Source of the DNA: an uncultured Cytophagales bacterium
Lineage (GTDB): Bacteria; Bacteroidota; Bacteroidia; Cytophagales; 172606-1
Direction of reading: 5' to 3'
Length of the DNA: 64,000 nt
NCBI GenBank assembly: GCA_902805615.1
Contig: CADCTQ010000208.1
Span: 3,574-67,573 of the forward strand
In this document: positions 1 through 64,000 of the stretch, piece after piece
How positions within the stretch are numbered: position 1 is the first letter of the stretch
How the letters are laid out: each line of letters opens with the position of its first letter
Translations under genes and position numbers: made by a program
The notes under the pieces: model-generated
Told to the model about the DNA's origin: nothing
What the model saw: only the letters and a program-made list of their open reading frames with translations
Databases searched by the model: none

Positions 1-270
1 CAAACTAACAACGACCAAAGCATGCGTGACGACACCGTAGCGACTGCCATGATCCAAATGAATGCAGACTTGCATAAAAGCTTCGAGGCAAGGTTGATCA
101 GGGAAAAGCTGATCTCGGACGTAAGCAATTACACCTATGATCTCACCAGTGAAAAATTTGTCGTCAACGGTAAGCCGCAGCCTGAAAAGGTCCACAAGGC
201 TTTCCTCGCGCTGTACGAGTCCATTGCCAAGACACCGATGACTGCCGGGAAACACCTGAGGAAACAATAG
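1..270 (+). CDS. hypothetical protein, probably 5'-truncated by the window edge
   Basis: Track ORF 22..270 (82 aa). The same frame stays open back to base 1 (caa act aac aac gac caa agc = QTNNDQS, no stop), so the ATG at 22 may be internal. I recognise no motif. Confidence 0.3.
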   Translation, partial: QTNNDQSMRDDTVATAMIQMNADLHKSFEARLIREKLISDVSNYTYDLTSEKFVVNGKPQPEKVHKAFLALYESIAKTPMTAGKHLRKQ

Positions 271-384
271 CAGCATCACCTGGTAGCGTAACGTCATGAA
301 TGCCCGTTTGCGGGGGCAAGGGTTGCCGGTAACATGGCAATGCGGGTAGGCAACATCCGGTTCTAACGTGATTGCGTAATCTGT

Positions 385-2330
385 ATGATCAAGTCCTTGA
401 ACGATTTTCTGGCCGGTAATGCAAAGGCATCCACCACGGGGATTACCTTCGTGGAAGGGGGCGCGTCGGATGAATTCCTCTCATACGCGCGGCTGTTTGA
501 CGAAGCCCGGCAGGTGCTTTACAACCTGCAGTTGCAGGGGGTGAAGCAGGGTGACGAGCTGGTGCTGCTGATGGAGGACAACCGATCGTTTCTCGTTGGC
601 TTCTGGGCGTGCCTGTTGGGCAAGATGATCGCCGTCCCCCTGCATACCGGCAACCAGGACGAACACATCAGCCGCTTCATGAAGGTCTGGGGTGGGCTGC
701 CTGCGCCGAAACTGTTAACGGATGAGGCGCACCTCAGCCGCATCCTTGAATTCGCCGGCAAAAGCGGCGTGAATGAGGCGGTAAAGGCAGACCTGCAACG
801 ACGCACCATGCTCGTCCGCGACGTCAGCAACGGGCACGCCATGGCCCCGGTTGCCCCGGGTAGTCCCGATGATCTGGCTTTCATTCAGTTCTCATCCGGA
901 TCTACTTCGGAACCTAAGGGCGTTCAGCTTACGCACCGGAACCTGGTTTTTAACTGCCAGGATATTATAGCCCGTTATCAGATCAACAGTTCCGACTCGT
1001 CGCTGAGCTGGATGCCCCTTACCCACGACATGGGATTGATCTGTTTTCACCTGACTTCCCTGCTGGCCGGCATCAATCAGTACATTATTCCCACCTCGCT
1101 GTTTATCCGGCGCCCTTTGCTGTGGATGGAGAAAAGCAGCCAGTACCGCATCACGCAAATTTACTCGCCGAACTTCGGCTACTATTACTTGCTTTCGGCG
1201 CTCGACAAAGAGAAAAACTACAATTGGGATCTGTCGCCCATCCGGCTGATCTACAACGGCGCCGAACCCATATCCCATCAGTTGTGCGATTCGTTTCTCC
1301 AAACCATGCGGCCGTTCGGGCTGAAGGAGAACACCATGTATCCCGGGTACGGCCTGGCGGAAGCTTCCGTAGCCGTTACCCTTCCCACCGTTCACGCCCC
1401 GTTCCGGTCCTATCACCTCGACCGCCGGCGGCTCAATACCGGCGACGTGATCCGTTTCTGCGAAAACGCCGGTGACGATACGGTCAATTTTGTCGACGTG
1501 GGCTATCCCATTGACCACTGCCGGCTGCGGATATGCGATGACCACGACCATGCTTTGCCTGAGTGTACAATCGGCCATATTCAGATCAAGGGAGAGAACG
1601 TCACCAAAGGGTATTACAACAATGAGCAAGTCACCCGGCAGGTTTTTACCCGCGATCAGTGGTTGAAGACCGGCGACCTGGGTTTTCTCATCGAAGGGCG
1701 GTTGGTAATCACCGGAAGGGCCAAGAACCTGGTCATTATCAACGGGCAGAATTACTATCCGCAGGACATTGAGCGCATCTGTGAAGGGGTAGAGCACGCC
1801 GGACCCGGCAGGATCGTGGCCTGTAGTGGCAGAAAGCCCGGAACGCACAGAGAGCAGCTGGTGCTGTTCGTTCTTTTCCGGCAGCCGCTGCCCGGTTTTA
1901 TCCCGCTCGTGGTGCGCATGCGGGCGAAGCTGGCCGAGAAAATGGGCCTTGTTCCGGACGCCATCGTCCCCGTCAGGCGAATTCCCAAAACAACCAGCGG
2001 AAAAATCCAGAACTTCAAGCTCGTTGCCCAGTACGAAAGCGGGGAGTTTGACCAAGAACTGAACCGGATCGATCAGTTGCTGCGGGAAACCGCCCGTGAC
2101 CTCTCGCCCGGGGAGCAGATCCTGGTCATTTGCCGGGAACTGACCGGCAACGGTGCCATTGCGCCCGACGATAATTTTCTTTCGGCGGGTGCGCACAGCC
2201 TCATCATTGCGCAAATGATCAGCAGGCTGCAGACCCGGTTCAACGTATCCCTGTGCGCGGAGGATTTATTCATCCACAACTCGGCCGACAAGCTCGCCGC
2301 GTACGTTGCGCAACGGGAAAAATCGCCGGC
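385..2330 (+). other. FAAL + acyl carrier domain (lipo-initiation unit of NRPS-1)
   Basis: N-terminal ~560 aa has FAAL hallmarks rather than amino-acid A-domain hallmarks: SSGSTSEPKG, WMPLTHDMGLI, SPNFGYYYL, NGAEPIS, YGLAEASVAV, GRAKNLVIINGQNYYPQDIE. It is followed by a carrier domain, DDNFLSAGAHSLIIAQ (Ser codon about 2197-2199), then a C domain. Confidence 0.9.
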
Positions 2331-5300
2331 AGAAAAAATTACGCCCACTGAAAACAACGGTTATTATGATTTGACCCCGGCCCAGCGGCGCCTGTGGATG
2401 TTAAGCCAGTTGCCCGGCGGATCAGCGGCCTTCAACCTTTTTCACGGCAGCGTGATCAATGCCGCCGTGGATATCGTTTGTTTCGAGAAGGCATTGGTGA
2501 CCCTGGTTGAAAGGCACGAAATACTAAGAACGACTTTTACGGCCCAGGAGGGCGTCCCCAAACAAAAAACCAGGAATGCCGGCGAACCCGGGTTCAAATT
2601 CGATTATGCCGACCTGAGGAACAGTGAGGTGACAATGGAAATGGTGCGGGCCTGGGCCGCCGACGAAGCAGCAAAGCCTTTTACGCTGGAAGAGGGTCCA
2701 TTGCTGCGGGTACGATTGCTGCAGGTAACCGACTGCCGGTTTGTTTTCTTCTTTACCATCCACCATTTGATTGCCGATGGCTGGTCCCTGGCGGTCATTG
2801 CGCGGGAGTTCAGCCAGTTATACGCGGCGTACCGGGGTGGAAAGACGTGCCACCTGCCCGCGCCGTCCATTCAGTATAAAGATTTTGTTGCCTGGCGCCT
2901 CCATAAACTGGAGGAGTCGCGCCTGGAAGCGCACCGGCAATTCTGGCTGAGCCAGTTCAGCGACGAAGTCCCCGCGGTGGAACTGCCCGTGCGCGGCAAC
3001 CGGCCCGCCGTACAAACTTTCAATGGCGGCAACGTAAGCACGGTCCTGCCGGCACCGGTGAACGCGGCGCTGAAGAAGCTGGGCAACCAGGAAGAGGCTA
3101 CGCACTTTATGGTGCTGCTGACCTGCATCAACCTGTTATTGCACAAGTACAGCGGCCAGGGAGACATTGTGCTGGGAACTGATACCGCCGGGAGAACCCT
3201 GCTGGAACTTGAAGACCAGGTCGGGTATTACCTGAATTTCGTTCCGGTCAGAACGACGGTTACGCCGCGCGGTACCTTCACCGGCCTGCTAGCCAAGGTC
3301 AAGCACCAAGTCCTGCAAAATTTTAAACACCAGGAATACCCGGTTGAATACCTGGTCGAAGACCTGCGCGCCCGGGAGAAGAACACGTGGCGGCAACCTT
3401 TCTTCGACGTAATGGTATTGCTGCAAAACCACGGTGCCAATGCGCATTTTGAGGACCTGGTGGAAGGGACTGCCGGCGAGACCATCGAAATTCCATCGCG
3501 GCACAGTGTCGCCGATTTACTCTTTGAATTCACGGAAAGGGGGGAAGTGCTGCACCTGAATGTTCAGTTTAACCCGGATTTGTACGGCAGTGCATTCATT
3601 GAACAGTTAGTAGCGCATTTCCGCGTTTTGGTCAATGCCGTCGTGGCACATCCCGAACGGCCCATTGCTGCCCACACACTGATGGATGCCCGGGAAATGC
3701 GGCAGTTCGCCGATGGGTTGAACGATACGCGCGTTTCGTACCCCGACGAATCAGTGATTACCTTGTTCGAAAAGCAGGCCGCCAGGACGCCCGGCCAGGT
3801 AGCCGTTATTTGCGCAGAACGCGCCGTAACGTACCAGGAACTCAATGCCAGGGCGAACGTGCTGGCCCGTTGTCTCCGGGATGAATACCACATCGGCCGC
3901 GAGGACCGGGTCGGCGTGATGATGCAGCGAACGGAACACGTCATCGTAAGCATCCTCGCCGTTCTGAAAGCCTCGGCCGCCTACGTGCCGGTTGATCCTG
4001 GCTACCCGGGAGAGCGGGTCCGGTACCTCGTCAAAGACAGTGCCTTGCGGCTTTTGCTTTCGGACCGCACCGTCGAAGAGTCACCGGGAACCGACGTGGT
4101 GTTGGTGCAATCGCTCGCATCGCGGACGGGAATTGATGCCGGGAATCTCGACTTTCGGCCGGCTCCCCACGACCTGGCGTACATCATCTATACTTCGGGC
4201 ACTACGGGGCAGCCAAAAGGGGTTATGATTGAGCACCGGGCGCTGGCCGATTACGTTTTGACATTTGCCCGTTATTTTAAAATAGATGAGCAGGCGTGCA
4301 TAATCCACCAGGCATCGCTTTCGTTCGACACGGCCGTTGAAGAGATTTACCCCGTTTTGATTTGCGGCGGCAAACTGGTCGTTTCGCGCAACGGCGGCAG
4401 CGATGCGGAAGCGCTGGCAAGCGAAATCGAGCAGAACAAGGTCACCTTGCTAAGCGCCACGCCCGTGGTGCTGAACCAGATCAGCAACTACGTACCCAAA
4501 TTGAGCAGCCTTGCTGCCATCATCAGCGGCGGCGACGTGCTGCACGTGGCTGACGTTGAAAGATTACTGCCAGTCGCCAGGGTATATAACACGTACGGCC
4601 CCACCGAATCGACCGTATGCGCGACCTACCAGGCCGTTGATTCCCCGGCCGATGTCGCCAGCATCGGAAAGCCGATTGCCAACCGGAGGGTATACCTGCT
4701 CGATGAGACCCTGGCACCCGTACCCGCCGGCGTAGTGGGAGAGATCTGCATCGGCGGGGCAGGGGTGGCAAGAGGGTATCTTAACCTGCACGAACTGACG
4801 GGGAAAGTATTTGTGGAGGACCCGTTCGTGCCCGGGGCGCGTTTATACAAAACCGGCGACTTGGGAAGATACCGGCCGGACGGCACGATTGAATTCCTGG
4901 GCCGGAAAGATGAGCAGGTAAAGATAAGGGGGTACCGGGTTGAACTACGCGAGATCGAAAACCTGCTCCTGCAACACGAGTCCGTCAGGCAGGCCGCCGT
5001 GGTTGCCCGCCAAATAGCGGGTGAACCGTGCCTGGTAGCCTACATCTGCCCGGTAGCGCCGGAAACGCAATGTGATTTTTACCAATACCTGTCGCGGCAC
5101 CTGCCGGCCTACCTGGTGCCTGCCCATTTTGTGGTGCTGGAGGCGCTGCCCTGGTTGCCCAACGGAAAACTAAACAAGCGGGCCTTGCCCGAGCCGGCGC
5201 AACACGCCAACACCCTTTACGTAGCGCCAGCCACTGCCATGGAAGCAGCGCTTGCGGCGGTGTTCGAAGCGGTGCTGGGCACCGGGCCCATTGGCGTGCT

Positions 5301-8300
5301 GGATAACTTTTTCAGCCGGGGCGGGCATTCTCTGAAAGCGGTGAAGGCAATATCCCGCATCAGGGCGCTGCATAACGACCGGCTCGAACTGAGGGATTTG
5401 TTTGAGCATCCGACCGTAAGGGCATTGGCGAGTCGGGTTTCGGCTGGCCGGTCGGAAGCCGGTCACGGCATCCCTGTAACGGGAGAAATGAGCTATTACC
5501 CCGTCACTTACGCCCAGCAGCAACTGTGGGTGCTGCACGAGATGGACCCCGCCAGGGCGGCTTTCAACTTAAGCTGGGCGTTTGCCATGGATGGGCCCCT
5601 GGATGCAGGAGCATTCGAAAAGGTGTTCCAGGCGCTGGTGCGCAGGCACGAGAACCTGAGGGCTACTTTCCTGATGATCGACGGCGAACTGCGCCAGCGG
5701 ATCAGCGCGGCAGACGACACCGGCTTTGCGGTCCAATACCTCGACTGCACCGGCGAAACGGTTGACGGCCAAACCGTGCAAAAACTCATTGACCGGAATG
5801 TCAGGGAGCCTTTTGACCTGGAGCGGGGCCCGCTGCTGCGGGTAAAGCTGGTGAGGCTGTCGGCCCGGCAGCACGTGTTCCTGTGCGCCTTGCACCACAT
5901 CATTTCCGACGGATGGTCGATGGAAGTACTGTCGGGCGAGATCAAAGCGCTGTACCTGCAATTCCGTTCGGCGGGCGCTGCCCCATTGCCACCGCCGCGC
6001 ATCCAGTACAAGGACTACGTTGCGTGGAAGCAACGGCTGAAGGTTGAATCGCAGAGGGCGTACTGGTTGAACGAACTGGCGGGGCCTTTGCCGGTCATCC
6101 AACTTCCCGTGTTCGGGCCGCGCCCAAAGGTCCGGTCATTCAAAGGCAAAAGCTTGGCATTCCAGCTTGGCGAGGGCACTTTGGCGGCGCTGCAACGGCT
6201 GAGCCGCGGCAATGACGCCACCCTGTTCATGGCAATTGTGACGGTATTGAAAGTGCTGCTCTGCCGGTATACCGGCCAGAAGGACATCATCATCGGGACG
6301 GATACGGCGGGCAGAAACCACCGGGACCTGGAGCCGCTGGTCGGGTATTTCCTAAACCCCATTGCAATACGGACGCAGTTGGAGGAGACCGAAAACTTTT
6401 GCGACTGCCTGGCGAGGGTGAAATCAAAAGTGCTTGGCGCCTTTGAGAACCAGGAGTATCCCTTCGACAAGCTGGTAACGGACCTGGCCCTGCCCCGCGA
6501 CAGCAGCCTCCCGCCCGTTTTCAGCATCCTGGTGCTGCTCCATAACTTTGACCAAGCGCTGCGGTTCGAGGCCTTATCCGACGACCTGCGGATCGTTGCG
6601 TTGGAACAGGAGATCACGAGCAGCATCACCGATCTGCAATTCGAATTCGTTGAACGGGGAAGCGGCTTGTCCCTGAAGGCCAGATTCAATGATGACGTTT
6701 ACGACGAGGCAGTCATCAGCCGGTTTGTCGGTCATTTCGAAAAACTGGTCAGGCTGGTGGACCATCATCCGGGCAAACCGGTGACGCGCCACGCCCTGGT
6801 CGAATATCCCCCGGTGGCGCATCTGCCCGGGAACGATCCCTTACCCCGCAAGCCGGATCAGGCCGACCCCTTGACCGGGCTGCTGGGCGGACTTGGTGCG
6901 GGGCGGGGCTCGCGGGTCGCCGTCGCATGCAACGACCGCGTACTGACCTACGCCGAATTGCATGAGCGTTCAAACCAACTGGCCCATTATTTAAGGGATT
7001 ACTGCCGCGTACCGGTGGAAGCGCGCATCGGGGTGTTGTTGCAACGATCCGAATACCTGGTCGTCGCCATGTTGGGGATATTGAAGGCCGGCGCCTGCTA
7101 CGTTCCCATCGATCCCGAGTACCCCGGAAAGCGGGTGAAGTTTCTCATTGAAGAGAGCAAGGTCTCACTGGTGCTGTCCGACCGGGAGTCGATGCGCCGG
7201 CACGATGACCTGCGCGACGAAAGATTCATCATCCGGGAAGACACGCAGGCGGCACTGGCCGGCTGTTCCAAACGCAATGTTCCCCTGCGGCACGCGCCGG
7301 ACAACCTCGCTTACATTATCTACACCTCGGGTTCTACCGGAACCCCGAAAGGGGTGATGATCGAACATCATTCCCTGACCGACTACGTTGCTACGTGCAT
7401 CGCTTATTTCAAACTGACCGCAGACGACGTGGTGGTGCAGCAGGCCTCGTTGTCGTTCGATACGGCCGTAGAGGAGATCTTTCCCATCCTGTGCGTGGCC
7501 GGTAAACTGGTGGTTGCCGAAGAAGGCGGACGCAACATTCCCGCGCTGGTCAGAACGATTGTTGCCAACAACGTTACGGTGCTCAGTACAACCCCCCTGG
7601 TGCTCAACGAGGTCAACCGGTTGGGTGACCAACTCCCGGCCCTGCGCCTCGTCATCAGCGGCGGCGACGAACTCAAGCCGCACTATGTTGACCAGTTGAT
7701 CAAAAGGGCTACGGTCTTCAATACGTACGGACCAACCGAATCCACCGTTTGCGCCACGTACCACCAAGTGACGGAACCCGCCGGCGCAGCCGTGATCGGC
7801 GTCCCGATTCCCGGCCGAAAGGTGTACCTCATGGACGAAAACCGCCAACTTGTACCCGATGGCGTGGTTGGCGAATTGTACCTGGGCGGTGCGGGACTGG
7901 CCCGGGGATACACCGATCCGGTGTTTGATGCGGTTTTCATCGGGAACCCGCATTGCCCCGCCGAAAGACTTTACCAGACGGGCGACCTGGCCCGGGTACT
8001 TCCCGACGGAAGCATTCAGTTTGTCGGCAGAAAGGACCTGCAAATCAAGCTGCGCGGGTACCGCATCGAGCCGGGCGAAATTGAAAGTGCGTTGCGCGCG
8101 CATGCGTCGGTGGAGGAGGCCCTTGTCGTGGTTGGCGAAACGCCCGCGGAGGAGAAATATTTAGCCGCCTATTATACCGGCGTGTCCGTACCCGCCGGCG
8201 ACCTGAGAAAATACCTCAAACAACGGTTGCCGTATTACATGGTGCCGCAATACCTGGTGTGGCTTGACCGGTTGCCGGTTACGTACAGCGGCAAGGTGGA

Positions 8301-11300
8301 TCGCGCCAGGCTGCCCGTTCCGCGGGAGTCTGGAGAAAGCGCAGTGGAATACGCGGCGCCCACCACCTCTTTGGAAGAAAAGCTCCTGCAACTCTGGAAG
8401 GAAGTACTGAACCGGGACCAGTTGGGGGTGCTTGATGACTTTTTCGAAGCGGGCGGCCACTCCTTGAAAGCGGCGCAGGTGATTTCCCGCCTGCAACTTG
8501 AATACAACGTGGGCATCGGGCTGAGGGACTTGTTTGCAAACCCGACGGTCAGTGCTTTGGCCGCCGCGCTGGCGGCCGGCCGCCAGCGCAGCGGCCGGTC
8601 CATCCGGCCCGTGGAGGAGCAACAGTTTTTCAACGTATCGCACGGTCAAAAAAGATTGTACATCCTGAGCCAGTTCGATGACGGGCGGGCGGCTTACAAT
8701 ATCTCGCTGGCGTACCGGCTGCTGGGCCGCGTGGAGGTGAGTCGGCTGGAGCAGGTGTTTGTGGCTCTGATCGAAAGGCACGAGGCGTTGCGGACTGTTT
8801 TCGTAAGCGTCGGTGGAGAGATCAGGCAACGGGTCCTGGAAAAAGAGCAGGTGCGCTGGGCCATTGACTTCGAAAACCCCGAAAGCCGGGAAGGCACGGA
8901 TGCGGAAGTCCGGGAAATCGCCAACCGGGTTGCCCGCCGCGTTTTTGACCTGGAGGCGGGACCGCTGCTGCACGTGAAGTTAGTTAGGCGCAGTGAGGAT
9001 GAGCATTTGCTAATCATTACCGTGCACCACATCGTATCGGATGCGTGGTCGATTGAGGTGCTGGCCCGGGAGGCGATGCGCTTGTACACCCGCCAGGTGG
9101 AACGCCTGCCTCCTTTGCCGATCCAGTATAAAGACTACTCGGCCTGGCAAAATGGAAATACTGCCGCGGGCAAATTCGGGGAAGACCGGGCTTACTGGCT
9201 GGAACAGTTCCGGGACGAAGTACCCGGGTTGAACCTGCCTGCGGTTTATGCCAGATCGCACGGGAAGAAGTACGCGGGCAACACGGTAAGGTCGGTGCTG
9301 GGCCGGCAGGTGTCGGATGGCCTCCTAAGCCTTTGCAGGCGCGAAAAGGCAACGCCTTTCATGGGTATGCTCGCGGCCGTCTACGCAATCCTGTACCGGT
9401 ACACGCAACAGGACGATCTGGTCATCGGCACGCCGGTGGCGGGCAGGGAGGGCGCGGACCTGGATGACCAAATCGGTTTTTACGTGAACACCTTGCCGCT
9501 GCGCGCGCGGGTAAAAGAGAAGGATTCGTTCGCTTCGCTGCTGAGGCGGGTGAAAAAGGTGGTGTCAGATGCCCTTCACCACCAGGCCTATCCGTTCGAC
9601 CTCCTGGTAAATGACCTGAACCTGAAGTACGACGCGGGGCGGAATGCCATGTTTGACGTGATGGTGGTGTTTTTGAATGACCACCACCCGCCGGTTGCCG
9701 CCCATCGCGGAAGCATGAAGACCGAGGCGTTCAGGATTGATTCGGCATTCAGTAAGTTTGATCTTTGCCTGAACGTTATTGAGACCGGCGGCGAAATGGA
9801 ACTGGCACTGGAATACAACACCGGCCTGTTTGACCAGCGCTGGATTGCCCGGTTTACCGATCATTTCACCCGCCTGCTGGCGTCCGTTGCGGCAAACGTT
9901 GACGGGCGGCTTGCGGCGATTGACTTTCTGTCGCCCGACGAAAAGAAAAGCCTGCTGAGCAAAAGCAGCGGCGGCCGCCTGCAAGCGGGTACGCCCGGGC
10001 TGTTGCACCAACTGGTCGAGGAACGGGCCCTGGCGTCGCCCTCGCAATGCGCGCTGGTCTGCGAAGAGGCCACGCTCAGCTACCAATCGTTAAACCGCCG
10101 GGCGAACCAGTTGGCACATTACCTGCGCACCCGGCACGCCATCGGCCGCAACGACCTGGTCGGCCTGTTGCTGGACCGGACAGCGGGGAGCGTCGTCAGC
10201 ATACTGGGCATCCTGAAAGCGGGCGCGGCGTACGTGCCAATCGACCCTGCTTACCCCGACGAACGCATCAACTACATCATTGAGGATGTGGGCCTGAAAG
10301 CAATCATTACAACGACGGATGTACTGCGTGCCGGCGCCACCGCTCCGGTGCCGTCAGCAATCCGATTCGACGCCATCGAAAAGGACCTGGATCAGTATCC
10401 CCACGAAAACCCGGCGACCGTAAATGATTCGTCGGACCTGGCCTACATCATATACACGTCGGGGTCGACCGGCCAACCGAAAGGAGTTGCCATCGAACAC
10501 CGCAACGCGGTTTCGTTCATCGACTGGGCAGGGACGGAATTCAGCAACTCTGTCTTTGATTACACCATCGCGTGCACTTCGTACTGTTTCGACCTGTCCA
10601 TCTTCGAACTGTTCTATACATTGCACGCGGGCAAGACCGTTCTGCTCGTCCCATCCGGGCTGGACATTCCCAAACACCTTTCCAGGAAAAACCTGCTGAT
10701 CAACACGGTGCCGTCCGTGGTTGAGGCGCTGATCGGGAATGGCTGCGACCTTGGCAACGTTACCGTGTTGAACATGGCCGGTGAGCCCGTGCCGTTGTCG
10801 GTAAAAAGGGCGCTGGACTGCACCAGGATGGAGATCAGGAACTTGTACGGTCCTTCAGAAGATACCACCTACAGCAGTTGTTACCGGTTTCGCCAGCAAG
10901 ACCCGGTTGTGCCCATCGGCCGGCCCATTGCCAATACACAGTTCTACGTACTGGATGCTCATTTGCAACTGGTGCCGGAAGGGGTTCCCGGGGAAATATG
11001 CATTGCCGGGTCGGGGCTGGCGCGCGGCTACATGAACAAAGTAACGCTCACCGACGAGAAGTTCGTCGAAAATCCGTTCGCGGCAGGAACAAAGCTTTAC
11101 CGGACCGGTGACCTGGGGTATTGGCTGCCCGATGGCAACCTGATGTTCGCCGGACGCAAAGACAACCAGGTGAAAATCCGGGGCTACCGCATAGAACTGG
11201 GCGAGATAGAGGGGGCGTTGCAGCTTCACCCGGCCGTAGCGCAAGCCCTCGTAACCGGGGTACAGGTGCAGGACGAAAAGCATTTGATCGCCTATTACAC

Positions 11301-13128
11301 GCTCCGCAACGAGGCTGGGCCGCAACACATCCGGGCGTACCTGCAGGGAAAAGTCCCGCCGTACATGGTGCCCGCTTACCTGATGCCGTTGCAGGCGTTC
11401 CCCATGACCGCCAACGGGAAGATCGACCGGAAAGCATTGCCCAAACCCAACGTTGCTTCCCAAACCGGTTACGACCCACCGGCGACTGGCACCGAGTCCG
11501 TCCTGGTGAAGATCACCGGCCAGGTGCTGGACCGGTCATTGGTAGGCGTGCGGGATAACTTCTTTGAAATCGGCGGGCATTCGCTCCGGGCCATGCAGTT
11601 GATCGCCGGCATTTACAACCATTTCAGCGTGAAGGTCACCCTGCGCGAAATATTCAACTACCCGGCCATCCGCGACCTGGCCGTACTGATCGAAACAAAA
11701 GCCAGGTCGCAGCACGAAAAGATTCTTCCCGTCGAGGAACAGGCGCACTACGGCGCCTCGAACGGCCAGCGGAGTGTATGGCTCATTCACGAGCTGGACC
11801 GCGCCAACGTCGCCTACAACATGTCGTCGGCTCATCTGCTTTCCGGCCCCCTGCAAGTGGACGCCCTGGAGAAAGCATTCCGCGCTTTGATCCGGCGGCA
11901 CGAAAGCCTGCGCACCTCTTTCGTGGCCGAAAACGGGTATCCCAGGCAGCGGGTGACCCCGGCAGACCAGGTGCACTTTACGCTCCGGTACACTGCTATA
12001 CCCGAAGACGTTGCGCACAAAGAGGTGGTACTGCACCAGGTATGCCGGCAGGAAGCAGATACGGTTTTTGATCTTGAGAACGGACCGCTGATGCGGGCTA
12101 ACTTGATCCGGGTGCGCGACCGTGAACACTGCCTCGTCATTACCCTGCACCATAGTATCTTCGACGGGTGGTCTTCGGCGGTTTTCGTGCAGGACCTGAC
12201 CGCCCTCTACCACCTGGCGCAACAAGGCAGCACCGGGTCGCTGCCCGCACTGTCCATTCAATACAAAGACTTTACCGCGTGGCAATCCCGGCAGTTGAGC
12301 GGCCGGCAGTTGATGCACCATCAGCAGTACTGGCTTTCCCGGTTCGGCGGCGGGGTGCCCGTACTGAATTTTCCCCTGGACTTCCCCCGGCCCGCCATCC
12401 GGACGTTTAACGGCAGCGTCACCGAAACCGTGCTGGACCAGCAACTGGCTGGCAAACTTGCCGGCCTGGGCGCGGAACGGAACGTAACAACGTACATGAC
12501 CATGCTCGCCTCGGTTAACGTACTGTTGCACTTCTATACCGGCCAAACCGACATCGTGGTAGGGACGCCAGTATCGAACCGGGCGCACTCCGAACTCAGT
12601 AACCAGATCGGGTTTTATACCAACACGCTGGCCCTGCGCACGACCCTTTCGGAAAACGACAGTTTTGCGGCTTTACTGGACCAGGTCAGAACCCATACCC
12701 TGGATGCCTTCGAGCACCAGATGTACCCGATGGATTGCCTGCTGGAAGACCTGGGCGTCCAGGGGCCGGCCCGGCGGTCGTCACTCTTTGACGTGATGCT
12801 CGCATTCGAGTCCTCCACCGAAAGGCATGGGCCGGTCAGCGGCGACTTAATGATCCGGGAGCACCGGGTTTTGCAGCCGACGGCCAAGTTTGACCTGATG
12901 TTCGGCGTGGTTGAAAGCGCCGGCCAACTCACCGTGAAGGTCACCTACGCTTCCGACCTGTTTTCAGCCCTGAAAATGGAATTATTGAACGACCGGTTCG
13001 TCGCCTTGCTCGGCGCAGTGGCCGATAACCCGTTCATCACCATCAAACAGCTTGCGCATTTTCTGCAGGATGATGCCTTGGCCGTGGAAAACCTGGACGT
13101 GGGGCTTTCACTGGAAATTGACCTGTAA
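385..13128 (+). CDS. NRPS-1: FAAL-ACP-C-A-T-C-A-T-C-A-T-C (lipo-initiation unit, 3 modules, extra terminal C domain)
   Basis: 4247-aa ORF. Motifs, in order:
- FAAL: FIQFSSGSTSEPKGVQLTH, LSWMPLTHDMGL, PGYGLAEA
- ACP: SAGAHSL
- C: HHLIADGWS
- A: YTSGTTGQPKG
- T: GGHSLKA
- C: HHIISDGWS
- A: YTSGSTGTPKG
- T: GGHSLKA
- C: HHIVSDAWS
- A: YTSGSTGQPKG
- T: GGHSLRA
- C: HHSIFDGWS
Hand-extracted Stachelhaus codes: DTESIGTVCK, DTESIGTVCK (both Lys-like, versus DAESIGSVCK) and DLFNNALTYK (Ala-type). Confidence 0.97.
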   Translation: MIKSLNDFLAGNAKASTTGITFVEGGASDEFLSYARLFDEARQVLYNLQLQGVKQGDELVLLMEDNRSFLVGFWACLLGKMIAVPLHTGNQDEHISRFMKVWGGLPAPKLLTDEAHLSRILEFAGKSGVNEAVKADLQRRTMLVRDVSNGHAMAPVAPGSPDDLAFIQFSSGSTSEPKGVQLTHRNLVFNCQDIIARYQINSSDSSLSWMPLTHDMGLICFHLTSLLAGINQYIIPTSLFIRRPLLWMEKSSQYRITQIYSPNFGYYYLLSALDKEKNYNWDLSPIRLIYNGAEPISHQLCDSFLQTMRPFGLKENTMYPGYGLAEASVAVTLPTVHAPFRSYHLDRRRLNTGDVIRFCENAGDDTVNFVDVGYPIDHCRLRICDDHDHALPECTIGHIQIKGENVTKGYYNNEQVTRQVFTRDQWLKTGDLGFLIEGRLVITGRAKNLVIINGQNYYPQDIERICEGVEHAGPGRIVACSGRKPGTHREQLVLFVLFRQPLPGFIPLVVRMRAKLAEKMGLVPDAIVPVRRIPKTTSGKIQNFKLVAQYESGEFDQELNRIDQLLRETARDLSPGEQILVICRELTGNGAIAPDDNFLSAGAHSLIIAQMISRLQTRFNVSLCAEDLFIHNSADKLAAYVAQREKSPAEKITPTENNGYYDLTPAQRRLWMLSQLPGGSAAFNLFHGSVINAAVDIVCFEKALVTLVERHEILRTTFTAQEGVPKQKTRNAGEPGFKFDYADLRNSEVTMEMVRAWAADEAAKPFTLEEGPLLRVRLLQVTDCRFVFFFTIHHLIADGWSLAVIAREFSQLYAAYRGGKTCHLPAPSIQYKDFVAWRLHKLEESRLEAHRQFWLSQFSDEVPAVELPVRGNRPAVQTFNGGNVSTVLPAPVNAALKKLGNQEEATHFMVLLTCINLLLHKYSGQGDIVLGTDTAGRTLLELEDQVGYYLNFVPVRTTVTPRGTFTGLLAKVKHQVLQNFKHQEYPVEYLVEDLRAREKNTWRQPFFDVMVLLQNHGANAHFEDLVEGTAGETIEIPSRHSVADLLFEFTERGEVLHLNVQFNPDLYGSAFIEQLVAHFRVLVNAVVAHPERPIAAHTLMDAREMRQFADGLNDTRVSYPDESVITLFEKQAARTPGQVAVICAERAVTYQELNARANVLARCLRDEYHIGREDRVGVMMQRTEHVIVSILAVLKASAAYVPVDPGYPGERVRYLVKDSALRLLLSDRTVEESPGTDVVLVQSLASRTGIDAGNLDFRPAPHDLAYIIYTSGTTGQPKGVMIEHRALADYVLTFARYFKIDEQACIIHQASLSFDTAVEEIYPVLICGGKLVVSRNGGSDAEALASEIEQNKVTLLSATPVVLNQISNYVPKLSSLAAIISGGDVLHVADVERLLPVARVYNTYGPTESTVCATYQAVDSPADVASIGKPIANRRVYLLDETLAPVPAGVVGEICIGGAGVARGYLNLHELTGKVFVEDPFVPGARLYKTGDLGRYRPDGTIEFLGRKDEQVKIRGYRVELREIENLLLQHESVRQAAVVARQIAGEPCLVAYICPVAPETQCDFYQYLSRHLPAYLVPAHFVVLEALPWLPNGKLNKRALPEPAQHANTLYVAPATAMEAALAAVFEAVLGTGPIGVLDNFFSRGGHSLKAVKAISRIRALHNDRLELRDLFEHPTVRALASRVSAGRSEAGHGIPVTGEMSYYPVTYAQQQLWVLHEMDPARAAFNLSWAFAMDGPLDAGAFEKVFQALVRRHENLRATFLMIDGELRQRISAADDTGFAVQYLDCTGETVDGQTVQKLIDRNVREPFDLERGPLLRVKLVRLSARQHVFLCALHHIISDGWSMEVLSGEIKALYLQFRSAGAAPLPPPRIQYKDYVAWKQRLKVESQRAYWLNELAGPLPVIQLPVFGPRPKVRSFKGKSLAFQLGEGTLAALQRLSRGNDATLFMAIVTVLKVLLCRYTGQKDIIIGTDTAGRNHRDLEPLVGYFLNPIAIRTQLEETENFCDCLARVKSKVLGAFENQEYPFDKLVTDLALPRDSSLPPVFSILVLLHNFDQALRFEALSDDLRIVALEQEITSSITDLQFEFVERGSGLSLKARFNDDVYDEAVISRFVGHFEKLVRLVDHHPGKPVTRHALVEYPPVAHLPGNDPLPRKPDQADPLTGLLGGLGAGRGSRVAVACNDRVLTYAELHERSNQLAHYLRDYCRVPVEARIGVLLQRSEYLVVAMLGILKAGACYVPIDPEYPGKRVKFLIEESKVSLVLSDRESMRRHDDLRDERFIIREDTQAALAGCSKRNVPLRHAPDNLAYIIYTSGSTGTPKGVMIEHHSLTDYVATCIAYFKLTADDVVVQQASLSFDTAVEEIFPILCVAGKLVVAEEGGRNIPALVRTIVANNVTVLSTTPLVLNEVNRLGDQLPALRLVISGGDELKPHYVDQLIKRATVFNTYGPTESTVCATYHQVTEPAGAAVIGVPIPGRKVYLMDENRQLVPDGVVGELYLGGAGLARGYTDPVFDAVFIGNPHCPAERLYQTGDLARVLPDGSIQFVGRKDLQIKLRGYRIEPGEIESALRAHASVEEALVVVGETPAEEKYLAAYYTGVSVPAGDLRKYLKQRLPYYMVPQYLVWLDRLPVTYSGKVDRARLPVPRESGESAVEYAAPTTSLEEKLLQLWKEVLNRDQLGVLDDFFEAGGHSLKAAQVISRLQLEYNVGIGLRDLFANPTVSALAAALAAGRQRSGRSIRPVEEQQFFNVSHGQKRLYILSQFDDGRAAYNISLAYRLLGRVEVSRLEQVFVALIERHEALRTVFVSVGGEIRQRVLEKEQVRWAIDFENPESREGTDAEVREIANRVARRVFDLEAGPLLHVKLVRRSEDEHLLIITVHHIVSDAWSIEVLAREAMRLYTRQVERLPPLPIQYKDYSAWQNGNTAAGKFGEDRAYWLEQFRDEVPGLNLPAVYARSHGKKYAGNTVRSVLGRQVSDGLLSLCRREKATPFMGMLAAVYAILYRYTQQDDLVIGTPVAGREGADLDDQIGFYVNTLPLRARVKEKDSFASLLRRVKKVVSDALHHQAYPFDLLVNDLNLKYDAGRNAMFDVMVVFLNDHHPPVAAHRGSMKTEAFRIDSAFSKFDLCLNVIETGGEMELALEYNTGLFDQRWIARFTDHFTRLLASVAANVDGRLAAIDFLSPDEKKSLLSKSSGGRLQAGTPGLLHQLVEERALASPSQCALVCEEATLSYQSLNRRANQLAHYLRTRHAIGRNDLVGLLLDRTAGSVVSILGILKAGAAYVPIDPAYPDERINYIIEDVGLKAIITTTDVLRAGATAPVPSAIRFDAIEKDLDQYPHENPATVNDSSDLAYIIYTSGSTGQPKGVAIEHRNAVSFIDWAGTEFSNSVFDYTIACTSYCFDLSIFELFYTLHAGKTVLLVPSGLDIPKHLSRKNLLINTVPSVVEALIGNGCDLGNVTVLNMAGEPVPLSVKRALDCTRMEIRNLYGPSEDTTYSSCYRFRQQDPVVPIGRPIANTQFYVLDAHLQLVPEGVPGEICIAGSGLARGYMNKVTLTDEKFVENPFAAGTKLYRTGDLGYWLPDGNLMFAGRKDNQVKIRGYRIELGEIEGALQLHPAVAQALVTGVQVQDEKHLIAYYTLRNEAGPQHIRAYLQGKVPPYMVPAYLMPLQAFPMTANGKIDRKALPKPNVASQTGYDPPATGTESVLVKITGQVLDRSLVGVRDNFFEIGGHSLRAMQLIAGIYNHFSVKVTLREIFNYPAIRDLAVLIETKARSQHEKILPVEEQAHYGASNGQRSVWLIHELDRANVAYNMSSAHLLSGPLQVDALEKAFRALIRRHESLRTSFVAENGYPRQRVTPADQVHFTLRYTAIPEDVAHKEVVLHQVCRQEADTVFDLENGPLMRANLIRVRDREHCLVITLHHSIFDGWSSAVFVQDLTALYHLAQQGSTGSLPALSIQYKDFTAWQSRQLSGRQLMHHQQYWLSRFGGGVPVLNFPLDFPRPAIRTFNGSVTETVLDQQLAGKLAGLGAERNVTTYMTMLASVNVLLHFYTGQTDIVVGTPVSNRAHSELSNQIGFYTNTLALRTTLSENDSFAALLDQVRTHTLDAFEHQMYPMDCLLEDLGVQGPARRSSLFDVMLAFESSTERHGPVSGDLMIREHRVLQPTAKFDLMFGVVESAGQLTVKVTYASDLFSALKMELLNDRFVALLGAVADNPFITIKQLAHFLQDDALAVENLDVGLSLEIDL

Positions 13129-13267
13129 TCCTGCCCGGGCGCATCCCGCCGCCTGATTGTTCCTTCCGGAAACAGATTGTACCTACCCGTAACCTTGGTG
13201 CCGGGGTAAAGCCGCCCCTTGCCGCCGCTCTTTTCCTTTCAATTACTTATTTTCCCGCAGGTCCCGT

Positions 13268-14000
13268 ATGAGTTCAACAGGAATACAAAGGCAACGCGCA
13301 CTGGAGTACTGGTTCAATAAGGCGAAACACCTTGCGTTGCCCCCCGCAGGCTTTTCTCCCGCCGGGGAGAAAAAATGTGCCACCCTTGCCTTTCCGGCGG
13401 CGCTTTCGCAAAAACTGAAAGCCGTTTCAAAAGGAGATGCTGCGGTTGAACTGGTGGTGTGCATGGCGGCGCTTTTTGTGCTGCTGGAGAAGTATAATGT
13501 CCGGAAGCCCGTTGTAAGCGCGGTCAACCTCCGTAATCAACCGCCCGACCCGCACGAGCCGCTTGCCTTTTTCAGTGCGGACTGTAGCGGTACCCGTACC
13601 GCGAAGGAAGTCGTCGGCACGATCCAACAACAATTCGGGGAGGCGGTGCGGCATGATTCCTACGACTTGGTCCTGCTTTCCGAAATGCTCACGGTGAACA
13701 ACGCGGGCTCGATCAACTCGTTTTACGCCACCGGGATCGGCCACCGCGCATTCAACGACTGCTCCCCGGAAAGCAAAAGTAAGTTCTCGCTGTACTTCGA
13801 CATTGCCAGCCAGGACGAAGCCTTCGCGCTAACTGTGTACGTGAGCGCCGATCACCAGTTGGGGCACTTTGCCGGGCAGGTTGGCCGTCACTTTATGCGT
13901 TCCCTCCAGGTTGTTCTCACCAGCGCTACCCAGGTATTGAGCCGTTTTTCACTCCTCGATGAGGGGGAAGTGAACGCCCTGGCCGCCGGCAGCAAACGAA
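13268..14000 (+). other. vestigial C-terminal subdomain of a condensation domain at the NRPS-2 N-terminus (no HHxxxDG half)
   Basis: The protein starts MSSTGIQRQRALEYWFNKAKHLALPP... This has the YW...lp / ...LLEKY... layout of the second half of a C domain and runs straight into an A domain (FESQAFTFPDRPAVV). No N-terminal C half or His motif is present. Confidence 0.6.
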
Positions 14001-17000
14001 CTGTTGCCGGCGGCAGCCTGCACGCGTTGTTTGAAAGCCAGGCCTTCACATTTCCGGATCGCCCGGCGGTGGTGGATGGCGCGCGCACCCTCACCTACCG
14101 GCAACTCAACGACCGTGCCGACCGCCTTGCTGGTTACCTGCAATCGCAGTTTGCAGTTAAGCCCGGAGACGCAGTGGGATTGCTGCTGGATCAGTCTCAC
14201 TGGGCAGTAATCGGAATCCTGGGAATCCTAAAGGCAGGGGCGACCTACATTCCCATTGATCCAGCCCATCCCGAGCAACGGATTGCGTACATGCTGCGGG
14301 ACGCGGCGCCGAAAGTGCTCATTGCCAATGCAGTACCGGGCCATGCCGACATTCCGGTCGTACTGCTCGGGCGCGATTGGGACAAGATCGAATCGGCCGG
14401 ACCCCTGCTCCACCACCGGGTTCCGGCCGATGCCCACCGGATTGCCTACGTGATTTATACCTCCGGATCAACCGGCACCCCCAAGGGGGTTCGGGTTTCG
14501 CACCGGGCAGTGGTCAACTTGGTGGAAGGCCTCGTAAGCGTGATGGGCCACGCGCAGGACTGGAAGTACGTTGTAACGGCTGCCCTTACGTTTGATGCTT
14601 CCGTCAAGCAGATTTTCGTCCCCCTTGCCATCGGCGCGGAATTGCACATTCCCGGTGAGCGGGAAGACGTCGGCGCCCTGGTGCGGTACCTGCGGGACAA
14701 ACGCATTGATGCCGTGCACGCCACGCCGCTTTTCTGGCGGGAAATCCTCGAAGCGGTGCGCCATTCGGGCACGAAACCAGACCTCAAATGCATTTCTTCG
14801 GGCGGCGACAGGCTTTCTGCCCGGCTGGCCAATGACCTGCGGCGCTGTTTCGGTGAAGCCCGATTCTACAACACCTACGGCCCCACGGAGGCGTGCATCA
14901 ATTGCCTGGCGCACCAGGTTGAAGGTCACCAGGAAGGTGGCGTGCCCATCGGCCGGCCGCTGCCCAACTACGAGGCGTACATCCTCAATGACAACAACGA
15001 GGTGTTGCCCCCCGGCGCAACCGGCGAGTTGTGCGTAGCGGGCGAAGGCCTCGCCGCCGGCTACCTGCACCGGGCGGACCTGACGGAGGCAAGCTTTGTG
15101 GACAACCCCTTCGCCTCTTCGGGGAAACTATACAAAACCGGCGACCTGGCCCGCTGGCTTCCGGACGGTACGGTCGAATTCCTCGGCAGAAAGGATAATC
15201 AGGTTAAGATAAGGGGAGTACGGGTTGAACCCGGCGAGATCGAAGCGGCGCTCATGGCGCATGAACAGGTCAGGGCCGCCGTGGTGCTTGGTACTGCGCG
15301 CGATTCGGCGGACAACGTGCTGAAGGCCTACATCATCCGGGTGCAGGGCGGCGGGCCGCTTGACTACCCGGCTTACCTGAGGCAACTGCTTCCGGATTAC
15401 CTGATCCCGGCGTATTTCACCGAGATGGAAGCGTTTCCCCTGACTGCGTCCGGCAAGTTGGACGTTGCGGCGTTGCCGGAAGCTGCGCTGACGCACTACG
15501 CCGCGCCAGCCAATGAACGTGAGCTGACCCTGCAACGCATCTGGCAAAAGGTTTTGCAGCGCGGCCGAATCGGCGTCCACGATAATTTCTTCCAACTGGG
15601 TGGGCACTCCCTGAAAGGCGTGCAGGTAATCGCCCAGGTGAACCAGGCCTTGGGGACGCAGTCGAGCCTGCGGGACCTGTTCACGCACCCGACCATTGCG
15701 TCGCTGAGCACGCACCTGGCGTCGTTTTTGGGCGGGGAGCCCTCGGCAATCCCCGTTGTTCCCGCGGCCAGGTACCATCCCCTTTCGAACGCCCAGCGCA
15801 GAATATGGATCGCCCAGGCGGCCGGTGGCGGTTCCGTCTACAATATTCCCGGCGTGTACGAGTTGAAAAACCTGGACGTCAAAGCCTTCGAGGCGGCGTT
15901 CCGGGAGATTATAGAAAGGCACGAAAGCTTACGGACGACGTTTGCCGTAGTGGACGGCATTCCCCGGCAGGTAGTGCACCCTTACGAAGCGCTGGACTTT
16001 GCCCTGGCCAGGATTGACCTCCGATACCGGGCAGACGCCCGGGCGCACTGCGCAAGACTTGCCCATGACGAAGCCACTGCGGTTTTCGACCTCGAACGCG
16101 GCCCGCTTGTCCGCGGCACGCTGATCGCACTCGACGAGGCCACCCATCTCTTGCTGCTGACCCTGCACCACATCATCAGCGACGGATGGTCCATGGGGGT
16201 GATGGCCAACGACCTGCTGACGCGATACGGGTCGTTGAAGAACGGTGACGGTCAACCGCTCCCGCCACTGCGCATGCAGTACAAAGACTACACGGCCTGG
16301 TTCGAGGCGAGGCTGAACGCCCCGCAAAGCGGGCGCAGCCGGTCTTACTGGTTAAAACAATTTGAGGGCGAACTGCCCGTCCTCGAACTGTCGGCGGGTA
16401 CGAGGCCCCCCGTAAAGACCCTGCGCGGGGCAAGTCTCGAATTCAGGCTGGAACGGGAGCTGAGCGAAGGGTTACACACGCTGGGACTGCACCACGGCAG
16501 CACGCTGTTCATGACGTTGCTGGCGGTGGTCAAAACCTTGATCTACCGCTATACCAACCAGAAGGATTTGATCATCGGCACCCCGGTGTCGGGGCGCCTG
16601 CACGCCGACCTGGAGAACCAGGTTGGGTTTTACGTCAACACAATCGCCCTCCGCACCCAGCTTGCCGGCGACGAAACTTTTGAACACTTATTGCGGCAAA
16701 TCCGGGCAACAACCCTCGATGCGTACGAGCACCAGGAGTACCCGTTCGACCTGTTGGTCGAATCGCTGAAGCTTACCAGGCACCCGAGCCGGTCGCCCTT
16801 GTTCGACGTACGGGTGGAGGTACAGCAGGGCACGAACGTAAACCTGCCGGGGTTCGGCGAAAACGGTTGGCGCGAAGCACGGGAACTGCTGAGCCATACC
16901 ACTGAGAGCAAAGACGATCTGCACTTTCTGTTCTATGAATCGGCCGAAGGGCTTGCGCTGATTGTCACCTATAACACCGACCTGTTTGCCGCGCAGTACA

Positions 17001-20000
17001 TACAAGCAATGGGCGCGCATTTTAAAATGCTCGCCCGGAGCATCATCAGCGACCCCCGCCAGCCGATCCGGGCGTTGGCGTACCTCACGGAAGGTGAGAC
17101 GGACGAATTGCTCCACGCATTCAACCGCACCCAAAGCACTTACCCGGCGGATAAGACAGTGGCGCAACTCTTCGAGGAACAGGTGCAGAAAAATCCCGCG
17201 GCAGTGGCAATCGTGCATAAAGAGCACGTACTCACGTATGATGAATTGAACCGGAAGGCCAACCAACTTGCGCACTACCTCAGAAATGAACACGGCGTGG
17301 GCTGCAACACCCTGGTGGGCGTGCTCATGAACCGGTCGCATACCCTGATCATCAGCCTGCTGGGGATTCTCAAGGCCGGCGCCTGTTACCTGCCGGTGGC
17401 GGTCGACAGCCCCGAAAAACGCCGGTCCTACATCTGGAGCGACGCGAACGTGGACGTGGTGGTTACCGAAACGGAATTCATGTTCGCACTGGGCGAATAC
17501 AGCAAGGCGATTGTGGCGGTTGACCTCCAGTTGCCGGCACTGGAGGTTGCCGACCACAATCCGGGGCCTACGAACTCGGCCGAAGACCTGGCCTATATCA
17601 TCTATACCTCGGGATCTACCGGCAAGCCCAAAGGGGTGATGATCACGCAGAGAAGCATGGTGAATACCCTCACCTGGCGGAATCGCTACTATCACTTTGA
17701 CGCCGGGGTAGTAAACCTCCAGTTCCCGTCTTATTCGTTCGACAGCTCGGTCGAGGATATTTTCTGCGTTTTGCTCTCCGGTGGCCGCTTGGTCATTCCC
17801 GACGAGCGGGAAAGGACGTCCGTGCCGTACGTGGCACAATTGCTGAAAGCGGAACGGGTCACGCATTTTTTGATTACGCCCTCTTTTTACAAGGCCCTGC
17901 TGGCCGAACTGAACCACCAGCTCTCCGGATTAAAAGCGGTTACCATTGCGGGTGAGGCAGTTACCACCGACATTGTCGAGAAGCACTACCAGTTGCTGCC
18001 GGGGGTGCCCTTGGTGAATGAGTACGGCCCGACTGAGAACGCAGTCTGTTCATCGGCCACTGTGCTGGAGCCGGGCAAGGCGATTACGATAGGCAAACCC
18101 ATTGCCAACGTGCGTATTTGCGTGCTCGACGAAAACCTGGCACTATTGCCCAAAGGGGTTGTCGGGGAAATCTGCGTGTCGGGGCCCGGGTTGGCGCGGG
18201 GATACCTGAACAACCCGGAGATGACCGCTGCTAAATTTCTGCCCTCGCCGCTGCCCGGCATTGACAGGATCTACCGGACGGGCGACACGGGCCGGTGGAC
18301 CGACAACGGCGAACTGGTTTTCCACGGCCGCAACGACGACCAGGTCAAGATCAGGGGGTACCGGGTAGAAGTCGCCGAAGTAGAGAATGCGATCCGGGAG
18401 GCCCCGCACGTGCACGATGCCTTTGTGCTGGCCCGAAAGGGAGAACCGCGTACACTGGTGGCATACGTCATTGCCGGGAACGCGGGGGATGCGCACGCGC
18501 TGAAATCATTCCTTGCGCGGCAACTGCCGGACTACATGATTCCGGCGCACTTCGTCTTCGTGGCATCATTTCATTTGACCATTAACGGAAAGATTGACCG
18601 GCAGGCGCTGCCCGACCCCGAAGCGGAACCAAGCCGGGTTCGTACGCTGCCGAGGAACCGGATCGAGGAATGCCTCGTGGAGATTTGGCAGGACGTGCTT
18701 GGCAAGCAAGCGGTCGACGTGTACGATAATTTCTTTGTTTCCGGCGGAGACTCCATCAAGGCCATCCAGGTTGCGTCGCGGATGAACACGGCCGGGTACA
18801 GGATTGAGGTGGCCGATATTCTCCGGCAGCCGGTAATTGCCGAACTTGGCCCGCTGGTAAAGGTGGCCGGCGCATCCGCAGACCAGGGAGCGGTAGTGGG
18901 TCCGGTGCCGCTTACCCCCATCCAGCAGTGGTTTTTCTCGACGTACGACGAGCACTGTGCGCATTACAACCAGGCTGTACTGCTGCAGACGCGTAGAAGG
19001 CTTACCCGCGAAGATACCCTGGCTGTCTTTGATAAACTGCTGCGGCAGCACGACGCCCTGCGAATGGTCTTTTACAAAAAGGAGGGCCGGTGGTTCCAGG
19101 AAAACAAAGGCACCGGCACCGACGTTCCCCTGATCGAGTACGATCTTTCCGGCCATTCGGAAGGAAGCCTGACCCATTTTTGCCAGAAGGTCCAGTCTTT
19201 GCTGGACCTGGGTGAGGGACCGGCCATCCGGGTTGGCTTATTTCACCTGGCCGAAAGCGATAGACTGTTTATCGCCGTTCATCACCTGGTCATTGACGGC
19301 GTGTCGTGGCGCATTTTGTTCCACGACCTGGGCGTGCTCTACGAGCAGGTGCTGAGCGGCGCACCGCTCGCGTTGCCGCCCAAAACGAATTCGTTCAGAG
19401 ACTGGGCCGCGTATTTGCAGGATTGCCGGCAGCGGCAGTTGTTCGACCCGGAAGCGGACTACTGGCAGCGGGTGCTGCGGGCGCCGTCCGGAACATTGCA
19501 AAGGGATTTTTCCGGTGGGCAAAACACTTTTGCCGAGGAAGCAAGCGTGGGATTCTCGCTCCATGCGGAGACAACCGGGCAACTGCTCAGGGAGTCGCAC
19601 CGCGCGTACCGCACCGAAATCAACGACATCCTGCTGGCCGCATTGGCCGGCGCCCTGTGCCAGATGTGGCGCAGCGACCAGTTCCTCGTCTGGCTGGAAG
19701 GGCATGGGCGCGAAGCCCTGGCGTCCGGCCTGGATGTAACCCGCACGGTAGGCTGGTTCACAACCGTTTATCCGGTGGTTCTGGAAATGATGCCGGACCC
19801 CGGGGCCCAGATCATCACTACCAAGGAGAACCTGCGGCGCGTTCCCAACAAAGGGGTTGGATACGGCGTGCTGAAGCAGCTGGCCAGTGCGCCCCTGCCC
19901 GAGCCGGCCGGCCCAAAAGTTCTTTTCAATTACCTGGGGCGGTTTGACGAAGACATTTCAAAATCAACTTTCACCATCGCCGGCGAGTCGGCCGGCAGCG

Positions 20001-23000
20001 CCGTGGGGCGCACGATGGACCGGGTGTACGACTGGACCATTACCGGCATCGTGTCCGGCGGCCGGCTCGGGATCAGCGTGACATTCAGCGACCAAATGTA
20101 TGACGCTGCGCTCATTCGCGCGTTCTGCGGGCACTACCAGGCAGCACTCGAAAGGTTGATTGCCCACTGCTGCGCGTGCAGCGAAGAAGTGCTGACCCCC
20201 AGTGACTTCGCATTCAAAGCAATAAGCACCGCGGAGTTGGCGGCGATGGGGGCGCAGTACGGCAAAATTGAGGACGTATACACCCTCTCGCCCATGCAGC
20301 AGGGGTTGTTGTTCCAGTCGTTGTTAGACAAAACCTCCGGGGCCTATTTCAACCAGATGTGGTTTGATGCGGCGGGCGAGATAGACATTGCGCTGGTGGA
20401 AGAAAGCCTCAATACCCTGACCAACCGGCACCCGGCACTCCGGACGGCGTTTTACCGGGGTGCGTCGGAGCACCTCCAACTCGTTTTAAAGCACCGGCAA
20501 ACCGAATTCAGGTACGAAGACATCCGGCATTTGGAGGATTGGGAAACCAAACAGGCCTACATGGAAGCGTCGCGGGCAGGGGACAGGGAACGGGCTTTCG
20601 ACCTGAGCAAAGACCCGCTCATGCGCATGGCGGTTTTCCGGTGGGATGACACGGCTTACCGGTACCTGTGGAGCCATCACCACATCCTGATGGACGGCTG
20701 GTGCGTGGGAATCCTGGTATCCGAGTACATGACTATATACGAAGGCTTGTTTCACCGGAAACCGGTTCATTTGCCGCCGTCCACCGCATACCGGGCATAC
20801 ATTGAATGGCTCAGCCGGCTCGACACGGCCCGGTCGTTGCGCTACTGGTCGGCGTACCTGAAGGAGTATCACGAACTGGCCGCCGTGCCTGCCGTACGCG
20901 ACCACGCGCAAACCCGGGAAAAGTACCACCCGGAAACGATCACGTTTCAGCTGAGTGCCGCAGAGACGGCCGCGCTGGGTGCCCTGGTAGGCAAATACCA
21001 GGTTACGTTGAACACAATCGTGCAAACGATCTGGGGTTGCCTGTTGGGAAAATACAATGGCCGCAAAGACGTGGTATTCGGCGCGGTTGTTTCGGGCCGC
21101 CCCGCCGCCATTCAGGGGATTGAAAAAATGATCGGCCTGTTTATCAATACGATTCCCGTCCGGATTTCCTGGACGGCCGAAACGACGTTCGAGGCGTTGA
21201 TCAAACAGGTCCAAGCGGCCAACCTTGCAGCGGAGCCCCACCATTACTGTTCCCTGGCAGACATACAGGCCCAAAGCGAATTGAAGCAAAATCTGCTCGA
21301 TCACCTCCTCGTGTTTGAGAACTACCCCGAAGAAAGCAATGTCAACCGGGACCGGTCCGGCGCTTTGTTCGAGGTGTCCAACGTGCACGTGCACGAGCAA
21401 ACAAATTATCACTTCAACCTGCTGGTTGCCACGGGCGAAGCACTAACAATCAAATTCATGTTCAACAACCGCGTTTACGACCCCCGGTTTGTCGGCAGGA
21501 TGGCCGGCCATTTCAGGCGGTTCGTCGAACACGTGGTGGGGCATCCGCAGGTCCGCATCGACGCCGCAGACGTGCTCCCGCCCGCCGAAAGGGAGGCCCT
21601 GTTGAACGGGCAGTACGTTCCGGGCACCTGGCCGGGCAAGCAGAGCGTTGCCGAGCTGTTCAGCGAACAGGCGGTAAAGTGCCCCGGCGGCATTGCGGTC
21701 GTAAGCGAAGACACCGTGCTTACGTACGGGGAACTGGACCGCCAAACCGATCAGTTGGCCCGGTACCTGCAAACCGAATTCCGGGTGCAGCCCAACGACC
21801 TGGTAGGCGTGCTTGTGGACCGGTCGCCGCTGATGATCGTGGCCCTGCTGGGGGTCCTCAAATCGGGGGCGGCCTACGTGCCGGTCGACCCCCAGTACCC
21901 CAGAGACCGAATTGACTATATCCTGTCCGACAGCAATCCCAGGTTGGTTGTCACGCAGGATAAATTTTGCAACCTCGTTGGCAGCAGAACTTTCGTGCGC
22001 ATCGAAGACATCCCGGGCCGGGATGCGGGGCCTGCCCGGGCCGCCGGCCGCCCGGCCGCCGAATCGGTTGCCTACGTGATTTATACTTCCGGCTCTTCCG
22101 GGCGGCCGAAAGGCGTGGTGCTCACGCATGCGAACGTAACGGCTTTCGTGGGGTGGGCGCAGGAAGAATTCCGGCATTCGCAGTTTGACGTGGTATACGC
22201 GACTACCTCTTACTGCTTCGACCTGTCCATCTTCGAGATTTTCTACACCCTGAGCGTTGGCAAACGAATCAGAATGCTCCCTTCCGGGCTTTACATCCAG
22301 GCATTTCTGGACCAGGACCGGCGGGTCCTCATCAACACGGTGCCTTCCGTGGTGGAAGAGCTGGTGGGTTCCGGGGCGGACCTGCGCAACGTCTCGGTGT
22401 TGAATATGGCCGGGGAAGTCATTCCCCGCAGCCTCATCAAAAAGATTGACTGTAGTGCGATGGAAGTCAGGAACCTGTACGGCCCGTCGGAGGACACCAC
22501 CTACAGCAGTTGTTACAGGATCAGGAGCGGCGATGCGGACATTCCGGTTGGAAAACCAATTGGGCAGACCCGGTTTTACGTGGTAAGCGAAGACCTCGCG
22601 TTGCTTCCTCAAGGCGTGCCGGGAGAAATCTGCATTACCGGGGCGGGGCTGGCGGCCGGATACCTCAACCAGGCGGAACTCACCGCCTCGAAGTTCATTG
22701 AGAGTCCCTTCCGGGCGGGAGAAAAACTGTACCGAACCGGCGACATCGGGTACTGGATGGCGGACGGAAACCTGATGTACGTGGGGCGTAAAGACAACCA
22801 GGTAAAGCTGCGGGGCTACCGGATTGAACTGGGAGAGGTTGAGGCCGCCCTGATGAAAAATAAGCTCGTAAAGAACGCCATTGTTTCCTGCAGGTTGAAC
22901 AACCGGCAGGAAAAAGTGCTGGTGGCCCACCTGGTTGCAGAGGCAGGGTTTGGGAAAGCCGAGGCCGATGCCTTTCTGCAGGCGGCGCTTCCATCCTACA

Positions 23001-23404
23001 TGATCCCCGAACAGCTTGTTTTCCTGGCGGCGTTCCCGTTGACCCCCAACGGTAAAATTGACCGCAGCGCTTTGCCGGATGCACCCCTACCGCCGGCAAG
23101 TGCCGAGGCGCAGCCAGAGGACGAAACCGAGCGGAAAATTGCCCGGATATGGGAGCAGATACTGGGGGTGCGCGGAATCGGTGCCCACGACAATTTCTTT
23201 GCCATCGGCGGGCATTCACTGAAAGCCCTGCAGGTCGTTTCGAGAATCAACAAAGAATTCGGAGTTGACCTTGAAGTCCGTACCATTTTCGAAAATCCCG
23301 GGCTGCGTAACCTCGCCCACGAACTCAAACGAGCCCTTTGGGTGCTCGAACCGGCGCAGGAAAATACGTTCAGTACAACCATGCATAACGAAATCATTTT
23401 ATGA
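13268..23404 (+). CDS. NRPS-2: dC-A-T-C-A-T-E-C(DCL)-A-T
   Basis: 3378-aa ORF. The N-terminal ~245 aa resembles only the C-terminal half of a C domain. Motifs then follow in order:
- A: YTSGSTGTPKGVRVSH
- T: LGGHSLKG
- C: HHIISDGWS
- A: YTSGSTGKPKG
- T: SGGDSIKAIQV
- E: HHLVIDGVSWRIL
- DCL-type C: YTLSPMQQGLLF, HHILMDGWC
- A: YTSGSSGRPKG
- T: IGGHSLKA
Hand-extracted codes: DAKHSGTINK (no match I know), DSELTAEVCK (no match; acidic positions 239 and 322) and DLFNNALTYK (Ala-type). Confidence 0.97.
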   Translation: MSSTGIQRQRALEYWFNKAKHLALPPAGFSPAGEKKCATLAFPAALSQKLKAVSKGDAAVELVVCMAALFVLLEKYNVRKPVVSAVNLRNQPPDPHEPLAFFSADCSGTRTAKEVVGTIQQQFGEAVRHDSYDLVLLSEMLTVNNAGSINSFYATGIGHRAFNDCSPESKSKFSLYFDIASQDEAFALTVYVSADHQLGHFAGQVGRHFMRSLQVVLTSATQVLSRFSLLDEGEVNALAAGSKRTVAGGSLHALFESQAFTFPDRPAVVDGARTLTYRQLNDRADRLAGYLQSQFAVKPGDAVGLLLDQSHWAVIGILGILKAGATYIPIDPAHPEQRIAYMLRDAAPKVLIANAVPGHADIPVVLLGRDWDKIESAGPLLHHRVPADAHRIAYVIYTSGSTGTPKGVRVSHRAVVNLVEGLVSVMGHAQDWKYVVTAALTFDASVKQIFVPLAIGAELHIPGEREDVGALVRYLRDKRIDAVHATPLFWREILEAVRHSGTKPDLKCISSGGDRLSARLANDLRRCFGEARFYNTYGPTEACINCLAHQVEGHQEGGVPIGRPLPNYEAYILNDNNEVLPPGATGELCVAGEGLAAGYLHRADLTEASFVDNPFASSGKLYKTGDLARWLPDGTVEFLGRKDNQVKIRGVRVEPGEIEAALMAHEQVRAAVVLGTARDSADNVLKAYIIRVQGGGPLDYPAYLRQLLPDYLIPAYFTEMEAFPLTASGKLDVAALPEAALTHYAAPANERELTLQRIWQKVLQRGRIGVHDNFFQLGGHSLKGVQVIAQVNQALGTQSSLRDLFTHPTIASLSTHLASFLGGEPSAIPVVPAARYHPLSNAQRRIWIAQAAGGGSVYNIPGVYELKNLDVKAFEAAFREIIERHESLRTTFAVVDGIPRQVVHPYEALDFALARIDLRYRADARAHCARLAHDEATAVFDLERGPLVRGTLIALDEATHLLLLTLHHIISDGWSMGVMANDLLTRYGSLKNGDGQPLPPLRMQYKDYTAWFEARLNAPQSGRSRSYWLKQFEGELPVLELSAGTRPPVKTLRGASLEFRLERELSEGLHTLGLHHGSTLFMTLLAVVKTLIYRYTNQKDLIIGTPVSGRLHADLENQVGFYVNTIALRTQLAGDETFEHLLRQIRATTLDAYEHQEYPFDLLVESLKLTRHPSRSPLFDVRVEVQQGTNVNLPGFGENGWREARELLSHTTESKDDLHFLFYESAEGLALIVTYNTDLFAAQYIQAMGAHFKMLARSIISDPRQPIRALAYLTEGETDELLHAFNRTQSTYPADKTVAQLFEEQVQKNPAAVAIVHKEHVLTYDELNRKANQLAHYLRNEHGVGCNTLVGVLMNRSHTLIISLLGILKAGACYLPVAVDSPEKRRSYIWSDANVDVVVTETEFMFALGEYSKAIVAVDLQLPALEVADHNPGPTNSAEDLAYIIYTSGSTGKPKGVMITQRSMVNTLTWRNRYYHFDAGVVNLQFPSYSFDSSVEDIFCVLLSGGRLVIPDERERTSVPYVAQLLKAERVTHFLITPSFYKALLAELNHQLSGLKAVTIAGEAVTTDIVEKHYQLLPGVPLVNEYGPTENAVCSSATVLEPGKAITIGKPIANVRICVLDENLALLPKGVVGEICVSGPGLARGYLNNPEMTAAKFLPSPLPGIDRIYRTGDTGRWTDNGELVFHGRNDDQVKIRGYRVEVAEVENAIREAPHVHDAFVLARKGEPRTLVAYVIAGNAGDAHALKSFLARQLPDYMIPAHFVFVASFHLTINGKIDRQALPDPEAEPSRVRTLPRNRIEECLVEIWQDVLGKQAVDVYDNFFVSGGDSIKAIQVASRMNTAGYRIEVADILRQPVIAELGPLVKVAGASADQGAVVGPVPLTPIQQWFFSTYDEHCAHYNQAVLLQTRRRLTREDTLAVFDKLLRQHDALRMVFYKKEGRWFQENKGTGTDVPLIEYDLSGHSEGSLTHFCQKVQSLLDLGEGPAIRVGLFHLAESDRLFIAVHHLVIDGVSWRILFHDLGVLYEQVLSGAPLALPPKTNSFRDWAAYLQDCRQRQLFDPEADYWQRVLRAPSGTLQRDFSGGQNTFAEEASVGFSLHAETTGQLLRESHRAYRTEINDILLAALAGALCQMWRSDQFLVWLEGHGREALASGLDVTRTVGWFTTVYPVVLEMMPDPGAQIITTKENLRRVPNKGVGYGVLKQLASAPLPEPAGPKVLFNYLGRFDEDISKSTFTIAGESAGSAVGRTMDRVYDWTITGIVSGGRLGISVTFSDQMYDAALIRAFCGHYQAALERLIAHCCACSEEVLTPSDFAFKAISTAELAAMGAQYGKIEDVYTLSPMQQGLLFQSLLDKTSGAYFNQMWFDAAGEIDIALVEESLNTLTNRHPALRTAFYRGASEHLQLVLKHRQTEFRYEDIRHLEDWETKQAYMEASRAGDRERAFDLSKDPLMRMAVFRWDDTAYRYLWSHHHILMDGWCVGILVSEYMTIYEGLFHRKPVHLPPSTAYRAYIEWLSRLDTARSLRYWSAYLKEYHELAAVPAVRDHAQTREKYHPETITFQLSAAETAALGALVGKYQVTLNTIVQTIWGCLLGKYNGRKDVVFGAVVSGRPAAIQGIEKMIGLFINTIPVRISWTAETTFEALIKQVQAANLAAEPHHYCSLADIQAQSELKQNLLDHLLVFENYPEESNVNRDRSGALFEVSNVHVHEQTNYHFNLLVATGEALTIKFMFNNRVYDPRFVGRMAGHFRRFVEHVVGHPQVRIDAADVLPPAEREALLNGQYVPGTWPGKQSVAELFSEQAVKCPGGIAVVSEDTVLTYGELDRQTDQLARYLQTEFRVQPNDLVGVLVDRSPLMIVALLGVLKSGAAYVPVDPQYPRDRIDYILSDSNPRLVVTQDKFCNLVGSRTFVRIEDIPGRDAGPARAAGRPAAESVAYVIYTSGSSGRPKGVVLTHANVTAFVGWAQEEFRHSQFDVVYATTSYCFDLSIFEIFYTLSVGKRIRMLPSGLYIQAFLDQDRRVLINTVPSVVEELVGSGADLRNVSVLNMAGEVIPRSLIKKIDCSAMEVRNLYGPSEDTTYSSCYRIRSGDADIPVGKPIGQTRFYVVSEDLALLPQGVPGEICITGAGLAAGYLNQAELTASKFIESPFRAGEKLYRTGDIGYWMADGNLMYVGRKDNQVKLRGYRIELGEVEAALMKNKLVKNAIVSCRLNNRQEKVLVAHLVAEAGFGKAEADAFLQAALPSYMIPEQLVFLAAFPLTPNGKIDRSALPDAPLPPASAEAQPEDETERKIARIWEQILGVRGIGAHDNFFAIGGHSLKALQVVSRINKEFGVDLEVRTIFENPGLRNLAHELKRALWVLEPAQENTFSTTMHNEIIL
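18890..20230 (+). other. epimerization (E) domain of NRPS-2 module 2
   Basis: Preceded by a GGDSI-type T domain. Contains PLTPIQQWFF and HHLVIDGVSWRIL (19280-19300), ends TPSDFAFKAIS, and is followed by a DCL-type C domain. Confidence 0.9.
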
Positions 23405-23570
23405 CAGAAAGTCAATTGATTGATGCGCTGATTGCGGCCGGCATCAAGGTGCAGTTGCTCAATAATGACCAGATAAAGATTACGGTTCCCGACGGTCCTT
23501 ACGACAAAGAGTTGCTGGAAAAGCTGCGGCGGCAGAAATCCGGGGTGGTCGAATACCTGAAAAAGATCGG
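23401..23570 (+). other. TubC-N-like NRPS docking domain
   Basis: MTESQLIDALIAAGIKVQLLNNDQIKITVPDGPYDKELLEKLRRQKSGVVEYLKK follows the pattern of TubC-type N-terminal docking domains (L..L...G..l......l....P.G....EL...L...K..l...L) and precedes the first C domain. Confidence 0.6.
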
Positions 23571-26500
23571 CAGAAGACGCGCCGGTGCCCGCGTGCTGGC
23601 CATCGAGGAACAGGAATACTACAAGCTGTCGAACGCCCAGCAGCGGGTGTGGCTCAAAGCCCGCCTCAGCAACCAGGAAAGCATCGTCCACAACAGCCCG
23701 TTGTCGTACAAGATAAAAGGCTTGGATAAGAACGCCTTTGCGTATGCTTTCCGGCAGTTGATCCACCGGCACGAAATCCTGCGGACGACCTTTATCACCG
23801 TAGCGGGCCAACCCAGGCAAAAGGTGCACGACAGCGCCTCCTTCTATTGCCGGATCGGGGAGGCAGACCTGCGCTGCGACCCGGATCAGGAACAGTCGCT
23901 CAACCGGTTGATGGCCCGGGAAATCAACGCGCGGTTCGACCTCGGGCAAGGGCCGCTGGTCAGGGCGACGCTGGTGCAGGTGGAGGACGACGAGCACGTG
24001 TTCCTGCTGGTCATGCACCACATCGTTATGGACGGGTGGTCTCTTGCCGTGATCGTGAACGAATTGCTGGCGCTGTACCAGGCGTATTGCCTGCAACGCG
24101 AGGACCCGCTGCCGCAACTGCAACTTCAGTACAAGGACTTCGTGCATTGGCAGCACAGGGCCATTACGCAGGAGGACGAAGCGTACTGGCTCGGTGAGAT
24201 CACCGGCGACGTGCCCAGGCTGGCGCTGCCGTCTGATTTTCCGCGGGGCAACCCGAGCAAGTTCAACGGCGGTCAGGTAAGGGTTTTGGTGCCGGCCCGG
24301 CAGGTGGGAACCCTCCGAACGTTTGCCACGGCGCGCAGCACGTCCCTGTCAACCGTTGTGTACTCGGTGTTCAGCATTTTACTGGCGCGCCTGAGCAATC
24401 AACCCCAATTCCTGGTTGGCGTCGCCAACGCCAATCGGAACCACCTTGACCTTGAACACCTGGTAGGTTTTTTCGTCAATACCCTGCTCATCAGGAACAC
24501 CATCGATGAGTCCTGCTCGTTCGAAGCGTACGTGGACCAGGTAACGCAACGGATGCTCAACGCGTTGCAACACCAGAATTACCCCGTTGACTTGCTGGTG
24601 GAGAAACTGAATCCCGAGCGAACCGCCGATCACCAGTCTTTTTTCAACGTCGTTTTCAGCTTCCAGAATTTTGGCGACCTGCGCCTGCCGGCAGGAAACG
24701 CGAACGACACCGCGGCGACCCTCCGGATCGAGGCGTTCCGGAATGATTTCGATTCGATGGAATTCGACCTGGTCTTTACCGTCATGGAATCCGACGGCGG
24801 CCTTTGGGTAAGCTTGCGCTACGACAAAGACGCTTTTTCCGCCGCATCGGTGGAACGGTGGGCGGGCATGTTTATGAAACTGGTTGCGCAGGTGTGCGAC
24901 AGCATGCCCGCCGGACGGCTCCGCCTGGCCGATTTGTCCGTGCTGGCGCCGGACGAGCATGAGCGGCTGGTCAACGCCTTCAACGACAACCGGACGGCGT
25001 ATCCCCGTACCGCAACCGTTCCGGGCCTTTTTCGCGAAGTCGTTGCAAAACACGGGGACAAACCCGCACTTCAATACCGGGGAAAGGTCTGCACCTACCA
25101 GGAACTGGAAGACCGGTCGAACCAGGTAGCCAATCTCCTGCACCAGCACCAGGTACAGACCGAAGACCGCGTTCTCCTGTTGATGGACCCCTCCGACGAG
25201 GCCATTGCCATCCTGCTGGGCATTCTCAAGGCTGGGGGGGCCTACGTTTTCATCAATCCGGATTACCCGGTCCGGAGAATCAACTACATCGCCGAAGACA
25301 CGGGCGCAAGGATCATTTTTTCCGAAAAGAAATACCTGCCCCTGATCGGGGAAATGCAGAAAAGCGGCAATGCTCCCGGCACCGTAGTGTACGTTGACGA
25401 TGAAGCGGACCTTGCGCACCTGAACGGCCGGGATACCCGCTACGCGCCGCCCGTGGTCACGGGCGACTGCCTCGCGTACATCACGTACACGTCGGGTTCG
25501 ACGGGTTATCCCAAGGGCGTATTGGTGGAGCATCGGGGCGTGGTCCGGCTGGTCAGGCAAACAAACTACATTGATATCCGTGACACCGACACCGTGGCCC
25601 AGACCGCGCCCATCGCTTTCGACGCGTCCACGTTCGAGATCTGGGGGGCGCTGCTTAACGGCGCCAAGTTGCACTTGCTCGACCCGCATGCGCTGCTGAA
25701 TGCGAAGCTCCTGCGAAGTTTCATGCGCGACAACGGCATCACCATTTGCTGGCTGACTTCCTCCCTGTTCAACCGGCTTGCCGACCTGGATGTCGAAATC
25801 TTTGCCCCGTTGCGGACTTTGCTGGTGGGCGGCGAGGCTTTGTCGGCGGCCCACGTCAACAAGGTACTCGGGGCGCACAAAGCCCTCACCCTCATCAATG
25901 GATACGGCCCCACGGAAAACACCACTTTCTCCAGTTGCTGGCCGGTTGAGCGGGAGTACGCCGCGGACATTCCCATCGGCAGGCCGGTAGCCAACAGCCA
26001 GTGCTACGTGCTCGATGACGCACGCCGGGTACAACCGATTGGCGTCGTGGGCGAGCTTTTTGTCGGGGGCGACGGCCTGGCCCGGGGCTACCTGAATGCT
26101 CCCGAGTTGACCCACGCAAAGTTTATCCGATCTCCCTTCGGGGGAGGGGAACGGTTGTACAGCACCGGCGACCAGGTGCGCTGGACGGAAGCGGGAATCC
26201 TTGAGTATAAAGGAAGGCGTGACCAGCAGGTGAAGATACGCGGATTCCGCATCGAGTTGAAAGAGGTCGAAGCGGTGATCAAACGCATCCCCGGCGTACG
26301 GGAGGCCGTCGTGGTGGAAGACCGGGACCAGGACCAGGAAAAATACCTGCAAGGCTATTTTACGTCGCCGGAGCACCTTTCGCCGAACGACGTCAGGAAA
26401 CAGATTGCCGGGTTCCTGCCGGCGTACATGGTGCCGGCGCAAATGCTCCAGGTCGATGCCATTCCGTTGCTGCCCAACGGCAAGGCAGACCACCGGGCAC

Positions 26501-29500
26501 TGCGAAACCTCAGGTTGCAGCTTAAATACGACCTGGCCGGCGACATTCAATTAAGCAGCACCGAAACAACCCTCCGGGCCATTTGGGAAAATATGCTGGA
26601 CCGGAAGAACATCCGGCCGGAAGATGACTTTTTCGAACTGGGCGGCCACAGCCTCAAAGCCGTCATGGTCGCCGCCTTGGTCTCGAAAGAGCTGGGAATC
26701 GACGTCGACATGAGTGCCCTCTTTAAGCATACGACCATTCGCGCCCTGGGCCGCGCCCTGGATGCGCAAATTCCGCAGAGGGGCCACGAAGCGATTCCCG
26801 GCATTGAAGAACAAGCCCACTACCCGCTTTCCCACGCGCAAAAAAGACTGTGGGTGCTCGAGCACGCCGGTACCGGCACGAGTGCTTACAACATGGGGTT
26901 TGCCTTCCTGCTGCGGGGGGCGGACTACGCCGTACTGGCCGGTGCCTTGCAGCGGGTGGTTGCCAGGCACGAAATCCTGCGGACGGTATTCAAAGTCATT
27001 GACGGCGAACCCCGGCAACGCGTGCTGCCACCGGATGTGCCGTTCCGGGTGCCTTGCGTTGATCTCGGGCACCTTGCCGATGGGATATCGTTGGCGAGGG
27101 AATCCGTTAAACGGGATGCGGACACCTTGTTCGACCTGGAAAACGGCCCGCTGCTGAGGGCGAAGCTTATCCGGGTGGATGACCACGCGCACGTCCTGTT
27201 CCTGGGGATGCACCACATCATTGCCGATGGCTGGTCAATGGATGTGCTCTTCAAGGAAATTGCCTCCTCCTACAATGCCATCCTGACGGGCGAGCCCTTG
27301 ACGCTGGACCCGCTCGCGGTGCAGTACAAAGATTTTACAGTGTGGCAGAACAAGCAACTCAGCGACGATCACTTCAGTGCGCACCGGCAGTACTGGCTCG
27401 ACACTTTCCGGGGCGACATTCCCGTACTGCCCTTGACCACCGACCGCCCGAGGCCCGCGCGGCAAACCTACCACGGCGACAAAGTAAGCATTGACCTCGA
27501 ACCGGCCCTGTGCGATCAGCTGAAAGCCATGGGGGTGGAGCGTTCGGCCAGTCTGTTCATGCTGCTGCTGGCGTCGGTGAAAACGTTTTTGCTGCGTTAT
27601 ACGGGGCAGGAAGACATCGTAGTGGGTACGGTTACCGCCGGCCGCAGCCACGTGGGGCTTAACAACCAGATTGGGTATTATCTAAACACGCTGCCCCTGC
27701 GCACGCGGTTGTCCGGCCGGGATACGTTCCTGGACGCCGTTGGCAAAGTCAGAAAGGCAACCCTCGACGCATTCAACCACGAAGGGTATCCTTTCGACAA
27801 ACTGGTGAGGGAGCTTGCATTGGACCGGGATCCCGGCCGGTTTCCGTTATTCGACGTGCTGGTAGCCCTGCAGAACGCCCCGGACGCGTCGGCCAGTTAC
27901 CCGATGCACAACGTACAGGTGTCGGCTTTCGATTTCGGCGCCACGCAGCACAGTAAGTTTGACCTCTCATTCATCTTTTCGGAGCAGGGGCCTGCGGTCA
28001 CCTGTGCGGTGGAATACAATACCGATCTTTTCGACCCGAACCGAATCGAGCGGCTGGCCCGCCACTACTTGCAGTTTCTGCGGGCAGTGCTGGCGTCGCC
28101 CGAAGCTGCCGTTGCGGCCCTGGCTTACACCACCGGAACCGAGCGCCGCCAGTTGGTGCAGCAGTTTTGCGGGGGAGAGGCTGTCGCCGTACCAAATTCT
28201 TTCATCGAAACCTTCGAGCAACGGGTTGCCGCCCACCCGCAGCGGGCCGCGATCCGGTACCAGGACCGCTCCATCAGCTACGAAGCATTGAACGCGGCGG
28301 CCAATAAAGTTGCCAACCATTTCCGGCAACAGTACGGGATCAGGCCCGACGATCTGGTCGGCGTGATGGTAGAACGGTCGCCCGAACTAATCATCGCGTT
28401 GCTGGCAATCCTGAAGTGCCGGGCGGCCTTCGTCGCCCTGGAGACAGCGTTTCCCAGGAAAAGAATGGAATATATGCTGTCGGATACCGGCATCGGCTTA
28501 CTGGTAACCGGTTCTGACAACCTGTTCAATCTCGACTTTTTCCAGGGCAACCTCTTCTGCATCGACCTGGAGCTGCCGCAGTTGGCGTCGTCGGCCGAAA
28601 ACCCCGCGGCCGATCAGACGGAAAATCCGCTGGCTTACGTCCTGTATACTTCCGGCACTACCGGCACCCCCAAGGGCGTGCAAATCGGCGCGGCCAGCCT
28701 GATGAATTACTTACAGTGGGCAAACAAACGCTACCTGGGTGACCTCGATAAGGCAGTGTTCGCCGTGTTTTCGCCGGTAACTTTTGACCTGACGCTTACC
28801 AGCATCTTTGCGCCGTTGGCCGGCGGGCATACCTTGAGGATATTCCCCCACCATTTGCCGGTGAACGAAGTCCTGTCAGAAGTGTTCGGCCACGGGAGTG
28901 ATGTTGCCGTGGTGAAGCTGACGCCCTCCCACCTCGACCTGCTGAACCTGTTAGACCTGCCCGAAACGGACGTGAAGAACGTGATCGTCGGCGGGGAAGC
29001 CCTGCTCGACCGGCACGTACAAACCCTGCGAAAGCTGAATCCTTCCGTCAAGATCTTTAACGAATACGGACCCACCGAGACCACCATCGGCTGCACCGTA
29101 GCCGAAGTGCTCGGGCAAATCCACATTGGCCGCCCCATCGACAACACCAACATTTACATCCTGGATGCGGACCTGCAACTGGCGGCCGTGGGCGTGCCCG
29201 GAGAGATTTGCATCGGCGGCGCCGCGGTCGGCGAGGGGTACTTGAACCGGGCCGAACTGACTCAGCAAAAGTTCATTGCCTACGCGGGGGAAGACGGCCG
29301 CACCGACCGGCTCTACCGGTCAGGCGACATGGGATACTGGACGCCCGGTGGCGACATCCGGTTGATGGGCCGGAAGGATGCGCAGGTAAAAGTGCGCGGA
29401 TTCAGGATAGAAACCGCTGAGGTGGAGCGCGTGCTGGTGAATCACCCGGCGGTAGCCCTGGCGCACGTGTACGTTACAAAGGACGCAACCCGCGAGCCGC

Positions 29501-32289
29501 GGCTCAGCGCGGCGATCCACCCCACCGACGACCAGGCGTTTACGCTGAACCGGTTGCTGCACCTGAGAAAGCACAATCCGAAGGCCGCCGACAAACTGTA
29601 CCAGTTGCCCAATGGCATGGTCGTCTGTCATAACAACAAGAACGAAACGGACCTGGTGTATTTCGAAATTTTTGAAGACCTCACCTATCTCAAATACGGC
29701 ATCGAGATCAACGCCGGGGACGTGGTCGTTGATGTCGGGGCCAACATCGGTCTTTTTTCATTGTTCGTAGGCAACCATTTCCCCGGCACCAAAATCTACA
29801 GTTTTGAACCGGTGGCACCCGTGTATGAGGTGCTTAAAGTAAATTTATCGCTGTACGACATCCAGGCGACTCCTTTCAATGCCGGCATGGGCGATAAGCG
29901 CGAAAAAGTAACCTTTCAGTACTATCCCAACAACACCGTTTTATCGGGGCGTTTCGGCAGCGCGGACGAAAAGGTGAACGTCAAGAAGTACGTTCAAAAC
30001 CGCGCCGCCTTCGACCGGCTCAGTATTTCCGATGACCAAATCGACGCCCTGATTGAAGAACGGGTGCTGTCGGAAGAAGTGGAATGTGAGCTGACGGCCT
30101 TGTCCGACTTTATCCGTGAGCAATCCCTGACCTGCATCGACCTGCTTAAGATCGACGCCGAGAAAAGCGAGCTGAACATCATCCGGGGCATCCGCGAAGA
30201 GGATTGGCGCAAGATAAAGCAGGTCCTCATCGAGGTGCACGACATCGGCGACAGCATCAGTGAAATAGAATTCATCCTGAGGGCGCAAGGCTTCCAGGTT
30301 CAGCGGGACCAGGACGACCTGCTGCAAGGCACCGACATCTACAACCTGTATGCCTCCCGCAAGCCGCTTAAAGACAAACACGCCGTACTAACACCCGCCA
30401 AAGCATTCAATGCAAACGGCAACTGGACCCTCGGCGATGCCCTTATCAATGAGCTGAAGGCTTTCTGCAAGGACTACCTGCCGGAATACATGATTCCGTC
30501 CCAATTCGTTCTGGTGGATCACATTCCGCTGACGGCCAACGGCAAGCTCGACCTGAAGGCCATTGGCGCAATGGAAACGCCGCAACCGCCCACCGTGGAC
30601 GAAGGGTACGCGACCTGGACCCATACCCAGAAGGTCCTGGCGGCGATCTGGACCGGGATTGTTGGCAAGCAGCACGTCAAATTATCGGACGACTTTTTCA
30701 AAATCGGCGGGCATTCCCTGAACTCGGTTCAGTTGATTGCCAGGATTCAACACCACTTCAACAAGGTGCTTTCGGTAGCGGATGTGTTTAAGCACTCCAC
30801 CCTGGAGCAGCTTTCCCGAATCGTTGAGGCAAAACCGGCGTCGGCTTCCAATCCGATAACCCCCATTGAGGAGCAGGAGTTTTATGAGATGTCTCACACC
30901 CAGAAAAGGATCTGGCTGTCGAGCCAACTGGAAGAAAACCGCCTCATCTACAATATACTCTCGGCGCACGAAATCAAGGGGCTCAACGTGGACGCTTTCA
31001 TGCGGGCCCTGTCGTGCATCATCCTCCGGCACGAGATCCTGCGGACCACTTTTAAGGAGTTGAACGGGGCACCCCGGCAGTTCGTCAACCGTGCCCCGCA
31101 GCCGGCCAGTTACGTGTGCACGATCAAACTACCCGCTGAACAGCGGAGAGAGCTGATCAAAGCTGAAGCGGCCCGGTTGTTTGACCTGGAAAACGGACCG
31201 CTGTTACACGTTACCATTGCCGATGCGGGCAACGACAGCCACCTGGTCGTGCTGACGATGCACCACATCATCAGTGACGGATGGTCCTTGGACGTTTTCT
31301 TTAAGGAGTTCATTGCCTTGTATGACCTGATCGTGGATGGAAAAGAAAAAGCAATGATCCCCCTGCGCATCCACTACAAGGACTACACGGCGTGGCAGAA
31401 AGCGCAACTGAACGGGGAGGTTTTTGAGCGGCTCGGGTTGTTCTGGCACCACAAACTAGGCAAACAGATCGTGGCGCTGAATTTCACGCCGGATTTTCCA
31501 AGGCCGGCCATCCAGACCTTCAACGCGAACAGGATATCAATGGTGCTCGACAGCGAGCTGACCCGGCAGATCAGGAGTTTTACGCGCACACGTGACACTA
31601 CTCTGTTCATGATGTTCACTTCGGTCATGTACATCCTGTTCCGCTACTACACCGGGGAAGATGACATCATCATCGGAACGCCGGTGGGAGGCCGGGAGAA
31701 CCTGGCCCTCGAAAATCAGATCGGTCCGTACATCAATACGTTGCCCGTACGCTTCCGGACCGACGTGCAGGCAGATTTCGAGCAGCACCTCAAAAATGTG
31801 CGCGCGGATATTTTGTCGATGTACGATCACCAGGCTTACCCGTTCGATCTGATGCTGAATGCGCCCGGGGTGACCATTGACCGGGCGCGGTCGCCCCTGT
31901 TCGACGTAGGGTTTACCTGGCAGAATACCGACGGGATTTCGGGCGAATCAGCGTACAAAGCCCACCGGTCCCTGGAGATTGAGGGGGTAGAAGTACAGGC
32001 AGAAAGGGTTAAGACCGACTTCTGGTTCCACGCCTGGGAGGAGGGGGAGTCGGTAGTTTTCAGTCTCATGTACAACGCCAATCTGTACAAAAAGGCCACG
32101 TGCGAAAACCTGCTGAGCGATTACAGAACGTTGATTACCCAGCTCATCCTCAAGCCCGGGGTTCCGGTTGAAGACCAGTTGGACGGATTGCGCCAGAAAA
32201 AACTGGATCGGCAATCGGCCGCGGCGCACAGTGCCTACAACAGCAACCTGCAGAAGCTATTGCAGTTTACCACAACCCAGAAAGACTAA
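23401..32289 (+). CDS. NRPS-3: docking-C-A-T-C-A(FkbM-type MT insert)-T-C
   Basis: 2962-aa ORF. Its ATG overlaps the NRPS-2 stop (ATGA at 23401-23404). Motifs, in order:
- C: HHIVMDGWS
- A: YTSGSTGYPKGVLVEH
- T: LGGHSLKA
- C: HHIIADGWS
- A: YTSGTTGTPKG, interrupted by a methyltransferase domain
- T: IGGHSLNS
- terminal C: HHIISDGWS
Hand-extracted codes: DAFWLGGTFK (Val-type) and DLTKIGEIGK (Asp/Asn-type). Confidence 0.97.
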   Translation: MTESQLIDALIAAGIKVQLLNNDQIKITVPDGPYDKELLEKLRRQKSGVVEYLKKIGRRRAGARVLAIEEQEYYKLSNAQQRVWLKARLSNQESIVHNSPLSYKIKGLDKNAFAYAFRQLIHRHEILRTTFITVAGQPRQKVHDSASFYCRIGEADLRCDPDQEQSLNRLMAREINARFDLGQGPLVRATLVQVEDDEHVFLLVMHHIVMDGWSLAVIVNELLALYQAYCLQREDPLPQLQLQYKDFVHWQHRAITQEDEAYWLGEITGDVPRLALPSDFPRGNPSKFNGGQVRVLVPARQVGTLRTFATARSTSLSTVVYSVFSILLARLSNQPQFLVGVANANRNHLDLEHLVGFFVNTLLIRNTIDESCSFEAYVDQVTQRMLNALQHQNYPVDLLVEKLNPERTADHQSFFNVVFSFQNFGDLRLPAGNANDTAATLRIEAFRNDFDSMEFDLVFTVMESDGGLWVSLRYDKDAFSAASVERWAGMFMKLVAQVCDSMPAGRLRLADLSVLAPDEHERLVNAFNDNRTAYPRTATVPGLFREVVAKHGDKPALQYRGKVCTYQELEDRSNQVANLLHQHQVQTEDRVLLLMDPSDEAIAILLGILKAGGAYVFINPDYPVRRINYIAEDTGARIIFSEKKYLPLIGEMQKSGNAPGTVVYVDDEADLAHLNGRDTRYAPPVVTGDCLAYITYTSGSTGYPKGVLVEHRGVVRLVRQTNYIDIRDTDTVAQTAPIAFDASTFEIWGALLNGAKLHLLDPHALLNAKLLRSFMRDNGITICWLTSSLFNRLADLDVEIFAPLRTLLVGGEALSAAHVNKVLGAHKALTLINGYGPTENTTFSSCWPVEREYAADIPIGRPVANSQCYVLDDARRVQPIGVVGELFVGGDGLARGYLNAPELTHAKFIRSPFGGGERLYSTGDQVRWTEAGILEYKGRRDQQVKIRGFRIELKEVEAVIKRIPGVREAVVVEDRDQDQEKYLQGYFTSPEHLSPNDVRKQIAGFLPAYMVPAQMLQVDAIPLLPNGKADHRALRNLRLQLKYDLAGDIQLSSTETTLRAIWENMLDRKNIRPEDDFFELGGHSLKAVMVAALVSKELGIDVDMSALFKHTTIRALGRALDAQIPQRGHEAIPGIEEQAHYPLSHAQKRLWVLEHAGTGTSAYNMGFAFLLRGADYAVLAGALQRVVARHEILRTVFKVIDGEPRQRVLPPDVPFRVPCVDLGHLADGISLARESVKRDADTLFDLENGPLLRAKLIRVDDHAHVLFLGMHHIIADGWSMDVLFKEIASSYNAILTGEPLTLDPLAVQYKDFTVWQNKQLSDDHFSAHRQYWLDTFRGDIPVLPLTTDRPRPARQTYHGDKVSIDLEPALCDQLKAMGVERSASLFMLLLASVKTFLLRYTGQEDIVVGTVTAGRSHVGLNNQIGYYLNTLPLRTRLSGRDTFLDAVGKVRKATLDAFNHEGYPFDKLVRELALDRDPGRFPLFDVLVALQNAPDASASYPMHNVQVSAFDFGATQHSKFDLSFIFSEQGPAVTCAVEYNTDLFDPNRIERLARHYLQFLRAVLASPEAAVAALAYTTGTERRQLVQQFCGGEAVAVPNSFIETFEQRVAAHPQRAAIRYQDRSISYEALNAAANKVANHFRQQYGIRPDDLVGVMVERSPELIIALLAILKCRAAFVALETAFPRKRMEYMLSDTGIGLLVTGSDNLFNLDFFQGNLFCIDLELPQLASSAENPAADQTENPLAYVLYTSGTTGTPKGVQIGAASLMNYLQWANKRYLGDLDKAVFAVFSPVTFDLTLTSIFAPLAGGHTLRIFPHHLPVNEVLSEVFGHGSDVAVVKLTPSHLDLLNLLDLPETDVKNVIVGGEALLDRHVQTLRKLNPSVKIFNEYGPTETTIGCTVAEVLGQIHIGRPIDNTNIYILDADLQLAAVGVPGEICIGGAAVGEGYLNRAELTQQKFIAYAGEDGRTDRLYRSGDMGYWTPGGDIRLMGRKDAQVKVRGFRIETAEVERVLVNHPAVALAHVYVTKDATREPRLSAAIHPTDDQAFTLNRLLHLRKHNPKAADKLYQLPNGMVVCHNNKNETDLVYFEIFEDLTYLKYGIEINAGDVVVDVGANIGLFSLFVGNHFPGTKIYSFEPVAPVYEVLKVNLSLYDIQATPFNAGMGDKREKVTFQYYPNNTVLSGRFGSADEKVNVKKYVQNRAAFDRLSISDDQIDALIEERVLSEEVECELTALSDFIREQSLTCIDLLKIDAEKSELNIIRGIREEDWRKIKQVLIEVHDIGDSISEIEFILRAQGFQVQRDQDDLLQGTDIYNLYASRKPLKDKHAVLTPAKAFNANGNWTLGDALINELKAFCKDYLPEYMIPSQFVLVDHIPLTANGKLDLKAIGAMETPQPPTVDEGYATWTHTQKVLAAIWTGIVGKQHVKLSDDFFKIGGHSLNSVQLIARIQHHFNKVLSVADVFKHSTLEQLSRIVEAKPASASNPITPIEEQEFYEMSHTQKRIWLSSQLEENRLIYNILSAHEIKGLNVDAFMRALSCIILRHEILRTTFKELNGAPRQFVNRAPQPASYVCTIKLPAEQRRELIKAEAARLFDLENGPLLHVTIADAGNDSHLVVLTMHHIISDGWSLDVFFKEFIALYDLIVDGKEKAMIPLRIHYKDYTAWQKAQLNGEVFERLGLFWHHKLGKQIVALNFTPDFPRPAIQTFNANRISMVLDSELTRQIRSFTRTRDTTLFMMFTSVMYILFRYYTGEDDIIIGTPVGGRENLALENQIGPYINTLPVRFRTDVQADFEQHLKNVRADILSMYDHQAYPFDLMLNAPGVTIDRARSPLFDVGFTWQNTDGISGESAYKAHRSLEIEGVEVQAERVKTDFWFHAWEEGESVVFSLMYNANLYKKATCENLLSDYRTLITQLILKPGVPVEDQLDGLRQKKLDRQSAAAHSAYNSNLQKLLQFTTTQKD
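29500..30440 (+). other. FkbM-family (Methyltransf_21-like) methyltransferase domain inserted between A8 and A9 of the NRPS-3 second A domain
   Basis: About 300 aa lie between A8 (GRKDAQVKVRGFRIETAEVE, ~29365-29425) and A9/A10 (LPEYMIP at 30478-30498; NGKLD). The insert contains VVDVGANIGLFS (29722-29757), KIYSFEPV and IDLLKIDAEKSELNIIRG, the FkbM-type signature. Confidence 0.85.
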
Positions 32290-32378
32290 TACCCATTCGT
32301 TGTCGGTTGCTGGCAATGACCAGGTTTTCAACGACGGCAGTCCGGTCAGGTACGCAATTCTAAATTCATTTCATACTG

Positions 32379-32789
32379 ATGCATACGATGAAAAAGAAAG
32401 CCTATATCGCTCTTTCGAAAATACCGAGCGCCGGCAATGGACTATTCGCCAAAATGATTATTCGGCCCAACGAACTGATCGAAGACAACGCAGTCGCAGT
32501 CACGCGTTACGACAACCCTACCGCCCTGCGCCTGATGAAAGAGTTTAACCTCAACTACGTGGAAGACCAGTACCTGGCCTTCGAATGGGGGGAGCGGGAA
32601 AAGTACCTGACGTTCTGCCAGGGACTGATCCAGTACGTGAATCATTCGGACGCACCCAATACCCGGGTGGAGCGTGACTACGTGAATAACCGGCTCAGGC
32701 TTTACTCGTTGCGCGAAATTTCAAAAGACGAAGAATTTACGCACTACTACGTGGACCGCGACGAATACATCAAAAACAACAAGTTCTGA
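32379..32789 (+). CDS. SET-domain protein (putative protein/peptide lysine methyltransferase-like)
   Basis: 136 aa. SET hallmarks: IPSAGNGLFAKMIIRPNELI (GxG region), YVNHSDAPNTRV (NHSxxPN) and REISKDEEFTHYY (EELxxxY). Alternative start at 32388 (MKKK). Confidence 0.75.
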   Translation: MHTMKKKAYIALSKIPSAGNGLFAKMIIRPNELIEDNAVAVTRYDNPTALRLMKEFNLNYVEDQYLAFEWGEREKYLTFCQGLIQYVNHSDAPNTRVERDYVNNRLRLYSLREISKDEEFTHYYVDRDEYIKNNKF

Positions 32790-32796
32790 CTGTTGA

Positions 32797-32824
32797 GTAC
32801 CCGGACGAAATCCGTTCGGGGTAC
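32797..32824 (+). terminator. imperfect GC-rich stem-loop just after the SET gene stop (possible terminator or attenuator)
   Basis: GTACCCGGACG-aaat-CCGTTCGGGGTAC: 6 bp plus 5 bp of pairing with one bulge and one G-U pair, 8 nt after the TGA at 32787-32789. No U-tract follows. Confidence 0.3.
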
Positions 32825-32923
32825 AATCAGCAGTGCTCCGTTGCTTGCTATTGCGCTGCTATCCGAACAACGAACCACTCGTAACCAGCAACTAAACCTT
32901 GAACCAGTAGTCCTTCTGAAATT

Positions 32924-34549
32924 ATGGATATGGAACAGCAACTCTTCTTAAAACCCAATGTAGTCATCGAACCTTTGTTTGATAAATGGTACGCCTGGCC
33001 TCACCTGATTTCGCCCGCCACTGCCGCACTCAACATCCTTGACCGGCATTTGAAAATCATGAACTCATACGTTCAGGCGCCCCAGATCCACGCCGCGGCG
33101 GTTAAGAATCCGAAGATGTTGGGAGGGCCGTTCATGGACCTGGGCGGCAAGCGCGTGGAGGAAGTAAAGGAACTGAAAGCCAACACCCTGGCGCGGCAGC
33201 AGGACCTTATTGAACTGGCCCATGCCATCAAGCAACTCAATAAAATGCTGAAGGAGTCGGCAAAGGGCTATTCGTTGGAAGGTTTGTACGAAAAAGTCCC
33301 TGATCCCCTGAAAGGGTACGTTGAACTGGTGTATGACCTGAACCACAATCCCTCGTTCAGATTCTACGAAAGCCTGTTGTACAACAGCAAGTATTATAAA
33401 CCATCGTCGCAGAGCGTTGCCCTGTGGCTGACCGAAAACGACGAACGTCCCTTCGTGTTAAGTACGCCCCGGCTGCCCGACGACAAGGTACTGCACCTGG
33501 ACATGCCGTTCGCCCACCCCGGCATTGATGAATTGTCGAAGATGAGGCGGCTGCCCAACACCTTGTCGCACATCCGTAAAGTGTTGCCGCTTTCCGGAAA
33601 GGATGAAAAACTGCTGGAGACTTTTTTTACGACCGATCCCTACATTCCTTACAAAAAATACGAGGGCGACAGCATCAGGATGCGCTACTTCGGGCACGCC
33701 TGTATTCTTATCGAGACGAAAGATGTCTCCGTGCTGGTGGACCCGTTGATCAGCTATTACGGGTACATGAGCAGTATCAATCATTTTTCCGACTACGACC
33801 TTCCCGATACCATTGACTACGTGCTCATCACGCATAACCACCAGGACCACATCCTCTTCGAGACGCTGCTTCCGCTAAGGCACCGGATCAAGCACCTGGT
33901 GGTGCCGAGAACAACCAGTGGCGCGTTGCAGGACCCCAACCTCAAATACATGTTCAACGCCATTGGCTTCCGCAACGTCATTGAGATCGGCGACATGGAG
34001 CAACTCACTTTCAGTGATTGCGTGATCACGGGTATTCCTTTCATCGGTGAGCACAGTGACCTGAACATCCAGGCTAAAATCTGTCACCACATCAGGATCG
34101 GCCAGTTCTCGGTGCTGTTCGTGGCTGATTCCTGCAACATCGAACCGCGGTTGTACCAGCACATTCACGCCCAGACGGGAGACGTTGACGTCTTATTCCT
34201 CGGAATGGAGTGTGAGGGGGCGCCGCTTTCCTGGTTATACGGTCCATTGCTGCCCGAGGAAATGGAACGCGACAAGGATTTTTCAAGAACACTGTCAGGC
34301 TCCAATTTCAAGCGGGGAAAGGCGCTGGTAGACGTCTTCAACCCCCGTGAGGTGTACGTCTACGCCATGGGACTGGAGCCCTGGCTGGAGTTCATCAGCA
34401 GCAAACGGTACACCGACCAGGACCACCCAATCAAGGAGTCAGGAAACCTGGTGACCTATTGCAGAAGCAAAAATATCGTTTCTGAACGCCTGTTCGGGGA
34501 GAAAGAGCTGATGCGTGAAAAATACCTTGAACCCGCGCTGGTGAACTAG
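32924..34549 (+). CDS. CmlA-like non-heme diiron beta-hydroxylase (metallo-beta-lactamase fold) for carrier-bound amino acids
   Basis: 541 aa, close to the CmlA length class. It has an N-terminal non-MBL domain followed by an MBL-fold core with FGHACILIE, VLITHNHQDH (HxHxDH), IGEHSD and FVADSC. Confidence 0.75.
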   Translation: MDMEQQLFLKPNVVIEPLFDKWYAWPHLISPATAALNILDRHLKIMNSYVQAPQIHAAAVKNPKMLGGPFMDLGGKRVEEVKELKANTLARQQDLIELAHAIKQLNKMLKESAKGYSLEGLYEKVPDPLKGYVELVYDLNHNPSFRFYESLLYNSKYYKPSSQSVALWLTENDERPFVLSTPRLPDDKVLHLDMPFAHPGIDELSKMRRLPNTLSHIRKVLPLSGKDEKLLETFFTTDPYIPYKKYEGDSIRMRYFGHACILIETKDVSVLVDPLISYYGYMSSINHFSDYDLPDTIDYVLITHNHQDHILFETLLPLRHRIKHLVVPRTTSGALQDPNLKYMFNAIGFRNVIEIGDMEQLTFSDCVITGIPFIGEHSDLNIQAKICHHIRIGQFSVLFVADSCNIEPRLYQHIHAQTGDVDVLFLGMECEGAPLSWLYGPLLPEEMERDKDFSRTLSGSNFKRGKALVDVFNPREVYVYAMGLEPWLEFISSKRYTDQDHPIKESGNLVTYCRSKNIVSERLFGEKELMREKYLEPALVN

Positions 34550-34597
34550 CACCTTTGGCCGTGAACGAATTCTTCGCCTGACTCTAAAACAAGCACT

Positions 34598-36319
34598 ATG
34601 ACAATTTGCGGAATAAAGTTGACTCACGATGGGGCAATTGCGCTTATCGATAACGGGAAGTTGATTTTTTCCATTGAAATGGAAAAACTTGACAACAACA
34701 AGCGCCACGCAGCTTTTAACCTGACGCTTGAAAAGATCAACGCCCTGATGGGCGAGTACGGGTACAGCCTGGACGAGCTGGACCGCCTGGTGATCGACGG
34801 CTGGGGCAATGAGCTGAACCCCGCCGGCGACGGAAGCAAAAACTATTCACTGGACGTGAGTTTGCGGGGAACCGACAAACTGACCATCGGCCTGGCCTCG
34901 TACGGCCACTTGGTGGCCGATGAAGACCTGCTCAAAGGCTTGGCCTTTCATTACAACGTGGATGGATTTGAGCTGAGATACAACAGCTACCCGCACGCCG
35001 CCGGGCACATCTTAGGCGCTTATTGTACAAGCCCCTTTGCCAGTCGGAACGAAGATTCCTTCGTGTTGGTCTGGGATGGCGGCATGCCCCCGCAGCTTTT
35101 TTACTACCGGTGTCAAGAAAATAAAGTAGAAAATCTCGGCCCGTTATTCCTGCTGATGGGATTCATCTACATTAATTTTCCCCATGCGTTCGAACCCTTC
35201 AGCAAGTTGCCCAAGGACCTCTCGATTGCCGGCAAAGCCATGGCCTACATCGCACTCGGCAACGTGCAGGGTGAACTGTTACAAGTGTACAGGCAAACGT
35301 TCGCAGCGGTGCTCAACGAGGCGAAAGACCTGCGGGTGACGCCCGAGCTGTGCGTCATTGTAACGCAGGAATTCATTAAAAACGCCACGACCCCCGCAAT
35401 CAGGAGCCAGTATACGTCGGATGACATGCTCACCACCTTTCACGCCTTCATGGAAGAATTGCTGGTTGAAAGCATCGGACGGAAAGTAAAGGACTATCCC
35501 GGCTATAAAAGGAATCTGTGTTTTGCCGGAGGATGCGCCTTGAACATAAAATGGAACAGCGCCCTGCGCGAAAGCAAGCTCTTTGAAGGCGTGTGGGTGC
35601 CGCCTTTTCCCAACGATGCGGGCAGCGCCATCGGTACCGCGTGCTGCGAGATGGTCAATCAGGGTATGCGCAGCCTGGCGTGGAACGTATACAGCGGGCC
35701 GGCCCTGAGGGTATCCGGGATGGACCAAGGCTGGCAAGCGGCCAAGTGCTCCGTTGAAGAACTGGCACGTATGCTGCACGAAGTAGGAGAGCCGGTCGTC
35801 GTCCTGAACGGACGGGCAGAACTAGGCCCGCGTGCGCTTGGGAACCGAAGCATTGTAGCGCCGGCGACTGACTTTGGCATGAAGCAACTCCTGAACACAA
35901 TCAAGGTCCGGGAGCATTACCGTCCCGTGGCTCCGATCTGCCTGGAGCAGGATGCACCCGCCATTTTTGACCCGGGTTCCCCCGACCCTTTCATGTTATA
36001 CGACCATTTGGTGAGGCCGGATTGGCTGGCAAAGATCCCGGCCGTGTGTCACCTGGACCAGACGGCCCGCCTGCAAACGGTAAACGCTGCCGATAACCCG
36101 GTCATTTATAACTTGCTGACCTGTTACAAGGCGCTCAGCGGAATTCCCCTGTTGTGTAACACCAGCGCCAACTTCAAAGGGAAAGGTTTTTTTCCCGATG
36201 CCGAAAGCGCGATGACGTGGGGAATGGTCAACTACGTTTGGAGTGAGGGCATTCTGTTCACGAAAGCCGGAAAAGACCAATGGACGGCAGTAAGTCGGCT
36301 GCAATCAGAAAAAATATAA
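34598..36319 (+). CDS. NodU/CmcH-family carbamoyltransferase
   Basis: 573 aa. Motifs: MTICGIKLTHDGAIALIDNGKLIFSIEMEKLDNNKRH (N-terminal motif), FAGGCALNIKWN, GRAELGPRALGNRSI, KVREHYRPVAP, HLDQTARLQTV and LCNTSANFKG. Confidence 0.9.
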   Translation: MTICGIKLTHDGAIALIDNGKLIFSIEMEKLDNNKRHAAFNLTLEKINALMGEYGYSLDELDRLVIDGWGNELNPAGDGSKNYSLDVSLRGTDKLTIGLASYGHLVADEDLLKGLAFHYNVDGFELRYNSYPHAAGHILGAYCTSPFASRNEDSFVLVWDGGMPPQLFYYRCQENKVENLGPLFLLMGFIYINFPHAFEPFSKLPKDLSIAGKAMAYIALGNVQGELLQVYRQTFAAVLNEAKDLRVTPELCVIVTQEFIKNATTPAIRSQYTSDDMLTTFHAFMEELLVESIGRKVKDYPGYKRNLCFAGGCALNIKWNSALRESKLFEGVWVPPFPNDAGSAIGTACCEMVNQGMRSLAWNVYSGPALRVSGMDQGWQAAKCSVEELARMLHEVGEPVVVLNGRAELGPRALGNRSIVAPATDFGMKQLLNTIKVREHYRPVAPICLEQDAPAIFDPGSPDPFMLYDHLVRPDWLAKIPAVCHLDQTARLQTVNAADNPVIYNLLTCYKALSGIPLLCNTSANFKGKGFFPDAESAMTWGMVNYVWSEGILFTKAGKDQWTAVSRLQSEKI

Positions 36320-36434
36320 CGTTCCGGCGTTTGCCGCCGGCACATGCGGCTGCTTCACGCCGTCCGGGCGCCGGCCACACTGCCAAAACAGTGCCGGGCT
36401 CCCGCAGTCTGCTGAATTACTAAAATCAAGTGAA

Positions 36435-37472
36435 ATGGAAACCCACAACGCATTGGCTCTGCCTGAAAATACGCTCCGCCCGTTTCTGTGGGTGGAGCAG
36501 CAATCTTGTGCGCTCCGGACGCGTGCCGGGCTACCCGGAATACCGGCGGGCGACATACCCGGATTGCCTCTGGTGATCGCCGCGGGAAACAAAGACGTTG
36601 ATTTAAGCGCCTGGATGAGCGAGAACAGGGCCGAACTCCGACAACTGCTGAGGAAGTGCGGCGGGATTCTGTTCAGGGGGTTTGGTATCCGGTCCTCGGG
36701 TGACTTCAAGGCTTTGGTGACCCAGTGGAGTGGCAGACAGATGGAATACTTCGACCAAACTTCCCCCAGAAGCCTGATTGACGACGCCGTGTATACCTCC
36801 ACCGACTACCCGTCCGATCAACGCATCAAAATGCACAACGAGCTTTCGTATGCCCACCGGTGGCCGCTGGAGATATTCTTTTTTTGCGTGCAGCCCGCCG
36901 ACGCAGGGGGCGAAACGCCCATCGCCGACTGCCGGAAAGTGCTTTCGAAATTAAGCAAAAGGACACTGGAAAAATTCTCGGCGAAAGGAGTGATGTACGT
37001 CAGGAACATGATTGATGGCCTGGGGCTTTCCTGGCAGCGGGTTTACCAAACGGATGATCCCGAAAAAGTAAATGCACACTGTACCAGGAATGGGATCCGC
37101 TTCGCGTGGAAAGGCGAAGATCACCTTAAAACGGTTTGGACCAGGCCGGCGGTCGGCAAGCACCCGGTTACCGGTGAAGCCACCTGGTTTAATCACGCCT
37201 ATTTCTATAACATTCTGTCAACCAACCCTTTGTTGCTCGACTTGGTCGACGATAAGGACGAGTTGCCATTTAACACCTATTACGGCGACGGGTCGGAGAT
37301 TGAACCGGAGGTGATCGAAGAGATCGGCGGCGCGTTCGACAACACCCGCGTCACGTTTACATGGGAGACGGGAGACCTGCTCCTGCTGGACAATATGCTG
37401 ACTGCGCACGGCAGAAGTTCCTACACGGGTCAGCGTAAAGTTCTCGTTTCCATGTGCGAGCCCGTGTTCTGA
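36435..37472 (+). CDS. TauD/TfdA-family Fe(II)/2-oxoglutarate dioxygenase, SyrP-like (putative aspartyl beta-hydroxylase)
   Basis: 345 aa. Motifs: GGILFRGFGI, YTSTDYPSDQRIKMHNELSY (HxE facial-triad part), FFFCVQPADAGGETPIADCRKV, WFNHAYF and LTAHGR. Confidence 0.85.
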   Translation: METHNALALPENTLRPFLWVEQQSCALRTRAGLPGIPAGDIPGLPLVIAAGNKDVDLSAWMSENRAELRQLLRKCGGILFRGFGIRSSGDFKALVTQWSGRQMEYFDQTSPRSLIDDAVYTSTDYPSDQRIKMHNELSYAHRWPLEIFFFCVQPADAGGETPIADCRKVLSKLSKRTLEKFSAKGVMYVRNMIDGLGLSWQRVYQTDDPEKVNAHCTRNGIRFAWKGEDHLKTVWTRPAVGKHPVTGEATWFNHAYFYNILSTNPLLLDLVDDKDELPFNTYYGDGSEIEPEVIEEIGGAFDNTRVTFTWETGDLLLLDNMLTAHGRSSYTGQRKVLVSMCEPVF

Positions 37473-37537
37473 CGCCGGTTTTGCAAATGCAGTGTACCCC
37501 CGCCTAAGTATTATTCATTGTGTGAAAAGTTTGCTGT

Positions 37538-38830
37538 ATGCCTGATTTCGTTGTAAAAAGCCTGCGGTCACCTTCCCAACGCTGGATCGAAAACCATTCT
37601 AACCACGCGTTAGGAACCCTCATCCGACTTTCGCTCCGGGAAGTCCCCGAGGCTGACCCGTTTACCGCATCCTTCCGGCAGTTATTGTCGCGGCATCACA
37701 TCCTGAGCGCCAGTGGCACTGATCCGTACCAGGAGGCGCCGTCGCTGGAGGTACTGGACAGGGCCGGTCTGGCCGCTGCCAATGGCCGGGAAGCAGACCC
37801 GTGGCTTGGGTTCAAACGGCGCATTGTGAACGAACGCGCCTTCAGGGTGTGGCTGGTAAAATCTGCCGGCGGGGCCAAAGTGTTTTTGTACCTGCCCGCG
37901 GTCATCGGCGACGCCGCGTCGGCGGTGCACCTGTGCCGGGAGTTGATCGGGTTTTACCGGGGCAGTGAAACTTTGCCAACTTCCGCGCCGCCACTGCAAT
38001 TTGCCCAGTACGCCGCCTGGCACAATGAGCTTTTGGACGAACCCAACGCGGAAGCGGAAATGTTTTGGCAGCAGTTCTCCGGCCGGATGCCATTGCCGAG
38101 AAAACTTACCGTTGAAAAAAATGGCGGACCAGAAAGGGATTCGTTACTGGACAGCATCCGGTTTGCGATTCCCGGGGGGGACAACGTGCGCACCCCTGCG
38201 GGCGGGGAGCGCCTGCCCGGGGAGTCGTTTATGTTGACCTGCTGGAGCGTCGTGCTTGCCCAGTACCTGGTGGAAGCAGATTACGTGATGGGCAGAATCG
38301 GTTCCGGGCGTTCGTATGATTTGTTTGAGAATATTACCGGTCCTTTTTCGCGGCCGTACCCCGTGAATATAGCCTTTCCTGCGTCAACGACGTTCGCAAC
38401 GGCGGTACGGGAAGTAACGGCCCAGTTGGCCCTCGCCCAAGCGTGGCAGGACCACCTGAACCTGGAAAAGTTTAACCCGCCCCCAACCTCGTCCGCCGGT
38501 TCCTTCTTCCCGTTCGGTTTTGAGCTGATTCCCGCGGATGAAACGTTACGCCAGTTTACGGACGAATGCATAGAAGACGTGTATACCCTGTGCGAGCCGT
38601 TCAAGCTGAAATTGCTGGCCTTGGCCGGGAAGGCTGACGTACAGTTTCAACTGTATTTTGATCCGGCGCTTTACGACCGCGAATTCGTGGTGGTGTTGCG
38701 GGACCGGTTCACCCGTGTTTTCAGTAAAGCGGTTTCCGATCCGGAGGTGACCCTGACCGACCTGCGGGCGGCTACCGCCGAGGATCTGCAATACATTGCG
38801 GCGCACGCCGGATGGAACGACGACCGCCCC
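37538..38830 (+). other. full-length condensation-like domain lacking the catalytic His motif (interface-like or pseudo-C domain)
   Basis: Fold-length region with C-like features (FAQYAAWHNELL, MFWQQF, PLPRKL) but no HH: the motif position reads LPAVIGDAAS. It lies directly downstream of the SyrP-like gene and directly upstream of an Asp-type A domain. Confidence 0.65.
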
Positions 38831-41800
38831 GGATTAAAGGGCAACTTTAAGGAATTGTTTGAGGAGCGGGCGCTGACGACACCGGACCAGGCCGCCGTTT
38901 CTTACGAGGGGCAACACCTCACGTTCGGGCAACTGAACGCCCGGGCCAACCAACTGGGCGCGTACCTGCGGCGGCATTTCGGCCTGCGGAGCGAAGACAT
39001 CGTTGCCGTGAAATGTGAGCGCTCCATCGAGATGATTGTTGCATTGCTCGCCGTTATAAAGGCCGGCGGCGCCTTTCTGCCCGTGGATGGGCAATCACCG
39101 GAAGCCAGGTTGAACAGCATCCTTGCCGACAGCAACGCCAGGCTACTGATCACGTCCGGGGATACCGTTGAGCGCAACGTCACCCGGGTGGACCTGAAAA
39201 GGCAGGAGGAAGAAATTCAAAAAGAGGACGTAGGCAATCTGCCGGCCGCCATCCGGCCGTCTTCCGGGGTCTACGTCATCTATACGTCGGGTTCAACGGG
39301 GCAGCCCAAGGGCGTGATGGTCTCTCACGGGGCATTGGTCAATTACCTGACCTGGTTTATTGATGCCTACCAGATCGGTGTCCGGGACAGAACGCTGGTT
39401 TTGTCATCGGTGGCCTTCGATCTTACGTACACAAGTTTGTTCTCGTCGCTGCTCGCCGGGGCTTCGCTACACCTATTGAAGGAACGGGAACACTTTGATG
39501 CAGAAGACATGACCACCGCCCTGATTGCGCAGGGGATTACCTACCTCAAGTTAACCCCTTCCCATTTTGGCCTGCTGGTGAATGATCCGGCGTTCGAGGA
39601 GCAGCGGGAAAAATACCGGCTGCGGCTGGTTATCCTCGGGGGAGAGGAGATCAACGTCGCTGACGTACAAAAGTACATGTCCGGCAACCCCGATTGCCTG
39701 TTCGTGAATCACTACGGGCCTACCGAAACAACCATTGGAGCTGCCGTCAGGGAGATCAGCAGCCATACCCTCGGGACGTTCGCGCAAAAGCCGGTCATTG
39801 GAAAACCAATCCGGAACAACAAGGTGATCATACTCGACGATGCCGGCCGCGTTGCGCCCGTTGGCGTACCGGGTGAAATTTGCATTGCCGGAGCGGGCCT
39901 GGCCAACGGGTACCTCAACAGTCCGGTACTCACCGGCGAGAAATTCGCGTGGTTTGATTCCGGTGCCGGATTTTTCAATCAGCGCCTCTACAGAAGCGGC
40001 GACGCCGGTTTCCTGCTGGCCGATGGGAACATCGCTTTCCTGGGCAGAAAAGACAACCAGGTGAAAATAAACGGCTTCAGGGTGGAGACCGGTGAAGTGG
40101 AACATGCCCTCGAAGGGTACCCGGGAGTCGATAAGGCAGTGGTGATCCCCGTGAAGAACACCGCGGGAAAACATGAGTTGTACGGCTACCTGTGTGCCGG
40201 CAATGCGGTGACGGCGGCCTCGCTCAACGCATACCTCCGGGAACGCATTCCGCAGTACATGATTCCCAAAGACTACAAAAGAGTGCCTGCCATTCCCCTC
40301 ACCCCCAACGGGAAGGTGAACCGTAAAAAACTACTGGAAATGCCGGCCGTCCCGTTGGTGCGGGAAAACGCCGTTGAACTGCCGGCGAACGAGGTGGAGC
40401 AGAAACTGGTGGAGGTCTGGAAAAGCGTGTTGAACTGCGACGGCGTGGGCGTGAATGATAATTTCTTTCACGTCGGCGGCGATTCGATCAAAGCCATCCA
40501 GGTTGCTTCCCGGATGCACGCTTCGGGATACAAACTGAACATCCGGAATTTGCTGAAGTTTCCCGTGCTCAAGCAAATGGCCACCAAGGTTGAGGTGGTC
40601 CGCCAGGCACCCGACCAGTCGAGCGTACAGGGCGTAATCCCGTTAACGCCAATCCAGGCCAGGTTTTTACGGAACATAAAGACCGACCCGAGTCATTATA
40701 ACCAGTCGTTTCTGCTCCGGTTTGACCAAACGCTGGACCGGAGGACCGTCGAAATACTCTTCGACAAACTGCTGGCGCACCACGACATGCTGCGGGTTAC
40801 CTTCCGGAGAGAAGGTTCGCGGTACGTGCAACTGGCCAATGGCACCGGTCAGCGGCTCGCCGTTGAGGAAGTTGACCTGGCAGAACACCCGGATGCGGCG
40901 TCCCGTTTTCAAGCCCACGCAACCGACCTCCAGCGGCGGCTTGCTATCACCGAAGGTCCGCTGGTCAAAGTCGCGCTCTTTCATTTTGCCGGCCACGCGA
41001 AGCTGTTGGTGGTGATCCACCATTTAATTGTTGATTTCGTGTCGTGGCGCATCCTGCTGGAAGACCTCAATACCCTGGTGCAGCAGCATCAACAAGGCGC
41101 ACCGTTGCAGTTACCGCCCAAAACCAGCTCCTACAAAGCCTGGTCGGAGAGCCTGCTGGCCTACGCCGGGTCGGATGACTTCGCCAGGGAGAAGGGCTAC
41201 TGGGAAAATCAGGCGCAGCTCGACGTACCGGCCATCCAGCCTGACTATGCGCAGGCAACGAACCTGACCAGGGATGAGGCATCCGTGTCTTTCGCGCTTA
41301 CCGAGGCGCAAACCCACGTGCTCCAGGCCAGGATAAACCCGGCGTTCGGAACCAACATGAATGACGTATTAATTACCGCGGTCGTCGTGGGTTTCAGGGA
41401 AGTATTCGGGCACAACCGGCTGTCCATCGACTTGGAAGGACACGGCCGGGAAGATATTCAGGAGGCCGTTGATACCAACAGAACGGTCGGCTGGTTTACC
41501 AGCATTTACCCGGTCGTGCTCGATGCGTACGGCAAGGGGAGTCTGGTGGAGGAGCTGGTAAACGTTAAAGAGACTTTGCATAAAGTCCCGCGCGGGGGAA
41601 TCGCCTACGGCGTGATGCGTTACTTGGGCAGCGAAGGCGTTACACTCCCCGGGAGAGAGCCCGCTTCGCAAATAATTTTTAATTATCTTGGTCAATTTAA
41701 CAGTGAAATAAGTCAACTTTCTTATATATTAGCTAACGAAACGAAGGGCGTCGAACGCAGTGGTCGCCAGGACCTGCTGTACGAATTCAGGATTGGCGCC

Positions 41801-42010
41801 ATCTCGGTAAACGGAGTAATGCATGTATCCATCCATTACAACAAGAACCGCTACCGGGAGGCTACGGTAAATAGGATTTCGGCATCGATGAAGGAAGCGA
41901 TGACGAAACTGGTTGCAGTGGCCGATGAAATCAAAGGACTCACTGTAACTCCGAGTGACTTTACCTACAAGGATCTATCCGTAGATGACTTGGAGAACAT
42001 ATTCAGTTAG
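37538..42010 (+). CDS. NRPS-4: C*(degenerate)-A-T-E, single Asp-type module
   Basis: 1490-aa ORF.
- N-terminal ~430 aa: C-domain-sized, but YLPAVIGDAAS stands where HHxxxDG is expected (37889-37921).
- A: YTSGSTGQPKGVMVSH, hand-extracted code DLTKIGHIGK (Asp-type)
- T: VGGDSIKAIQV
- E: HHLIVDFVSWRIL
- C-terminus: TPSDFTYKDLSVDDLENIFS. Confidence 0.95.
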   Translation: MPDFVVKSLRSPSQRWIENHSNHALGTLIRLSLREVPEADPFTASFRQLLSRHHILSASGTDPYQEAPSLEVLDRAGLAAANGREADPWLGFKRRIVNERAFRVWLVKSAGGAKVFLYLPAVIGDAASAVHLCRELIGFYRGSETLPTSAPPLQFAQYAAWHNELLDEPNAEAEMFWQQFSGRMPLPRKLTVEKNGGPERDSLLDSIRFAIPGGDNVRTPAGGERLPGESFMLTCWSVVLAQYLVEADYVMGRIGSGRSYDLFENITGPFSRPYPVNIAFPASTTFATAVREVTAQLALAQAWQDHLNLEKFNPPPTSSAGSFFPFGFELIPADETLRQFTDECIEDVYTLCEPFKLKLLALAGKADVQFQLYFDPALYDREFVVVLRDRFTRVFSKAVSDPEVTLTDLRAATAEDLQYIAAHAGWNDDRPGLKGNFKELFEERALTTPDQAAVSYEGQHLTFGQLNARANQLGAYLRRHFGLRSEDIVAVKCERSIEMIVALLAVIKAGGAFLPVDGQSPEARLNSILADSNARLLITSGDTVERNVTRVDLKRQEEEIQKEDVGNLPAAIRPSSGVYVIYTSGSTGQPKGVMVSHGALVNYLTWFIDAYQIGVRDRTLVLSSVAFDLTYTSLFSSLLAGASLHLLKEREHFDAEDMTTALIAQGITYLKLTPSHFGLLVNDPAFEEQREKYRLRLVILGGEEINVADVQKYMSGNPDCLFVNHYGPTETTIGAAVREISSHTLGTFAQKPVIGKPIRNNKVIILDDAGRVAPVGVPGEICIAGAGLANGYLNSPVLTGEKFAWFDSGAGFFNQRLYRSGDAGFLLADGNIAFLGRKDNQVKINGFRVETGEVEHALEGYPGVDKAVVIPVKNTAGKHELYGYLCAGNAVTAASLNAYLRERIPQYMIPKDYKRVPAIPLTPNGKVNRKKLLEMPAVPLVRENAVELPANEVEQKLVEVWKSVLNCDGVGVNDNFFHVGGDSIKAIQVASRMHASGYKLNIRNLLKFPVLKQMATKVEVVRQAPDQSSVQGVIPLTPIQARFLRNIKTDPSHYNQSFLLRFDQTLDRRTVEILFDKLLAHHDMLRVTFRREGSRYVQLANGTGQRLAVEEVDLAEHPDAASRFQAHATDLQRRLAITEGPLVKVALFHFAGHAKLLVVIHHLIVDFVSWRILLEDLNTLVQQHQQGAPLQLPPKTSSYKAWSESLLAYAGSDDFAREKGYWENQAQLDVPAIQPDYAQATNLTRDEASVSFALTEAQTHVLQARINPAFGTNMNDVLITAVVVGFREVFGHNRLSIDLEGHGREDIQEAVDTNRTVGWFTSIYPVVLDAYGKGSLVEELVNVKETLHKVPRGGIAYGVMRYLGSEGVTLPGREPASQIIFNYLGQFNSEISQLSYILANETKGVERSGRQDLLYEFRIGAISVNGVMHVSIHYNKNRYREATVNRISASMKEAMTKLVAVADEIKGLTVTPSDFTYKDLSVDDLENIFS
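40625..42007 (+). other. epimerization (E) domain of NRPS-4
   Basis: Contains IPLTPIQARFL and HHLIVDFVSWRIL (His pair at 41028-41033; Phe replaces the usual Gly after Asp). It has a COM-donor-like tail, TPSDFTYKDLSVDDLENIFS. Confidence 0.85.
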
Positions 42011-42028
42011 GTTTTAACCTTCCCTGCC

Positions 42029-44431
42029 ATGATCAAAAGTTATTTCAAAACCGCGTTCAGGTACCTTCAAGCGAACAAGCTGTTCACCCTCGTAAACGTT
42101 TTTGGCCTGGCAGTGGGAATGGCAGCATTCATTTTGCTGCTTCAGTTCAACGCCTTCCAGCTAAGCTATGACACTTTCAATAAGAGAAGTGCGGATATTT
42201 ACAGGATTGGTTTGGGTATTTACGGGGAAAGGAAGGAACACATTATTGACGATGCCACCAATTTTGCGTTTATCGGCGAGGAACTTAAAGAAGACTTTCC
42301 GGAAGTTGAAGCCTTCTGCCGGATGAGGAAAGGGTCTGCCGTCATTTCCTACAAAGACCTGTTGCTCAGTGAAGATTTCGACGAGGGCGCCTTGTACTAC
42401 GCCGACCCCTCTTTTTTCAAGGTCTTCGACTACGAGCTGGTCCGGGGCGACCGCGCCAGTGCGTTGAGTCACCTCAACAGCGTAATCATCTCGGAGCCGG
42501 TAGCCGAACGGTTTTTCAAGGGCGAAGATCCCATGGGCAAAATCATAAAAAGCAACGCGGAAAACTTCACGGTTACGGGCGTGATCCGCGTGCCCAAAAA
42601 TTCACATCTTCAGTTTGATTACCTGTTCCCGCTCGATAAATTCTTCGAACAGAAAAAGGACCTGTCCACGGAAGAGGGCAAAAGAAAGTGGAGCGGTTAT
42701 TATACCTACGTACTGCTGGGCCCGGCGGCCGACGTCAAAACGTTTGAGTCAAAGTTGCCGGCCTTTTACCGGCAGAATTGTTACAAGGAAGAATGCAATA
42801 ACAAACTGATCGTTCAGCCGCTGGAACGAATCCACCTGTACTCCCACATGCAGGCGGAAGCCTCCGCCAACGGGGACGGAAAAACGGTATACTTTTTAAC
42901 CGTCCTTGCCTTTTTCATCCTGGTGGTGGCCTGGGTAAATTACATCAGCCTTTCCACGGCGGGGGTCAGCAAAAGGTTTAAGGAGGTAGGCGTCAGGCTT
43001 TTGCTGGGGGGCAGGAAAAAGACGCTGATGATGCAGTTCCTGTGTGAATCGATCCTGATCAACCTGATTGCCGGAATGATTGCGTTTGCCGTCGTGAGCA
43101 TCGGCTGGGTCTACCTGGAAAGGTACGTCCAGGTTACGCTGTCGTTCAGTGTTCTTTCGAATGCCTATTTCTGGCTTGTCGTTGCCCTGATCCTCCTGGC
43201 CGGCGCGATTCTGTCCGGCCTTTATCCTGCCTACGTATTGTCCTCGTTTGAACCGGTGGCAATGCTGAAAGGCACCATTAAAAACGTGCGGGGCGTCTCT
43301 TTCAGAAAAGTACTTACCTCGGTTCAGTTCGTGTTTTCCATCTTCCTGCTGCTGGGTACCATCATCGTTTCGCAGCAGGTCCGCTTTATGCGGTCCCGCG
43401 ACCTGGGTTTCTCGCTCAATAACGTGCTGGTAATCAAGGTGCCCGGCGACATCCAGAAAGACTTTAACAACCACGCCGTATTGAAAAACAAGCTGCTCAC
43501 CATCGCGTCGGTTGACGGGGTGAGCGGTTCCACCCTGGTTCCCGGGAAGCACTTCAACCTTTCGGAGGGAAACGTTAAAAAAGTAAACGCCGAGGGCGAC
43601 GGGGTTTCGTGTAAACTGGTTTTTATTGATTCGGATTTTCCGAAGGTCTATTCGATGGACGTAAAGCAAGGGAAGGAATTTTTCAATACTTTTTTCACGG
43701 CTCCTGCCTACGTTTTGAATGCAGCCGCGGCCAAACTGTTCGGGATTGAAGACGTGCGCGCAGTCAACCAGAGCCTCGACGTGTGGGGCAATAAGCTCAA
43801 CGTTGCCGGCATTATCGAGAACCACTACCAGAATACCGTCAAAGTGACGCCCGAGCCAATCGTTTACATATGCGTTCCGCCCCGTCACAGCAGTATATTC
43901 TACGTTTCCGTGAAACTAAACAATGCACCCACGGAAATGACGGTGAGGGCAGTTGAGGCGGCTTGGAAGGAAGTGTTCCCCCAGGTTCCCTTCGAGTTTT
44001 TCTTCGCGGATGACGTCTACAACGAACAATACAAAGACGACCTCCAGTTGAATAAGCTCTTCAATATTTTTGCCTCTTTGTCCATCGTTATCTTCGCTTT
44101 CGGCCTTTTCAGCCTTTCCCTGTTCACCGCTTTGCAGCGAACCAAGGAAGTAGGGATCCGAAAAGTACACGGCGCATCGTCGTTCCAGATCGTGATGCTC
44201 TTTCTGAAGAATATAACCATGCTGGTGCTGCTCTCCTGTTGCATTGCGTGGCCTTTCACCTACTTCCTGGCCGACAGCTGGCTGGCGAATTTCTCGCAGC
44301 GGGTACCCATCGCCTGGTGGTGGTTCCTGTTGTCGGGCCTCATCGTCCTGATCATTTCCTACATTGGTGCTGGTTACTACTTGGTGAGGGCGGCAATGGC
44401 AAGCCCGGTGAAATCCCTGAAGTACAACTAG
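42029..44431 (+). CDS. ABC-transporter permease, FtsX/MacB-like, double FtsX-domain type (~800 aa)
   Basis: 800 aa.
- N-terminal TM helix: FTLVNVFGLAVGMAAFILLL
- large extracytoplasmic region
- TM bundle: VLAFFILVVAWVNYISL ... GVRLLLGG
- second extracytoplasmic region
- C-terminal FtsX repeat: EVGIRKVHGAS ... LLSCCIAWPFTYF
This architecture is common in Bacteroidota. No ATPase gene is adjacent. Confidence 0.85.
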   Translation: MIKSYFKTAFRYLQANKLFTLVNVFGLAVGMAAFILLLQFNAFQLSYDTFNKRSADIYRIGLGIYGERKEHIIDDATNFAFIGEELKEDFPEVEAFCRMRKGSAVISYKDLLLSEDFDEGALYYADPSFFKVFDYELVRGDRASALSHLNSVIISEPVAERFFKGEDPMGKIIKSNAENFTVTGVIRVPKNSHLQFDYLFPLDKFFEQKKDLSTEEGKRKWSGYYTYVLLGPAADVKTFESKLPAFYRQNCYKEECNNKLIVQPLERIHLYSHMQAEASANGDGKTVYFLTVLAFFILVVAWVNYISLSTAGVSKRFKEVGVRLLLGGRKKTLMMQFLCESILINLIAGMIAFAVVSIGWVYLERYVQVTLSFSVLSNAYFWLVVALILLAGAILSGLYPAYVLSSFEPVAMLKGTIKNVRGVSFRKVLTSVQFVFSIFLLLGTIIVSQQVRFMRSRDLGFSLNNVLVIKVPGDIQKDFNNHAVLKNKLLTIASVDGVSGSTLVPGKHFNLSEGNVKKVNAEGDGVSCKLVFIDSDFPKVYSMDVKQGKEFFNTFFTAPAYVLNAAAAKLFGIEDVRAVNQSLDVWGNKLNVAGIIENHYQNTVKVTPEPIVYICVPPRHSSIFYVSVKLNNAPTEMTVRAVEAAWKEVFPQVPFEFFFADDVYNEQYKDDLQLNKLFNIFASLSIVIFAFGLFSLSLFTALQRTKEVGIRKVHGASSFQIVMLFLKNITMLVLLSCCIAWPFTYFLADSWLANFSQRVPIAWWWFLLSGLIVLIISYIGAGYYLVRAAMASPVKSLKYN

Positions 44432-44448
44432 CGTACAACCAAGGCACG

Positions 44449-44478
44449 GTTGCCGGGCGGTAAAAAAAAGCCGGCAAC
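44449..44478 (+). terminator. perfect 8-bp inverted repeat (hairpin) 18 nt after the permease stop
   Basis: GTTGCCGG (44449-44456) pairs with CCGGCAAC (44471-44478). The 14-nt loop is gcggtaaaaaaaag. No downstream U-tract, so terminator function is uncertain. Confidence 0.3.
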
Positions 44479-44523
44479 TGACCAGCCATTCCTGTTCTTC
44501 CCGCCTTTTACTTCCGGTGTCAT

Positions 44524-44613
44524 CGCCACCGCAGTTCGCGCGTGGGTATGGCAAACTGCTGCCCCGGGAGTTTGTGCCGGCGCCCGCCACCCTAGCTCGC
44601 GCGGGGGTATGGC
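44524..44613. repeat. 29-nt imperfect direct repeat (25/29 identical), 61-bp period, in the 281-bp intergenic region upstream of NRPS-5
   Basis: cgccaccgcagttcgcgcgtgggtatggc (44524-44552) versus cgccaccctagctcgcgcgggggtatggc (44585-44613), compared base by base. A nearby tandem 9-mer, TTCGCCCTT, lies at 44644-44652 and 44656-44664. Confidence 0.8.
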
Positions 44614-44712
44614 CGTGTGAGCTATTGCTTCAAAAAAGCTTGATTCGCCCTTTTCTTCGCCCTTGCAGAAAGGCGATGCGGCTTCTCATTTGGATAAAAA
44701 CCACTACCCGGT

Positions 44713-47700
44713 ATGTTGTCGAAGGAAAACATAAAAGACATTTATGGATTATCTCCCTTGCAGGAAGGCATACTTTTCCACAACCTGCTTGATGCCGAAG
44801 AGGACACCTACTTCCGGCAGTCCGCCTACAGAATTGAGGGATCGCTGGACGTGGAGGCGGCCAGGAAAAGCTTCAACGGTTTGTCGGCCCGTCACGACGT
44901 CTTAAGGACCGTGTTCAACTACTCGAAGGGCATGAAGCCGCTGCAAATTGTACTGAAGCAACGCGACGTGGATTTTTATTACGAAGATTTGCGCACGCTT
45001 AGCCCGGCCGGCAAGGAGCAGTACATTGAGGAATTCAAGAAATCGGATGCTAAAAAATCTTTCGACATCACCAAGGATGTTTTAATCCGGATATCGATCT
45101 TCCGGCGCGAAGAGAACAGCTACGAATTGATTTGGAGTGACCACCATATTTCAATGGATGGCTGGTGCAGAAAAATTCTTTACACGGAATTCGCGCAACT
45201 CTACATTGGTCACCTGAAAGGCATCCCGGCTGCCTTCCAGCCGGTTACCCCCTTCAGCGCGTACATCAAGTGGATTGAGAGCCGGAATAAGAGCGCTTCA
45301 CTGGCGTACTGGTCCGGCTATCTGAAGGGGTACGACGTGCCCGTGGAGATCCCCCGGCTGAGGATTGCCGAGGGTACAACCTACAAAAGCGAGGTCGTGA
45401 GCCGCCCGCTGACTGAGGAGAAGACAAGCGCATTGAAAGCGCTGGCGAAGACATTCGGGACCACCTTAAACGTGCTGTTCCAGGTAATCTGGGGATCAAT
45501 CATCGCCAAATACCACAACAGGAATGACGTTGTGTTCGGTGCCGTCGTATCCGGCAGGCCCCCGGAAATACCCGGGATCGAGTCGATGGTAGGGCTGTTT
45601 ATCAATACAATACCGGTCAGGGTACAGTTTGCCCACGACCAAGCCTTCGACGACGTATTGCTTCAGTGCCACCAGCATTTCACCGAGGCCGAGTCGCACC
45701 ACTACTGCCAGCTCGCCGACATACAATCCGCCTCCGAGCTGAAACACAAGCTCTTTGACCACATCCTTATTTTTGAAAACGTTCCGGTCAGCGAGTCCGA
45801 TGAAGCGGCCACCGATGCCGGCCTTGGGTTTCAACTCTCCCATCATGATGCACGGGAACATACCAATTATGACCTCGACGTGACGATTGGCATTGGTCAG
45901 CAGTTGACGCTGCAGATTACTTACAATGAACACGTGCACGACCGCTGCTTTGTCGAGAACCTGTTTGAGCACTTCGGGAACGTGGCCGACCAGGTGCTGG
46001 CCAATCCCCGCCTGGGCATGAGCCGCCTCAAACTGATCTCCCCGGCTGAAGAAGCCCAGGTATGCTTTGGGTTCAACAAGGCCGAAAAGCGGTATGACGG
46101 CGACCTGACAATCATCGGGCGGTTTGAATACCAGGCGGAAAAGAATCCGGGGGCACCGGCGGTCATTCACAACGGCCGGCAATTGACCTACGGGGCGCTT
46201 AACCAGCAGGCAAACTGCCTGGCGAATTTCCTAATCGGGTCCGGATTCAGGAAGGGAAGTTTTGCGGGGGTTTGCCTGGACAGAGGCTTGGACCTCGTCG
46301 TTGCCATGCTGGCTATTGCAAAGGCAGGGGGCGTATACGTGCCGTTCTCTACCGGTCATTCGGTTTCCAGAACGCACCTGATGATTGAGCAGAGTGAGGT
46401 TTCCGTTCTTTTTGCAACGGCCCGTTTCGTGAACGAGAATGCGGAATTTCTGCAAAAGGGTAGCTTCCCGGAGACCATTGTGCACTTTGCGGACCACGGC
46501 GGCTGGAAGGCTCCGGACGAGGTGCTGGCGGAACGCACCGTATCGGCGGCTGCCATTTACGCATCGGGCAACGGCAATAATCCGCCTGCGGGTTTGTTGC
46601 AGGCGGATAACCTGTACATGATCTATACCTCCGGTTCAACCGGAACGCCCAAAGGCGCCCTTATCCGTCAAGACGGCGCCCTGAACCATATATTGGCTGA
46701 GTTCGAATTCCTGCGATTGAACGGGGCTTTAAGGATCCTGCAAAGCGCCAATATTTCGTCCGACATTTCGGTCTGGCAGATACTGGCGCCCCTCACTTGT
46801 GGAGGCGCCACGGTGGTCATCGATCACGACGACCTGCTCGAGTACGACAAACTTTGTGAGGTCATCACCGGGGGAAAGATAGACCTGATGGTACTGGTCC
46901 CTTCCTTTCTGGTGGGATTCCTGGAGTACCTGGGCAGCGCGGCCGGGCCTGCAAACCGTTTTCCGGACCTGAAGTACGTACTGGTCGGAGGGGAAGACGT
47001 TACGGTTGGTTTGGTCAACGCGTGGCTTCGCCTTTTCCCCCACGTTCCGGTAGTGAACGCCTACGGGCCTGCCGAAGCTTCCGACGACGTGCTGCAAAAC
47101 ATTGCGACGCAGCCATTGCCCCCGGGAACCCGGAAATTTCCCATCGGCAAGCCGTTGTCCAACATAAACGTTTTTATTGTCGACAATGCCATGAACCTGC
47201 AACCGGTCGGGGCCTGCGGTGAGATATGCGTTTCCGGCGTAGCCGTCGGCGCTGGTTACTGGCGGGACGAGGAACGGACCAGGCAGGCTTTTGTGCCTAA
47301 CCCTTTTGCGGGAACGCTGGGCGATACGATCTATAAAACGGGTGACATCGGAAGGTGGTTGCCGGATGGCAACGTCGAATTCTTCGGCCGGGCTGATCGC
47401 CAGGTTAAGATCAGGGGCCACCGGATTGAACTTGAGGAAGTGGATTTTGCCCTGAAATCGGACGCGGCGGTGATGGATGCGGTCACCGACGTGCGAAAGA
47501 ACGAGCAGGGCAACCAAGTCATCGCTGCGTACCTCATACCGCGGGTGAAGCCCGGCGAAGCAGCCCGGGAGCAGGCGTTTATCGACGCCGTCCGCAATAA
47601 CGTCAAGGGAAGACTGCCGGAATACATGCGGCCGGCCTGGTACGTGGTGATGGATCACTTTCCCGTCAACCGGAATCACAAGGTGGACCGGAAGGCATTA

Positions 47701-50700
47701 CCCGATCCGGTATTCGGGCGAATCCACGGGGCGGCGGAAAACCTGCACCCGAAAACGGAGGTGGAACGGGAACTCCTCAAAATCTGGTCATCGGTGCTGG
47801 GCGTGAGCCACCCGGGCCCGACCGACAATTTCTTCGACCTGGGCGGCCATTCCCTGAAGGCCGTCCAGCTGATGATGCAGATTCAGAAGGTGTTTGGTCA
47901 TAAGATCAGTTTAAAATCCATATTTTCTTACAGCACGTTGCGGGAGCAGGCGGCGTACATCGAAAAAGCAACGGTCGTCAAAAGGTCGGGTCCCGGCAAC
48001 GCGGAGGCCTACCGGCTTTCCCCGTTCCAGAAACGGGTCTGGGTAATCGACGCTTTCCCGCACAGCAGCACGATCAACAATCTTTTCTTTGCCTACCGGT
48101 TTTCGGGCCTCGACCCCGCCGTTTTCAAAGCGGCGTTTCACCACTTCATCCGCCGGCACGACGTACTGCGGAACACCTTTTTACTGGTGAACGGGGAGCC
48201 CCACCAAACTACCAACGAGACCGACGCATTCGGCGACGACCTGCTGGCCGGTGAGGTGCATGACCCACGGCAACTGGCGCTGCCCGAAATGGCAGCAGCC
48301 GAGTTGATGCGGCCGTTTGATCTGCAAAAAGGGCCTTTGTTCCGCGCAAAGCTGATGAACGTGGGCCGGGAAGAATACCTGTTCGTCTTCTGCCTGCACC
48401 GGATCGTTTCCGAAGGGCTTTCGGAACCCGTGATCATGAAGGACCTGGTGCGGATGTACCGGAATCAACTTGACGCCCACGCGGAAGGGCGGCAGGCAGC
48501 CAGCAAAAAGCACAAGGAAACCCTCGACGACTTCTACCAACGGCTGCATGGCGGCTTCTTCGAAAAGCAAAAATTATTCTGGCGTTCGAAGTTGGATGAT
48601 GACTTGCCGCGCCTGGAAGTGCCGCACGACCTGCCGCGCCCTGCCGATAAGTCTTACCGGGGCGGTACGGACGTAATGGTGTTGGATGAGCAGCTTTCGG
48701 ACGAGATTGCAACGCTGGGGCACCGGTTCGGCATCACCACCGGCGAGTTGCTGGTGTCGCTGTGCAAGGTGTTATTGTACCGCTATACGGGGCAGACGGA
48801 CGTCGTCGTAGGATACCTTCCCTGGATGGAAGCACCGGCCGGTGGATCGGGCCGCAATCCGCTGGCCAGCCCGCTGCCGCTGCGCACAACGTTCGTTGCC
48901 GGTGACCGTTTCGAAGGCCTGCTTGCCAACGTACGTGCCGGGGTTTCGGACCTCAAAAACAACTTCCTGTATCCCTTCGAGCTGATCATTCAGGATTTGC
49001 AGCTTACCCGGGACGTCAGCCGGGCGCCGCTTTTCGACGTGGTCATGGCCGAGAAAAGGGAGTTGGTGTTTGGCCCGGAATCCGAAGCGTACCGGCGGGG
49101 TGTGGCAACAAGGGAATCCGTCGAGATCCCGTTTTGCAGCCACGACCTGATCATCCATTTCGGCAGGAACGCCCGCGCCATCGTTCTGGAGATCGCCTAC
49201 AGTAAAGACTTGTTTTCCCCCGGCTGGATTCAGCGGTTCAAGGCCCACTTTGCGCAACTGGCGTCGGCGGTGCTGAGGGCGCCGGCCCAGAAACTGGCGG
49301 AACTGGACTACCTGACGGAAGCCGAAAAGCATGCGGTGGTATCATCGTTTAATTCCGGACCGGATCTTTACCCTGCGGGGAGCGTGCTGAAGCTGTTCGA
49401 GGAGCAGGTCCGGGCAACCCCCGGTGCGGTCGCGGTGCAGTACGGCAACCAGGGGCTGACGTTTGCCGACCTGGATAAGCAAGGGCGCCGGCTGGCAAAC
49501 CGGATGGCGGCTGAATACGGCATTGCGAAGGGCGATTTCGTGGGCATCCTGGCAAGGCATACCGACCAGATGATCGTTGCGTTGGTCGCCACGCTAAAAC
49601 TAGGCGCCGTGTACATCCCCATCGACGCTGAATCTCCGGATAACCGCATCCTGGCAATCGTGCGGGACGCCGCGGTCAAATTACTCATCAGTGACCGGCT
49701 GGTCTCCCCGGAAATCGGGCATGCCGTGGCAATGCTTCAGCTGGGCGGCGCGATGGACGAGGTCCCCGGTACGCCGGATGCACCAATGCCGCCGGAAATG
49801 CTGCCCGACGACGTTGCGTACGTACTGTACACTTCGGGAACGACGGGGCGGCCCAAGGGGGTGATGGTCACGCACCGGGGACTAAGCAACTACGCGCAAT
49901 GGCTCGGCGAAAAATTTGAAATCGGCCCGGGCGACCATACCATGCTGCTGTCTTCCTTTGCGTTTGATCTCGGGTATACCAGCCTGTGGGGAAGCTTGCT
50001 TTCCGGAATGACGCTGCACCTGGCAGATGATCTTCTGATCCGTACCCCGGAACGTTTGATTGCCTACATCGCCGAAAACAAGATCACTTTTCTCAAACTT
50101 ACCCCATCCCTGTTTCACGTACTTTGCCTGGGCGCCAATTTCGGTACGCTGCAAAGGAGCCACTTGCGGTTCGTCCTGCTGGGCGGCGAAAGTCTTCACC
50201 CGGCCGACATTCTCAAATTCAAACAGGTAAACGATAAAGTAGTCTTCGTTAACCACTACGGACCCACTGAGGCGACCATCGGGTGTATCGTTAAAGTGCT
50301 GGACGATGCGTACCTCCGGAATTTCGACGGAAACCCGGTGATTGGGACGCCGATCCGCAATGCACAGTGCTACGTGCTTGACGACCAACTGAATGTATTG
50401 CCGGCCGGCATCCCGGGAAACCTGTACGTAGCCGGCAGCGGATTGGCCCGGGGGTACCTCAACAACCCCGAATTAACGCGCACAGCGTTTATCAGCCCGG
50501 ACTTTCCCGGAGGAAGAACCCTGTATAAAACCGGGGACAAGGCAAAGTGGCTTCCCACGGGCGAGATTGTGTTTTTAGGCAGGGGCGACAGCCAGGTAAA
50601 GATCCGCGGGTACCGGGTGGAACCGCTCGAGGTACAAGCCCTCCTGCAAAAGTTGCCCGGCGTTGACAAAGTTGCCGTTGTTGTTCAGAAGAACAACCAA

Positions 50701-53700
50701 AATCAGAACGTCCTTGCCGCGTACCTTGCCACGCGCCGCCCCAACGACATTGCCTACTACCGGAAGTACCTGGGCGAACACCTGCCGGAGTTCACGATTC
50801 CGGCTTACTTCTACGAAGTCGAAGAATTTCCCTTAACCCGGAACGGGAAAGTTGATTTGCGGACGTTGACGGCAGCCAGTAAGCCGCTGGCGTCGGCGCA
50901 GGAGCGGGTTGCGCCCCGGACGGCAATCGAACGTGAATTAGCGGCAATTTGGGAAGAGGCACTCGAACGGACCGCAGTCGGGGTGTACGACAACTTCTTC
51001 GAAATTGGCGGGGATTCGCTCGTGGCGGCTTACATCATTGCCGTCATTCACAAGAAACTCAACGTGCTGGTGAGCCTCGGCATTTTGTTCAGGCACCCGA
51101 CCATTGCGTCGCTGGCGCAGGAGATCGAACAATTAAAGCCGGACCTCTACGAGGAAATACGGCCCGTCGAAGAGCAGGAATTTTACGGTCTGTCGCACGC
51201 CCAGAAAAGATTATGGATCGTAAATCACATCGGTGGCAGCCAAAAGGCCTACATCATGCTCTGGCCCTACGTACTCGACACCTTGGACCGCAATGCCTTT
51301 GAACGGGCCCTCCTGGCCCTCGTGCGCCGCCACGACATTCTGCGAACCGTCTTTCTTACCGTAGACGGCGAACCCCGGCAGAAAGTCCTCAGTCCGGAAG
51401 CATTTGCTTTTAGGGTGGAGTACGTCGACCTGCGCGGCCACGCGGGGCAGAACGAACGGGTGCAGCAATACGTAAACGACGAGCTAAACCTACCGTTCGA
51501 TTTTACCAGGGCCCTGCTCAGGTGCAAGCTCATCCAGGTGGACCAGCAGAAATTCGTGCTGCTGTTTACCATGCACCACATTACCTCCGACGGCTGGTCG
51601 GAGTACATCATACAAGACGAAATACTAAAGCTGTACCATGCTTTCCGCAACGGGGGGCAAGATCCGCTCGCGCCCCTGCGCATTCAGTACAAAGACTATT
51701 GCGCGTGGCAGAACGTGCAGCTTTCCGGAAGCCGGTTGAAACGGCACCAGTCGTACTGGCTGAAGCAATTCGAGGAGCCGGTATCCAGGCTGAAATTGCC
51801 CACCGATTTCCCGCGGCCGGCGCTGCAGACGTTCAGCGGTGCAATCCATTTTTTTCGCATCGACCCGGAGTTGCAGCAACGCCTCAATGGGATGGCCCGC
51901 GAAAACGGGGCGAGTCTGTTCATGACCTTGCTGAGCGGGGTCAGCGTGCTGTTGTACAAATACACCCACCAGACGGACATCGTGCTCGGCACGGCAGCCG
52001 CGGGCCGGGACCACGTGGACCTCGGCAGCCAGGTCGGTTTCTACGCCAACATTTTACCGATCAGGTTGCGGTTCTCCGACGCAGGAAGTTTTCACCAACT
52101 GCTCACCGATGCCCTCGACGTAACCCTGGAAGCATTCGAACACCAACTCTACCCGTTTGACCTGCTCATCGACGATCTTAACCTGGAACGGGACCTGAGC
52201 CATTCTCCGTTGACCGACGTAATGGTGGTGATGCAGAACATCGCTTCCGGCGATGAAGATGCCGGCAACCTGGGAGACGTGTCACCCGAGGCGCTCAGCG
52301 ACGTAGAATATGCCGCGGCAAAATATGACCTGATCTTCACCTTCCGGGAAACGGCGGGAGGCATTCAGGCCAAGGTCTCCTACAACACTGACCTGTTTAA
52401 AAAGGATACCATCGAACGCTTGTCCGAACAACTGATCATTCTGCTGAATGAGATCGTCAAGGACCCGGCGGCCCCGGTGGTGGCGCTGAATTACCTCAGC
52501 GAAAAAGACTCACGAGACATTCTTTTCGGGTACAACCATACTGCCGTTCCTTATCCGTCGTCTTCGTCGCTGCCGCTGCTGTTTGAGCAAACCGTAAACG
52601 CCAACCCGGACGCAGTCGCACTGGTCAGTGAGCACTCAACTCTTACGTACCGCCAGCTGAACGAACGGGCCAACGCAATTGCCAACCACGCGCGGGATGT
52701 TTATCGAATCGGGCCCAACGCGCTGGTAGGCCTGATGATTGACGAACCCGAACTGGCCATTGTTTGTATGCTTGGCATTGTCAAGGCCGGCGCTGCCTAC
52801 GTGCCCATTGATCCGAACTACCCGGCCGAAAGGAAAAAATTCATTCTTGACGACACCAACCTCGGGGTCCTCATCACCAGGGCCGGACACGGGCGGGACC
52901 TGGCCTCGTTTTACACCGGGGCCTTGCTGGAAGTAGACGCGGAACGGGATGACTGGGTGGAAAACGGGAATAAGACGAACCCTCCCGTTGTCAACGGGCC
53001 GCATGACCTGACCTACGTGATATACACCTCCGGCTCTACCGGGCAGCCCAAAGGGGTGATGGTTGAACACCGGAGTGTGATCCGGCTGGTACGCAATACA
53101 AACTATATCTCCGTTGAACCCGACGACCGGATTCTGCAGGCATCGCCCCTGGCTTTTGACGCATCGACCTTCGAAATCTGGGGAACCTTGCTCAATGGCG
53201 CGTCTTTGTACCTGACCACCAAAGACACTTTGCTGTCTGCCCAGCGACTGGGCGCTTTTCTGAAGGCAAGCGAAATCACCAAAGCGTTTCTCACCACGGC
53301 ACTCTTTAACCGGCTGATCGACGCGGATGAAGACATTTTCGCCGGGTTGAAGGTGCTTTTGGTCGGCGGCGAAATCCTTTCCCCTTCTCACATTCAAAAA
53401 GCCCGGAAAAGTGCCTCCTTGTCCATCAATAACATTTACGGCCCGACGGAGAACACTACCTATTCAACTTACTGGGAGATCACAACCGACTACGCGCACA
53501 ACATTCCCATCGGCCGGCCGATAGCCAATAGCACGGCCTATATTCTCGATGCCCACCTGAACCCGGTGGGGACAGGAATACCCGGTGAGTTGTACGTAGG
53601 AGGGGACGGCCTGGCCCGGGGGTATTTGAACAATGCAGCCCTCACCGCGGAACGGTTTATCGGCAACCCTTTCGTACCCGGCGACCGCCTCTATAAGACC

Positions 53701-55737
53701 GGCGACGTGTGCCGGTGGCTGAGTGACGGGGCAATTGCCTTCCTGGGCCGGAATGATGACCTGGTCAAGCTGCGGGGTTACCGCATTGAGCCGGGTGAGA
53801 TCGAAAACAAGTTGCTCGAGCATCCCGGCGTCAACGAAGCGATTGTGGTCGTCAACAGCGATCCGGCCGGCGACAAGTACCTGGCGGTATACTACACGAC
53901 CCAAAGGGACCTGCCGGTGCACGAGGTAAAGCACTTTCTGACGACGTCTTTGCCCGCCTACATGGTGCCGTCTTACTTCGTTGCATTGCAAGCAATGCCG
54001 TTGAACGCAAACGGCAAGATTGACCGCACGAAGTTGCCGGCGGCGAATGTTTCCGGGGAAGACGGCGGAATTGCCAGCCTGGCTACGCACAATGAAACCG
54101 AAATGCAACTGGTCGAAATCTGGAAAAATATTCTTGGGAAAGACCAAATCGGCGTGCACGCCAACTTCTTTGAAAGGGGCGGCCACTCCTTAAAAGCCGT
54201 GCAGCTGATCACGCAGGTGCACAAGTTGCTGGACGTAAAAATCGAGTTGAAAGATATTTTTCTGGCGCCTACCGTAGCGTTGCTGGCCGGGGTGATAGCC
54301 GGCAAAGCCAGACAGGCGTACCAGGAGCTGGATGCAATTGAAGAACAGCAGCATTACCGCGTCTCGCACGCCCAGAAGAGGCTCTGGGTGCTCAGCCAGT
54401 TCAGGCGCGCAGACAGCAGTTACAATGTTTCGTCCGCTTACGAACTCGAAGGACTGGATTTGCGGGCTTTTGAAAAGGCCTTCGAAACGATTGTGCAGCG
54501 GCACGAAATCCTGCGTACCACGTTTATTGTGGCCGACGGCGAGCCCAAACAGAAAGTCCACGACCTCGCGACCATTGCGTGCAAGCCGGAACAGGTTGAT
54601 CTCACCGGCCTAGTCCACCCGGCGGAAGTGGCCCGGGAGATGGCCGACAATGAGAGCAGCACCCCTTTCGACCTGGAAAGGGGGCCCCTGATCCGTTGCA
54701 AGCTGCTTAAGTTGGGGGATCGCAGTCACATGCTCCTGCTCACCATGCACCACATCATTACCGATGGAGATTCCGCCGGCGTGTTCATCAAAGAATTCTT
54801 AGCGTTGTACTACGCCTTTAAGAACGGCACTGTCCCCCGGCTGCCCCCGTTGAACATCCAGCACAAGGATTATTCCGCCCGGCAGAACGGCCAGGTAAAG
54901 CAGGGCAAACTGGATGAACATCGTGCGTATTGGCGGGAGAAGTTCAGGGACCATGCCGCCAACTCGGGGATACCCGTTGACTACGAACGGCCCAAACTCC
55001 GGTCGGTGCAGGGAAGCCGCGTGGGAACCACCCTGCCCGCGGAACAAGCCGCCGGCCTCCGGAGCATCGGTGAACAAAGCGGCACCACGTTGTTTACGAC
55101 ATTTCTATCCGTCGTGAACGTACTGCTCTACAAGTATACTGACCGGTCCGACATTACCATCGGAACGCCCGTCAGCAACCGGGAATTAAAGTCTTTGGAG
55201 AATCAGATTGGGTTTTACGTCAATCTTTTGCCCCTGAAAAATGAGGTCCGGGGCGATCTTACCTTCACGGCGTTTCTGCAAACCGTTAAAAACAATTGCA
55301 TTGAGGCGTTCAGCCACCAGGCGTATCCTTTTGATTTGCTCGTCGAAGACGTGGTCAAACTGCGCGATCCGAGCCGGCACCCGTTATTCGATGTATTGAT
55401 CAACGTCAGGCTGTTTGAACGGCCGGCTTCGCCCGACGGGCCGCATTCGTTCGATCAGGACCTGATCATCAGAAATGTGGATGCTGACAAAGGAGAAGAA
55501 AGCAAACTGGATTTGCGCATCGTGTTGCAGGACCTGGGCGATGAAATGCAGATTGAAATCTACTATAACACCGATTTGTTCAAGAAAGAACGGATCAATG
55601 TCCTGTTGGGCAAGCTCGAAAAGTTGATCACGGAAATTGTTTCCGGGCCAAACCGGAAAATCGATGATTTAACGGTGAACCCTCCCCACGAGAGCACCCG
55701 GAAGGCAAAGAAATTCAAGGCCGACTTCACATTCTAA
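44713..55737 (+). CDS. NRPS-5: C(DCL)-A-T-C*(HRxxxEG)-A-T-C-A-T-C
   Basis: 3674-aa ORF. Motifs, in order:
- N-terminal DCL C: IYGLSPLQEGILFH, HHISMDGWC
- A: YTSGSTGTPKGALIRQ
- T: LGGHSLKA
- C-like domain with CLHRIVSEG
- A: YTSGTTGRPKG
- T: IGGDSLVA
- C: HHITSDGWS
- A: YTSGSTGQPKGVMVEH
- T: RGGHSLKA
- terminal C: HHIITDGDS
Hand-extracted codes: DIWVLGADDK (no confident match), DLTKLGHIGK (Asp-type) and DAFFLGITYK (Ile/Val-like). Confidence 0.97.
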   Translation: MLSKENIKDIYGLSPLQEGILFHNLLDAEEDTYFRQSAYRIEGSLDVEAARKSFNGLSARHDVLRTVFNYSKGMKPLQIVLKQRDVDFYYEDLRTLSPAGKEQYIEEFKKSDAKKSFDITKDVLIRISIFRREENSYELIWSDHHISMDGWCRKILYTEFAQLYIGHLKGIPAAFQPVTPFSAYIKWIESRNKSASLAYWSGYLKGYDVPVEIPRLRIAEGTTYKSEVVSRPLTEEKTSALKALAKTFGTTLNVLFQVIWGSIIAKYHNRNDVVFGAVVSGRPPEIPGIESMVGLFINTIPVRVQFAHDQAFDDVLLQCHQHFTEAESHHYCQLADIQSASELKHKLFDHILIFENVPVSESDEAATDAGLGFQLSHHDAREHTNYDLDVTIGIGQQLTLQITYNEHVHDRCFVENLFEHFGNVADQVLANPRLGMSRLKLISPAEEAQVCFGFNKAEKRYDGDLTIIGRFEYQAEKNPGAPAVIHNGRQLTYGALNQQANCLANFLIGSGFRKGSFAGVCLDRGLDLVVAMLAIAKAGGVYVPFSTGHSVSRTHLMIEQSEVSVLFATARFVNENAEFLQKGSFPETIVHFADHGGWKAPDEVLAERTVSAAAIYASGNGNNPPAGLLQADNLYMIYTSGSTGTPKGALIRQDGALNHILAEFEFLRLNGALRILQSANISSDISVWQILAPLTCGGATVVIDHDDLLEYDKLCEVITGGKIDLMVLVPSFLVGFLEYLGSAAGPANRFPDLKYVLVGGEDVTVGLVNAWLRLFPHVPVVNAYGPAEASDDVLQNIATQPLPPGTRKFPIGKPLSNINVFIVDNAMNLQPVGACGEICVSGVAVGAGYWRDEERTRQAFVPNPFAGTLGDTIYKTGDIGRWLPDGNVEFFGRADRQVKIRGHRIELEEVDFALKSDAAVMDAVTDVRKNEQGNQVIAAYLIPRVKPGEAAREQAFIDAVRNNVKGRLPEYMRPAWYVVMDHFPVNRNHKVDRKALPDPVFGRIHGAAENLHPKTEVERELLKIWSSVLGVSHPGPTDNFFDLGGHSLKAVQLMMQIQKVFGHKISLKSIFSYSTLREQAAYIEKATVVKRSGPGNAEAYRLSPFQKRVWVIDAFPHSSTINNLFFAYRFSGLDPAVFKAAFHHFIRRHDVLRNTFLLVNGEPHQTTNETDAFGDDLLAGEVHDPRQLALPEMAAAELMRPFDLQKGPLFRAKLMNVGREEYLFVFCLHRIVSEGLSEPVIMKDLVRMYRNQLDAHAEGRQAASKKHKETLDDFYQRLHGGFFEKQKLFWRSKLDDDLPRLEVPHDLPRPADKSYRGGTDVMVLDEQLSDEIATLGHRFGITTGELLVSLCKVLLYRYTGQTDVVVGYLPWMEAPAGGSGRNPLASPLPLRTTFVAGDRFEGLLANVRAGVSDLKNNFLYPFELIIQDLQLTRDVSRAPLFDVVMAEKRELVFGPESEAYRRGVATRESVEIPFCSHDLIIHFGRNARAIVLEIAYSKDLFSPGWIQRFKAHFAQLASAVLRAPAQKLAELDYLTEAEKHAVVSSFNSGPDLYPAGSVLKLFEEQVRATPGAVAVQYGNQGLTFADLDKQGRRLANRMAAEYGIAKGDFVGILARHTDQMIVALVATLKLGAVYIPIDAESPDNRILAIVRDAAVKLLISDRLVSPEIGHAVAMLQLGGAMDEVPGTPDAPMPPEMLPDDVAYVLYTSGTTGRPKGVMVTHRGLSNYAQWLGEKFEIGPGDHTMLLSSFAFDLGYTSLWGSLLSGMTLHLADDLLIRTPERLIAYIAENKITFLKLTPSLFHVLCLGANFGTLQRSHLRFVLLGGESLHPADILKFKQVNDKVVFVNHYGPTEATIGCIVKVLDDAYLRNFDGNPVIGTPIRNAQCYVLDDQLNVLPAGIPGNLYVAGSGLARGYLNNPELTRTAFISPDFPGGRTLYKTGDKAKWLPTGEIVFLGRGDSQVKIRGYRVEPLEVQALLQKLPGVDKVAVVVQKNNQNQNVLAAYLATRRPNDIAYYRKYLGEHLPEFTIPAYFYEVEEFPLTRNGKVDLRTLTAASKPLASAQERVAPRTAIERELAAIWEEALERTAVGVYDNFFEIGGDSLVAAYIIAVIHKKLNVLVSLGILFRHPTIASLAQEIEQLKPDLYEEIRPVEEQEFYGLSHAQKRLWIVNHIGGSQKAYIMLWPYVLDTLDRNAFERALLALVRRHDILRTVFLTVDGEPRQKVLSPEAFAFRVEYVDLRGHAGQNERVQQYVNDELNLPFDFTRALLRCKLIQVDQQKFVLLFTMHHITSDGWSEYIIQDEILKLYHAFRNGGQDPLAPLRIQYKDYCAWQNVQLSGSRLKRHQSYWLKQFEEPVSRLKLPTDFPRPALQTFSGAIHFFRIDPELQQRLNGMARENGASLFMTLLSGVSVLLYKYTHQTDIVLGTAAAGRDHVDLGSQVGFYANILPIRLRFSDAGSFHQLLTDALDVTLEAFEHQLYPFDLLIDDLNLERDLSHSPLTDVMVVMQNIASGDEDAGNLGDVSPEALSDVEYAAAKYDLIFTFRETAGGIQAKVSYNTDLFKKDTIERLSEQLIILLNEIVKDPAAPVVALNYLSEKDSRDILFGYNHTAVPYPSSSSLPLLFEQTVNANPDAVALVSEHSTLTYRQLNERANAIANHARDVYRIGPNALVGLMIDEPELAIVCMLGIVKAGAAYVPIDPNYPAERKKFILDDTNLGVLITRAGHGRDLASFYTGALLEVDAERDDWVENGNKTNPPVVNGPHDLTYVIYTSGSTGQPKGVMVEHRSVIRLVRNTNYISVEPDDRILQASPLAFDASTFEIWGTLLNGASLYLTTKDTLLSAQRLGAFLKASEITKAFLTTALFNRLIDADEDIFAGLKVLLVGGEILSPSHIQKARKSASLSINNIYGPTENTTYSTYWEITTDYAHNIPIGRPIANSTAYILDAHLNPVGTGIPGELYVGGDGLARGYLNNAALTAERFIGNPFVPGDRLYKTGDVCRWLSDGAIAFLGRNDDLVKLRGYRIEPGEIENKLLEHPGVNEAIVVVNSDPAGDKYLAVYYTTQRDLPVHEVKHFLTTSLPAYMVPSYFVALQAMPLNANGKIDRTKLPAANVSGEDGGIASLATHNETEMQLVEIWKNILGKDQIGVHANFFERGGHSLKAVQLITQVHKLLDVKIELKDIFLAPTVALLAGVIAGKARQAYQELDAIEEQQHYRVSHAQKRLWVLSQFRRADSSYNVSSAYELEGLDLRAFEKAFETIVQRHEILRTTFIVADGEPKQKVHDLATIACKPEQVDLTGLVHPAEVAREMADNESSTPFDLERGPLIRCKLLKLGDRSHMLLLTMHHIITDGDSAGVFIKEFLALYYAFKNGTVPRLPPLNIQHKDYSARQNGQVKQGKLDEHRAYWREKFRDHAANSGIPVDYERPKLRSVQGSRVGTTLPAEQAAGLRSIGEQSGTTLFTTFLSVVNVLLYKYTDRSDITIGTPVSNRELKSLENQIGFYVNLLPLKNEVRGDLTFTAFLQTVKNNCIEAFSHQAYPFDLLVEDVVKLRDPSRHPLFDVLINVRLFERPASPDGPHSFDQDLIIRNVDADKGEESKLDLRIVLQDLGDEMQIEIYYNTDLFKKERINVLLGKLEKLITEIVSGPNRKIDDLTVNPPHESTRKAKKFKADFTF
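48000..49330 (+). other. internal condensation-like domain with a degenerate active site (H-R-I-V-S-E-G instead of HHxxxDG)
   Basis: tgc ctg cac cgg atc gtt tcc gaa ggg at 48391-48417 encodes CLHRIVSEG. The second (catalytic) His is replaced by Arg and the Asp by Glu. The domain is otherwise C-like (YRLSPFQKRVW, FDLQKGPLFRAKL, LFWRSKL, LPRPADKS). Confidence 0.8.
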
Positions 55738-55843
55738 CGTTTCTTTCCTGCTTCGTTGCTGGCATCGCCGTCAATGCGCGTTTCCGCGCAGCCGGGAAGC
55801 TTGTCTCATGCCCTTTGGACAAACTGTTCTAAAACCACTCTTT

Positions 55844-56590
55844 ATGATAAAGGAAGAAGGATTGGTCAACTATGACCTGGCAGAAGATTATTGGCTAAAA
55901 AAAGTAAAAAACGTCGAGTGGCGCCGACTCCCCGTTTTTCATTCCGGAAAAGCGTACGGTTCCGGCGCGGGCTTGGAAGAGTTCAGGTTTCCTTTTCCGC
56001 CGAAACTTTCCGCCGAGCTTCGTTCCAAGTCAAAGGATACGCCCTCCAACGTGTACTTGTTGCTTTTAACGGCATGCAACATCTTACTGCATAAGTACTG
56101 GCAACATCCCGACGTACTGGTCGCCACTACGGGGTTTGCTGACCAGGAAGAAGATGCCGCCGAAGACGTCCTCCTGTTTTTTAGAAATTCTATCACCGAT
56201 GCCACCACGCCGCGCGAACTGCTCAACAACGCGCTGGATGATCTGAACCTGGCCTATGAACACCAAAGATTCGACTTCGAATCCCTGGTGAAGACGTTCA
56301 CGGCCAATGAAGCGGGTGATCTACACGCGCTCTACCAGGTGGGACTGGTTTTAATGGGCTTCAACCGGGTAAACAAAAACGGGCTGCTTGACCGGCTCAA
56401 GCTCTTGTTCAGGATTGACCAGGAAGACAGTGGTTTTGGGCTGAGCGTACAATATGATCCCGTCTTCTTCGACCGGTTCATTGTGCAGCAGATGGCCCGG
56501 AACTTCATCCACCTGATCGGCGCGGCCATGAAGGAGATTGACCAGCCGGTTGCCCTGCTGAGCGCAGCGTCACCCGAAGAAAAACTGCAC
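55844..56590 (+). other. vestigial C-terminal subdomain of a condensation domain at the NRPS-6 N-terminus
   Basis: LAEDYWLKKVKNVEWRRLP...LLLLTACNILLHKYWQHPDVLV...AYEHQRFDFESLV has the same layout as the NRPS-2 N-terminus. It has no HHxxxDG half and runs into an Asp-type A domain (ELFEQHAAANPDGIAL). Confidence 0.6.
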
Positions 56591-59500
56591 CTGCTTGGAA
56601 CACCGGAGCGGATCACCCCGCTCCATCCCGGATGGTCCGTTAAAGAACTGTTCGAGCAACACGCCGCGGCCAATCCGGACGGCATTGCCCTGCGGGCCGC
56701 GGAGGTACGCATGACCTTTCGGGAACTCAATGAACACACCAACCGGATTGCGCACCAGTTGCGGGAGCAATACCAGGTGATGCCCGGCGATTTTGTGGCC
56801 GTCATTTCTGACAGGGCGCATTTGGCGGTTATTGGCATGCTGAGTGCGATCAAGTCCGGGGCTGTATTTGTACCCATTCCCGTGGAAATGCCCCGGGAGC
56901 AGGTCGCGTACGTGCTCCGCGATACCCGGGCCAAGGTCCTGCTGACGGATTCGCGGCTGCTTTTTCATCTTACCGACCTGACTCAGTGCGAATTGTTCGC
57001 GCTGGACCTGCAGGTAGCGGCCGAAGCCGATGGCCGCAATCCCGAACTTTCCCTTTCCCCCGAAGACCCGCTTTACGCGATTTATACGTCCGGCACCACG
57101 GGAGTGCCCAAGGGAGTGCTCATCAGGCACGGGGCTTTGCTCAACTACGTGGGCTGGTTTACGGAAAAATTCGGCCTCACGCCTCAGGACCGGACGGTCC
57201 TCCTCTCGTCGTACGGGTTTGACCTGGGCTATACCAGCATTTGGGGAAGCTTGCTGAACGGCGCCGCCCTCCACGTGGTGGACAACCAGACCATCAAGGA
57301 CCCCGACCGCCTGGTTGCTTACTTAACGGCGCACGAAATTACGTTTATCAAGCTGACGCCGTCGTTGTTTTTTATGTTGATGCAGGCGTCCAACCGGCAT
57401 CAGTTAACCACGAGCAAGGTTCGCCTGGTGCTGTTGGGGGGGGAGGAAATTAACGTAAAGATCATTGCGGATTATAAAAAACTGAAAGGCGATACCGTTT
57501 TCGTCAATCACTACGGCCCGACGGAAGCAACGATAGGCTGCATCACGCACGTGATTGATGATGGGGAACTGACGCAATACCAACCGCAGCCCGTCATCGG
57601 GCGCCCGGTAAAGAACGCCAGTTGTTACATCCTCGATACCCATTTTCAGCCCGTCCCCGTCGGGGTGAAAGGGGAGCTTTGCATCTCCGGGCCCGGCCTG
57701 GCCGCGGGCTACCTGAACCAACCCGAGCTGACGAACGAAAAGTTTGTGAGCAATCCGTTCGCGAAAGGAGAATTTCTGTACCGCACCGGCGACCTCGCCC
57801 GGTGGTTGCCGGAAGGGACGATCCAATTCCTGGGAAGAGGAAAGGGCGATGAGCAGGTTAAAATACGGGGGTACCGGGTGGAATTGTCCGAAATAAAAAA
57901 AGTGCTGGAAGAACATGCCGCCGTCCGGGACAGCCTGCTGATCGTCCACCAGGATTCCGAAGGACACAAAAACATCGCGGCGTACGTGCTCACGGCCGCT
58001 GAACCGAAAGAGTTGCGGGAGTACCTGACCAGGCACCTGCCCGAGTACAAAGTGCCCGCTTACCTGATGAAGTTGGATGCCATTCCTTTGACGCCTAACG
58101 GGAAGATCAATTTCAAAGCGCTGCCCGATCCCCGGCAGGAGGCAGGCAGGAATCATTTCCAGGTACCACCCCAGAACAAAACCGAAGAAACCCTGCTGGA
58201 AATCTGGCAGCAGGTGCTCGGCCGCCAGTACATCGGCGTTACGGATGACTATTTCGAGTTGGGCGGCAATTCGTTGAAAGGCGTGCTCATCATCAATAAA
58301 ATGAGGTCGCACTTTAAACGGGACCTGTCGGTTGTTGACTTATTTGATTTCCCCACGATCAGGGCGCTGGCCGGCCACCTGCTGAAGGAGGAAACCGGGA
58401 AGGCCCGCGGTGCGGAAACGGGTGGGGAGGCCGGGTTCGGGAATGCCATCCGGCCGGTGGAAAGCAGCACGTACTACGAGGTTTCCCACGCCCAGAAACG
58501 CTTGTGGATTGTTTCGCAGCTGGGCAACGAGGGCCTGGCCTACATCCAGCCGAGGGCGTACGTGCTGAACGGCGAACTATCGGTGGAGGCACTGACAAAG
58601 TCCTTCAAGACGCTGGTAGAAAGGCACGAAGTATTGAGGACAACTTTCGTTTCGGTGGATGGCCAACCCAAACAGCAGGTCCACCCGGCGGCCTCCTCCG
58701 GTTTTGCCGTAAAATGCGTTGACATTGAAAAAGAACCGGAAGCAATTCAGTCGGAAACTGTACGGGAACTGGTCCGGCAGGACGCAACCACGCTTTTCGA
58801 CCTCCAGAAAGGGCCCCTGCTGCGGGTGATGCTGGTCCGCAAGAGCGCACAGTGCCATGTGCTGTTATTTACGACGCACCACATTGTTTGCGATGCGTGG
58901 TCGATGCAGATCATTGTCGATGAACTGTCCACCTTGTACGGCCACTACAAAAAAGGTGGTTTGTTCAATCCGCTGCCGCCGCTGCCGATTCAATACAAAG
59001 ATTACGCCGCCTGGCATAACCAGCAGGTGATTGAAAATGCGGATGATGCGCATAAAGCTTACTGGATCGGCCAGTTTGCGTCCGGCATCACAACCCTCGA
59101 CCTGCCTACCGATTACAACAGGCCCTTGGTGAAGACCGTTAACGGGAAGACGGTGCGGAGGGTGCTCAACGAGCGTCACGTTGCCGCGCTGAAGGGGATC
59201 GGCAACAAACAGGGCGCCAGCTTCTTCATGACGATCCTGGCAACGATCAACGCGCTGTTCAACAGATACGTCAATAAGGAAGACATCGTCATTGGGGTTC
59301 CGGTTGCGGGAAGGTACAACGCCGATTTGAACAACCAGGTTGGGTTTTACGTCAATAACCTGGCCATCCGCACCCGGTTCAGCAGTGAAGAAAGTTTCGA
59401 AGCGTTGTTGACGAACGTCAAGCAAAGGTCACTCGAAGCGTTCAGGCATCAGGCCTACCCCTACGATTTGCTGGTTGAAGACCTGGACCAGCAGCGGGAC

Positions 59501-62500
59501 CGGAGCCGCAATCCCTTGTACGACGTTGTATTGCTGGTGGAAGAGGCCGGCGACCCGGCGCTTGAGCGCAGCCTGGAAGGGATTGAGATTGAGAATTTCC
59601 AGACTGATTTCAACGTGAGCTGGGTCGACTTGCGGATCACCGTGGTGGAGCGACCGGGGAAGGCCGTCATCAACGTTGATTACAATACCGACCTCTTCGA
59701 GGAGTCACGGATTGCGCGGTTGTTGACCTGCTACGAGGTCCTGGTTGGATCCATTGTCGACGCCCCCGGGAAGGCCTTGTCAGCGCACGCATTTTTGCCC
59801 GCCGACGAACGGGCGTTGCTTACGGATGCGTTCAATGCAACCCGGCGGGAATTTCCGGTGAACGATACGATTGTTGACCGGTTTGAGGATTGCGTCCGGA
59901 AGTACCCGCAGGGCGTGGCCGTCTGCTTCGGCGACGAGCGGCTGACCTACGATGCCCTGAACGGGCTGGCCAACCGGCTCGCGCACCACCTGATCCACAA
60001 TTACGGCACCCGGCCCAATGAAGTCGTGGGCATCCTCCTCGACCGCTCCGTCAACGCGGTGATCAGCTTGCTGGCCGTGCTCAAAGCAGGCGCGGCGTAC
60101 ACCGTGATTGATCCGGCGCTGCCCGATTCCCGGAAAGCCTACATCTGCTCCGATCTCAACGTAAGATCAATCCTGACGGAATCCCAGCATTTATTTCAAT
60201 TGTCGGGCATTGATGCTGCCCTGTTTGCCGTTGACATTCAGTTGGCGCAGCTAGAGGAATCCCCCGAGAATCCCGGCAGGATCTGCAGCCCTTCCGACCT
60301 GGCCTACGTGATCTATACTTCCGGTTCCACCGGCAATCCCAAAGGGGTGATGCTGGAGCACATGGGGATCGTGAACCTGGCCCTCTGGCAACAGCACGCG
60401 TTCAACCTTACCAGCCAAAGCCGCGTCCTGCAGATGTTTTCGTACAGCTTCGACGGGGCGGTGGGCGAAACATTCATGGCTTTGCTGAACGGCGCCACCC
60501 TCTGCATGGCCGATACCACCAGCCTTTCGGCGGAAGGAATGATGAAGTTCATCAACGAGCACCGCATCAACGTGGCGGTATTCGTTCCTTCCTTCCTCAA
60601 GCAGCTTGATCCGGAGGAGCTAAGGGTGCCCGACTGCTGCATCGTTTCGGTAGGAGAAGTGTGCACCCCGGAACTGGCCGCCAAGTGGAGCCGCCGGTGC
60701 AAGTTCATGAACGCCTACGGACCGACCGAATACAGCGTATACTCCCACTACAACGTGGTGAATCCGGACACGCTGTCGGGTAAAGTACCGGCAGTTGCCA
60801 TCGGCGGTCCCATCTTCAATACCGCATCGTTTGTGCTGGACAAAAACGGGGAGCCCGTTGCCATCGGCCTGGACGGCGAACTATACCTGTCGGGGGTAGG
60901 GATTGCGAGGGGATACGTCGGCAAGACGAGCGAAACCCTGGCAAAATTCGTCCCGAACCGATTCTTCCTCAAGGATGTATGCCGGGATCACGGCCAGGTC
61001 GAAATGCCGGAATCACTGGCGGCACTCGCGTCGTTCCGGGCGGCCTGCCGGGAGAAACTACCCACGTCGGAGCGCTGGGGCTGCGCCATACCCGACATCC
61101 TCAGCAGTGAGTGCATGCCGCTGTACATGAACCGGCTCGATGCCGACCTGCAGCAGGAAGTGAACCGGATTCTGGAGGGGTATCTCACCAACCGGGAAGG
61201 CTACCAGGGGTACTGCCGGTATTTTATGGAAGGCTTTTACGGAACCTATGAATCGTGCGGCATGACCGGCGAGGTGCTCCGGTGGATTCTGCCGTTTGCT
61301 GACTTTGGCGGGAAAAAAGGGATAGACTTCGGGTTTGGTAACGCGGAAGTAATGAAAACCCTTGCGGAACTGGGCGCCTGCATGAAGGGGTTGGACTGGA
61401 GCCCCTACTTCGTGCAAAACGCCCGGCGGGCCGGGTTGGATGTGCACCTGGGAAAGATAGACCAGGATTTGGAAAGCCTGCTGGACACCTGCAACCTGGA
61501 GACCGGCTCATTCGATTTTGCAACCTCCACCTTGTTGCTGGACCGGCTCGAGAAACCAACCCATTTTATCAGTAACCTCTTTACTTTGCTCAAGGTGGGC
61601 GGCCGTTTTGCCATACAGACGCTTTTGCCGGTGCAGTCGGAAGACGATGGGGACAACGACCCGAAAATCGTATACACTGCCGAAAACAACCGGATCACGC
61701 CGGGCAGAAACGTCGAGGAAGACAAGTGGTACCTCACGCAGTTGCTCTACGAGTACGGCGCCGGGCACATCGAAATCTGCCAGATTCCCTATTCCGTCGT
61801 GAGCCGGGACGGCCTGCAGGATTACCAGATGTGGAGCTTCTACGGAACGAAGGCCGAACACGCAGCCCCGGCGTTGAGGAGCCGTTTGAGCAGGATGTAC
61901 AAGACGGGTGACGTCGTCCGCTATTTGCCCAACGGGCACCTGCAATTCCTCGGGCGCATGGATCACCAGGTCAAGCTGAGGGGGTTCCGCATCGAACTCG
62001 GCGAAGTCGAAAGGGCCATTACCGAAGACCCCCGCATCGAAGACGCGCTGGTAACGGCGCAGCACGACCAGGGGCAGGAGCAGTACCTGGTGGCGTACGT
62101 AGTGCCGAAGGAAAAAATTGATTTCACGGCGCTCCGCGAACGGCTCGCCAACCGGCTGCCGGGTTTCATGCTCCCCGCTTATTTTGTCGGCATTGATAAA
62201 TTTCCCCTGACAGCCAGCGGCAAGATCAACCGCAACGCCCTGCCCAACCCCGCCGCACCGGCGCAACGGCAACACGAAGGGTACGTGCCCCCGGGTACGG
62301 CGTTGGAAAAGCAACTGGCGACTCTGTGGGAACAGGTACTGAACAAGGAACGCATCGGCCTGCGCGACAATTTCTTCTTGCTGGGCGGCCACTCCCTGAA
62401 AGCAATCCAGGTCATATCCAGGGGGGCGAAAGAATTCGGCATTAAGCTCGACCTGAAGGACATCTTCAACAACCCTACGATAGCAGCACTTGCAAAAATT

Positions 62501-64000
62501 GCCGGTGCTCAACATCGCAGGCAGGCCCCCGTTGCACCAATTGCCGAGCAGGATTATTACGCGGTTTCTCACGCCCAGAAGCGGCTTTGGATCCTCGACC
62601 AGCTCGGCGGTAAACAGGCCGCCTACAATATACCCCTGTCCTACGTCATGAGAGGGCTGCGGCCGGAGCGGTTGGAGCAGGCATTCGCCGTGCTGTTGCA
62701 ACGGCACGAGAGCCTCCGGACCGTCTTCGTGCTCGTGGATGGGGAAGTAAAACAGCGGGTAAAACCATTCGGCATGCTGGCGCCCTGGCTTGAGCACCAT
62801 GATCTTACCGGCCGGGAGGACCGGGATTCGGTGGTAGCAACCCTGGCGGCTGCCGAAGTTGCCACGCCGTTTGACCTGGAGCAGGGCCCGCTGCTGAGGG
62901 TCAAGTTGCTACGGGTTGAAGAAGATGCCTTCGTCTTGTTGCTGACCCTGCATCACATCATCGCCGATGGCTGGTCGATGGATATGCTCGTGCGGGAGAT
63001 CCGGCAGTTGTACAATGCCGCCGCGGCCGGCGAAGCGCACCCTTTACCGGCTTTGTCGGTTCAATACCGGGATTACGCGGCGTGGCAGAACGCGCTGCTC
63101 AAACGGGGCGGGTTCGGCAGCATGGAATCTTTCTGGCTGGACCAGTTCGACGCACCGCATCACGGCGAGTTGCCCGGTGATTTCCCGAGGCCGGGCGTGC
63201 GGACCCACGCCGGCAAACGGCTGAATTTCACGCTGCCACCGGAAGGAAGCAAAAAGGTAATCGAGTGGGGACGGGAATTCGAAACAAGCACTTTTATCGT
63301 GCTGTTGGCCCTGGCAAACGTATTGTTGTACAAGTACACGGGTACCGCGACGGTGGTGGTAGGAACCCCGGTGGCCGGCCGGGACCAGCCGGAGCTGGAA
63401 AATCAGATCGGGCTTTACCTAAACACCATTGCCCTCAAAAATACGCTGCCCGAATCGGATCCGTTTGCCGACACGCTCCGGCAAGTGAAAGCCAGCACGA
63501 TCACTGCCTACGAAAACCAACTGTATCCTTTCGACCTGTTACTGGAAAGACTGGACTTCAAGTGGGAGCCCAGCCGGTCACCGTTGTTTGACGTACTGGT
63601 GACGTTTCAGGCCGCGGCCCCGCCGGATGCCCCCACCATGGAAGGGGTGACGATCACAAACTACCAAACCGCTACCCAGGCGGCCAAGTTCGACCTGACC
63701 CTCGACTTCATCGCGTCCGGTGACGATATCAGCCTGAGCGTTTCCTACAACACCGATCTGTTCACCAGGGGCCGGGTGGTAAAAATACCGCAACACTTCG
63801 CCCGGTTGATCGAAGATGCCGCCCGGCGGCCCGAAGCGGCGATCCGCGACCTGAACCCGTACGATGAGGAAGAACAGTTCATGATCAACCTGTTCGGCGG
63901 GGTGTCCCGGCAGTGCCCGTCCGGGGTAAACCTCGACGTGCATTTTACGGACGGCGGCAATGTAAGCGCCGGCGGGAAACAGATCATCGAAGCAATCCAC
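55844..64000 (+). CDS. NRPS-6 (3'-truncated by the window end; absent from the ORF track): dC-A-T-C-A(MT-like insert)-T-C-...
   Basis: Hand translation of the frame starting at ATG 55844 (MIKEEGLVNYDLAEDYWLKK...) runs 2719 codons to base 64000 with no stop. An in-frame ATG at 55808 is an alternative start. Motifs, in order:
- half C-like N-terminus
- A: YTSGTTGVPKGVLIRH, hand-extracted code DLTKLGHIGK (Asp-type)
- T: LGGNSLKG
- C: HHIVCDAWS
- A: YTSGSTGNPKGVMLEH, hand-extracted code DGGVVVAVYK (no match)
- T: LGGHSLKA
- C: HHIIADGWS. Confidence 0.93.
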   Translation, partial: MIKEEGLVNYDLAEDYWLKKVKNVEWRRLPVFHSGKAYGSGAGLEEFRFPFPPKLSAELRSKSKDTPSNVYLLLLTACNILLHKYWQHPDVLVATTGFADQEEDAAEDVLLFFRNSITDATTPRELLNNALDDLNLAYEHQRFDFESLVKTFTANEAGDLHALYQVGLVLMGFNRVNKNGLLDRLKLLFRIDQEDSGFGLSVQYDPVFFDRFIVQQMARNFIHLIGAAMKEIDQPVALLSAASPEEKLHLLGTPERITPLHPGWSVKELFEQHAAANPDGIALRAAEVRMTFRELNEHTNRIAHQLREQYQVMPGDFVAVISDRAHLAVIGMLSAIKSGAVFVPIPVEMPREQVAYVLRDTRAKVLLTDSRLLFHLTDLTQCELFALDLQVAAEADGRNPELSLSPEDPLYAIYTSGTTGVPKGVLIRHGALLNYVGWFTEKFGLTPQDRTVLLSSYGFDLGYTSIWGSLLNGAALHVVDNQTIKDPDRLVAYLTAHEITFIKLTPSLFFMLMQASNRHQLTTSKVRLVLLGGEEINVKIIADYKKLKGDTVFVNHYGPTEATIGCITHVIDDGELTQYQPQPVIGRPVKNASCYILDTHFQPVPVGVKGELCISGPGLAAGYLNQPELTNEKFVSNPFAKGEFLYRTGDLARWLPEGTIQFLGRGKGDEQVKIRGYRVELSEIKKVLEEHAAVRDSLLIVHQDSEGHKNIAAYVLTAAEPKELREYLTRHLPEYKVPAYLMKLDAIPLTPNGKINFKALPDPRQEAGRNHFQVPPQNKTEETLLEIWQQVLGRQYIGVTDDYFELGGNSLKGVLIINKMRSHFKRDLSVVDLFDFPTIRALAGHLLKEETGKARGAETGGEAGFGNAIRPVESSTYYEVSHAQKRLWIVSQLGNEGLAYIQPRAYVLNGELSVEALTKSFKTLVERHEVLRTTFVSVDGQPKQQVHPAASSGFAVKCVDIEKEPEAIQSETVRELVRQDATTLFDLQKGPLLRVMLVRKSAQCHVLLFTTHHIVCDAWSMQIIVDELSTLYGHYKKGGLFNPLPPLPIQYKDYAAWHNQQVIENADDAHKAYWIGQFASGITTLDLPTDYNRPLVKTVNGKTVRRVLNERHVAALKGIGNKQGASFFMTILATINALFNRYVNKEDIVIGVPVAGRYNADLNNQVGFYVNNLAIRTRFSSEESFEALLTNVKQRSLEAFRHQAYPYDLLVEDLDQQRDRSRNPLYDVVLLVEEAGDPALERSLEGIEIENFQTDFNVSWVDLRITVVERPGKAVINVDYNTDLFEESRIARLLTCYEVLVGSIVDAPGKALSAHAFLPADERALLTDAFNATRREFPVNDTIVDRFEDCVRKYPQGVAVCFGDERLTYDALNGLANRLAHHLIHNYGTRPNEVVGILLDRSVNAVISLLAVLKAGAAYTVIDPALPDSRKAYICSDLNVRSILTESQHLFQLSGIDAALFAVDIQLAQLEESPENPGRICSPSDLAYVIYTSGSTGNPKGVMLEHMGIVNLALWQQHAFNLTSQSRVLQMFSYSFDGAVGETFMALLNGATLCMADTTSLSAEGMMKFINEHRINVAVFVPSFLKQLDPEELRVPDCCIVSVGEVCTPELAAKWSRRCKFMNAYGPTEYSVYSHYNVVNPDTLSGKVPAVAIGGPIFNTASFVLDKNGEPVAIGLDGELYLSGVGIARGYVGKTSETLAKFVPNRFFLKDVCRDHGQVEMPESLAALASFRAACREKLPTSERWGCAIPDILSSECMPLYMNRLDADLQQEVNRILEGYLTNREGYQGYCRYFMEGFYGTYESCGMTGEVLRWILPFADFGGKKGIDFGFGNAEVMKTLAELGACMKGLDWSPYFVQNARRAGLDVHLGKIDQDLESLLDTCNLETGSFDFATSTLLLDRLEKPTHFISNLFTLLKVGGRFAIQTLLPVQSEDDGDNDPKIVYTAENNRITPGRNVEEDKWYLTQLLYEYGAGHIEICQIPYSVVSRDGLQDYQMWSFYGTKAEHAAPALRSRLSRMYKTGDVVRYLPNGHLQFLGRMDHQVKLRGFRIELGEVERAITEDPRIEDALVTAQHDQGQEQYLVAYVVPKEKIDFTALRERLANRLPGFMLPAYFVGIDKFPLTASGKINRNALPNPAAPAQRQHEGYVPPGTALEKQLATLWEQVLNKERIGLRDNFFLLGGHSLKAIQVISRGAKEFGIKLDLKDIFNNPTIAALAKIAGAQHRRQAPVAPIAEQDYYAVSHAQKRLWILDQLGGKQAAYNIPLSYVMRGLRPERLEQAFAVLLQRHESLRTVFVLVDGEVKQRVKPFGMLAPWLEHHDLTGREDRDSVVATLAAAEVATPFDLEQGPLLRVKLLRVEEDAFVLLLTLHHIIADGWSMDMLVREIRQLYNAAAAGEAHPLPALSVQYRDYAAWQNALLKRGGFGSMESFWLDQFDAPHHGELPGDFPRPGVRTHAGKRLNFTLPPEGSKKVIEWGREFETSTFIVLLALANVLLYKYTGTATVVVGTPVAGRDQPELENQIGLYLNTIALKNTLPESDPFADTLRQVKASTITAYENQLYPFDLLLERLDFKWEPSRSPLFDVLVTFQAAAPPDAPTMEGVTITNYQTATQAAKFDLTLDFIASGDDISLSVSYNTDLFTRGRVVKIPQHFARLIEDAARRPEAAIRDLNPYDEEEQFMINLFGGVSRQCPSGVNLDVHFTDGGNVSAGGKQIIEAIH
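60966..61890 (+). other. ~300-aa class-I methyltransferase-like insertion between A6 and A7 of the NRPS-6 second A domain
   Basis: A6 reads LYLSGVGIARGYVGKTSETLAKFVPNRF (ends ~60965). A7, MYKTGDVVRY, starts at 61895. Normal A6-A7 spacing is about 25-35 aa. The insert contains GKKGIDFGFGNAEV (motif-I-like), KGLDWSP (acidic residue after beta-2), SFDFATSTLLLDRL and LLKVGGRFAIQT (motif-III-like). Confidence 0.7.

What the first reader, a model, noticed from the sequence alone, without database searches (positions are those of the whole stretch)
48000..49330. Internal condensation domain with HRxxxEG: the only module in the line without a canonical C domain
Counting domains, every module 1-15 has one canonical HHxxxD(G/A) C domain available. 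For NRPS-2, NRPS-4 and NRPS-6 it is supplied in trans by the preceding protein's terminal C.

The exception is NRPS-5 module 2. Its upstream C-like domain reads CLHRIVSEG: catalytic His to Arg, Asp to Glu. The following A domain is Asp-type (DLTKLGHIGK).

Possible explanations:
- the variant still condenses
- the module is skipped
- a C domain elsewhere acts twice
- the domain has a recruitment or other chemistry role, as with interface or modifying C-domain variants
Basis: partly seen in the sequence, partly recalled or inferred. Interest (0 to 1): 0.7.

Follow-up and report, generated by a model that had tools for sequence, protein, structure and literature searches.

The report
Remodelled condensation domain lacking catalytic histidine
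One peptide-bond-forming domain in the middle of a giant antibiotic-type assembly line has arginine where the catalytic histidine should be; the change is real and conserved, so the domain is most likely a scaffold or recruiting platform rather than an ordinary catalyst, which leaves open who makes that bond.

Summary
Window 48001-49335 (+) encodes a full-length condensation-fold domain of NRPS-5 whose C3 motif reads CLHRIVSEG (48391-48417).

It is not a sequencing error. The codons are identical in three other assemblies, and a ~93%-identical orthologous cluster keeps the motif.

It is the only C-type domain between carrier domain T10 and the Asp-specific A11. All other canonical C domains are already assigned.

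What it is:
- A divergent LCL-type C domain: LCL profile 267 bits against I-domain profile 125.
- Its catalytic centre is remodelled: His to Arg, Asp to Glu, Trp to Leu, and motifs C4 and C5 lost.
- Between the two lineages C1, C2, C3 and C6 are invariant, while C4/C5 evolve about four times faster than in the canonical C domains (p=0.001).
- dN/dS is 0.36, against 0.22 for canonical C/E domains and 0.41 for the degenerate N-terminal C-like domains.

It is not an interface (I) domain. The true I domain is the N-terminus of NRPS-4, directly after the TauD hydroxylase gene.

Internal C domains without the second His are rare: about 2 of about 686 surveyed.

Best reading (0.4): an X/I-like scaffold in a probable beta-hydroxy-Asp module that passes the chain on by proximity. 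Full activity, trans rescue or other chemistry are not excluded. Moderately interesting; needs biochemistry.

The parts
48001..49335 (+). Cvar: full-length C-fold domain (NRPS-5 aa 1097-1541), LCL-derived, with a remodelled active site
   Evidence: Pfam PF00668. phmmer envelope. Best PDB sequence hit is TycC6 LCL, 2jgp, E=1.6e-44. AF2 model pLDDT 88, pTM 0.89. LCL-HMM 267 bits against I-HMM 125 bits.
48391..48417 (+). C3 motif CLHRIVSEG (canonical xxHHxxxDG); the following residues are LS instead of WS
   Evidence: Identical codons in L007, L010, L011 and L094.
48496..48546 (+). C4-equivalent segment AASKKHKETLDDFYQRL (canonical xxxIQYKDYAxWQ): motif lost and fast-evolving
   Evidence: Deviations Q170K, Y171H, D173E, W177D. 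6 of 19 residues differ from the orthologue.
48811..48885 (+). C5-equivalent segment GYLPWMEAPAGGSGRNPLASPLPLR: 6-aa insertion, loss of the IGFFVN strand, Asn to Ser
   Evidence: Alignment. Deviations R283S, G288-, N290S. pLDDT below 50 at domain residues 281-285. 4 of 20 residues differ from the orthologue.
47770..47961 (+). T10 carrier domain (GGHSL) directly upstream, the donor side
46123..47700 (+). A10 adenylation domain, unusual code DIWVLGADD, substrate not assigned
49396..50868 (+). A11 adenylation domain, Asp-type code DLTKLGHIGK
   Evidence: dN/dS 0.16-0.18.
50935..51126 (+). T11 carrier domain (GGDSL), the acceptor side
   Evidence: dN/dS 0.07.
51175..52515 (+). Next canonical LCL domain (HHITSDGWS), which serves A12
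44713..55737 (+). NRPS-5 ORF: DCL-A10-T10-Cvar-A11-T11-C-A12-T12-C
36435..37472 (+). Stand-alone TauD/TfdA-family Fe/2OG dioxygenase, the candidate Asp beta-hydroxylase
   Evidence: Pfam PF02668, E=9e-45. Homologues sit between a terminal C and an I-A-T protein in many of the 80 loci.
37538..38845 (+). Bona fide interface (I) domain at the N-terminus of NRPS-4 (PAVIGDA in place of HHxxxDG), before Asp-specific A9
   Evidence: I-HMM 171 bits against LCL-HMM 55 bits.
55862..56650 (+). N-terminal C-lobe-only C-like element of NRPS-6, before Asp-specific A13

Best explanation
Cvar is an LCL-type condensation domain that has lost the ordinary His-dependent catalytic centre. It is kept as a folded platform inside the Asp-11 module.

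Shown:
- It has a complete C fold.
- It is the only C-type domain between T10 and A11.
- The catalytic His is Arg, the structural Asp is Glu, and motifs C4 and C5 are gone and no longer constrained.
- The fold-defining motifs and the HRIVSEG loop itself are invariant between two lineages.
- A11 and T11 are intact and strongly constrained.
- The cluster has one stand-alone TauD hydroxylase. Each of its three Asp modules has a non-canonical C-like element directly in front of the A domain.

Inferred:
- Like X domains (HRxxxDD) and interface domains, Cvar mainly positions partners. It holds the T10 and T11 arms, and probably presents T11-bound Asp (or the T10-bound residue) to a trans-acting tailoring enzyme, most plausibly the TauD beta-hydroxylase.
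- Because no other C domain is free, the T10-to-T11 peptide bond is still made inside this domain, by proximity and orientation rather than by the canonical His. The rate is probably low, and the step may be gated by hydroxylation.
For: - Motif and domain.
- Full-length, confidently modelled C fold.
- 14 of 47 highly conserved columns deviate, against 3-9 in the 12 LCL domains of the same cluster. The deviations cluster in C3, C4 and C5.
- Orthologue comparison. C1, C2, C3 and C6 show 0 of 62 substitutions. C4+C5 show 10 of 39, against 20 of 275 in seven canonical C/E domains (Fisher p=0.0013), and against 38 of 406 in the rest of Cvar (p=0.005).
- dN/dS is 0.36 (95% CI 0.23-0.55). Neutrality is rejected (p=2e-6). 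Canonical C/E domains give 0.20-0.22 and the N-terminal degenerate C-like domains give 0.35-0.41.
- Arg at this position is the hallmark of two non-condensing C-fold domains: the X domain (HRxxxDD) and the LovB CON domain (HRxxxDG) (PMC11546977 and PMC13492342).
- Context: Asp code of A11, A9 and A13; the TauD gene; a true I domain on NRPS-4; the TauD/I-domain layout in 80 genomes.
- All canonical C domains are already assigned.
- A11 and T11 are constrained.
Against: - No direct evidence that TauD or any other enzyme binds Cvar, or that Asp-11 is hydroxylated.
- Cvar is not a member of the I-domain clade, and it sits in an elongation position where X and I domains are not found.
- I-like N-terminal domains in this cluster also precede non-Asp A domains (A4, A15), so 'degenerate C-like element = hydroxylase recruitment' is not a strict rule.
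- The dN/dS excess over canonical C domains is only marginal: p=0.044 with three comparators, p=0.065 with seven. One canonical C domain, N5_Cterm, has a higher dN.
- The second His is dispensable in some C domains according to a review (PMC11546977), so loss of His does not prove loss of activity.
- An I domain was dispensable in vitro in the myxoglucamide system (PMC13638107).
Confidence: 0.4

Rival explanations
1. Tolerated variant. Cvar is still an ordinary, efficient condensation domain. Arg/Glu replace His/Asp without a functional consequence and the domain has no additional role.
For: - Collinearity requires a condensation here and no other C domain is free.
- The fold, C1, C2, C6, C7 and the C3 loop are conserved, and dN/dS is well below 1.
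- The profile is LCL-like.
- The second His is not essential in every C domain (PMC11546977).
- Another natural internal LCL domain with HE in place of HH exists: P0160.
Against: - Three active-site motifs are changed, not only the His. C4 and C5 have demonstrably lost constraint.
- The conserved Asn of C5 is Ser and half of its strand is deleted.
- Arg cannot act as a base or as a hydrogen-bond acceptor for the acceptor amine (inference).
- 625 of 628 surveyed internal C domains keep the second His.
- The known HR-type C-fold domains do not condense.
Confidence: 0.3
2. Dead domain with rescue or skipping. Cvar is catalytically inert. Either another C domain (a neighbouring one acting twice, or a stand-alone C outside the window) makes the bond, or module 11 is skipped.
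For: - The degenerate C3/C4/C5 motifs.
- This assembly line already uses C domains in trans at four protein junctions.
- About 23 kb of the 87-kb source contig was not seen.
Against: - A11 and T11 are under strong purifying selection (omega 0.16-0.18 and 0.07), so the module is used.
- All visible canonical C domains have their own donor and acceptor partners.
- A cis-linked T-C*-A-T leaves little room for a foreign C domain to reach both carrier arms (inference).
- Cvar itself is not neutral (p=2e-6).
Confidence: 0.15
3. Different chemistry. Cvar catalyses a non-amide or modifying reaction on the T10- or T11-bound intermediate, using the Arg/Glu pair. Examples would be an ester bond to a beta-hydroxyl, a ureido or branch linkage involving the unusual residue 10, or dehydration.
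For: - The HRIVSEG loop is invariant while C4/C5 drift.
- The A10 code is unusual (DIWVLGADD).
- The cluster encodes a carbamoyltransferase and three hydroxylases.
- C-fold domains are known to have diversified functions (PMC13638107).
Against: - Known ester-forming, dehydrating and beta-lactam-forming C domains keep the HHxxxDG motif (established knowledge; not tested here).
- No family of HRxxxEG domains was found: the nearest relatives are ordinary LCL domains at about 30% identity.
Confidence: 0.1
4. Sequencing or assembly artefact at the CGG codon.
For: None found.
Against: The sequence is identical in assemblies from three sequencing projects, and the motif is kept in a 93%-identical orthologue. 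Fourteen conserved positions deviate, not one.
Confidence: 0.01

Closest known systems
X domain of glycopeptide NRPSs (Tcp12; PDB 4TX2/4TX3)
   Same: An LCL-derived C fold with the second His replaced by Arg (HRxxxDD against HRxxxEG). It does not condense and is a platform that recruits trans-acting oxygenases to a carrier-bound substrate (PMC8949500, PMC11546977). 4tx2 gives the highest query TM-score to the Cvar model (0.84) and a sequence hit of E=1.5e-21.
   Different: The X domain sits after the last T domain and before the TE, in a module that already has its own C domain. It recruits P450s; none is visible here. Cvar is the sole C-type domain of an elongation module. Sequence identity is only about 25%, no better than to ordinary C domains.
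Interface (I) domain of beta-hydroxylase-associated NRPS modules (Reitz et al. 2019; GlmF system; MxgB)
   Same: A C-like domain without the catalytic His, directly upstream of an A domain whose carrier-bound substrate is beta-hydroxylated by a TauD-type enzyme. This cluster has such a hydroxylase and a true I domain on NRPS-4.
   Different: I domains read PAxxADx at the motif. They are N-terminal, follow a canonical C domain on the preceding protein (or in cis, as in P0035), and form their own profile family. Cvar scores 125 bits on the I profile against 267 on the LCL profile, is internal, and has no canonical C partner.
LovB-type CON domain of fungal iterative PKSs (HRxxxDG)
   Same: A C fold with the His-to-Arg change at the same position. 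It is not known to form peptide bonds (PMC6260248, PMC13492342).
   Different: It is a fungal PKS C-terminal domain in an unrelated context.
VibF C1, a catalytically inactive C domain
   Same: An internal C-fold domain kept for a structural role, dimerisation (cited in PMC8795117).
   Different: VibF has other active C and Cy domains that do the required chemistry. No such spare domain is visible here.
Canonical LCL condensation domains (e.g. TycC6, 2JGP)
   Same: Best sequence and fold match. Same position (T-C-A). C1, C2, C6 and C7 motifs are retained.
   Different: C3, C4 and C5 are not retained, and the profile score is about 60% of that of the cluster's own LCL domains.

Membership tests
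NRPS condensation-domain superfamily (PF00668 fold) | Two-lobed CAT-like C fold of about 450 aa | tested here: met
   Pfam hit. 48 PDB C-family hits. AF2 model pLDDT 88, with Foldseek TM 0.77-0.84 to C domains.
Canonical LCL condensation domain | HHxxxDG catalytic motif (C3) | tested here: not met
   HRIVSEG.
Canonical LCL condensation domain | Conserved C4 (YxDYAxW) and C5 (IGxFVNT) motifs | tested here: not met
   Deviations Q170K, Y171H, D173E, W177D, R283S, G288-, N290S. These segments are unconstrained between the lineages.
Canonical LCL condensation domain | Position between an upstream T domain and a downstream A domain, and best profile match to LCL | tested here: met
   T10-Cvar-A11. 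LCL-HMM 267 bits against I-HMM 125 bits. Best PDB hit is TycC6.
Interface (I) domain | Lacks the second His of HHxxxDG | tested here: met
   The residue is Arg.
Interface (I) domain | Sequence membership of the I clade (PAxxADx motif; I profile scores above LCL profile) | tested here: not met
   An I-HMM was built from 56 N-terminal I-like domains of other genomes. Cvar scores 125 against 267 on LCL; NRPS-4 N-terminus scores 171 against 55.
Interface (I) domain | Paired with a canonical C domain (usually the terminal C of the preceding protein), with the hydroxylase gene adjacent | tested here: not met
   Cvar is internal, has no partner C domain, and the TauD gene lies 10.5 kb upstream.
Interface (I) domain | Needed for, or assists, beta-hydroxylation of the downstream T-bound amino acid | not testable with these tools
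   Needs biochemistry. Only the context is available (Asp code, TauD gene).
X domain | HRxxxDD motif in an LCL-derived fold | tested here: inconclusive
   HR is shared but the tail is EG, not DD. Fold similarity does not discriminate.
X domain | Located between the last T domain and the TE of a glycopeptide NRPS; binds Oxy P450s | tested here: not met
   Elongation position. No P450 or TE in the 64-kb window or in the 10 kb downstream.
Cy (heterocyclisation) domain | DxxxxD motif followed by a Cys/Ser/Thr A domain | tested here: not met
   The motif is HRIVSEG and the A code is Asp. True Cy examples (L035, P0085) look different.
E (epimerisation) domain | HHxxxDGxSW motif, follows a T domain, followed by a DCL domain | tested here: not met
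   The cluster's E domains score 104-114 on the LCL profile and read HHL(V/I)(I/V)D(G/F)VSW. Cvar is followed by an A domain, and the next C is LCL-type by motif and profile score.

The most novel reading that the evidence does not exclude
A conserved elongation module whose only condensation-type domain has Arg for the catalytic His, and has lost C4/C5, nevertheless elongates the chain. That would be a natural His-independent condensation route, driven by proximity or by the Arg/Glu pair, possibly gated by beta-hydroxylation of the acceptor Asp. It would also combine the roles of a C domain and a tailoring-enzyme recruitment (X/I-like) domain in one domain.
Probability: 0.3. Interest if true: 0.7.

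Novelty: new variant of a known kind. Interest (0 to 1): 0.45.

Why it matters
The role of the second histidine of HHxxxDG is a long-running debate in NRPS enzymology. Genome-mining tools (antiSMASH 8) now flag C domains without it as inactive.

Here, evolution has kept a His-to-Arg domain in an obligatory elongation position of a large assembly line (at least 16 modules) in two diverged lineages. The neighbouring A and T domains are clearly in use. This gives a defined construct, T10-Cvar-A11-T11 with or without TauD, on which three things can be tested:
- whether condensation can proceed without the His;
- whether such domains recruit tailoring enzymes;
- how structure predictions should treat 'inactive' C domains.

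If it turns out to be a tolerated variant, the practical lesson is that motif-based 'inactive' calls can be wrong.

Tried and rejected
- **Close relatives of Cvar.** None in GTDB representative genomes or JGI metagenomes. The word-indexed protein search returned only short LCL fragments at about 30% identity. It seems not to return long NRPSs: no hit exceeded 771 aa and the query's own protein was missing.
- **Exhaustive representative search.** Hits are ranked by summed score over all C domains, so it returned only the query's own protein (P0029) plus generic giant NRPSs. Closer single-domain relatives could be hidden.
- **Reitz et al. 2019 (I-domain definition).** Not held. I built an I-domain profile from 56 surveyed loci instead.
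- **Chitinopeptin BGC as the source.** Considered and rejected. That product also has three beta-OH-Asp and CmlA-type genes, but the residue order and cluster content differ, and the source is an uncultured, Bacteroidota-like population.
- **Foldseek.** All C-family structures score alike (TM 0.77-0.84), so it gives no subtype discrimination.
- **Whole-domain dN/dS.** Only marginally different from canonical C domains (p=0.044-0.065). The per-motif analysis was more informative.
- **Internal no-His C-like domains in L035 and P0085.** These looked like analogues but are Cy domains (DxxxxD plus a Cys code).
- **Recent recombination as the cause of motif conservation.** Rejected. The 300-nt window holding the motif is 91.7% identical to the orthologue, which is typical for the gene.
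- **Look-up of NRPS-1 for upstream context.** Failed.
- **The A10 code.** It could not be assigned from the literature.
Full report
**1. What is in the window**

All large ORFs are on the + strand and form one NRPS cluster.

| Gene | Coordinates | Domains |
|---|---|---|
| NRPS-1 | 385-13128 | FAAL-T, then C-A-T three times, then a terminal C |
| NRPS-2 | 13268-23404 | C-lobe-only C-like element-A4-T, C-A5-T-E, DCL-A6-T |
| NRPS-3 | 23401-32289 | C-A7-T, C-A8 (FkbM-type MT insert)-T, terminal C |
| CmlA-like diiron hydroxylase | 32924-34549 | |
| NodU-like carbamoyltransferase | 34598-36319 | |
| TauD-family dioxygenase | 36435-37472 | |
| NRPS-4 | 37538-42010 | His-less C-like domain-A9-T-E |
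| MacB/FtsX permease | 42029-44431 | |
| NRPS-5 | 44713-55737 | DCL-A10-T10-Cvar-A11-T11-C-A12-T12-C |
| NRPS-6 | 55862 to beyond the window | C-lobe-only element-A13-T, C-A14 (MT)-T, terminal C |

Downstream of the window (locus L013) lie a second CmlA-like gene, a class-III aminotransferase and NRPS-7. NRPS-7 is a His-less C-like domain-A-T-C-A-T. A PKS follows.

**2. The observation**

The nine codons at 48391-48417 encode CLHRIVSEG. They sit in a 445-aa domain (48001-49335) that Pfam and phmmer recognise over its full length as a Condensation domain.

Stachelhaus positions were read from a MAFFT alignment of the 14 A domains. A11 is DLTKLGHIG, which is Asp-type. A9 and A13 are Asp-type too.

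Only module 11 lacks one.

**3. Not an artefact**

- The NRPS-5 protein is identical on an ENA assembly (L007). That locus is 99.986% identical to the window over 21.8 kb.
- An independent sample (Logan ERR10032585, L010) is 99.92% identical and carries the motif.
- A diverged orthologous cluster (Logan SRR27231847, L011/L094) is about 93% identical in nucleotides. It keeps CLHRIVSEGLSEP with identical codons, and also keeps the odd C5 loop.
- The 300-nt window holding the motif is 91.7% identical to the orthologue. That is typical for the gene, so the conservation is not explained by a recent recombination tract.

**4. What kind of domain it is**

- The best solved relative by sequence is the LCL domain TycC6 (2jgp, E=1.6e-44). 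The glycopeptide X domain is also hit (4tx2, E=1.5e-21).
- An AF2 model is confident (pLDDT 88, pTM 0.89). Its low-confidence residues include the C5-equivalent loop.
- Foldseek finds the whole C family at TM 0.77-0.84. The X domain is highest by query TM-score (0.84), but the differences are too small to discriminate.
- Within the cluster, Cvar is 24-30% identical to the LCL domains, which are 33-41% identical to one another. It is only 15-17% identical to the N-terminal C-like elements.
- Against a 43-sequence alignment, Cvar departs from the consensus at 14 of 47 columns that are at least 85% conserved. The cluster's 12 LCL domains depart at 3-9. Ten of the 14 lie in the three active-site motifs:
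  - C3: H134R, D138E, W140L
  - C4: Q170K, Y171H, D173E, W177D
  - C5: R283S, a deleted Gly, N290S
- C1 (SPFQKRVW), C2 (RHDVLRNTF), C6 (YPFE) and C7 (RDVSRAPL) are kept.

**5. Is it an interface domain?**

The definition of the I domain used here comes from papers citing Reitz et al. 2019, which was not held. [quoted passage not shown] It was indispensable for GlmF but dispensable in the myxoglucamide system (PMC13638107). antiSMASH 8 now carries I-domain profiles and flags C domains without catalytic residues as inactive (PMC12230676).

To test membership I fetched 80 loci around TauD homologues from GTDB genomes and annotated their C, A and T domains with HMMs.

- A consistent layout emerged across Chitinophaga, Nostocales, Acidobacteriota, Streptomyces and others. 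It reads [...A-T-C(HH)] [TauD] [I-A-T...].
- In these I domains the HHxxxDG motif reads PALCADA or similar.
- The A domain that follows has an Asp-, Asn-, Gln- or His-like code, or an unassigned one (my reading of the codes).
- Of 29 DLTK-type A domains in these loci, 25 have a non-HH C-like domain at the protein N-terminus; 24 of these are full-length or nearly so, and one is C-lobe only.

I then built profiles from these foreign sequences only:

| Domain | I profile (bits) | LCL profile (bits) |
|---|---|---|
| NRPS-4 N-terminus (PAVIGDA) | 171 | 55 |
| NRPS-7 N-terminus | 150 | 86 |
| Cvar | 125 | 267 |
| The cluster's canonical LCL domains | 200-255 | 400-487 |

So the NRPS-4 and NRPS-7 N-termini are true I domains. 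Cvar is a divergent LCL domain, not an I-family member. It is also internal rather than N-terminal.

**6. How unusual is it?**

I scanned 149 large NRPSs returned by the exhaustive search, which hold 628 full-length internal C domains directly upstream of an A domain.

- 617 read HHxxxD and 8 keep the second His.
- 3 lack it. One is a Cy domain (DALMADA plus a Cys code). One is an I-like domain sitting behind a canonical C in cis (P0035). One is a real analogue (P0160, HETVCDA).
- The 80-locus survey adds one more analogue (L082, HDSILDG) and one more Cy domain (L035).

True internal C domains without the second His and without a partner C are therefore about 2 in about 686.

No family of HRxxxEG domains was found. 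The exhaustive search ranks by score summed over all C domains, so closer single-domain relatives could have been missed.

**7. Evolutionary constraint**

Nei-Gojobori estimates between the window lineage and the 93% orthologue:

| Domain or group | dN/dS |
|---|---|
| Cvar | 0.36 (95% CI 0.23-0.55) |
| Seven canonical C/E domains, pooled | 0.22 (range 0.17-0.29) |
| A domains, pooled | 0.18-0.22 |
| N-terminal degenerate C-like domains, pooled | 0.41 |
| NRPS-4 I domain alone | 0.35 |

- Neutrality is rejected for Cvar (p=2e-6).
- The excess over canonical C domains is marginal: p=0.044 against three comparators and p=0.065 against seven.
- Cvar cannot be distinguished from the degenerate group (p=0.70).

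The substitution pattern is more telling.

- In Cvar the C1, C2, C3 and C6 segments show 0 of 62 changes.
- The C4- and C5-equivalent segments show 10 of 39 changes.
- The same C4+C5 segments of seven canonical domains show 20 of 275 (odds ratio 4.4, p=0.0013).
- The rest of Cvar shows 38 of 406 (p=0.005).

The fold and the HRIVSEG loop are therefore under selection, while the two other active-site motifs are not. A11 (0.16-0.18) and T11 (0.07) are tightly constrained, so the module is in use.

**8. Mechanism**

Shown:
- A conserved, folded C-type domain with a dismantled canonical centre.
- It is the sole C-type domain of an Asp module that is in use.
- The cluster has one stand-alone TauD hydroxylase and non-canonical C-like elements in front of all three Asp A domains.
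- No spare canonical C domain is present in the 64-kb window plus 10 kb downstream.

From the literature: Arg at this position characterises the X domain (HRxxxDD), which recruits P450s and does not condense. It also characterises LovB-type CON domains (HRxxxDG). VibF C1 is an inactive C domain kept for dimerisation. The catalytic role of the second His is debated, and mutating it does not abolish activity in every C domain.

Inferred (confidence 0.4): Cvar is mainly a positioning and recruitment platform. It most plausibly presents T11-bound Asp to TauD. The T10-to-T11 bond is still made within it, by proximity.

Rivals:
- A fully competent tolerated variant (0.3).
- An inert domain with trans rescue or module skipping (0.15).
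- A different reaction using the Arg/Glu pair (0.1).
- An artefact (0.01).

Caveats:
- I-like N-terminal domains here also precede non-Asp A domains, so they may serve subunit docking as much as hydroxylase recruitment.
- No interaction or product data exist.
- About 23 kb of the source contig was not seen.

**9. Verdict**

The finding is real, rare and conserved. It is best filed as a new variant of known non-canonical C-fold domains: X/I-like in signature and LCL in ancestry, but in an elongation position where those are not found.

It is moderately interesting. It will not surprise a specialist that degenerate C domains exist. A conserved one that must still pass the chain on is a useful natural test case for the His debate, and for automatic 'inactive C' calls.

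Noticed in passing
window 13268-14030, 37538-38845, 55862-56650; L013:17368-18700: Every junction where a protein ends in a canonical C domain is followed by a degenerate C-like element at the N-terminus of the next NRPS. It is full-length and His-less in NRPS-4 and NRPS-7, and a C-terminal lobe only in NRPS-2 and NRPS-6. It precedes both Asp and non-Asp A domains. The same 'C // C-like-A' layout recurs around TauD genes in many of the 80 loci read from unrelated genomes.
   Followed up: partly
window 28213-30630 (A8) and 59882-62310 (A14): Two interrupted A domains. A8 (Asn-like code DLTKIGEIG) carries an FkbM-type methyltransferase insert (PF05050). A14 carries a Methyltransf_11 insert.
   Followed up: no
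window 32924-34549, 34598-36319; L013:14158-15744, 15862-17283, 23649-: The cluster also encodes two CmlA-like diiron beta-hydroxylases, a NodU-like carbamoyltransferase, a class-III aminotransferase and a PKS beyond the window. The product is therefore a heavily hydroxylated or carbamoylated hybrid lipopeptide. It resembles chitinopeptins in features but not in residue order.
   Followed up: partly
window 54352-55701 (terminal C of NRPS-5): This canonical C domain (HHIITDGDS) has changes at the same three conserved aromatic positions that are altered in Cvar (W140D, Y171H, W177R). It also has the highest dN of the canonical C domains (0.063, omega 0.29).
   Followed up: no
window 47413-48312 (T10 and the first ~100 residues of Cvar): Nucleotide identity to the orthologous cluster is locally high (95-98% against about 92% elsewhere) and dS is very low (0.02-0.08). 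This may be a recombination tract or local codon constraint. It stops before the HRIVSEG codons.
   Followed up: partly
window 46123-47700 (A10); L057 ORF at 2150: A10 has an unusual specificity code (DIWVLGADD, with NAYGPAEASDD in core A5). A similar code (DIWEMTADD) occurs in a Nostoc locus, also behind a C-lobe-only element. The substrate is not assigned.
   Followed up: no
P0160 aa 1060-1503; L082 ORF at 106, aa 552-993; P0035 aa 3614-4029: Other natural oddities in foreign NRPSs. Two internal C domains lack the second His with no partner C domain (HETVCDA before a Val-like A domain; HDSILDG before a Gly-like A domain). One has a cis C-I-A(Thr) arrangement.
   Followed up: partly
window 385-2360: NRPS-1 starts with a FAAL-like adenylation domain and a carrier domain (lipoinitiation). 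A PKS and an aminotransferase lie at the far end of the cluster, so gene order may not be collinear with assembly order.
   Followed up: no

What the first reader, a model, noticed from the sequence alone, without database searches (positions are those of the whole stretch)
60966..61890. Methyltransferase-like domain inserted between A6 and A7 of an adenylation domain (non-canonical interruption site)
In NRPS-6 module 2 the A domain reads ...GIARGYVGKTSETLAKFVPNRF. About 300 residues follow before ...RSRLSRMYKTGDVVRY (A7), then normal A8 ([20 protein letters not shown]), A9 (LPGFMLPAYF) and A10 (SGKINRNAL).

The insert has a Rossmann-type SAM-MT layout: GIDFGFGNA, GLD, FDFATS, LKVGGRFAI. Its first ~110 aa (Cys-rich: CRDHG, ACREK, WGCAIP, SECMP, YCRYF, ESCG) match nothing I recognise.

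The interrupted A domains I know of carry their auxiliary domains between a8-a9 or a2-a3. An a6-a7 insertion sits at the N-/C-subdomain hinge region and would be structurally unusual.

The host A domain also has an unrecognised code (DGGVVVAVYK), so both the substrate and the modification are open.
Basis: partly seen in the sequence, partly recalled or inferred. Interest (0 to 1): 0.85.

Follow-up and report, generated by a model that had tools for sequence, protein, structure and literature searches.

The report
Methyltransferase inserted in NRPS adenylation domain
A peptide-building enzyme in this gene cluster has a 310-residue methyltransferase inserted at an uncommon place in its amino-acid-activating domain; the layout is real but was already catalogued in 2020 as "family 6", and what it methylates has never been tested.

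Summary
In the NRPS that starts near 55808, the module-2 adenylation (A) domain carries a 310-aa insert (60965-61894) between motif A6 and motif A7. The other A domains in the window where this spacing could be measured have 23-26 aa there.

The whole insert, including the "unrecognisable" Cys-rich first 110 aa, folds as one class I SAM methyltransferase (AlphaFold pLDDT 91.5).

The a6-a7 site is not new. Lundy, Mori and Garneau-Tsodikova (2020, PMC8341866) defined "family 6" interrupted A domains with a "type VI" M domain at exactly this site. The window's insert matches their size and four motifs. I found about 57 NRPS-embedded relatives.

- The host A-domain specificity code is almost invariant, D[GA]GVVV[AG]VYK, in 45 of 47 members across four phyla.
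- The closest solved folds are METTL9/DREV and OvoM-type histidine N-methyltransferases, not UbiG. The insert keeps METTL9's substrate-pocket Asp-Arg dyad.
- Hydroxylase genes (CmlA-like, TauD, luciferase-like) lie beside or close to the A(M) gene in about 13 of 20 informative contexts.

My working model is O-methylation of a hydroxyl that a partner oxygenase installs on the carrier-bound residue. This is inferred, not shown.

Verdict: a new member of a known but biochemically uncharacterised kind.

The parts
55808..64000 (+). NRPS gene with domain order C-A-T-C-A(M)-T-C. It runs 135 nt past the window end. The start is uncertain: ATG at 55808 or 55844, or the TTG at 55862 used by the public gene call. 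That call gives a 2757-aa product.
   Evidence: Translation; Pfam domains; identical protein P0001 and its contig L001.
59942..60964 (+). First part of the module-2 adenylation domain (A1 to A6 plus the ...FVPNRF tail). All of it belongs to Acore. Specificity code DGGVVVAVYK.
   Evidence: Pfam AMP-binding 8-383/384 ends at the A6 'GY'; motif coordinates; code.
60965..61894 (+). The 310-aa inserted type VI methyltransferase (M) domain. The folded part is about aa 1-297; the last ~13 aa form a low-confidence linker.
   Evidence: Pfam Methyltransf_11/23/12/31; AlphaFold pLDDT 91.5, pTM 0.90; family search.
60965..61294 (+). It contains the family-conserved stretch CRYFMEG..Y.SCG at 61214-61261, with R85 and E89 invariant and Y86 and Y95 nearly invariant.
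   Evidence: Alignment A1; model secondary structure; Cys conservation; the METTL9 profile alignment starts at residue 76.
61319..61345 (+). SAM-binding motif I, GIDFGFGNA (published type VI motif i). The last Gly is Ala here, as in 6 of 30 relatives.
   Evidence: motif definition in PMC8341866.
61373..61414 (+). Type VI motif ii, GACMKGLDWSPYFV. It includes the acidic residue D144 at the end of strand beta-2, which contacts the SAM ribose in class I methyltransferases.
61514..61546 (+). Type VI motif iii, DFATSTLLLDR. It ends in the invariant D193-R194 dyad, which aligns with METTL9 Asp213-Arg214 (the substrate-histidine pocket).
   Evidence: METTL9 residues from PMC10073072.
61601..61630 (+). 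Type VI motif iv, GRFAIQTLLP. It aligns with METTL9 [10 protein letters not shown].
61895..62242 (+). Second part of the same adenylation domain: A7 MYKTGD, A8 hinge motif, A9, and A10 with the catalytic Lys.
62372..62398 (+). Core motif FFLLGGHSL of the carrier (T) domain, which would hold the residue to be methylated.
32924..34549 (+). CmlA-like diiron beta-hydroxylase gene in the same cluster. A second copy lies directly downstream of this NRPS, just outside the window (L001 18366-19952).
   Evidence: Pfam CmlA_N E=1.6e-100.
36435..37472 (+). TauD-family Fe/2-oxoglutarate oxygenase gene in the same cluster.
   Evidence: Pfam TauD E=9e-45.

Best explanation
This is a family 6 interrupted adenylation domain (A6-M-A7) carrying a type VI methyltransferase, as catalogued by Lundy et al. 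2020.

Proposed mechanism:
1. The split A domain is intact. It activates one specific bulky, non-polar L-amino acid, probably aromatic. The code D[GA]GVVV[AG]VYK is shared by nearly the whole family.
2. It loads that amino acid onto the following T domain.
3. The M domain is fixed on the static Acore rather than on the rotating Asub. It then uses SAM to methylate the side chain of the tethered residue.
4. The binding pocket offers no polar contact, so the loaded side chain probably lacks a nucleophile. I therefore propose that a partner oxygenase (CmlA-like here; TauD-type or luciferase-like in relatives) first hydroxylates the carrier-bound residue, most likely at the beta-carbon.
5. The M domain then O-methylates that hydroxyl, with the conserved Asp193 acting as base, giving a methoxy residue.

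Status of each step:
- Shown: insertion site, fold, family membership, invariance of the code, neighbouring oxygenase genes.
- Inferred: catalytic activity, timing, acceptor atom, identity of the amino acid.

My confidence by layer:
- Membership: 0.95
- Active side-chain methyltransferase acting on the tethered residue: about 0.75
- O-methylation: about 0.5
- Specifically a beta-hydroxyl installed in trans: about 0.3
For: Membership:
- The insert lies between A6 and A7.
- It is 310 aa, and motifs ii and iv match the published type VI motifs exactly; motifs i and iii match with minor deviations.
- It is 41-53% identical to dozens of NRPS-embedded relatives that have the same 312-349 aa A6-A7 gap.

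Likely activity:
- The SAM motif and the acidic residues D144, D166 and D184 are conserved.
- The A-domain motifs A3, A5, A7, A8 and A10, and the T-domain serine, are intact.

Single dedicated substrate:
- The code D[GA]GVVV[AG]VYK occurs in 45 of 47 members and again in the metagenome loci.

Side chain rather than backbone:
- The published family 7 combines this M type with a separate backbone N-methylating M domain in one A domain.

Oxygenase partner. An oxygenase gene lies directly beside the A(M) gene in:
- L001, L002, L016: CmlA-like
- L005, L018/L019, L024, L035 and the P0004 contig: TauD
- L007, L008, L031, L036-38: MupA-family luciferase-like monooxygenase
- In L006 and L034 a TauD gene lies two genes upstream of the A(M) gene.
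- In total about 13 of 20 non-redundant informative contexts.

Free-standing homologues also pair with oxygenases: Cupin_8 and a Haem_oxygenas_2-type protein.

Precedent: in cystobactamid biosynthesis, CysJ hydroxylates carrier-bound Asn and CysQ then O-methylates it, both acting in trans (PMC7966384).

Catalytic base: invariant D193-R194 aligns with METTL9 Asp213-Arg214.
Against: - No biochemical data exist for any family member.
- The oxygenase association is confounded. Many of these clusters also have Asp or Asn modules, the usual clients of TauD hydroxylases: the window has three Asp and one Asn module, and L018, L024, L006 and L034 have them too.
- Seven contexts show no oxygenase within 10 kb (L011, L013, L015, L020, L030/L041, L032, L033).
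- I had no background frequency for oxygenase genes next to ordinary NRPS genes.
- The nearest solved folds are N-methyltransferases acting on imidazole rings, not O-methyltransferases.
- The window's cluster holds three oxygenases and about 13 A domains, so the pairing here is ambiguous.
- The substrate could not be assigned. No paper in the searchable library lists this code.
Confidence: 0.6

Rival explanations
1. Published hypothesis (Lundy et al. 2020). The type VI M domain is a UbiG-like O-methyltransferase. It methylates a ring (phenolic) hydroxyl on an already hydroxylated aromatic substrate, which the A domain loads as such.
For: - NCBI conserved-domain hits to ubiquinone O-methyltransferases, and an NRPSsp prediction of Phe for most members (PMC8341866).
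- UbiG is the top sequence-profile hit in the PDB, but only over the Rossmann core, residues 116-220.
- Genes hinting at extra aromatic amino-acid supply lie near some members: a DAHP synthase-chorismate mutase fusion in L033, shikimate kinase in the P0004 contig, and an HPPD/HmaS-like protein plus an aminotransferase in L016.
- A planar ring stacked between Arg194 and Tyr287 would mimic how METTL9 binds its substrate.
Against: - The specificity pocket (G, G, V, V, V, A/G, V, Y) has none of the polar residues seen in the Tyr codes as I recall them (e.g. DASTVAAVCK, DGTITAEVAK) (comparison from my own knowledge).
- UbiG scores far below its family cut-off (29.6 against 102.95 bits) and ranks only about 28th by fold.
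- CmlA- and TauD-type neighbours are sp3 C-H hydroxylases, not arene hydroxylases (established knowledge).
Confidence: 0.2
2. The M domain is a METTL9/OvoM-like N-methyltransferase. It methylates a ring or side-chain nitrogen (imidazole-, indole- or aniline-type) of the tethered residue.
For: - The top Foldseek hits are METTL9 (E=4e-15, TM 0.61-0.64 on the target), the Ostreococcus DREV enzyme, and OvsM/OvoM/OvoA. All of these N-methylate histidine-type rings.
- The profile alignment to METTL9 spans residues 76-276.
- The LLDRxxxP and GR......LP motifs are shared, including the Asp-Arg dyad that positions the imidazole in METTL9.
- There is a weak NCBIfam hit to ovoA_Cterm.
Against: - The host A code is unlike His codes. 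A His-type code, DSALIAEVW, occurs in a different, uninterrupted module of L010.
- METTL9 Asn210 is Leu in this family.
- The Pfam scan at E<=1 reported only generic methyltransferase families and no DREV family hit, so the relationship is remote and need not preserve the acceptor atom.
Confidence: 0.12
3. The insert is a catalytically dead or purely structural relic. It may serve, for example, as a docking platform for trans-acting tailoring enzymes.
For: - The third Gly of GxGxG is Ala in the window copy.
- Inactive methyltransferase-like inserts are known in other NRPSs, such as the PchE epimerase-type insert (PMC10510592).
Against: - SAM-binding and pocket residues are invariant or nearly so across 30 diverse sequences from several phyla: G125, D144, D166, D184, D193, R194, Y287. 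This argues for selection on catalysis.
- The Gly-to-Ala variant occurs in 6 of 30 members and is common in active class I enzymes (the second point is from my own knowledge).
Confidence: 0.05
4. The M domain methylates the backbone alpha-amine, as the common a8-a9 and a2-a3 N-methylating M domains do.
For: Backbone N-methylation is the commonest NRPS methylation (PMC8341866). The invariant acidic residues could bind an ammonium group.
Against: - Family 7 pairs this M type with a dedicated backbone N-methylating type V M domain in the same A domain.
- None of the conserved motifs of type I or type V M domains is present, apart from the SAM motif.
Confidence: 0.05

Closest known systems
Family 6 interrupted A domains (A6-Ms(O,arom)-A7) with a type VI M domain; Lundy, Mori & Garneau-Tsodikova, RSC Chem Biol 2020 (PMC8341866)
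   Same: - Same insertion site (a6-a7).
- Same size class (300+/-4 aa in the paper; 310 aa here between PNRF and MYKTGD, about 297 aa folded).
- Same four motifs.
- Embedded in a C-A-T module.
- Spread across several phyla.
   Different: - Motif i has Ile at position 2 and Ala in place of the last Gly. Motif iii has Thr at the aliphatic position.
- The host is an uncultured bacterium from a metagenome. Its closest relatives are in Pyrinomonadaceae/Blastocatellia MAGs, at 50-52% identity.
- The paper had 14 members. At least 57 embedded clusters are now detectable.
TioS A8-M-A9 interrupted A domain (PDB 5WMM) and other a8-a9 or a2-a3 interrupted A domains
   Same: A class I SAM methyltransferase nested inside an A domain, acting on the residue held by the neighbouring T domain.
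   Different: - In TioS the M domain is inserted in Asub, touches only Asub, and moves with it (PMC10510592).
- Here the insert lies upstream of A7 and of the A8 hinge, so it is attached to Acore.
- No conserved motifs are shared other than the SAM motif (PMC8341866).
METTL9 / DREV protein-histidine N-pi-methyltransferases (PDB 7Y9C, 7YF2, 8GZE, 8BVI) and OvoM/OvsM
   Same: - Best structural match.
- Shares the N-terminal lid, the LLDRxxxP motif with the Asp-Arg substrate-pocket dyad, the GR......LP strand, and the C-terminal beta-hairpin with a conserved Tyr.
   Different: - Only 14-18% identity.
- The Pfam scan reported no DREV family hit.
- METTL9 Asn210 is Leu here.
- The substrate is a carrier-bound amino acid with a non-polar recognition code, not a His-x-His peptide.
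CysJ/CysQ acting on CysH in cystobactamid biosynthesis (PMC7966384)
   Same: The proposed logic is the same: a TauD/SyrP-type oxygenase hydroxylates a carrier-bound amino acid, then a SAM enzyme O-methylates the new hydroxyl to give a beta-methoxy residue.
   Different: - CysQ is free-standing and the substrate is Asn.
- Here the methyltransferase is built into the A domain and the substrate is non-polar.
- Homology between CysQ and this domain was not tested.

Membership tests
Family 6 interrupted A domain / type VI M domain (PMC8341866) | The M domain is inserted between A-domain motifs a6 and a7 | tested here: met
   A6 ends at 60919 and A7 starts at 61895. Pfam AMP-binding ends at A6, Methyltransf_11 lies inside the gap, and AMP-binding_C follows A8.
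Family 6 interrupted A domain / type VI M domain (PMC8341866) | M domain of 300 +/- 4 aa | tested here: met
   310 aa between ...PNRF and MYKTGD. About 297 aa are confidently folded; the tail is a linker. The exact figure depends on where the boundaries are drawn.
Family 6 interrupted A domain / type VI M domain (PMC8341866) | Motif i: G(V/A/T)(D/E)(F/I/L)GxGxG | tested here: inconclusive
   The window has GIDFGFGNA: Ile at position 2 and Ala for the final Gly. The paper notes members with Gly replaced by Ala or Cys. In my alignment 6 of 30 sequences have Ala.
Family 6 interrupted A domain / type VI M domain (PMC8341866) | Motif ii: GxxxxG-aliphatic-(D/E)xxPxx(V/I) | tested here: met
   GACMKGLDWSPYFV at 61373-61414.
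Family 6 interrupted A domain / type VI M domain (PMC8341866) | Motif iii: DF(A/V)-aliphatic-(S/T)x(L/M)xLD(R/Q) | tested here: met
   DFATSTLLLDR at 61514-61546. There is one deviation: Thr at the aliphatic position.
Family 6 interrupted A domain / type VI M domain (PMC8341866) | Motif iv: G(R/K)F(A/S)(I/L)(Q/G)T-aliphatic-LP | tested here: met
   GRFAIQTLLP at 61601-61630.
Family 6 interrupted A domain / type VI M domain (PMC8341866) | Groups with other a6-a7 M domains rather than with other M types | tested here: met
   HMMER gives E down to 4e-82 against NRPS-embedded inserts with the same A6-A7 gap. The window's insert sits inside the embedded clade of a quick NJ tree. The paper's own accessions were not available for comparison.
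Family 6 interrupted A domain / type VI M domain (PMC8341866) | O-methylation of a hydroxylated aromatic substrate (the paper's own hypothesis, not yet demonstrated) | not testable with these tools
   This needs enzymology. The sequence and context evidence is mixed; see the rival explanations.
Class I (Rossmann-fold) SAM-dependent methyltransferases | Seven-strand Rossmann-like fold with a GxGxG-type motif and an acidic residue at the end of strand beta-2 | tested here: met
   Pfam Methyltransf_11 41.2 bits (cut-off 21.2) and Methyltransf_23 32.3 bits (cut-off 27). AlphaFold model with pLDDT 91.5. 981 PDB methyltransferase matches at E<=1e-3.
DREV / METTL9 histidine N-methyltransferases | Fold and substrate-pocket motif (LLDRxxxP with the Asp-Arg dyad) | tested here: met
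   Top Foldseek hits, E=4e-15. The motif alignment includes D193/R194 against Asp213/Arg214.
DREV / METTL9 histidine N-methyltransferases | Recognised by the family's own sequence model | tested here: not met
   The Pfam scan at E<=1 reported only generic methyltransferase families. PDB sequence hits to METTL9 and DREV are weak: E=1.2e-5 and 1.8e-7 with the family profile. I therefore treat this as a remote relative, not a member.
UbiG-type ubiquinone O-methyltransferases | Passes the NCBIfam TIGR01983 cut-off | tested here: not met
   29.6 bits against a cut-off of 102.95. Only the SAM-binding core aligns.
Classical interrupted A domains (families 1-5: a8-a9 or a2-a3) | Insert between a8-a9 or a2-a3 | tested here: not met
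   A2-A3 and A8-A9 are contiguous here, and the only gap is A6-A7.

The most novel reading that the evidence does not exclude
The type VI M domain is a METTL9/DREV-derived methyltransferase fixed on the Acore of a dedicated A domain. It works with a trans-acting hydroxylase (CmlA-like, TauD or luciferase-like, swapped between lineages) to build a beta-methoxy aromatic or bulky residue directly on the carrier protein. This would be the first in-cis beta-O-methylating NRPS domain. It would also give a predictable 'code plus insert' signature for methoxy residues in uncharacterised peptides from Acidobacteriota, Bacteroidota and Proteobacteria.
Probability: 0.3. Interest if true: 0.55.

Novelty: new member of a known kind. 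Interest (0 to 1): 0.35.

Why it matters
The architecture itself is already in the literature, so this window does not reveal a new kind of enzyme. No type VI M domain has been characterised, however, and three results here make the open question easier to test:

1. The family uses one nearly invariant specificity code, so a single substrate screen should serve the whole family.
2. Its nearest structural relatives are METTL9/OvoM-type enzymes rather than UbiG. This points to Asp193 and Arg194 as residues to mutate.
3. Oxygenase genes recur beside the A(M) gene. This suggests that assays should include a hydroxylase.

If the methoxy-residue model holds, genome-mining tools could predict this modification from sequence. 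An Acore-anchored tailoring domain would also be a second design template for engineered bifunctional A domains.

Tried and rejected
- **Word-indexed protein search.** It found nothing with the insert or with a 30-sequence alignment. The exhaustive HMMER search did find the family, so the empty results were a tool limitation and not evidence of an orphan.
- **A separate Cys-rich or metal-binding module in the first 110 aa.** Rejected: the Cys residues are not conserved and the region is part of one confidently folded domain.
- **'Insert at the hinge'.** Rejected: the hinge is the A8 motif.
- **Histidine as the substrate** (prompted by the METTL9/OvoM fold match). Rejected as the leading idea because the host code is non-polar, and a His-type code occurs in a different, uninterrupted module of L010.
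- **Looking for a characterised product.** Searches for a6-a7, CmlA plus methoxy, beta-methoxy-Phe/Tyr, and the literal specificity codes found no characterised family-6 pathway. The leads in the Pedobacter, Bacteroidetes and sponge papers were irrelevant.
- **Typing the TauD and CmlA-like neighbours with NCBIfam** to infer their amino-acid clients. No informative model matched.
- **Orthology of the CmlA-like genes.** The Chitinophaga copy is closer to the window's other CmlA-like gene (50%) than to the one beside the A(M) NRPS (42%). Orthology therefore gives no support for a dedicated partner.
- **The paper's supplementary accession lists** were not held, so I could not check overlap with its 14 members.
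- **A recent foreign origin for the insert.** GC content does not suggest one: 0.578 for the insert against 0.59 for the flanks.
Full report
**1.

The + strand frame beginning at 55700 is open from about 55808 to the window end. It encodes an NRPS with the domain order C-A-T-C-A(M)-T-C. An identical 2757-aa protein is on a 41-kb contig of metagenome assembly ERZ1300029. On that contig the gene ends 135 nt beyond the window.

In module 2, A6 (GELYLSGVGIARGYV) ends at 60919 and the A-domain sequence continues to ...FVPNRF at 60964. A 310-aa stretch then runs from 60965 to 61894. MYKTGD (A7) starts at 61895 and is followed by normal A8, A9 and A10 motifs and the T-domain serine motif.

Pfam agrees. 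AMP-binding ends at the A6 'GY', Methyltransf_11 (E=1e-9) lies in the gap, and AMP-binding_C starts after A8. TIGR01733 is split into two stretches.

In the five other A domains of the window where my motif patterns matched both ends, 23-26 aa separate A6 from A7. This one has 328 aa.

**2. The insert is one domain**

I built a 30-sequence alignment of relatives. With it, AlphaFold gives a single compact model: pLDDT 91.5, pTM 0.90. It has an N-terminal helical lid (about aa 1-110), a Rossmann core, and two long C-terminal beta-hairpins. Only the last ~8 residues are disordered.

The "Cys-rich" first 110 aa are therefore the lid of the methyltransferase. Most of its Cys residues occur in 1-3 of 30 relatives. 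C84 and C98 each occur in 15 of 30. What is conserved in the lid is R85, Y86, E89 and Y95.

**3. The a6-a7 site is already published**

Lundy, Mori and Garneau-Tsodikova (RSC Chem Biol 2020, PMC8341866) sorted bacterial interrupted A domains into seven families.
- Family 7 adds a second M domain between a2 and a3.
- The a6-a7 "type VI" M domain is 300+/-4 aa and is defined by four motifs.

The window's insert carries all four:
- GIDFGFGNA (motif i, two soft deviations)
- GACMKGLDWSPYFV (motif ii)
- DFATSTLLLDR (motif iii, one soft deviation)
- GRFAIQTLLP (motif iv)

The authors proposed, from conserved-domain hits to UbiG, that type VI domains O-methylate hydroxylated aromatic substrates. They stated that this is uncharacterised. 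I found no later paper in the searchable library that characterises a member.

**4. The family is larger than reported**

An exhaustive HMMER search of 1.84 billion representative proteins with the insert gave 68 clusters at E<=1e-30. About 57 of the well-aligned hits are embedded in NRPSs. Where the flanking motifs could be recognised, the A6-A7 gap is 312-349 aa.

Scans of genome and metagenome contigs gave 15 and 17 loci. Sources include:
- Pyrinomonadaceae and Blastocatellia MAGs (the closest, at 50-52% identity)
- Bacteroidota, including Chitinophaga
- Gammaproteobacteria, including Exilibacterium; a Lysobacter enzymogenes member came from the cluster look-up
- Rugamonas
- Streptomyces yaizuensis

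Two proteins carry two such modules each (L009, L010).

About 23 free-standing methyltransferases of 260-300 aa form the outgroup in a quick NJ tree. A few free-standing copies sit inside the embedded clade. That tree is low-resolution and I treat it as tentative.

**5. New lead: one specificity code**

I aligned the A4-A5 region of each host A domain to the GrsA-PheA reference. The result is D[GA]GVVV[AG]VYK in 45 of 47 family members, and the same code again in the metagenome loci.

The insert and a particular substrate pocket therefore travel together. The pocket is large (Gly at positions 236 and 239) and wholly non-polar apart from Tyr331. This fits a bulky hydrophobic or aromatic amino acid. 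No paper in the library lists this code.

Some clusters carry genes that hint at extra aromatic supply:
- a DAHP synthase-chorismate mutase fusion (L033)
- shikimate kinase (P0004 contig)
- an HPPD/HmaS-like protein plus an aminotransferase (L016)

**6. New lead: the fold is METTL9-like**

Foldseek against the PDB ranks these first:
- METTL9: E=4e-15 to 4e-13, TM 0.60-0.64 on the target
- the Ostreococcus DREV enzyme
- OvsM, OvoM and the OvoA methyltransferase domain

All of these N-methylate histidine-type rings. UbiG ranks about 28th.

A family profile aligns to METTL9 over residues 76-276, but to UbiG only over the SAM core, 116-220. The C-terminal half alone puts METTL9 first and aligns

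- METTL9: [42 protein letters not shown]
- family consensus: aistLvLDRvekPknllknllsvLkegGrfaiqtlLPivp

Published motifs iii and iv are therefore METTL9 motifs. In METTL9, Asp213 hydrogen-bonds the substrate imidazole and promotes its deprotonation, and Arg214 stacks on the ring (PMC10073072). The equivalent D193 and R194 are invariant in all 30 aligned relatives.

The relationship is remote: 14-18% identity, and the Pfam scan reported only generic methyltransferase families. It identifies a likely catalytic pocket but does not fix the acceptor atom.

**7. New lead: oxygenase neighbours, with a caveat**

The gene directly beside the A(M) NRPS gene is:
- a CmlA-like diiron beta-hydroxylase in L001 (this window's contig, just downstream), L002 and L016
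- a TauD-family oxygenase in L005, L018/L019, L024, L035 and the P0004 contig, where it is fused to a C-like domain
- a MupA-family luciferase-like monooxygenase in L007, L008, L031 and L036-38

In L006 and L034 a TauD gene lies two genes upstream of the A(M) gene.

That makes about 13 of 20 non-redundant contexts in which any non-NRPS neighbour is visible. The seven without an oxygenase in view are L011, L013, L015, L020, L030/L041, L032 and L033.

Three recurring arrangements stand out:
- [Thr module]-[luciferase-like monooxygenase]-[C-A(M)...]
- [PKS]-[T-aminotransferase-C]-[TauD]-[C-A(M)-T-C]
- [Asn module]-[TauD]-[racemase]-[NRPS]-[A(M)]

Free-standing homologues also sit beside oxygenase-type genes.

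The caveat is serious. Many of these clusters also have Asp or Asn modules, which are the usual clients of TauD enzymes. The window has three Asp and one Asn module; L018, L024, L006 and L034 have them too. The window's own cluster contains two CmlA-like genes and one TauD gene for about 13 A domains. I also had no background rate for ordinary NRPS genes. The association is suggestive, not proven.

**8. Most likely mechanism**

- The A domain is intact and should load its non-polar amino acid onto the following T domain.
- A methyltransferase needs a nucleophile and the recognised side chain seems to lack one. The simplest reading is that a partner oxygenase hydroxylates the tethered residue and the M domain then O-methylates it.
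- CmlA- and TauD/SyrP-type enzymes are known beta-hydroxylases of carrier-bound amino acids (PMC7966384, and established knowledge).
- The same two-step logic, with free-standing enzymes, makes beta-methoxy-Asn in cystobactamid biosynthesis.
- The hinge is the A8 motif, and a8-a9 inserts such as the one in TioS ride on Asub. An a6-a7 insert is instead anchored on the static Acore. The loaded T domain would have to visit it as a separate stop.

I give about 0.95 to family membership, about 0.75 to an active side-chain methyltransferase, about 0.5 to O-methylation, and about 0.3 to the beta-methoxy version. The rivals are ring-hydroxyl O-methylation (the published idea), METTL9-like N-methylation, a dead domain, and backbone N-methylation.

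**9. Verdict**

The feature is real and correctly located. It is a new member of a known, catalogued and biochemically uncharacterised kind. Its remaining value lies in the open question of what type VI M domains do. The invariant code, the METTL9-like pocket and the oxygenase neighbours give concrete experiments for that question.

Noticed in passing
window 32924-37472 and L001 18366-21491: The cluster encodes two CmlA-like diiron hydroxylases (45% identical to each other), a carbamoyltransferase (34598-36319), a TauD oxygenase, and, just past the window, a class III aminotransferase followed by more NRPS and PKS genes. The product is probably a heavily beta-hydroxylated, possibly O-carbamoylated, lipopeptide-like molecule.
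   Followed up: partly
window 385-55737 (A domains at nt 4588, 7720, 10840, 14870, 18017, 22472, 25897, 29059, 39707, 50251, 53431, 57506): Specificity codes of the other A domains: Asp-type DLTK[IL]GHIG three times, Asn-type DLTKIGEIG, Val-type DAFWLGGTF, Ile-type DAFFLGITY, Ala-type DLFNNALTY twice, DTESIGTVC twice (Lys/Orn-like), DSELTAEVC (His-like?), and an unassigned DAKHSGTIN. The amino-acid assignments are from my memory of published codes.
   Followed up: partly
L009 (A5 motifs at 9749 and 16985) and L010 (A5 motifs at 3122 and 9572): Two NRPS proteins, one from a Cyclobacteriaceae MAG and one from Exilibacterium tricleocarpae, each contain two A domains with the family code. They therefore probably hold two a6-a7 interrupted modules in one polypeptide.
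   Followed up: no
L011 2784-12107 (Rugamonas sp. CCM 8940): The NRPS reading frame is broken around the M-domain match, with ORFs at 2784-9638, 9853-10539 and 10494-12107. This is either a pseudogene or assembly frameshifts.
   Followed up: no
L007, L008/L028, L031, L036-L038: A conserved gene order, [NRPS ending in a Thr-code module]-[MupA/Atu3671-family FMN luciferase-like monooxygenase]-[NRPS starting with C-A(M)], recurs in Gammaproteobacteria, Pyrinomonadaceae and other metagenome contigs. This looks like one widespread, uncharacterised cluster family.
   Followed up: partly
L017 636-2541; L044 8001-9750: Free-standing homologues of the insert (313 and 350 aa) lie next to, or overlap, oxygenase-type genes. 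One pairs with a Cupin_8 protein near A-T-reductase genes. The other pairs with a Haem_oxygenas_2/TENA-type protein in a non-NRPS neighbourhood.
   Followed up: partly
P0004 contig (JGI 3300078620; no DNA held): Two ~806-810-aa proteins fuse a condensation-like domain to a TauD domain. They alternate with NRPS genes upstream of the A(M) gene. The same contig has a radical SAM/SPASM gene, a shikimate kinase and a carbamoyltransferase.
   Followed up: no
tool behaviour: The word-indexed homology search returned no hit for the insert or its alignment, not even the identical protein. The exhaustive HMMER search did contain that protein and found 170 hits. Empty results from the indexed tool should not be read as 'no relatives'.
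   Followed up: yes
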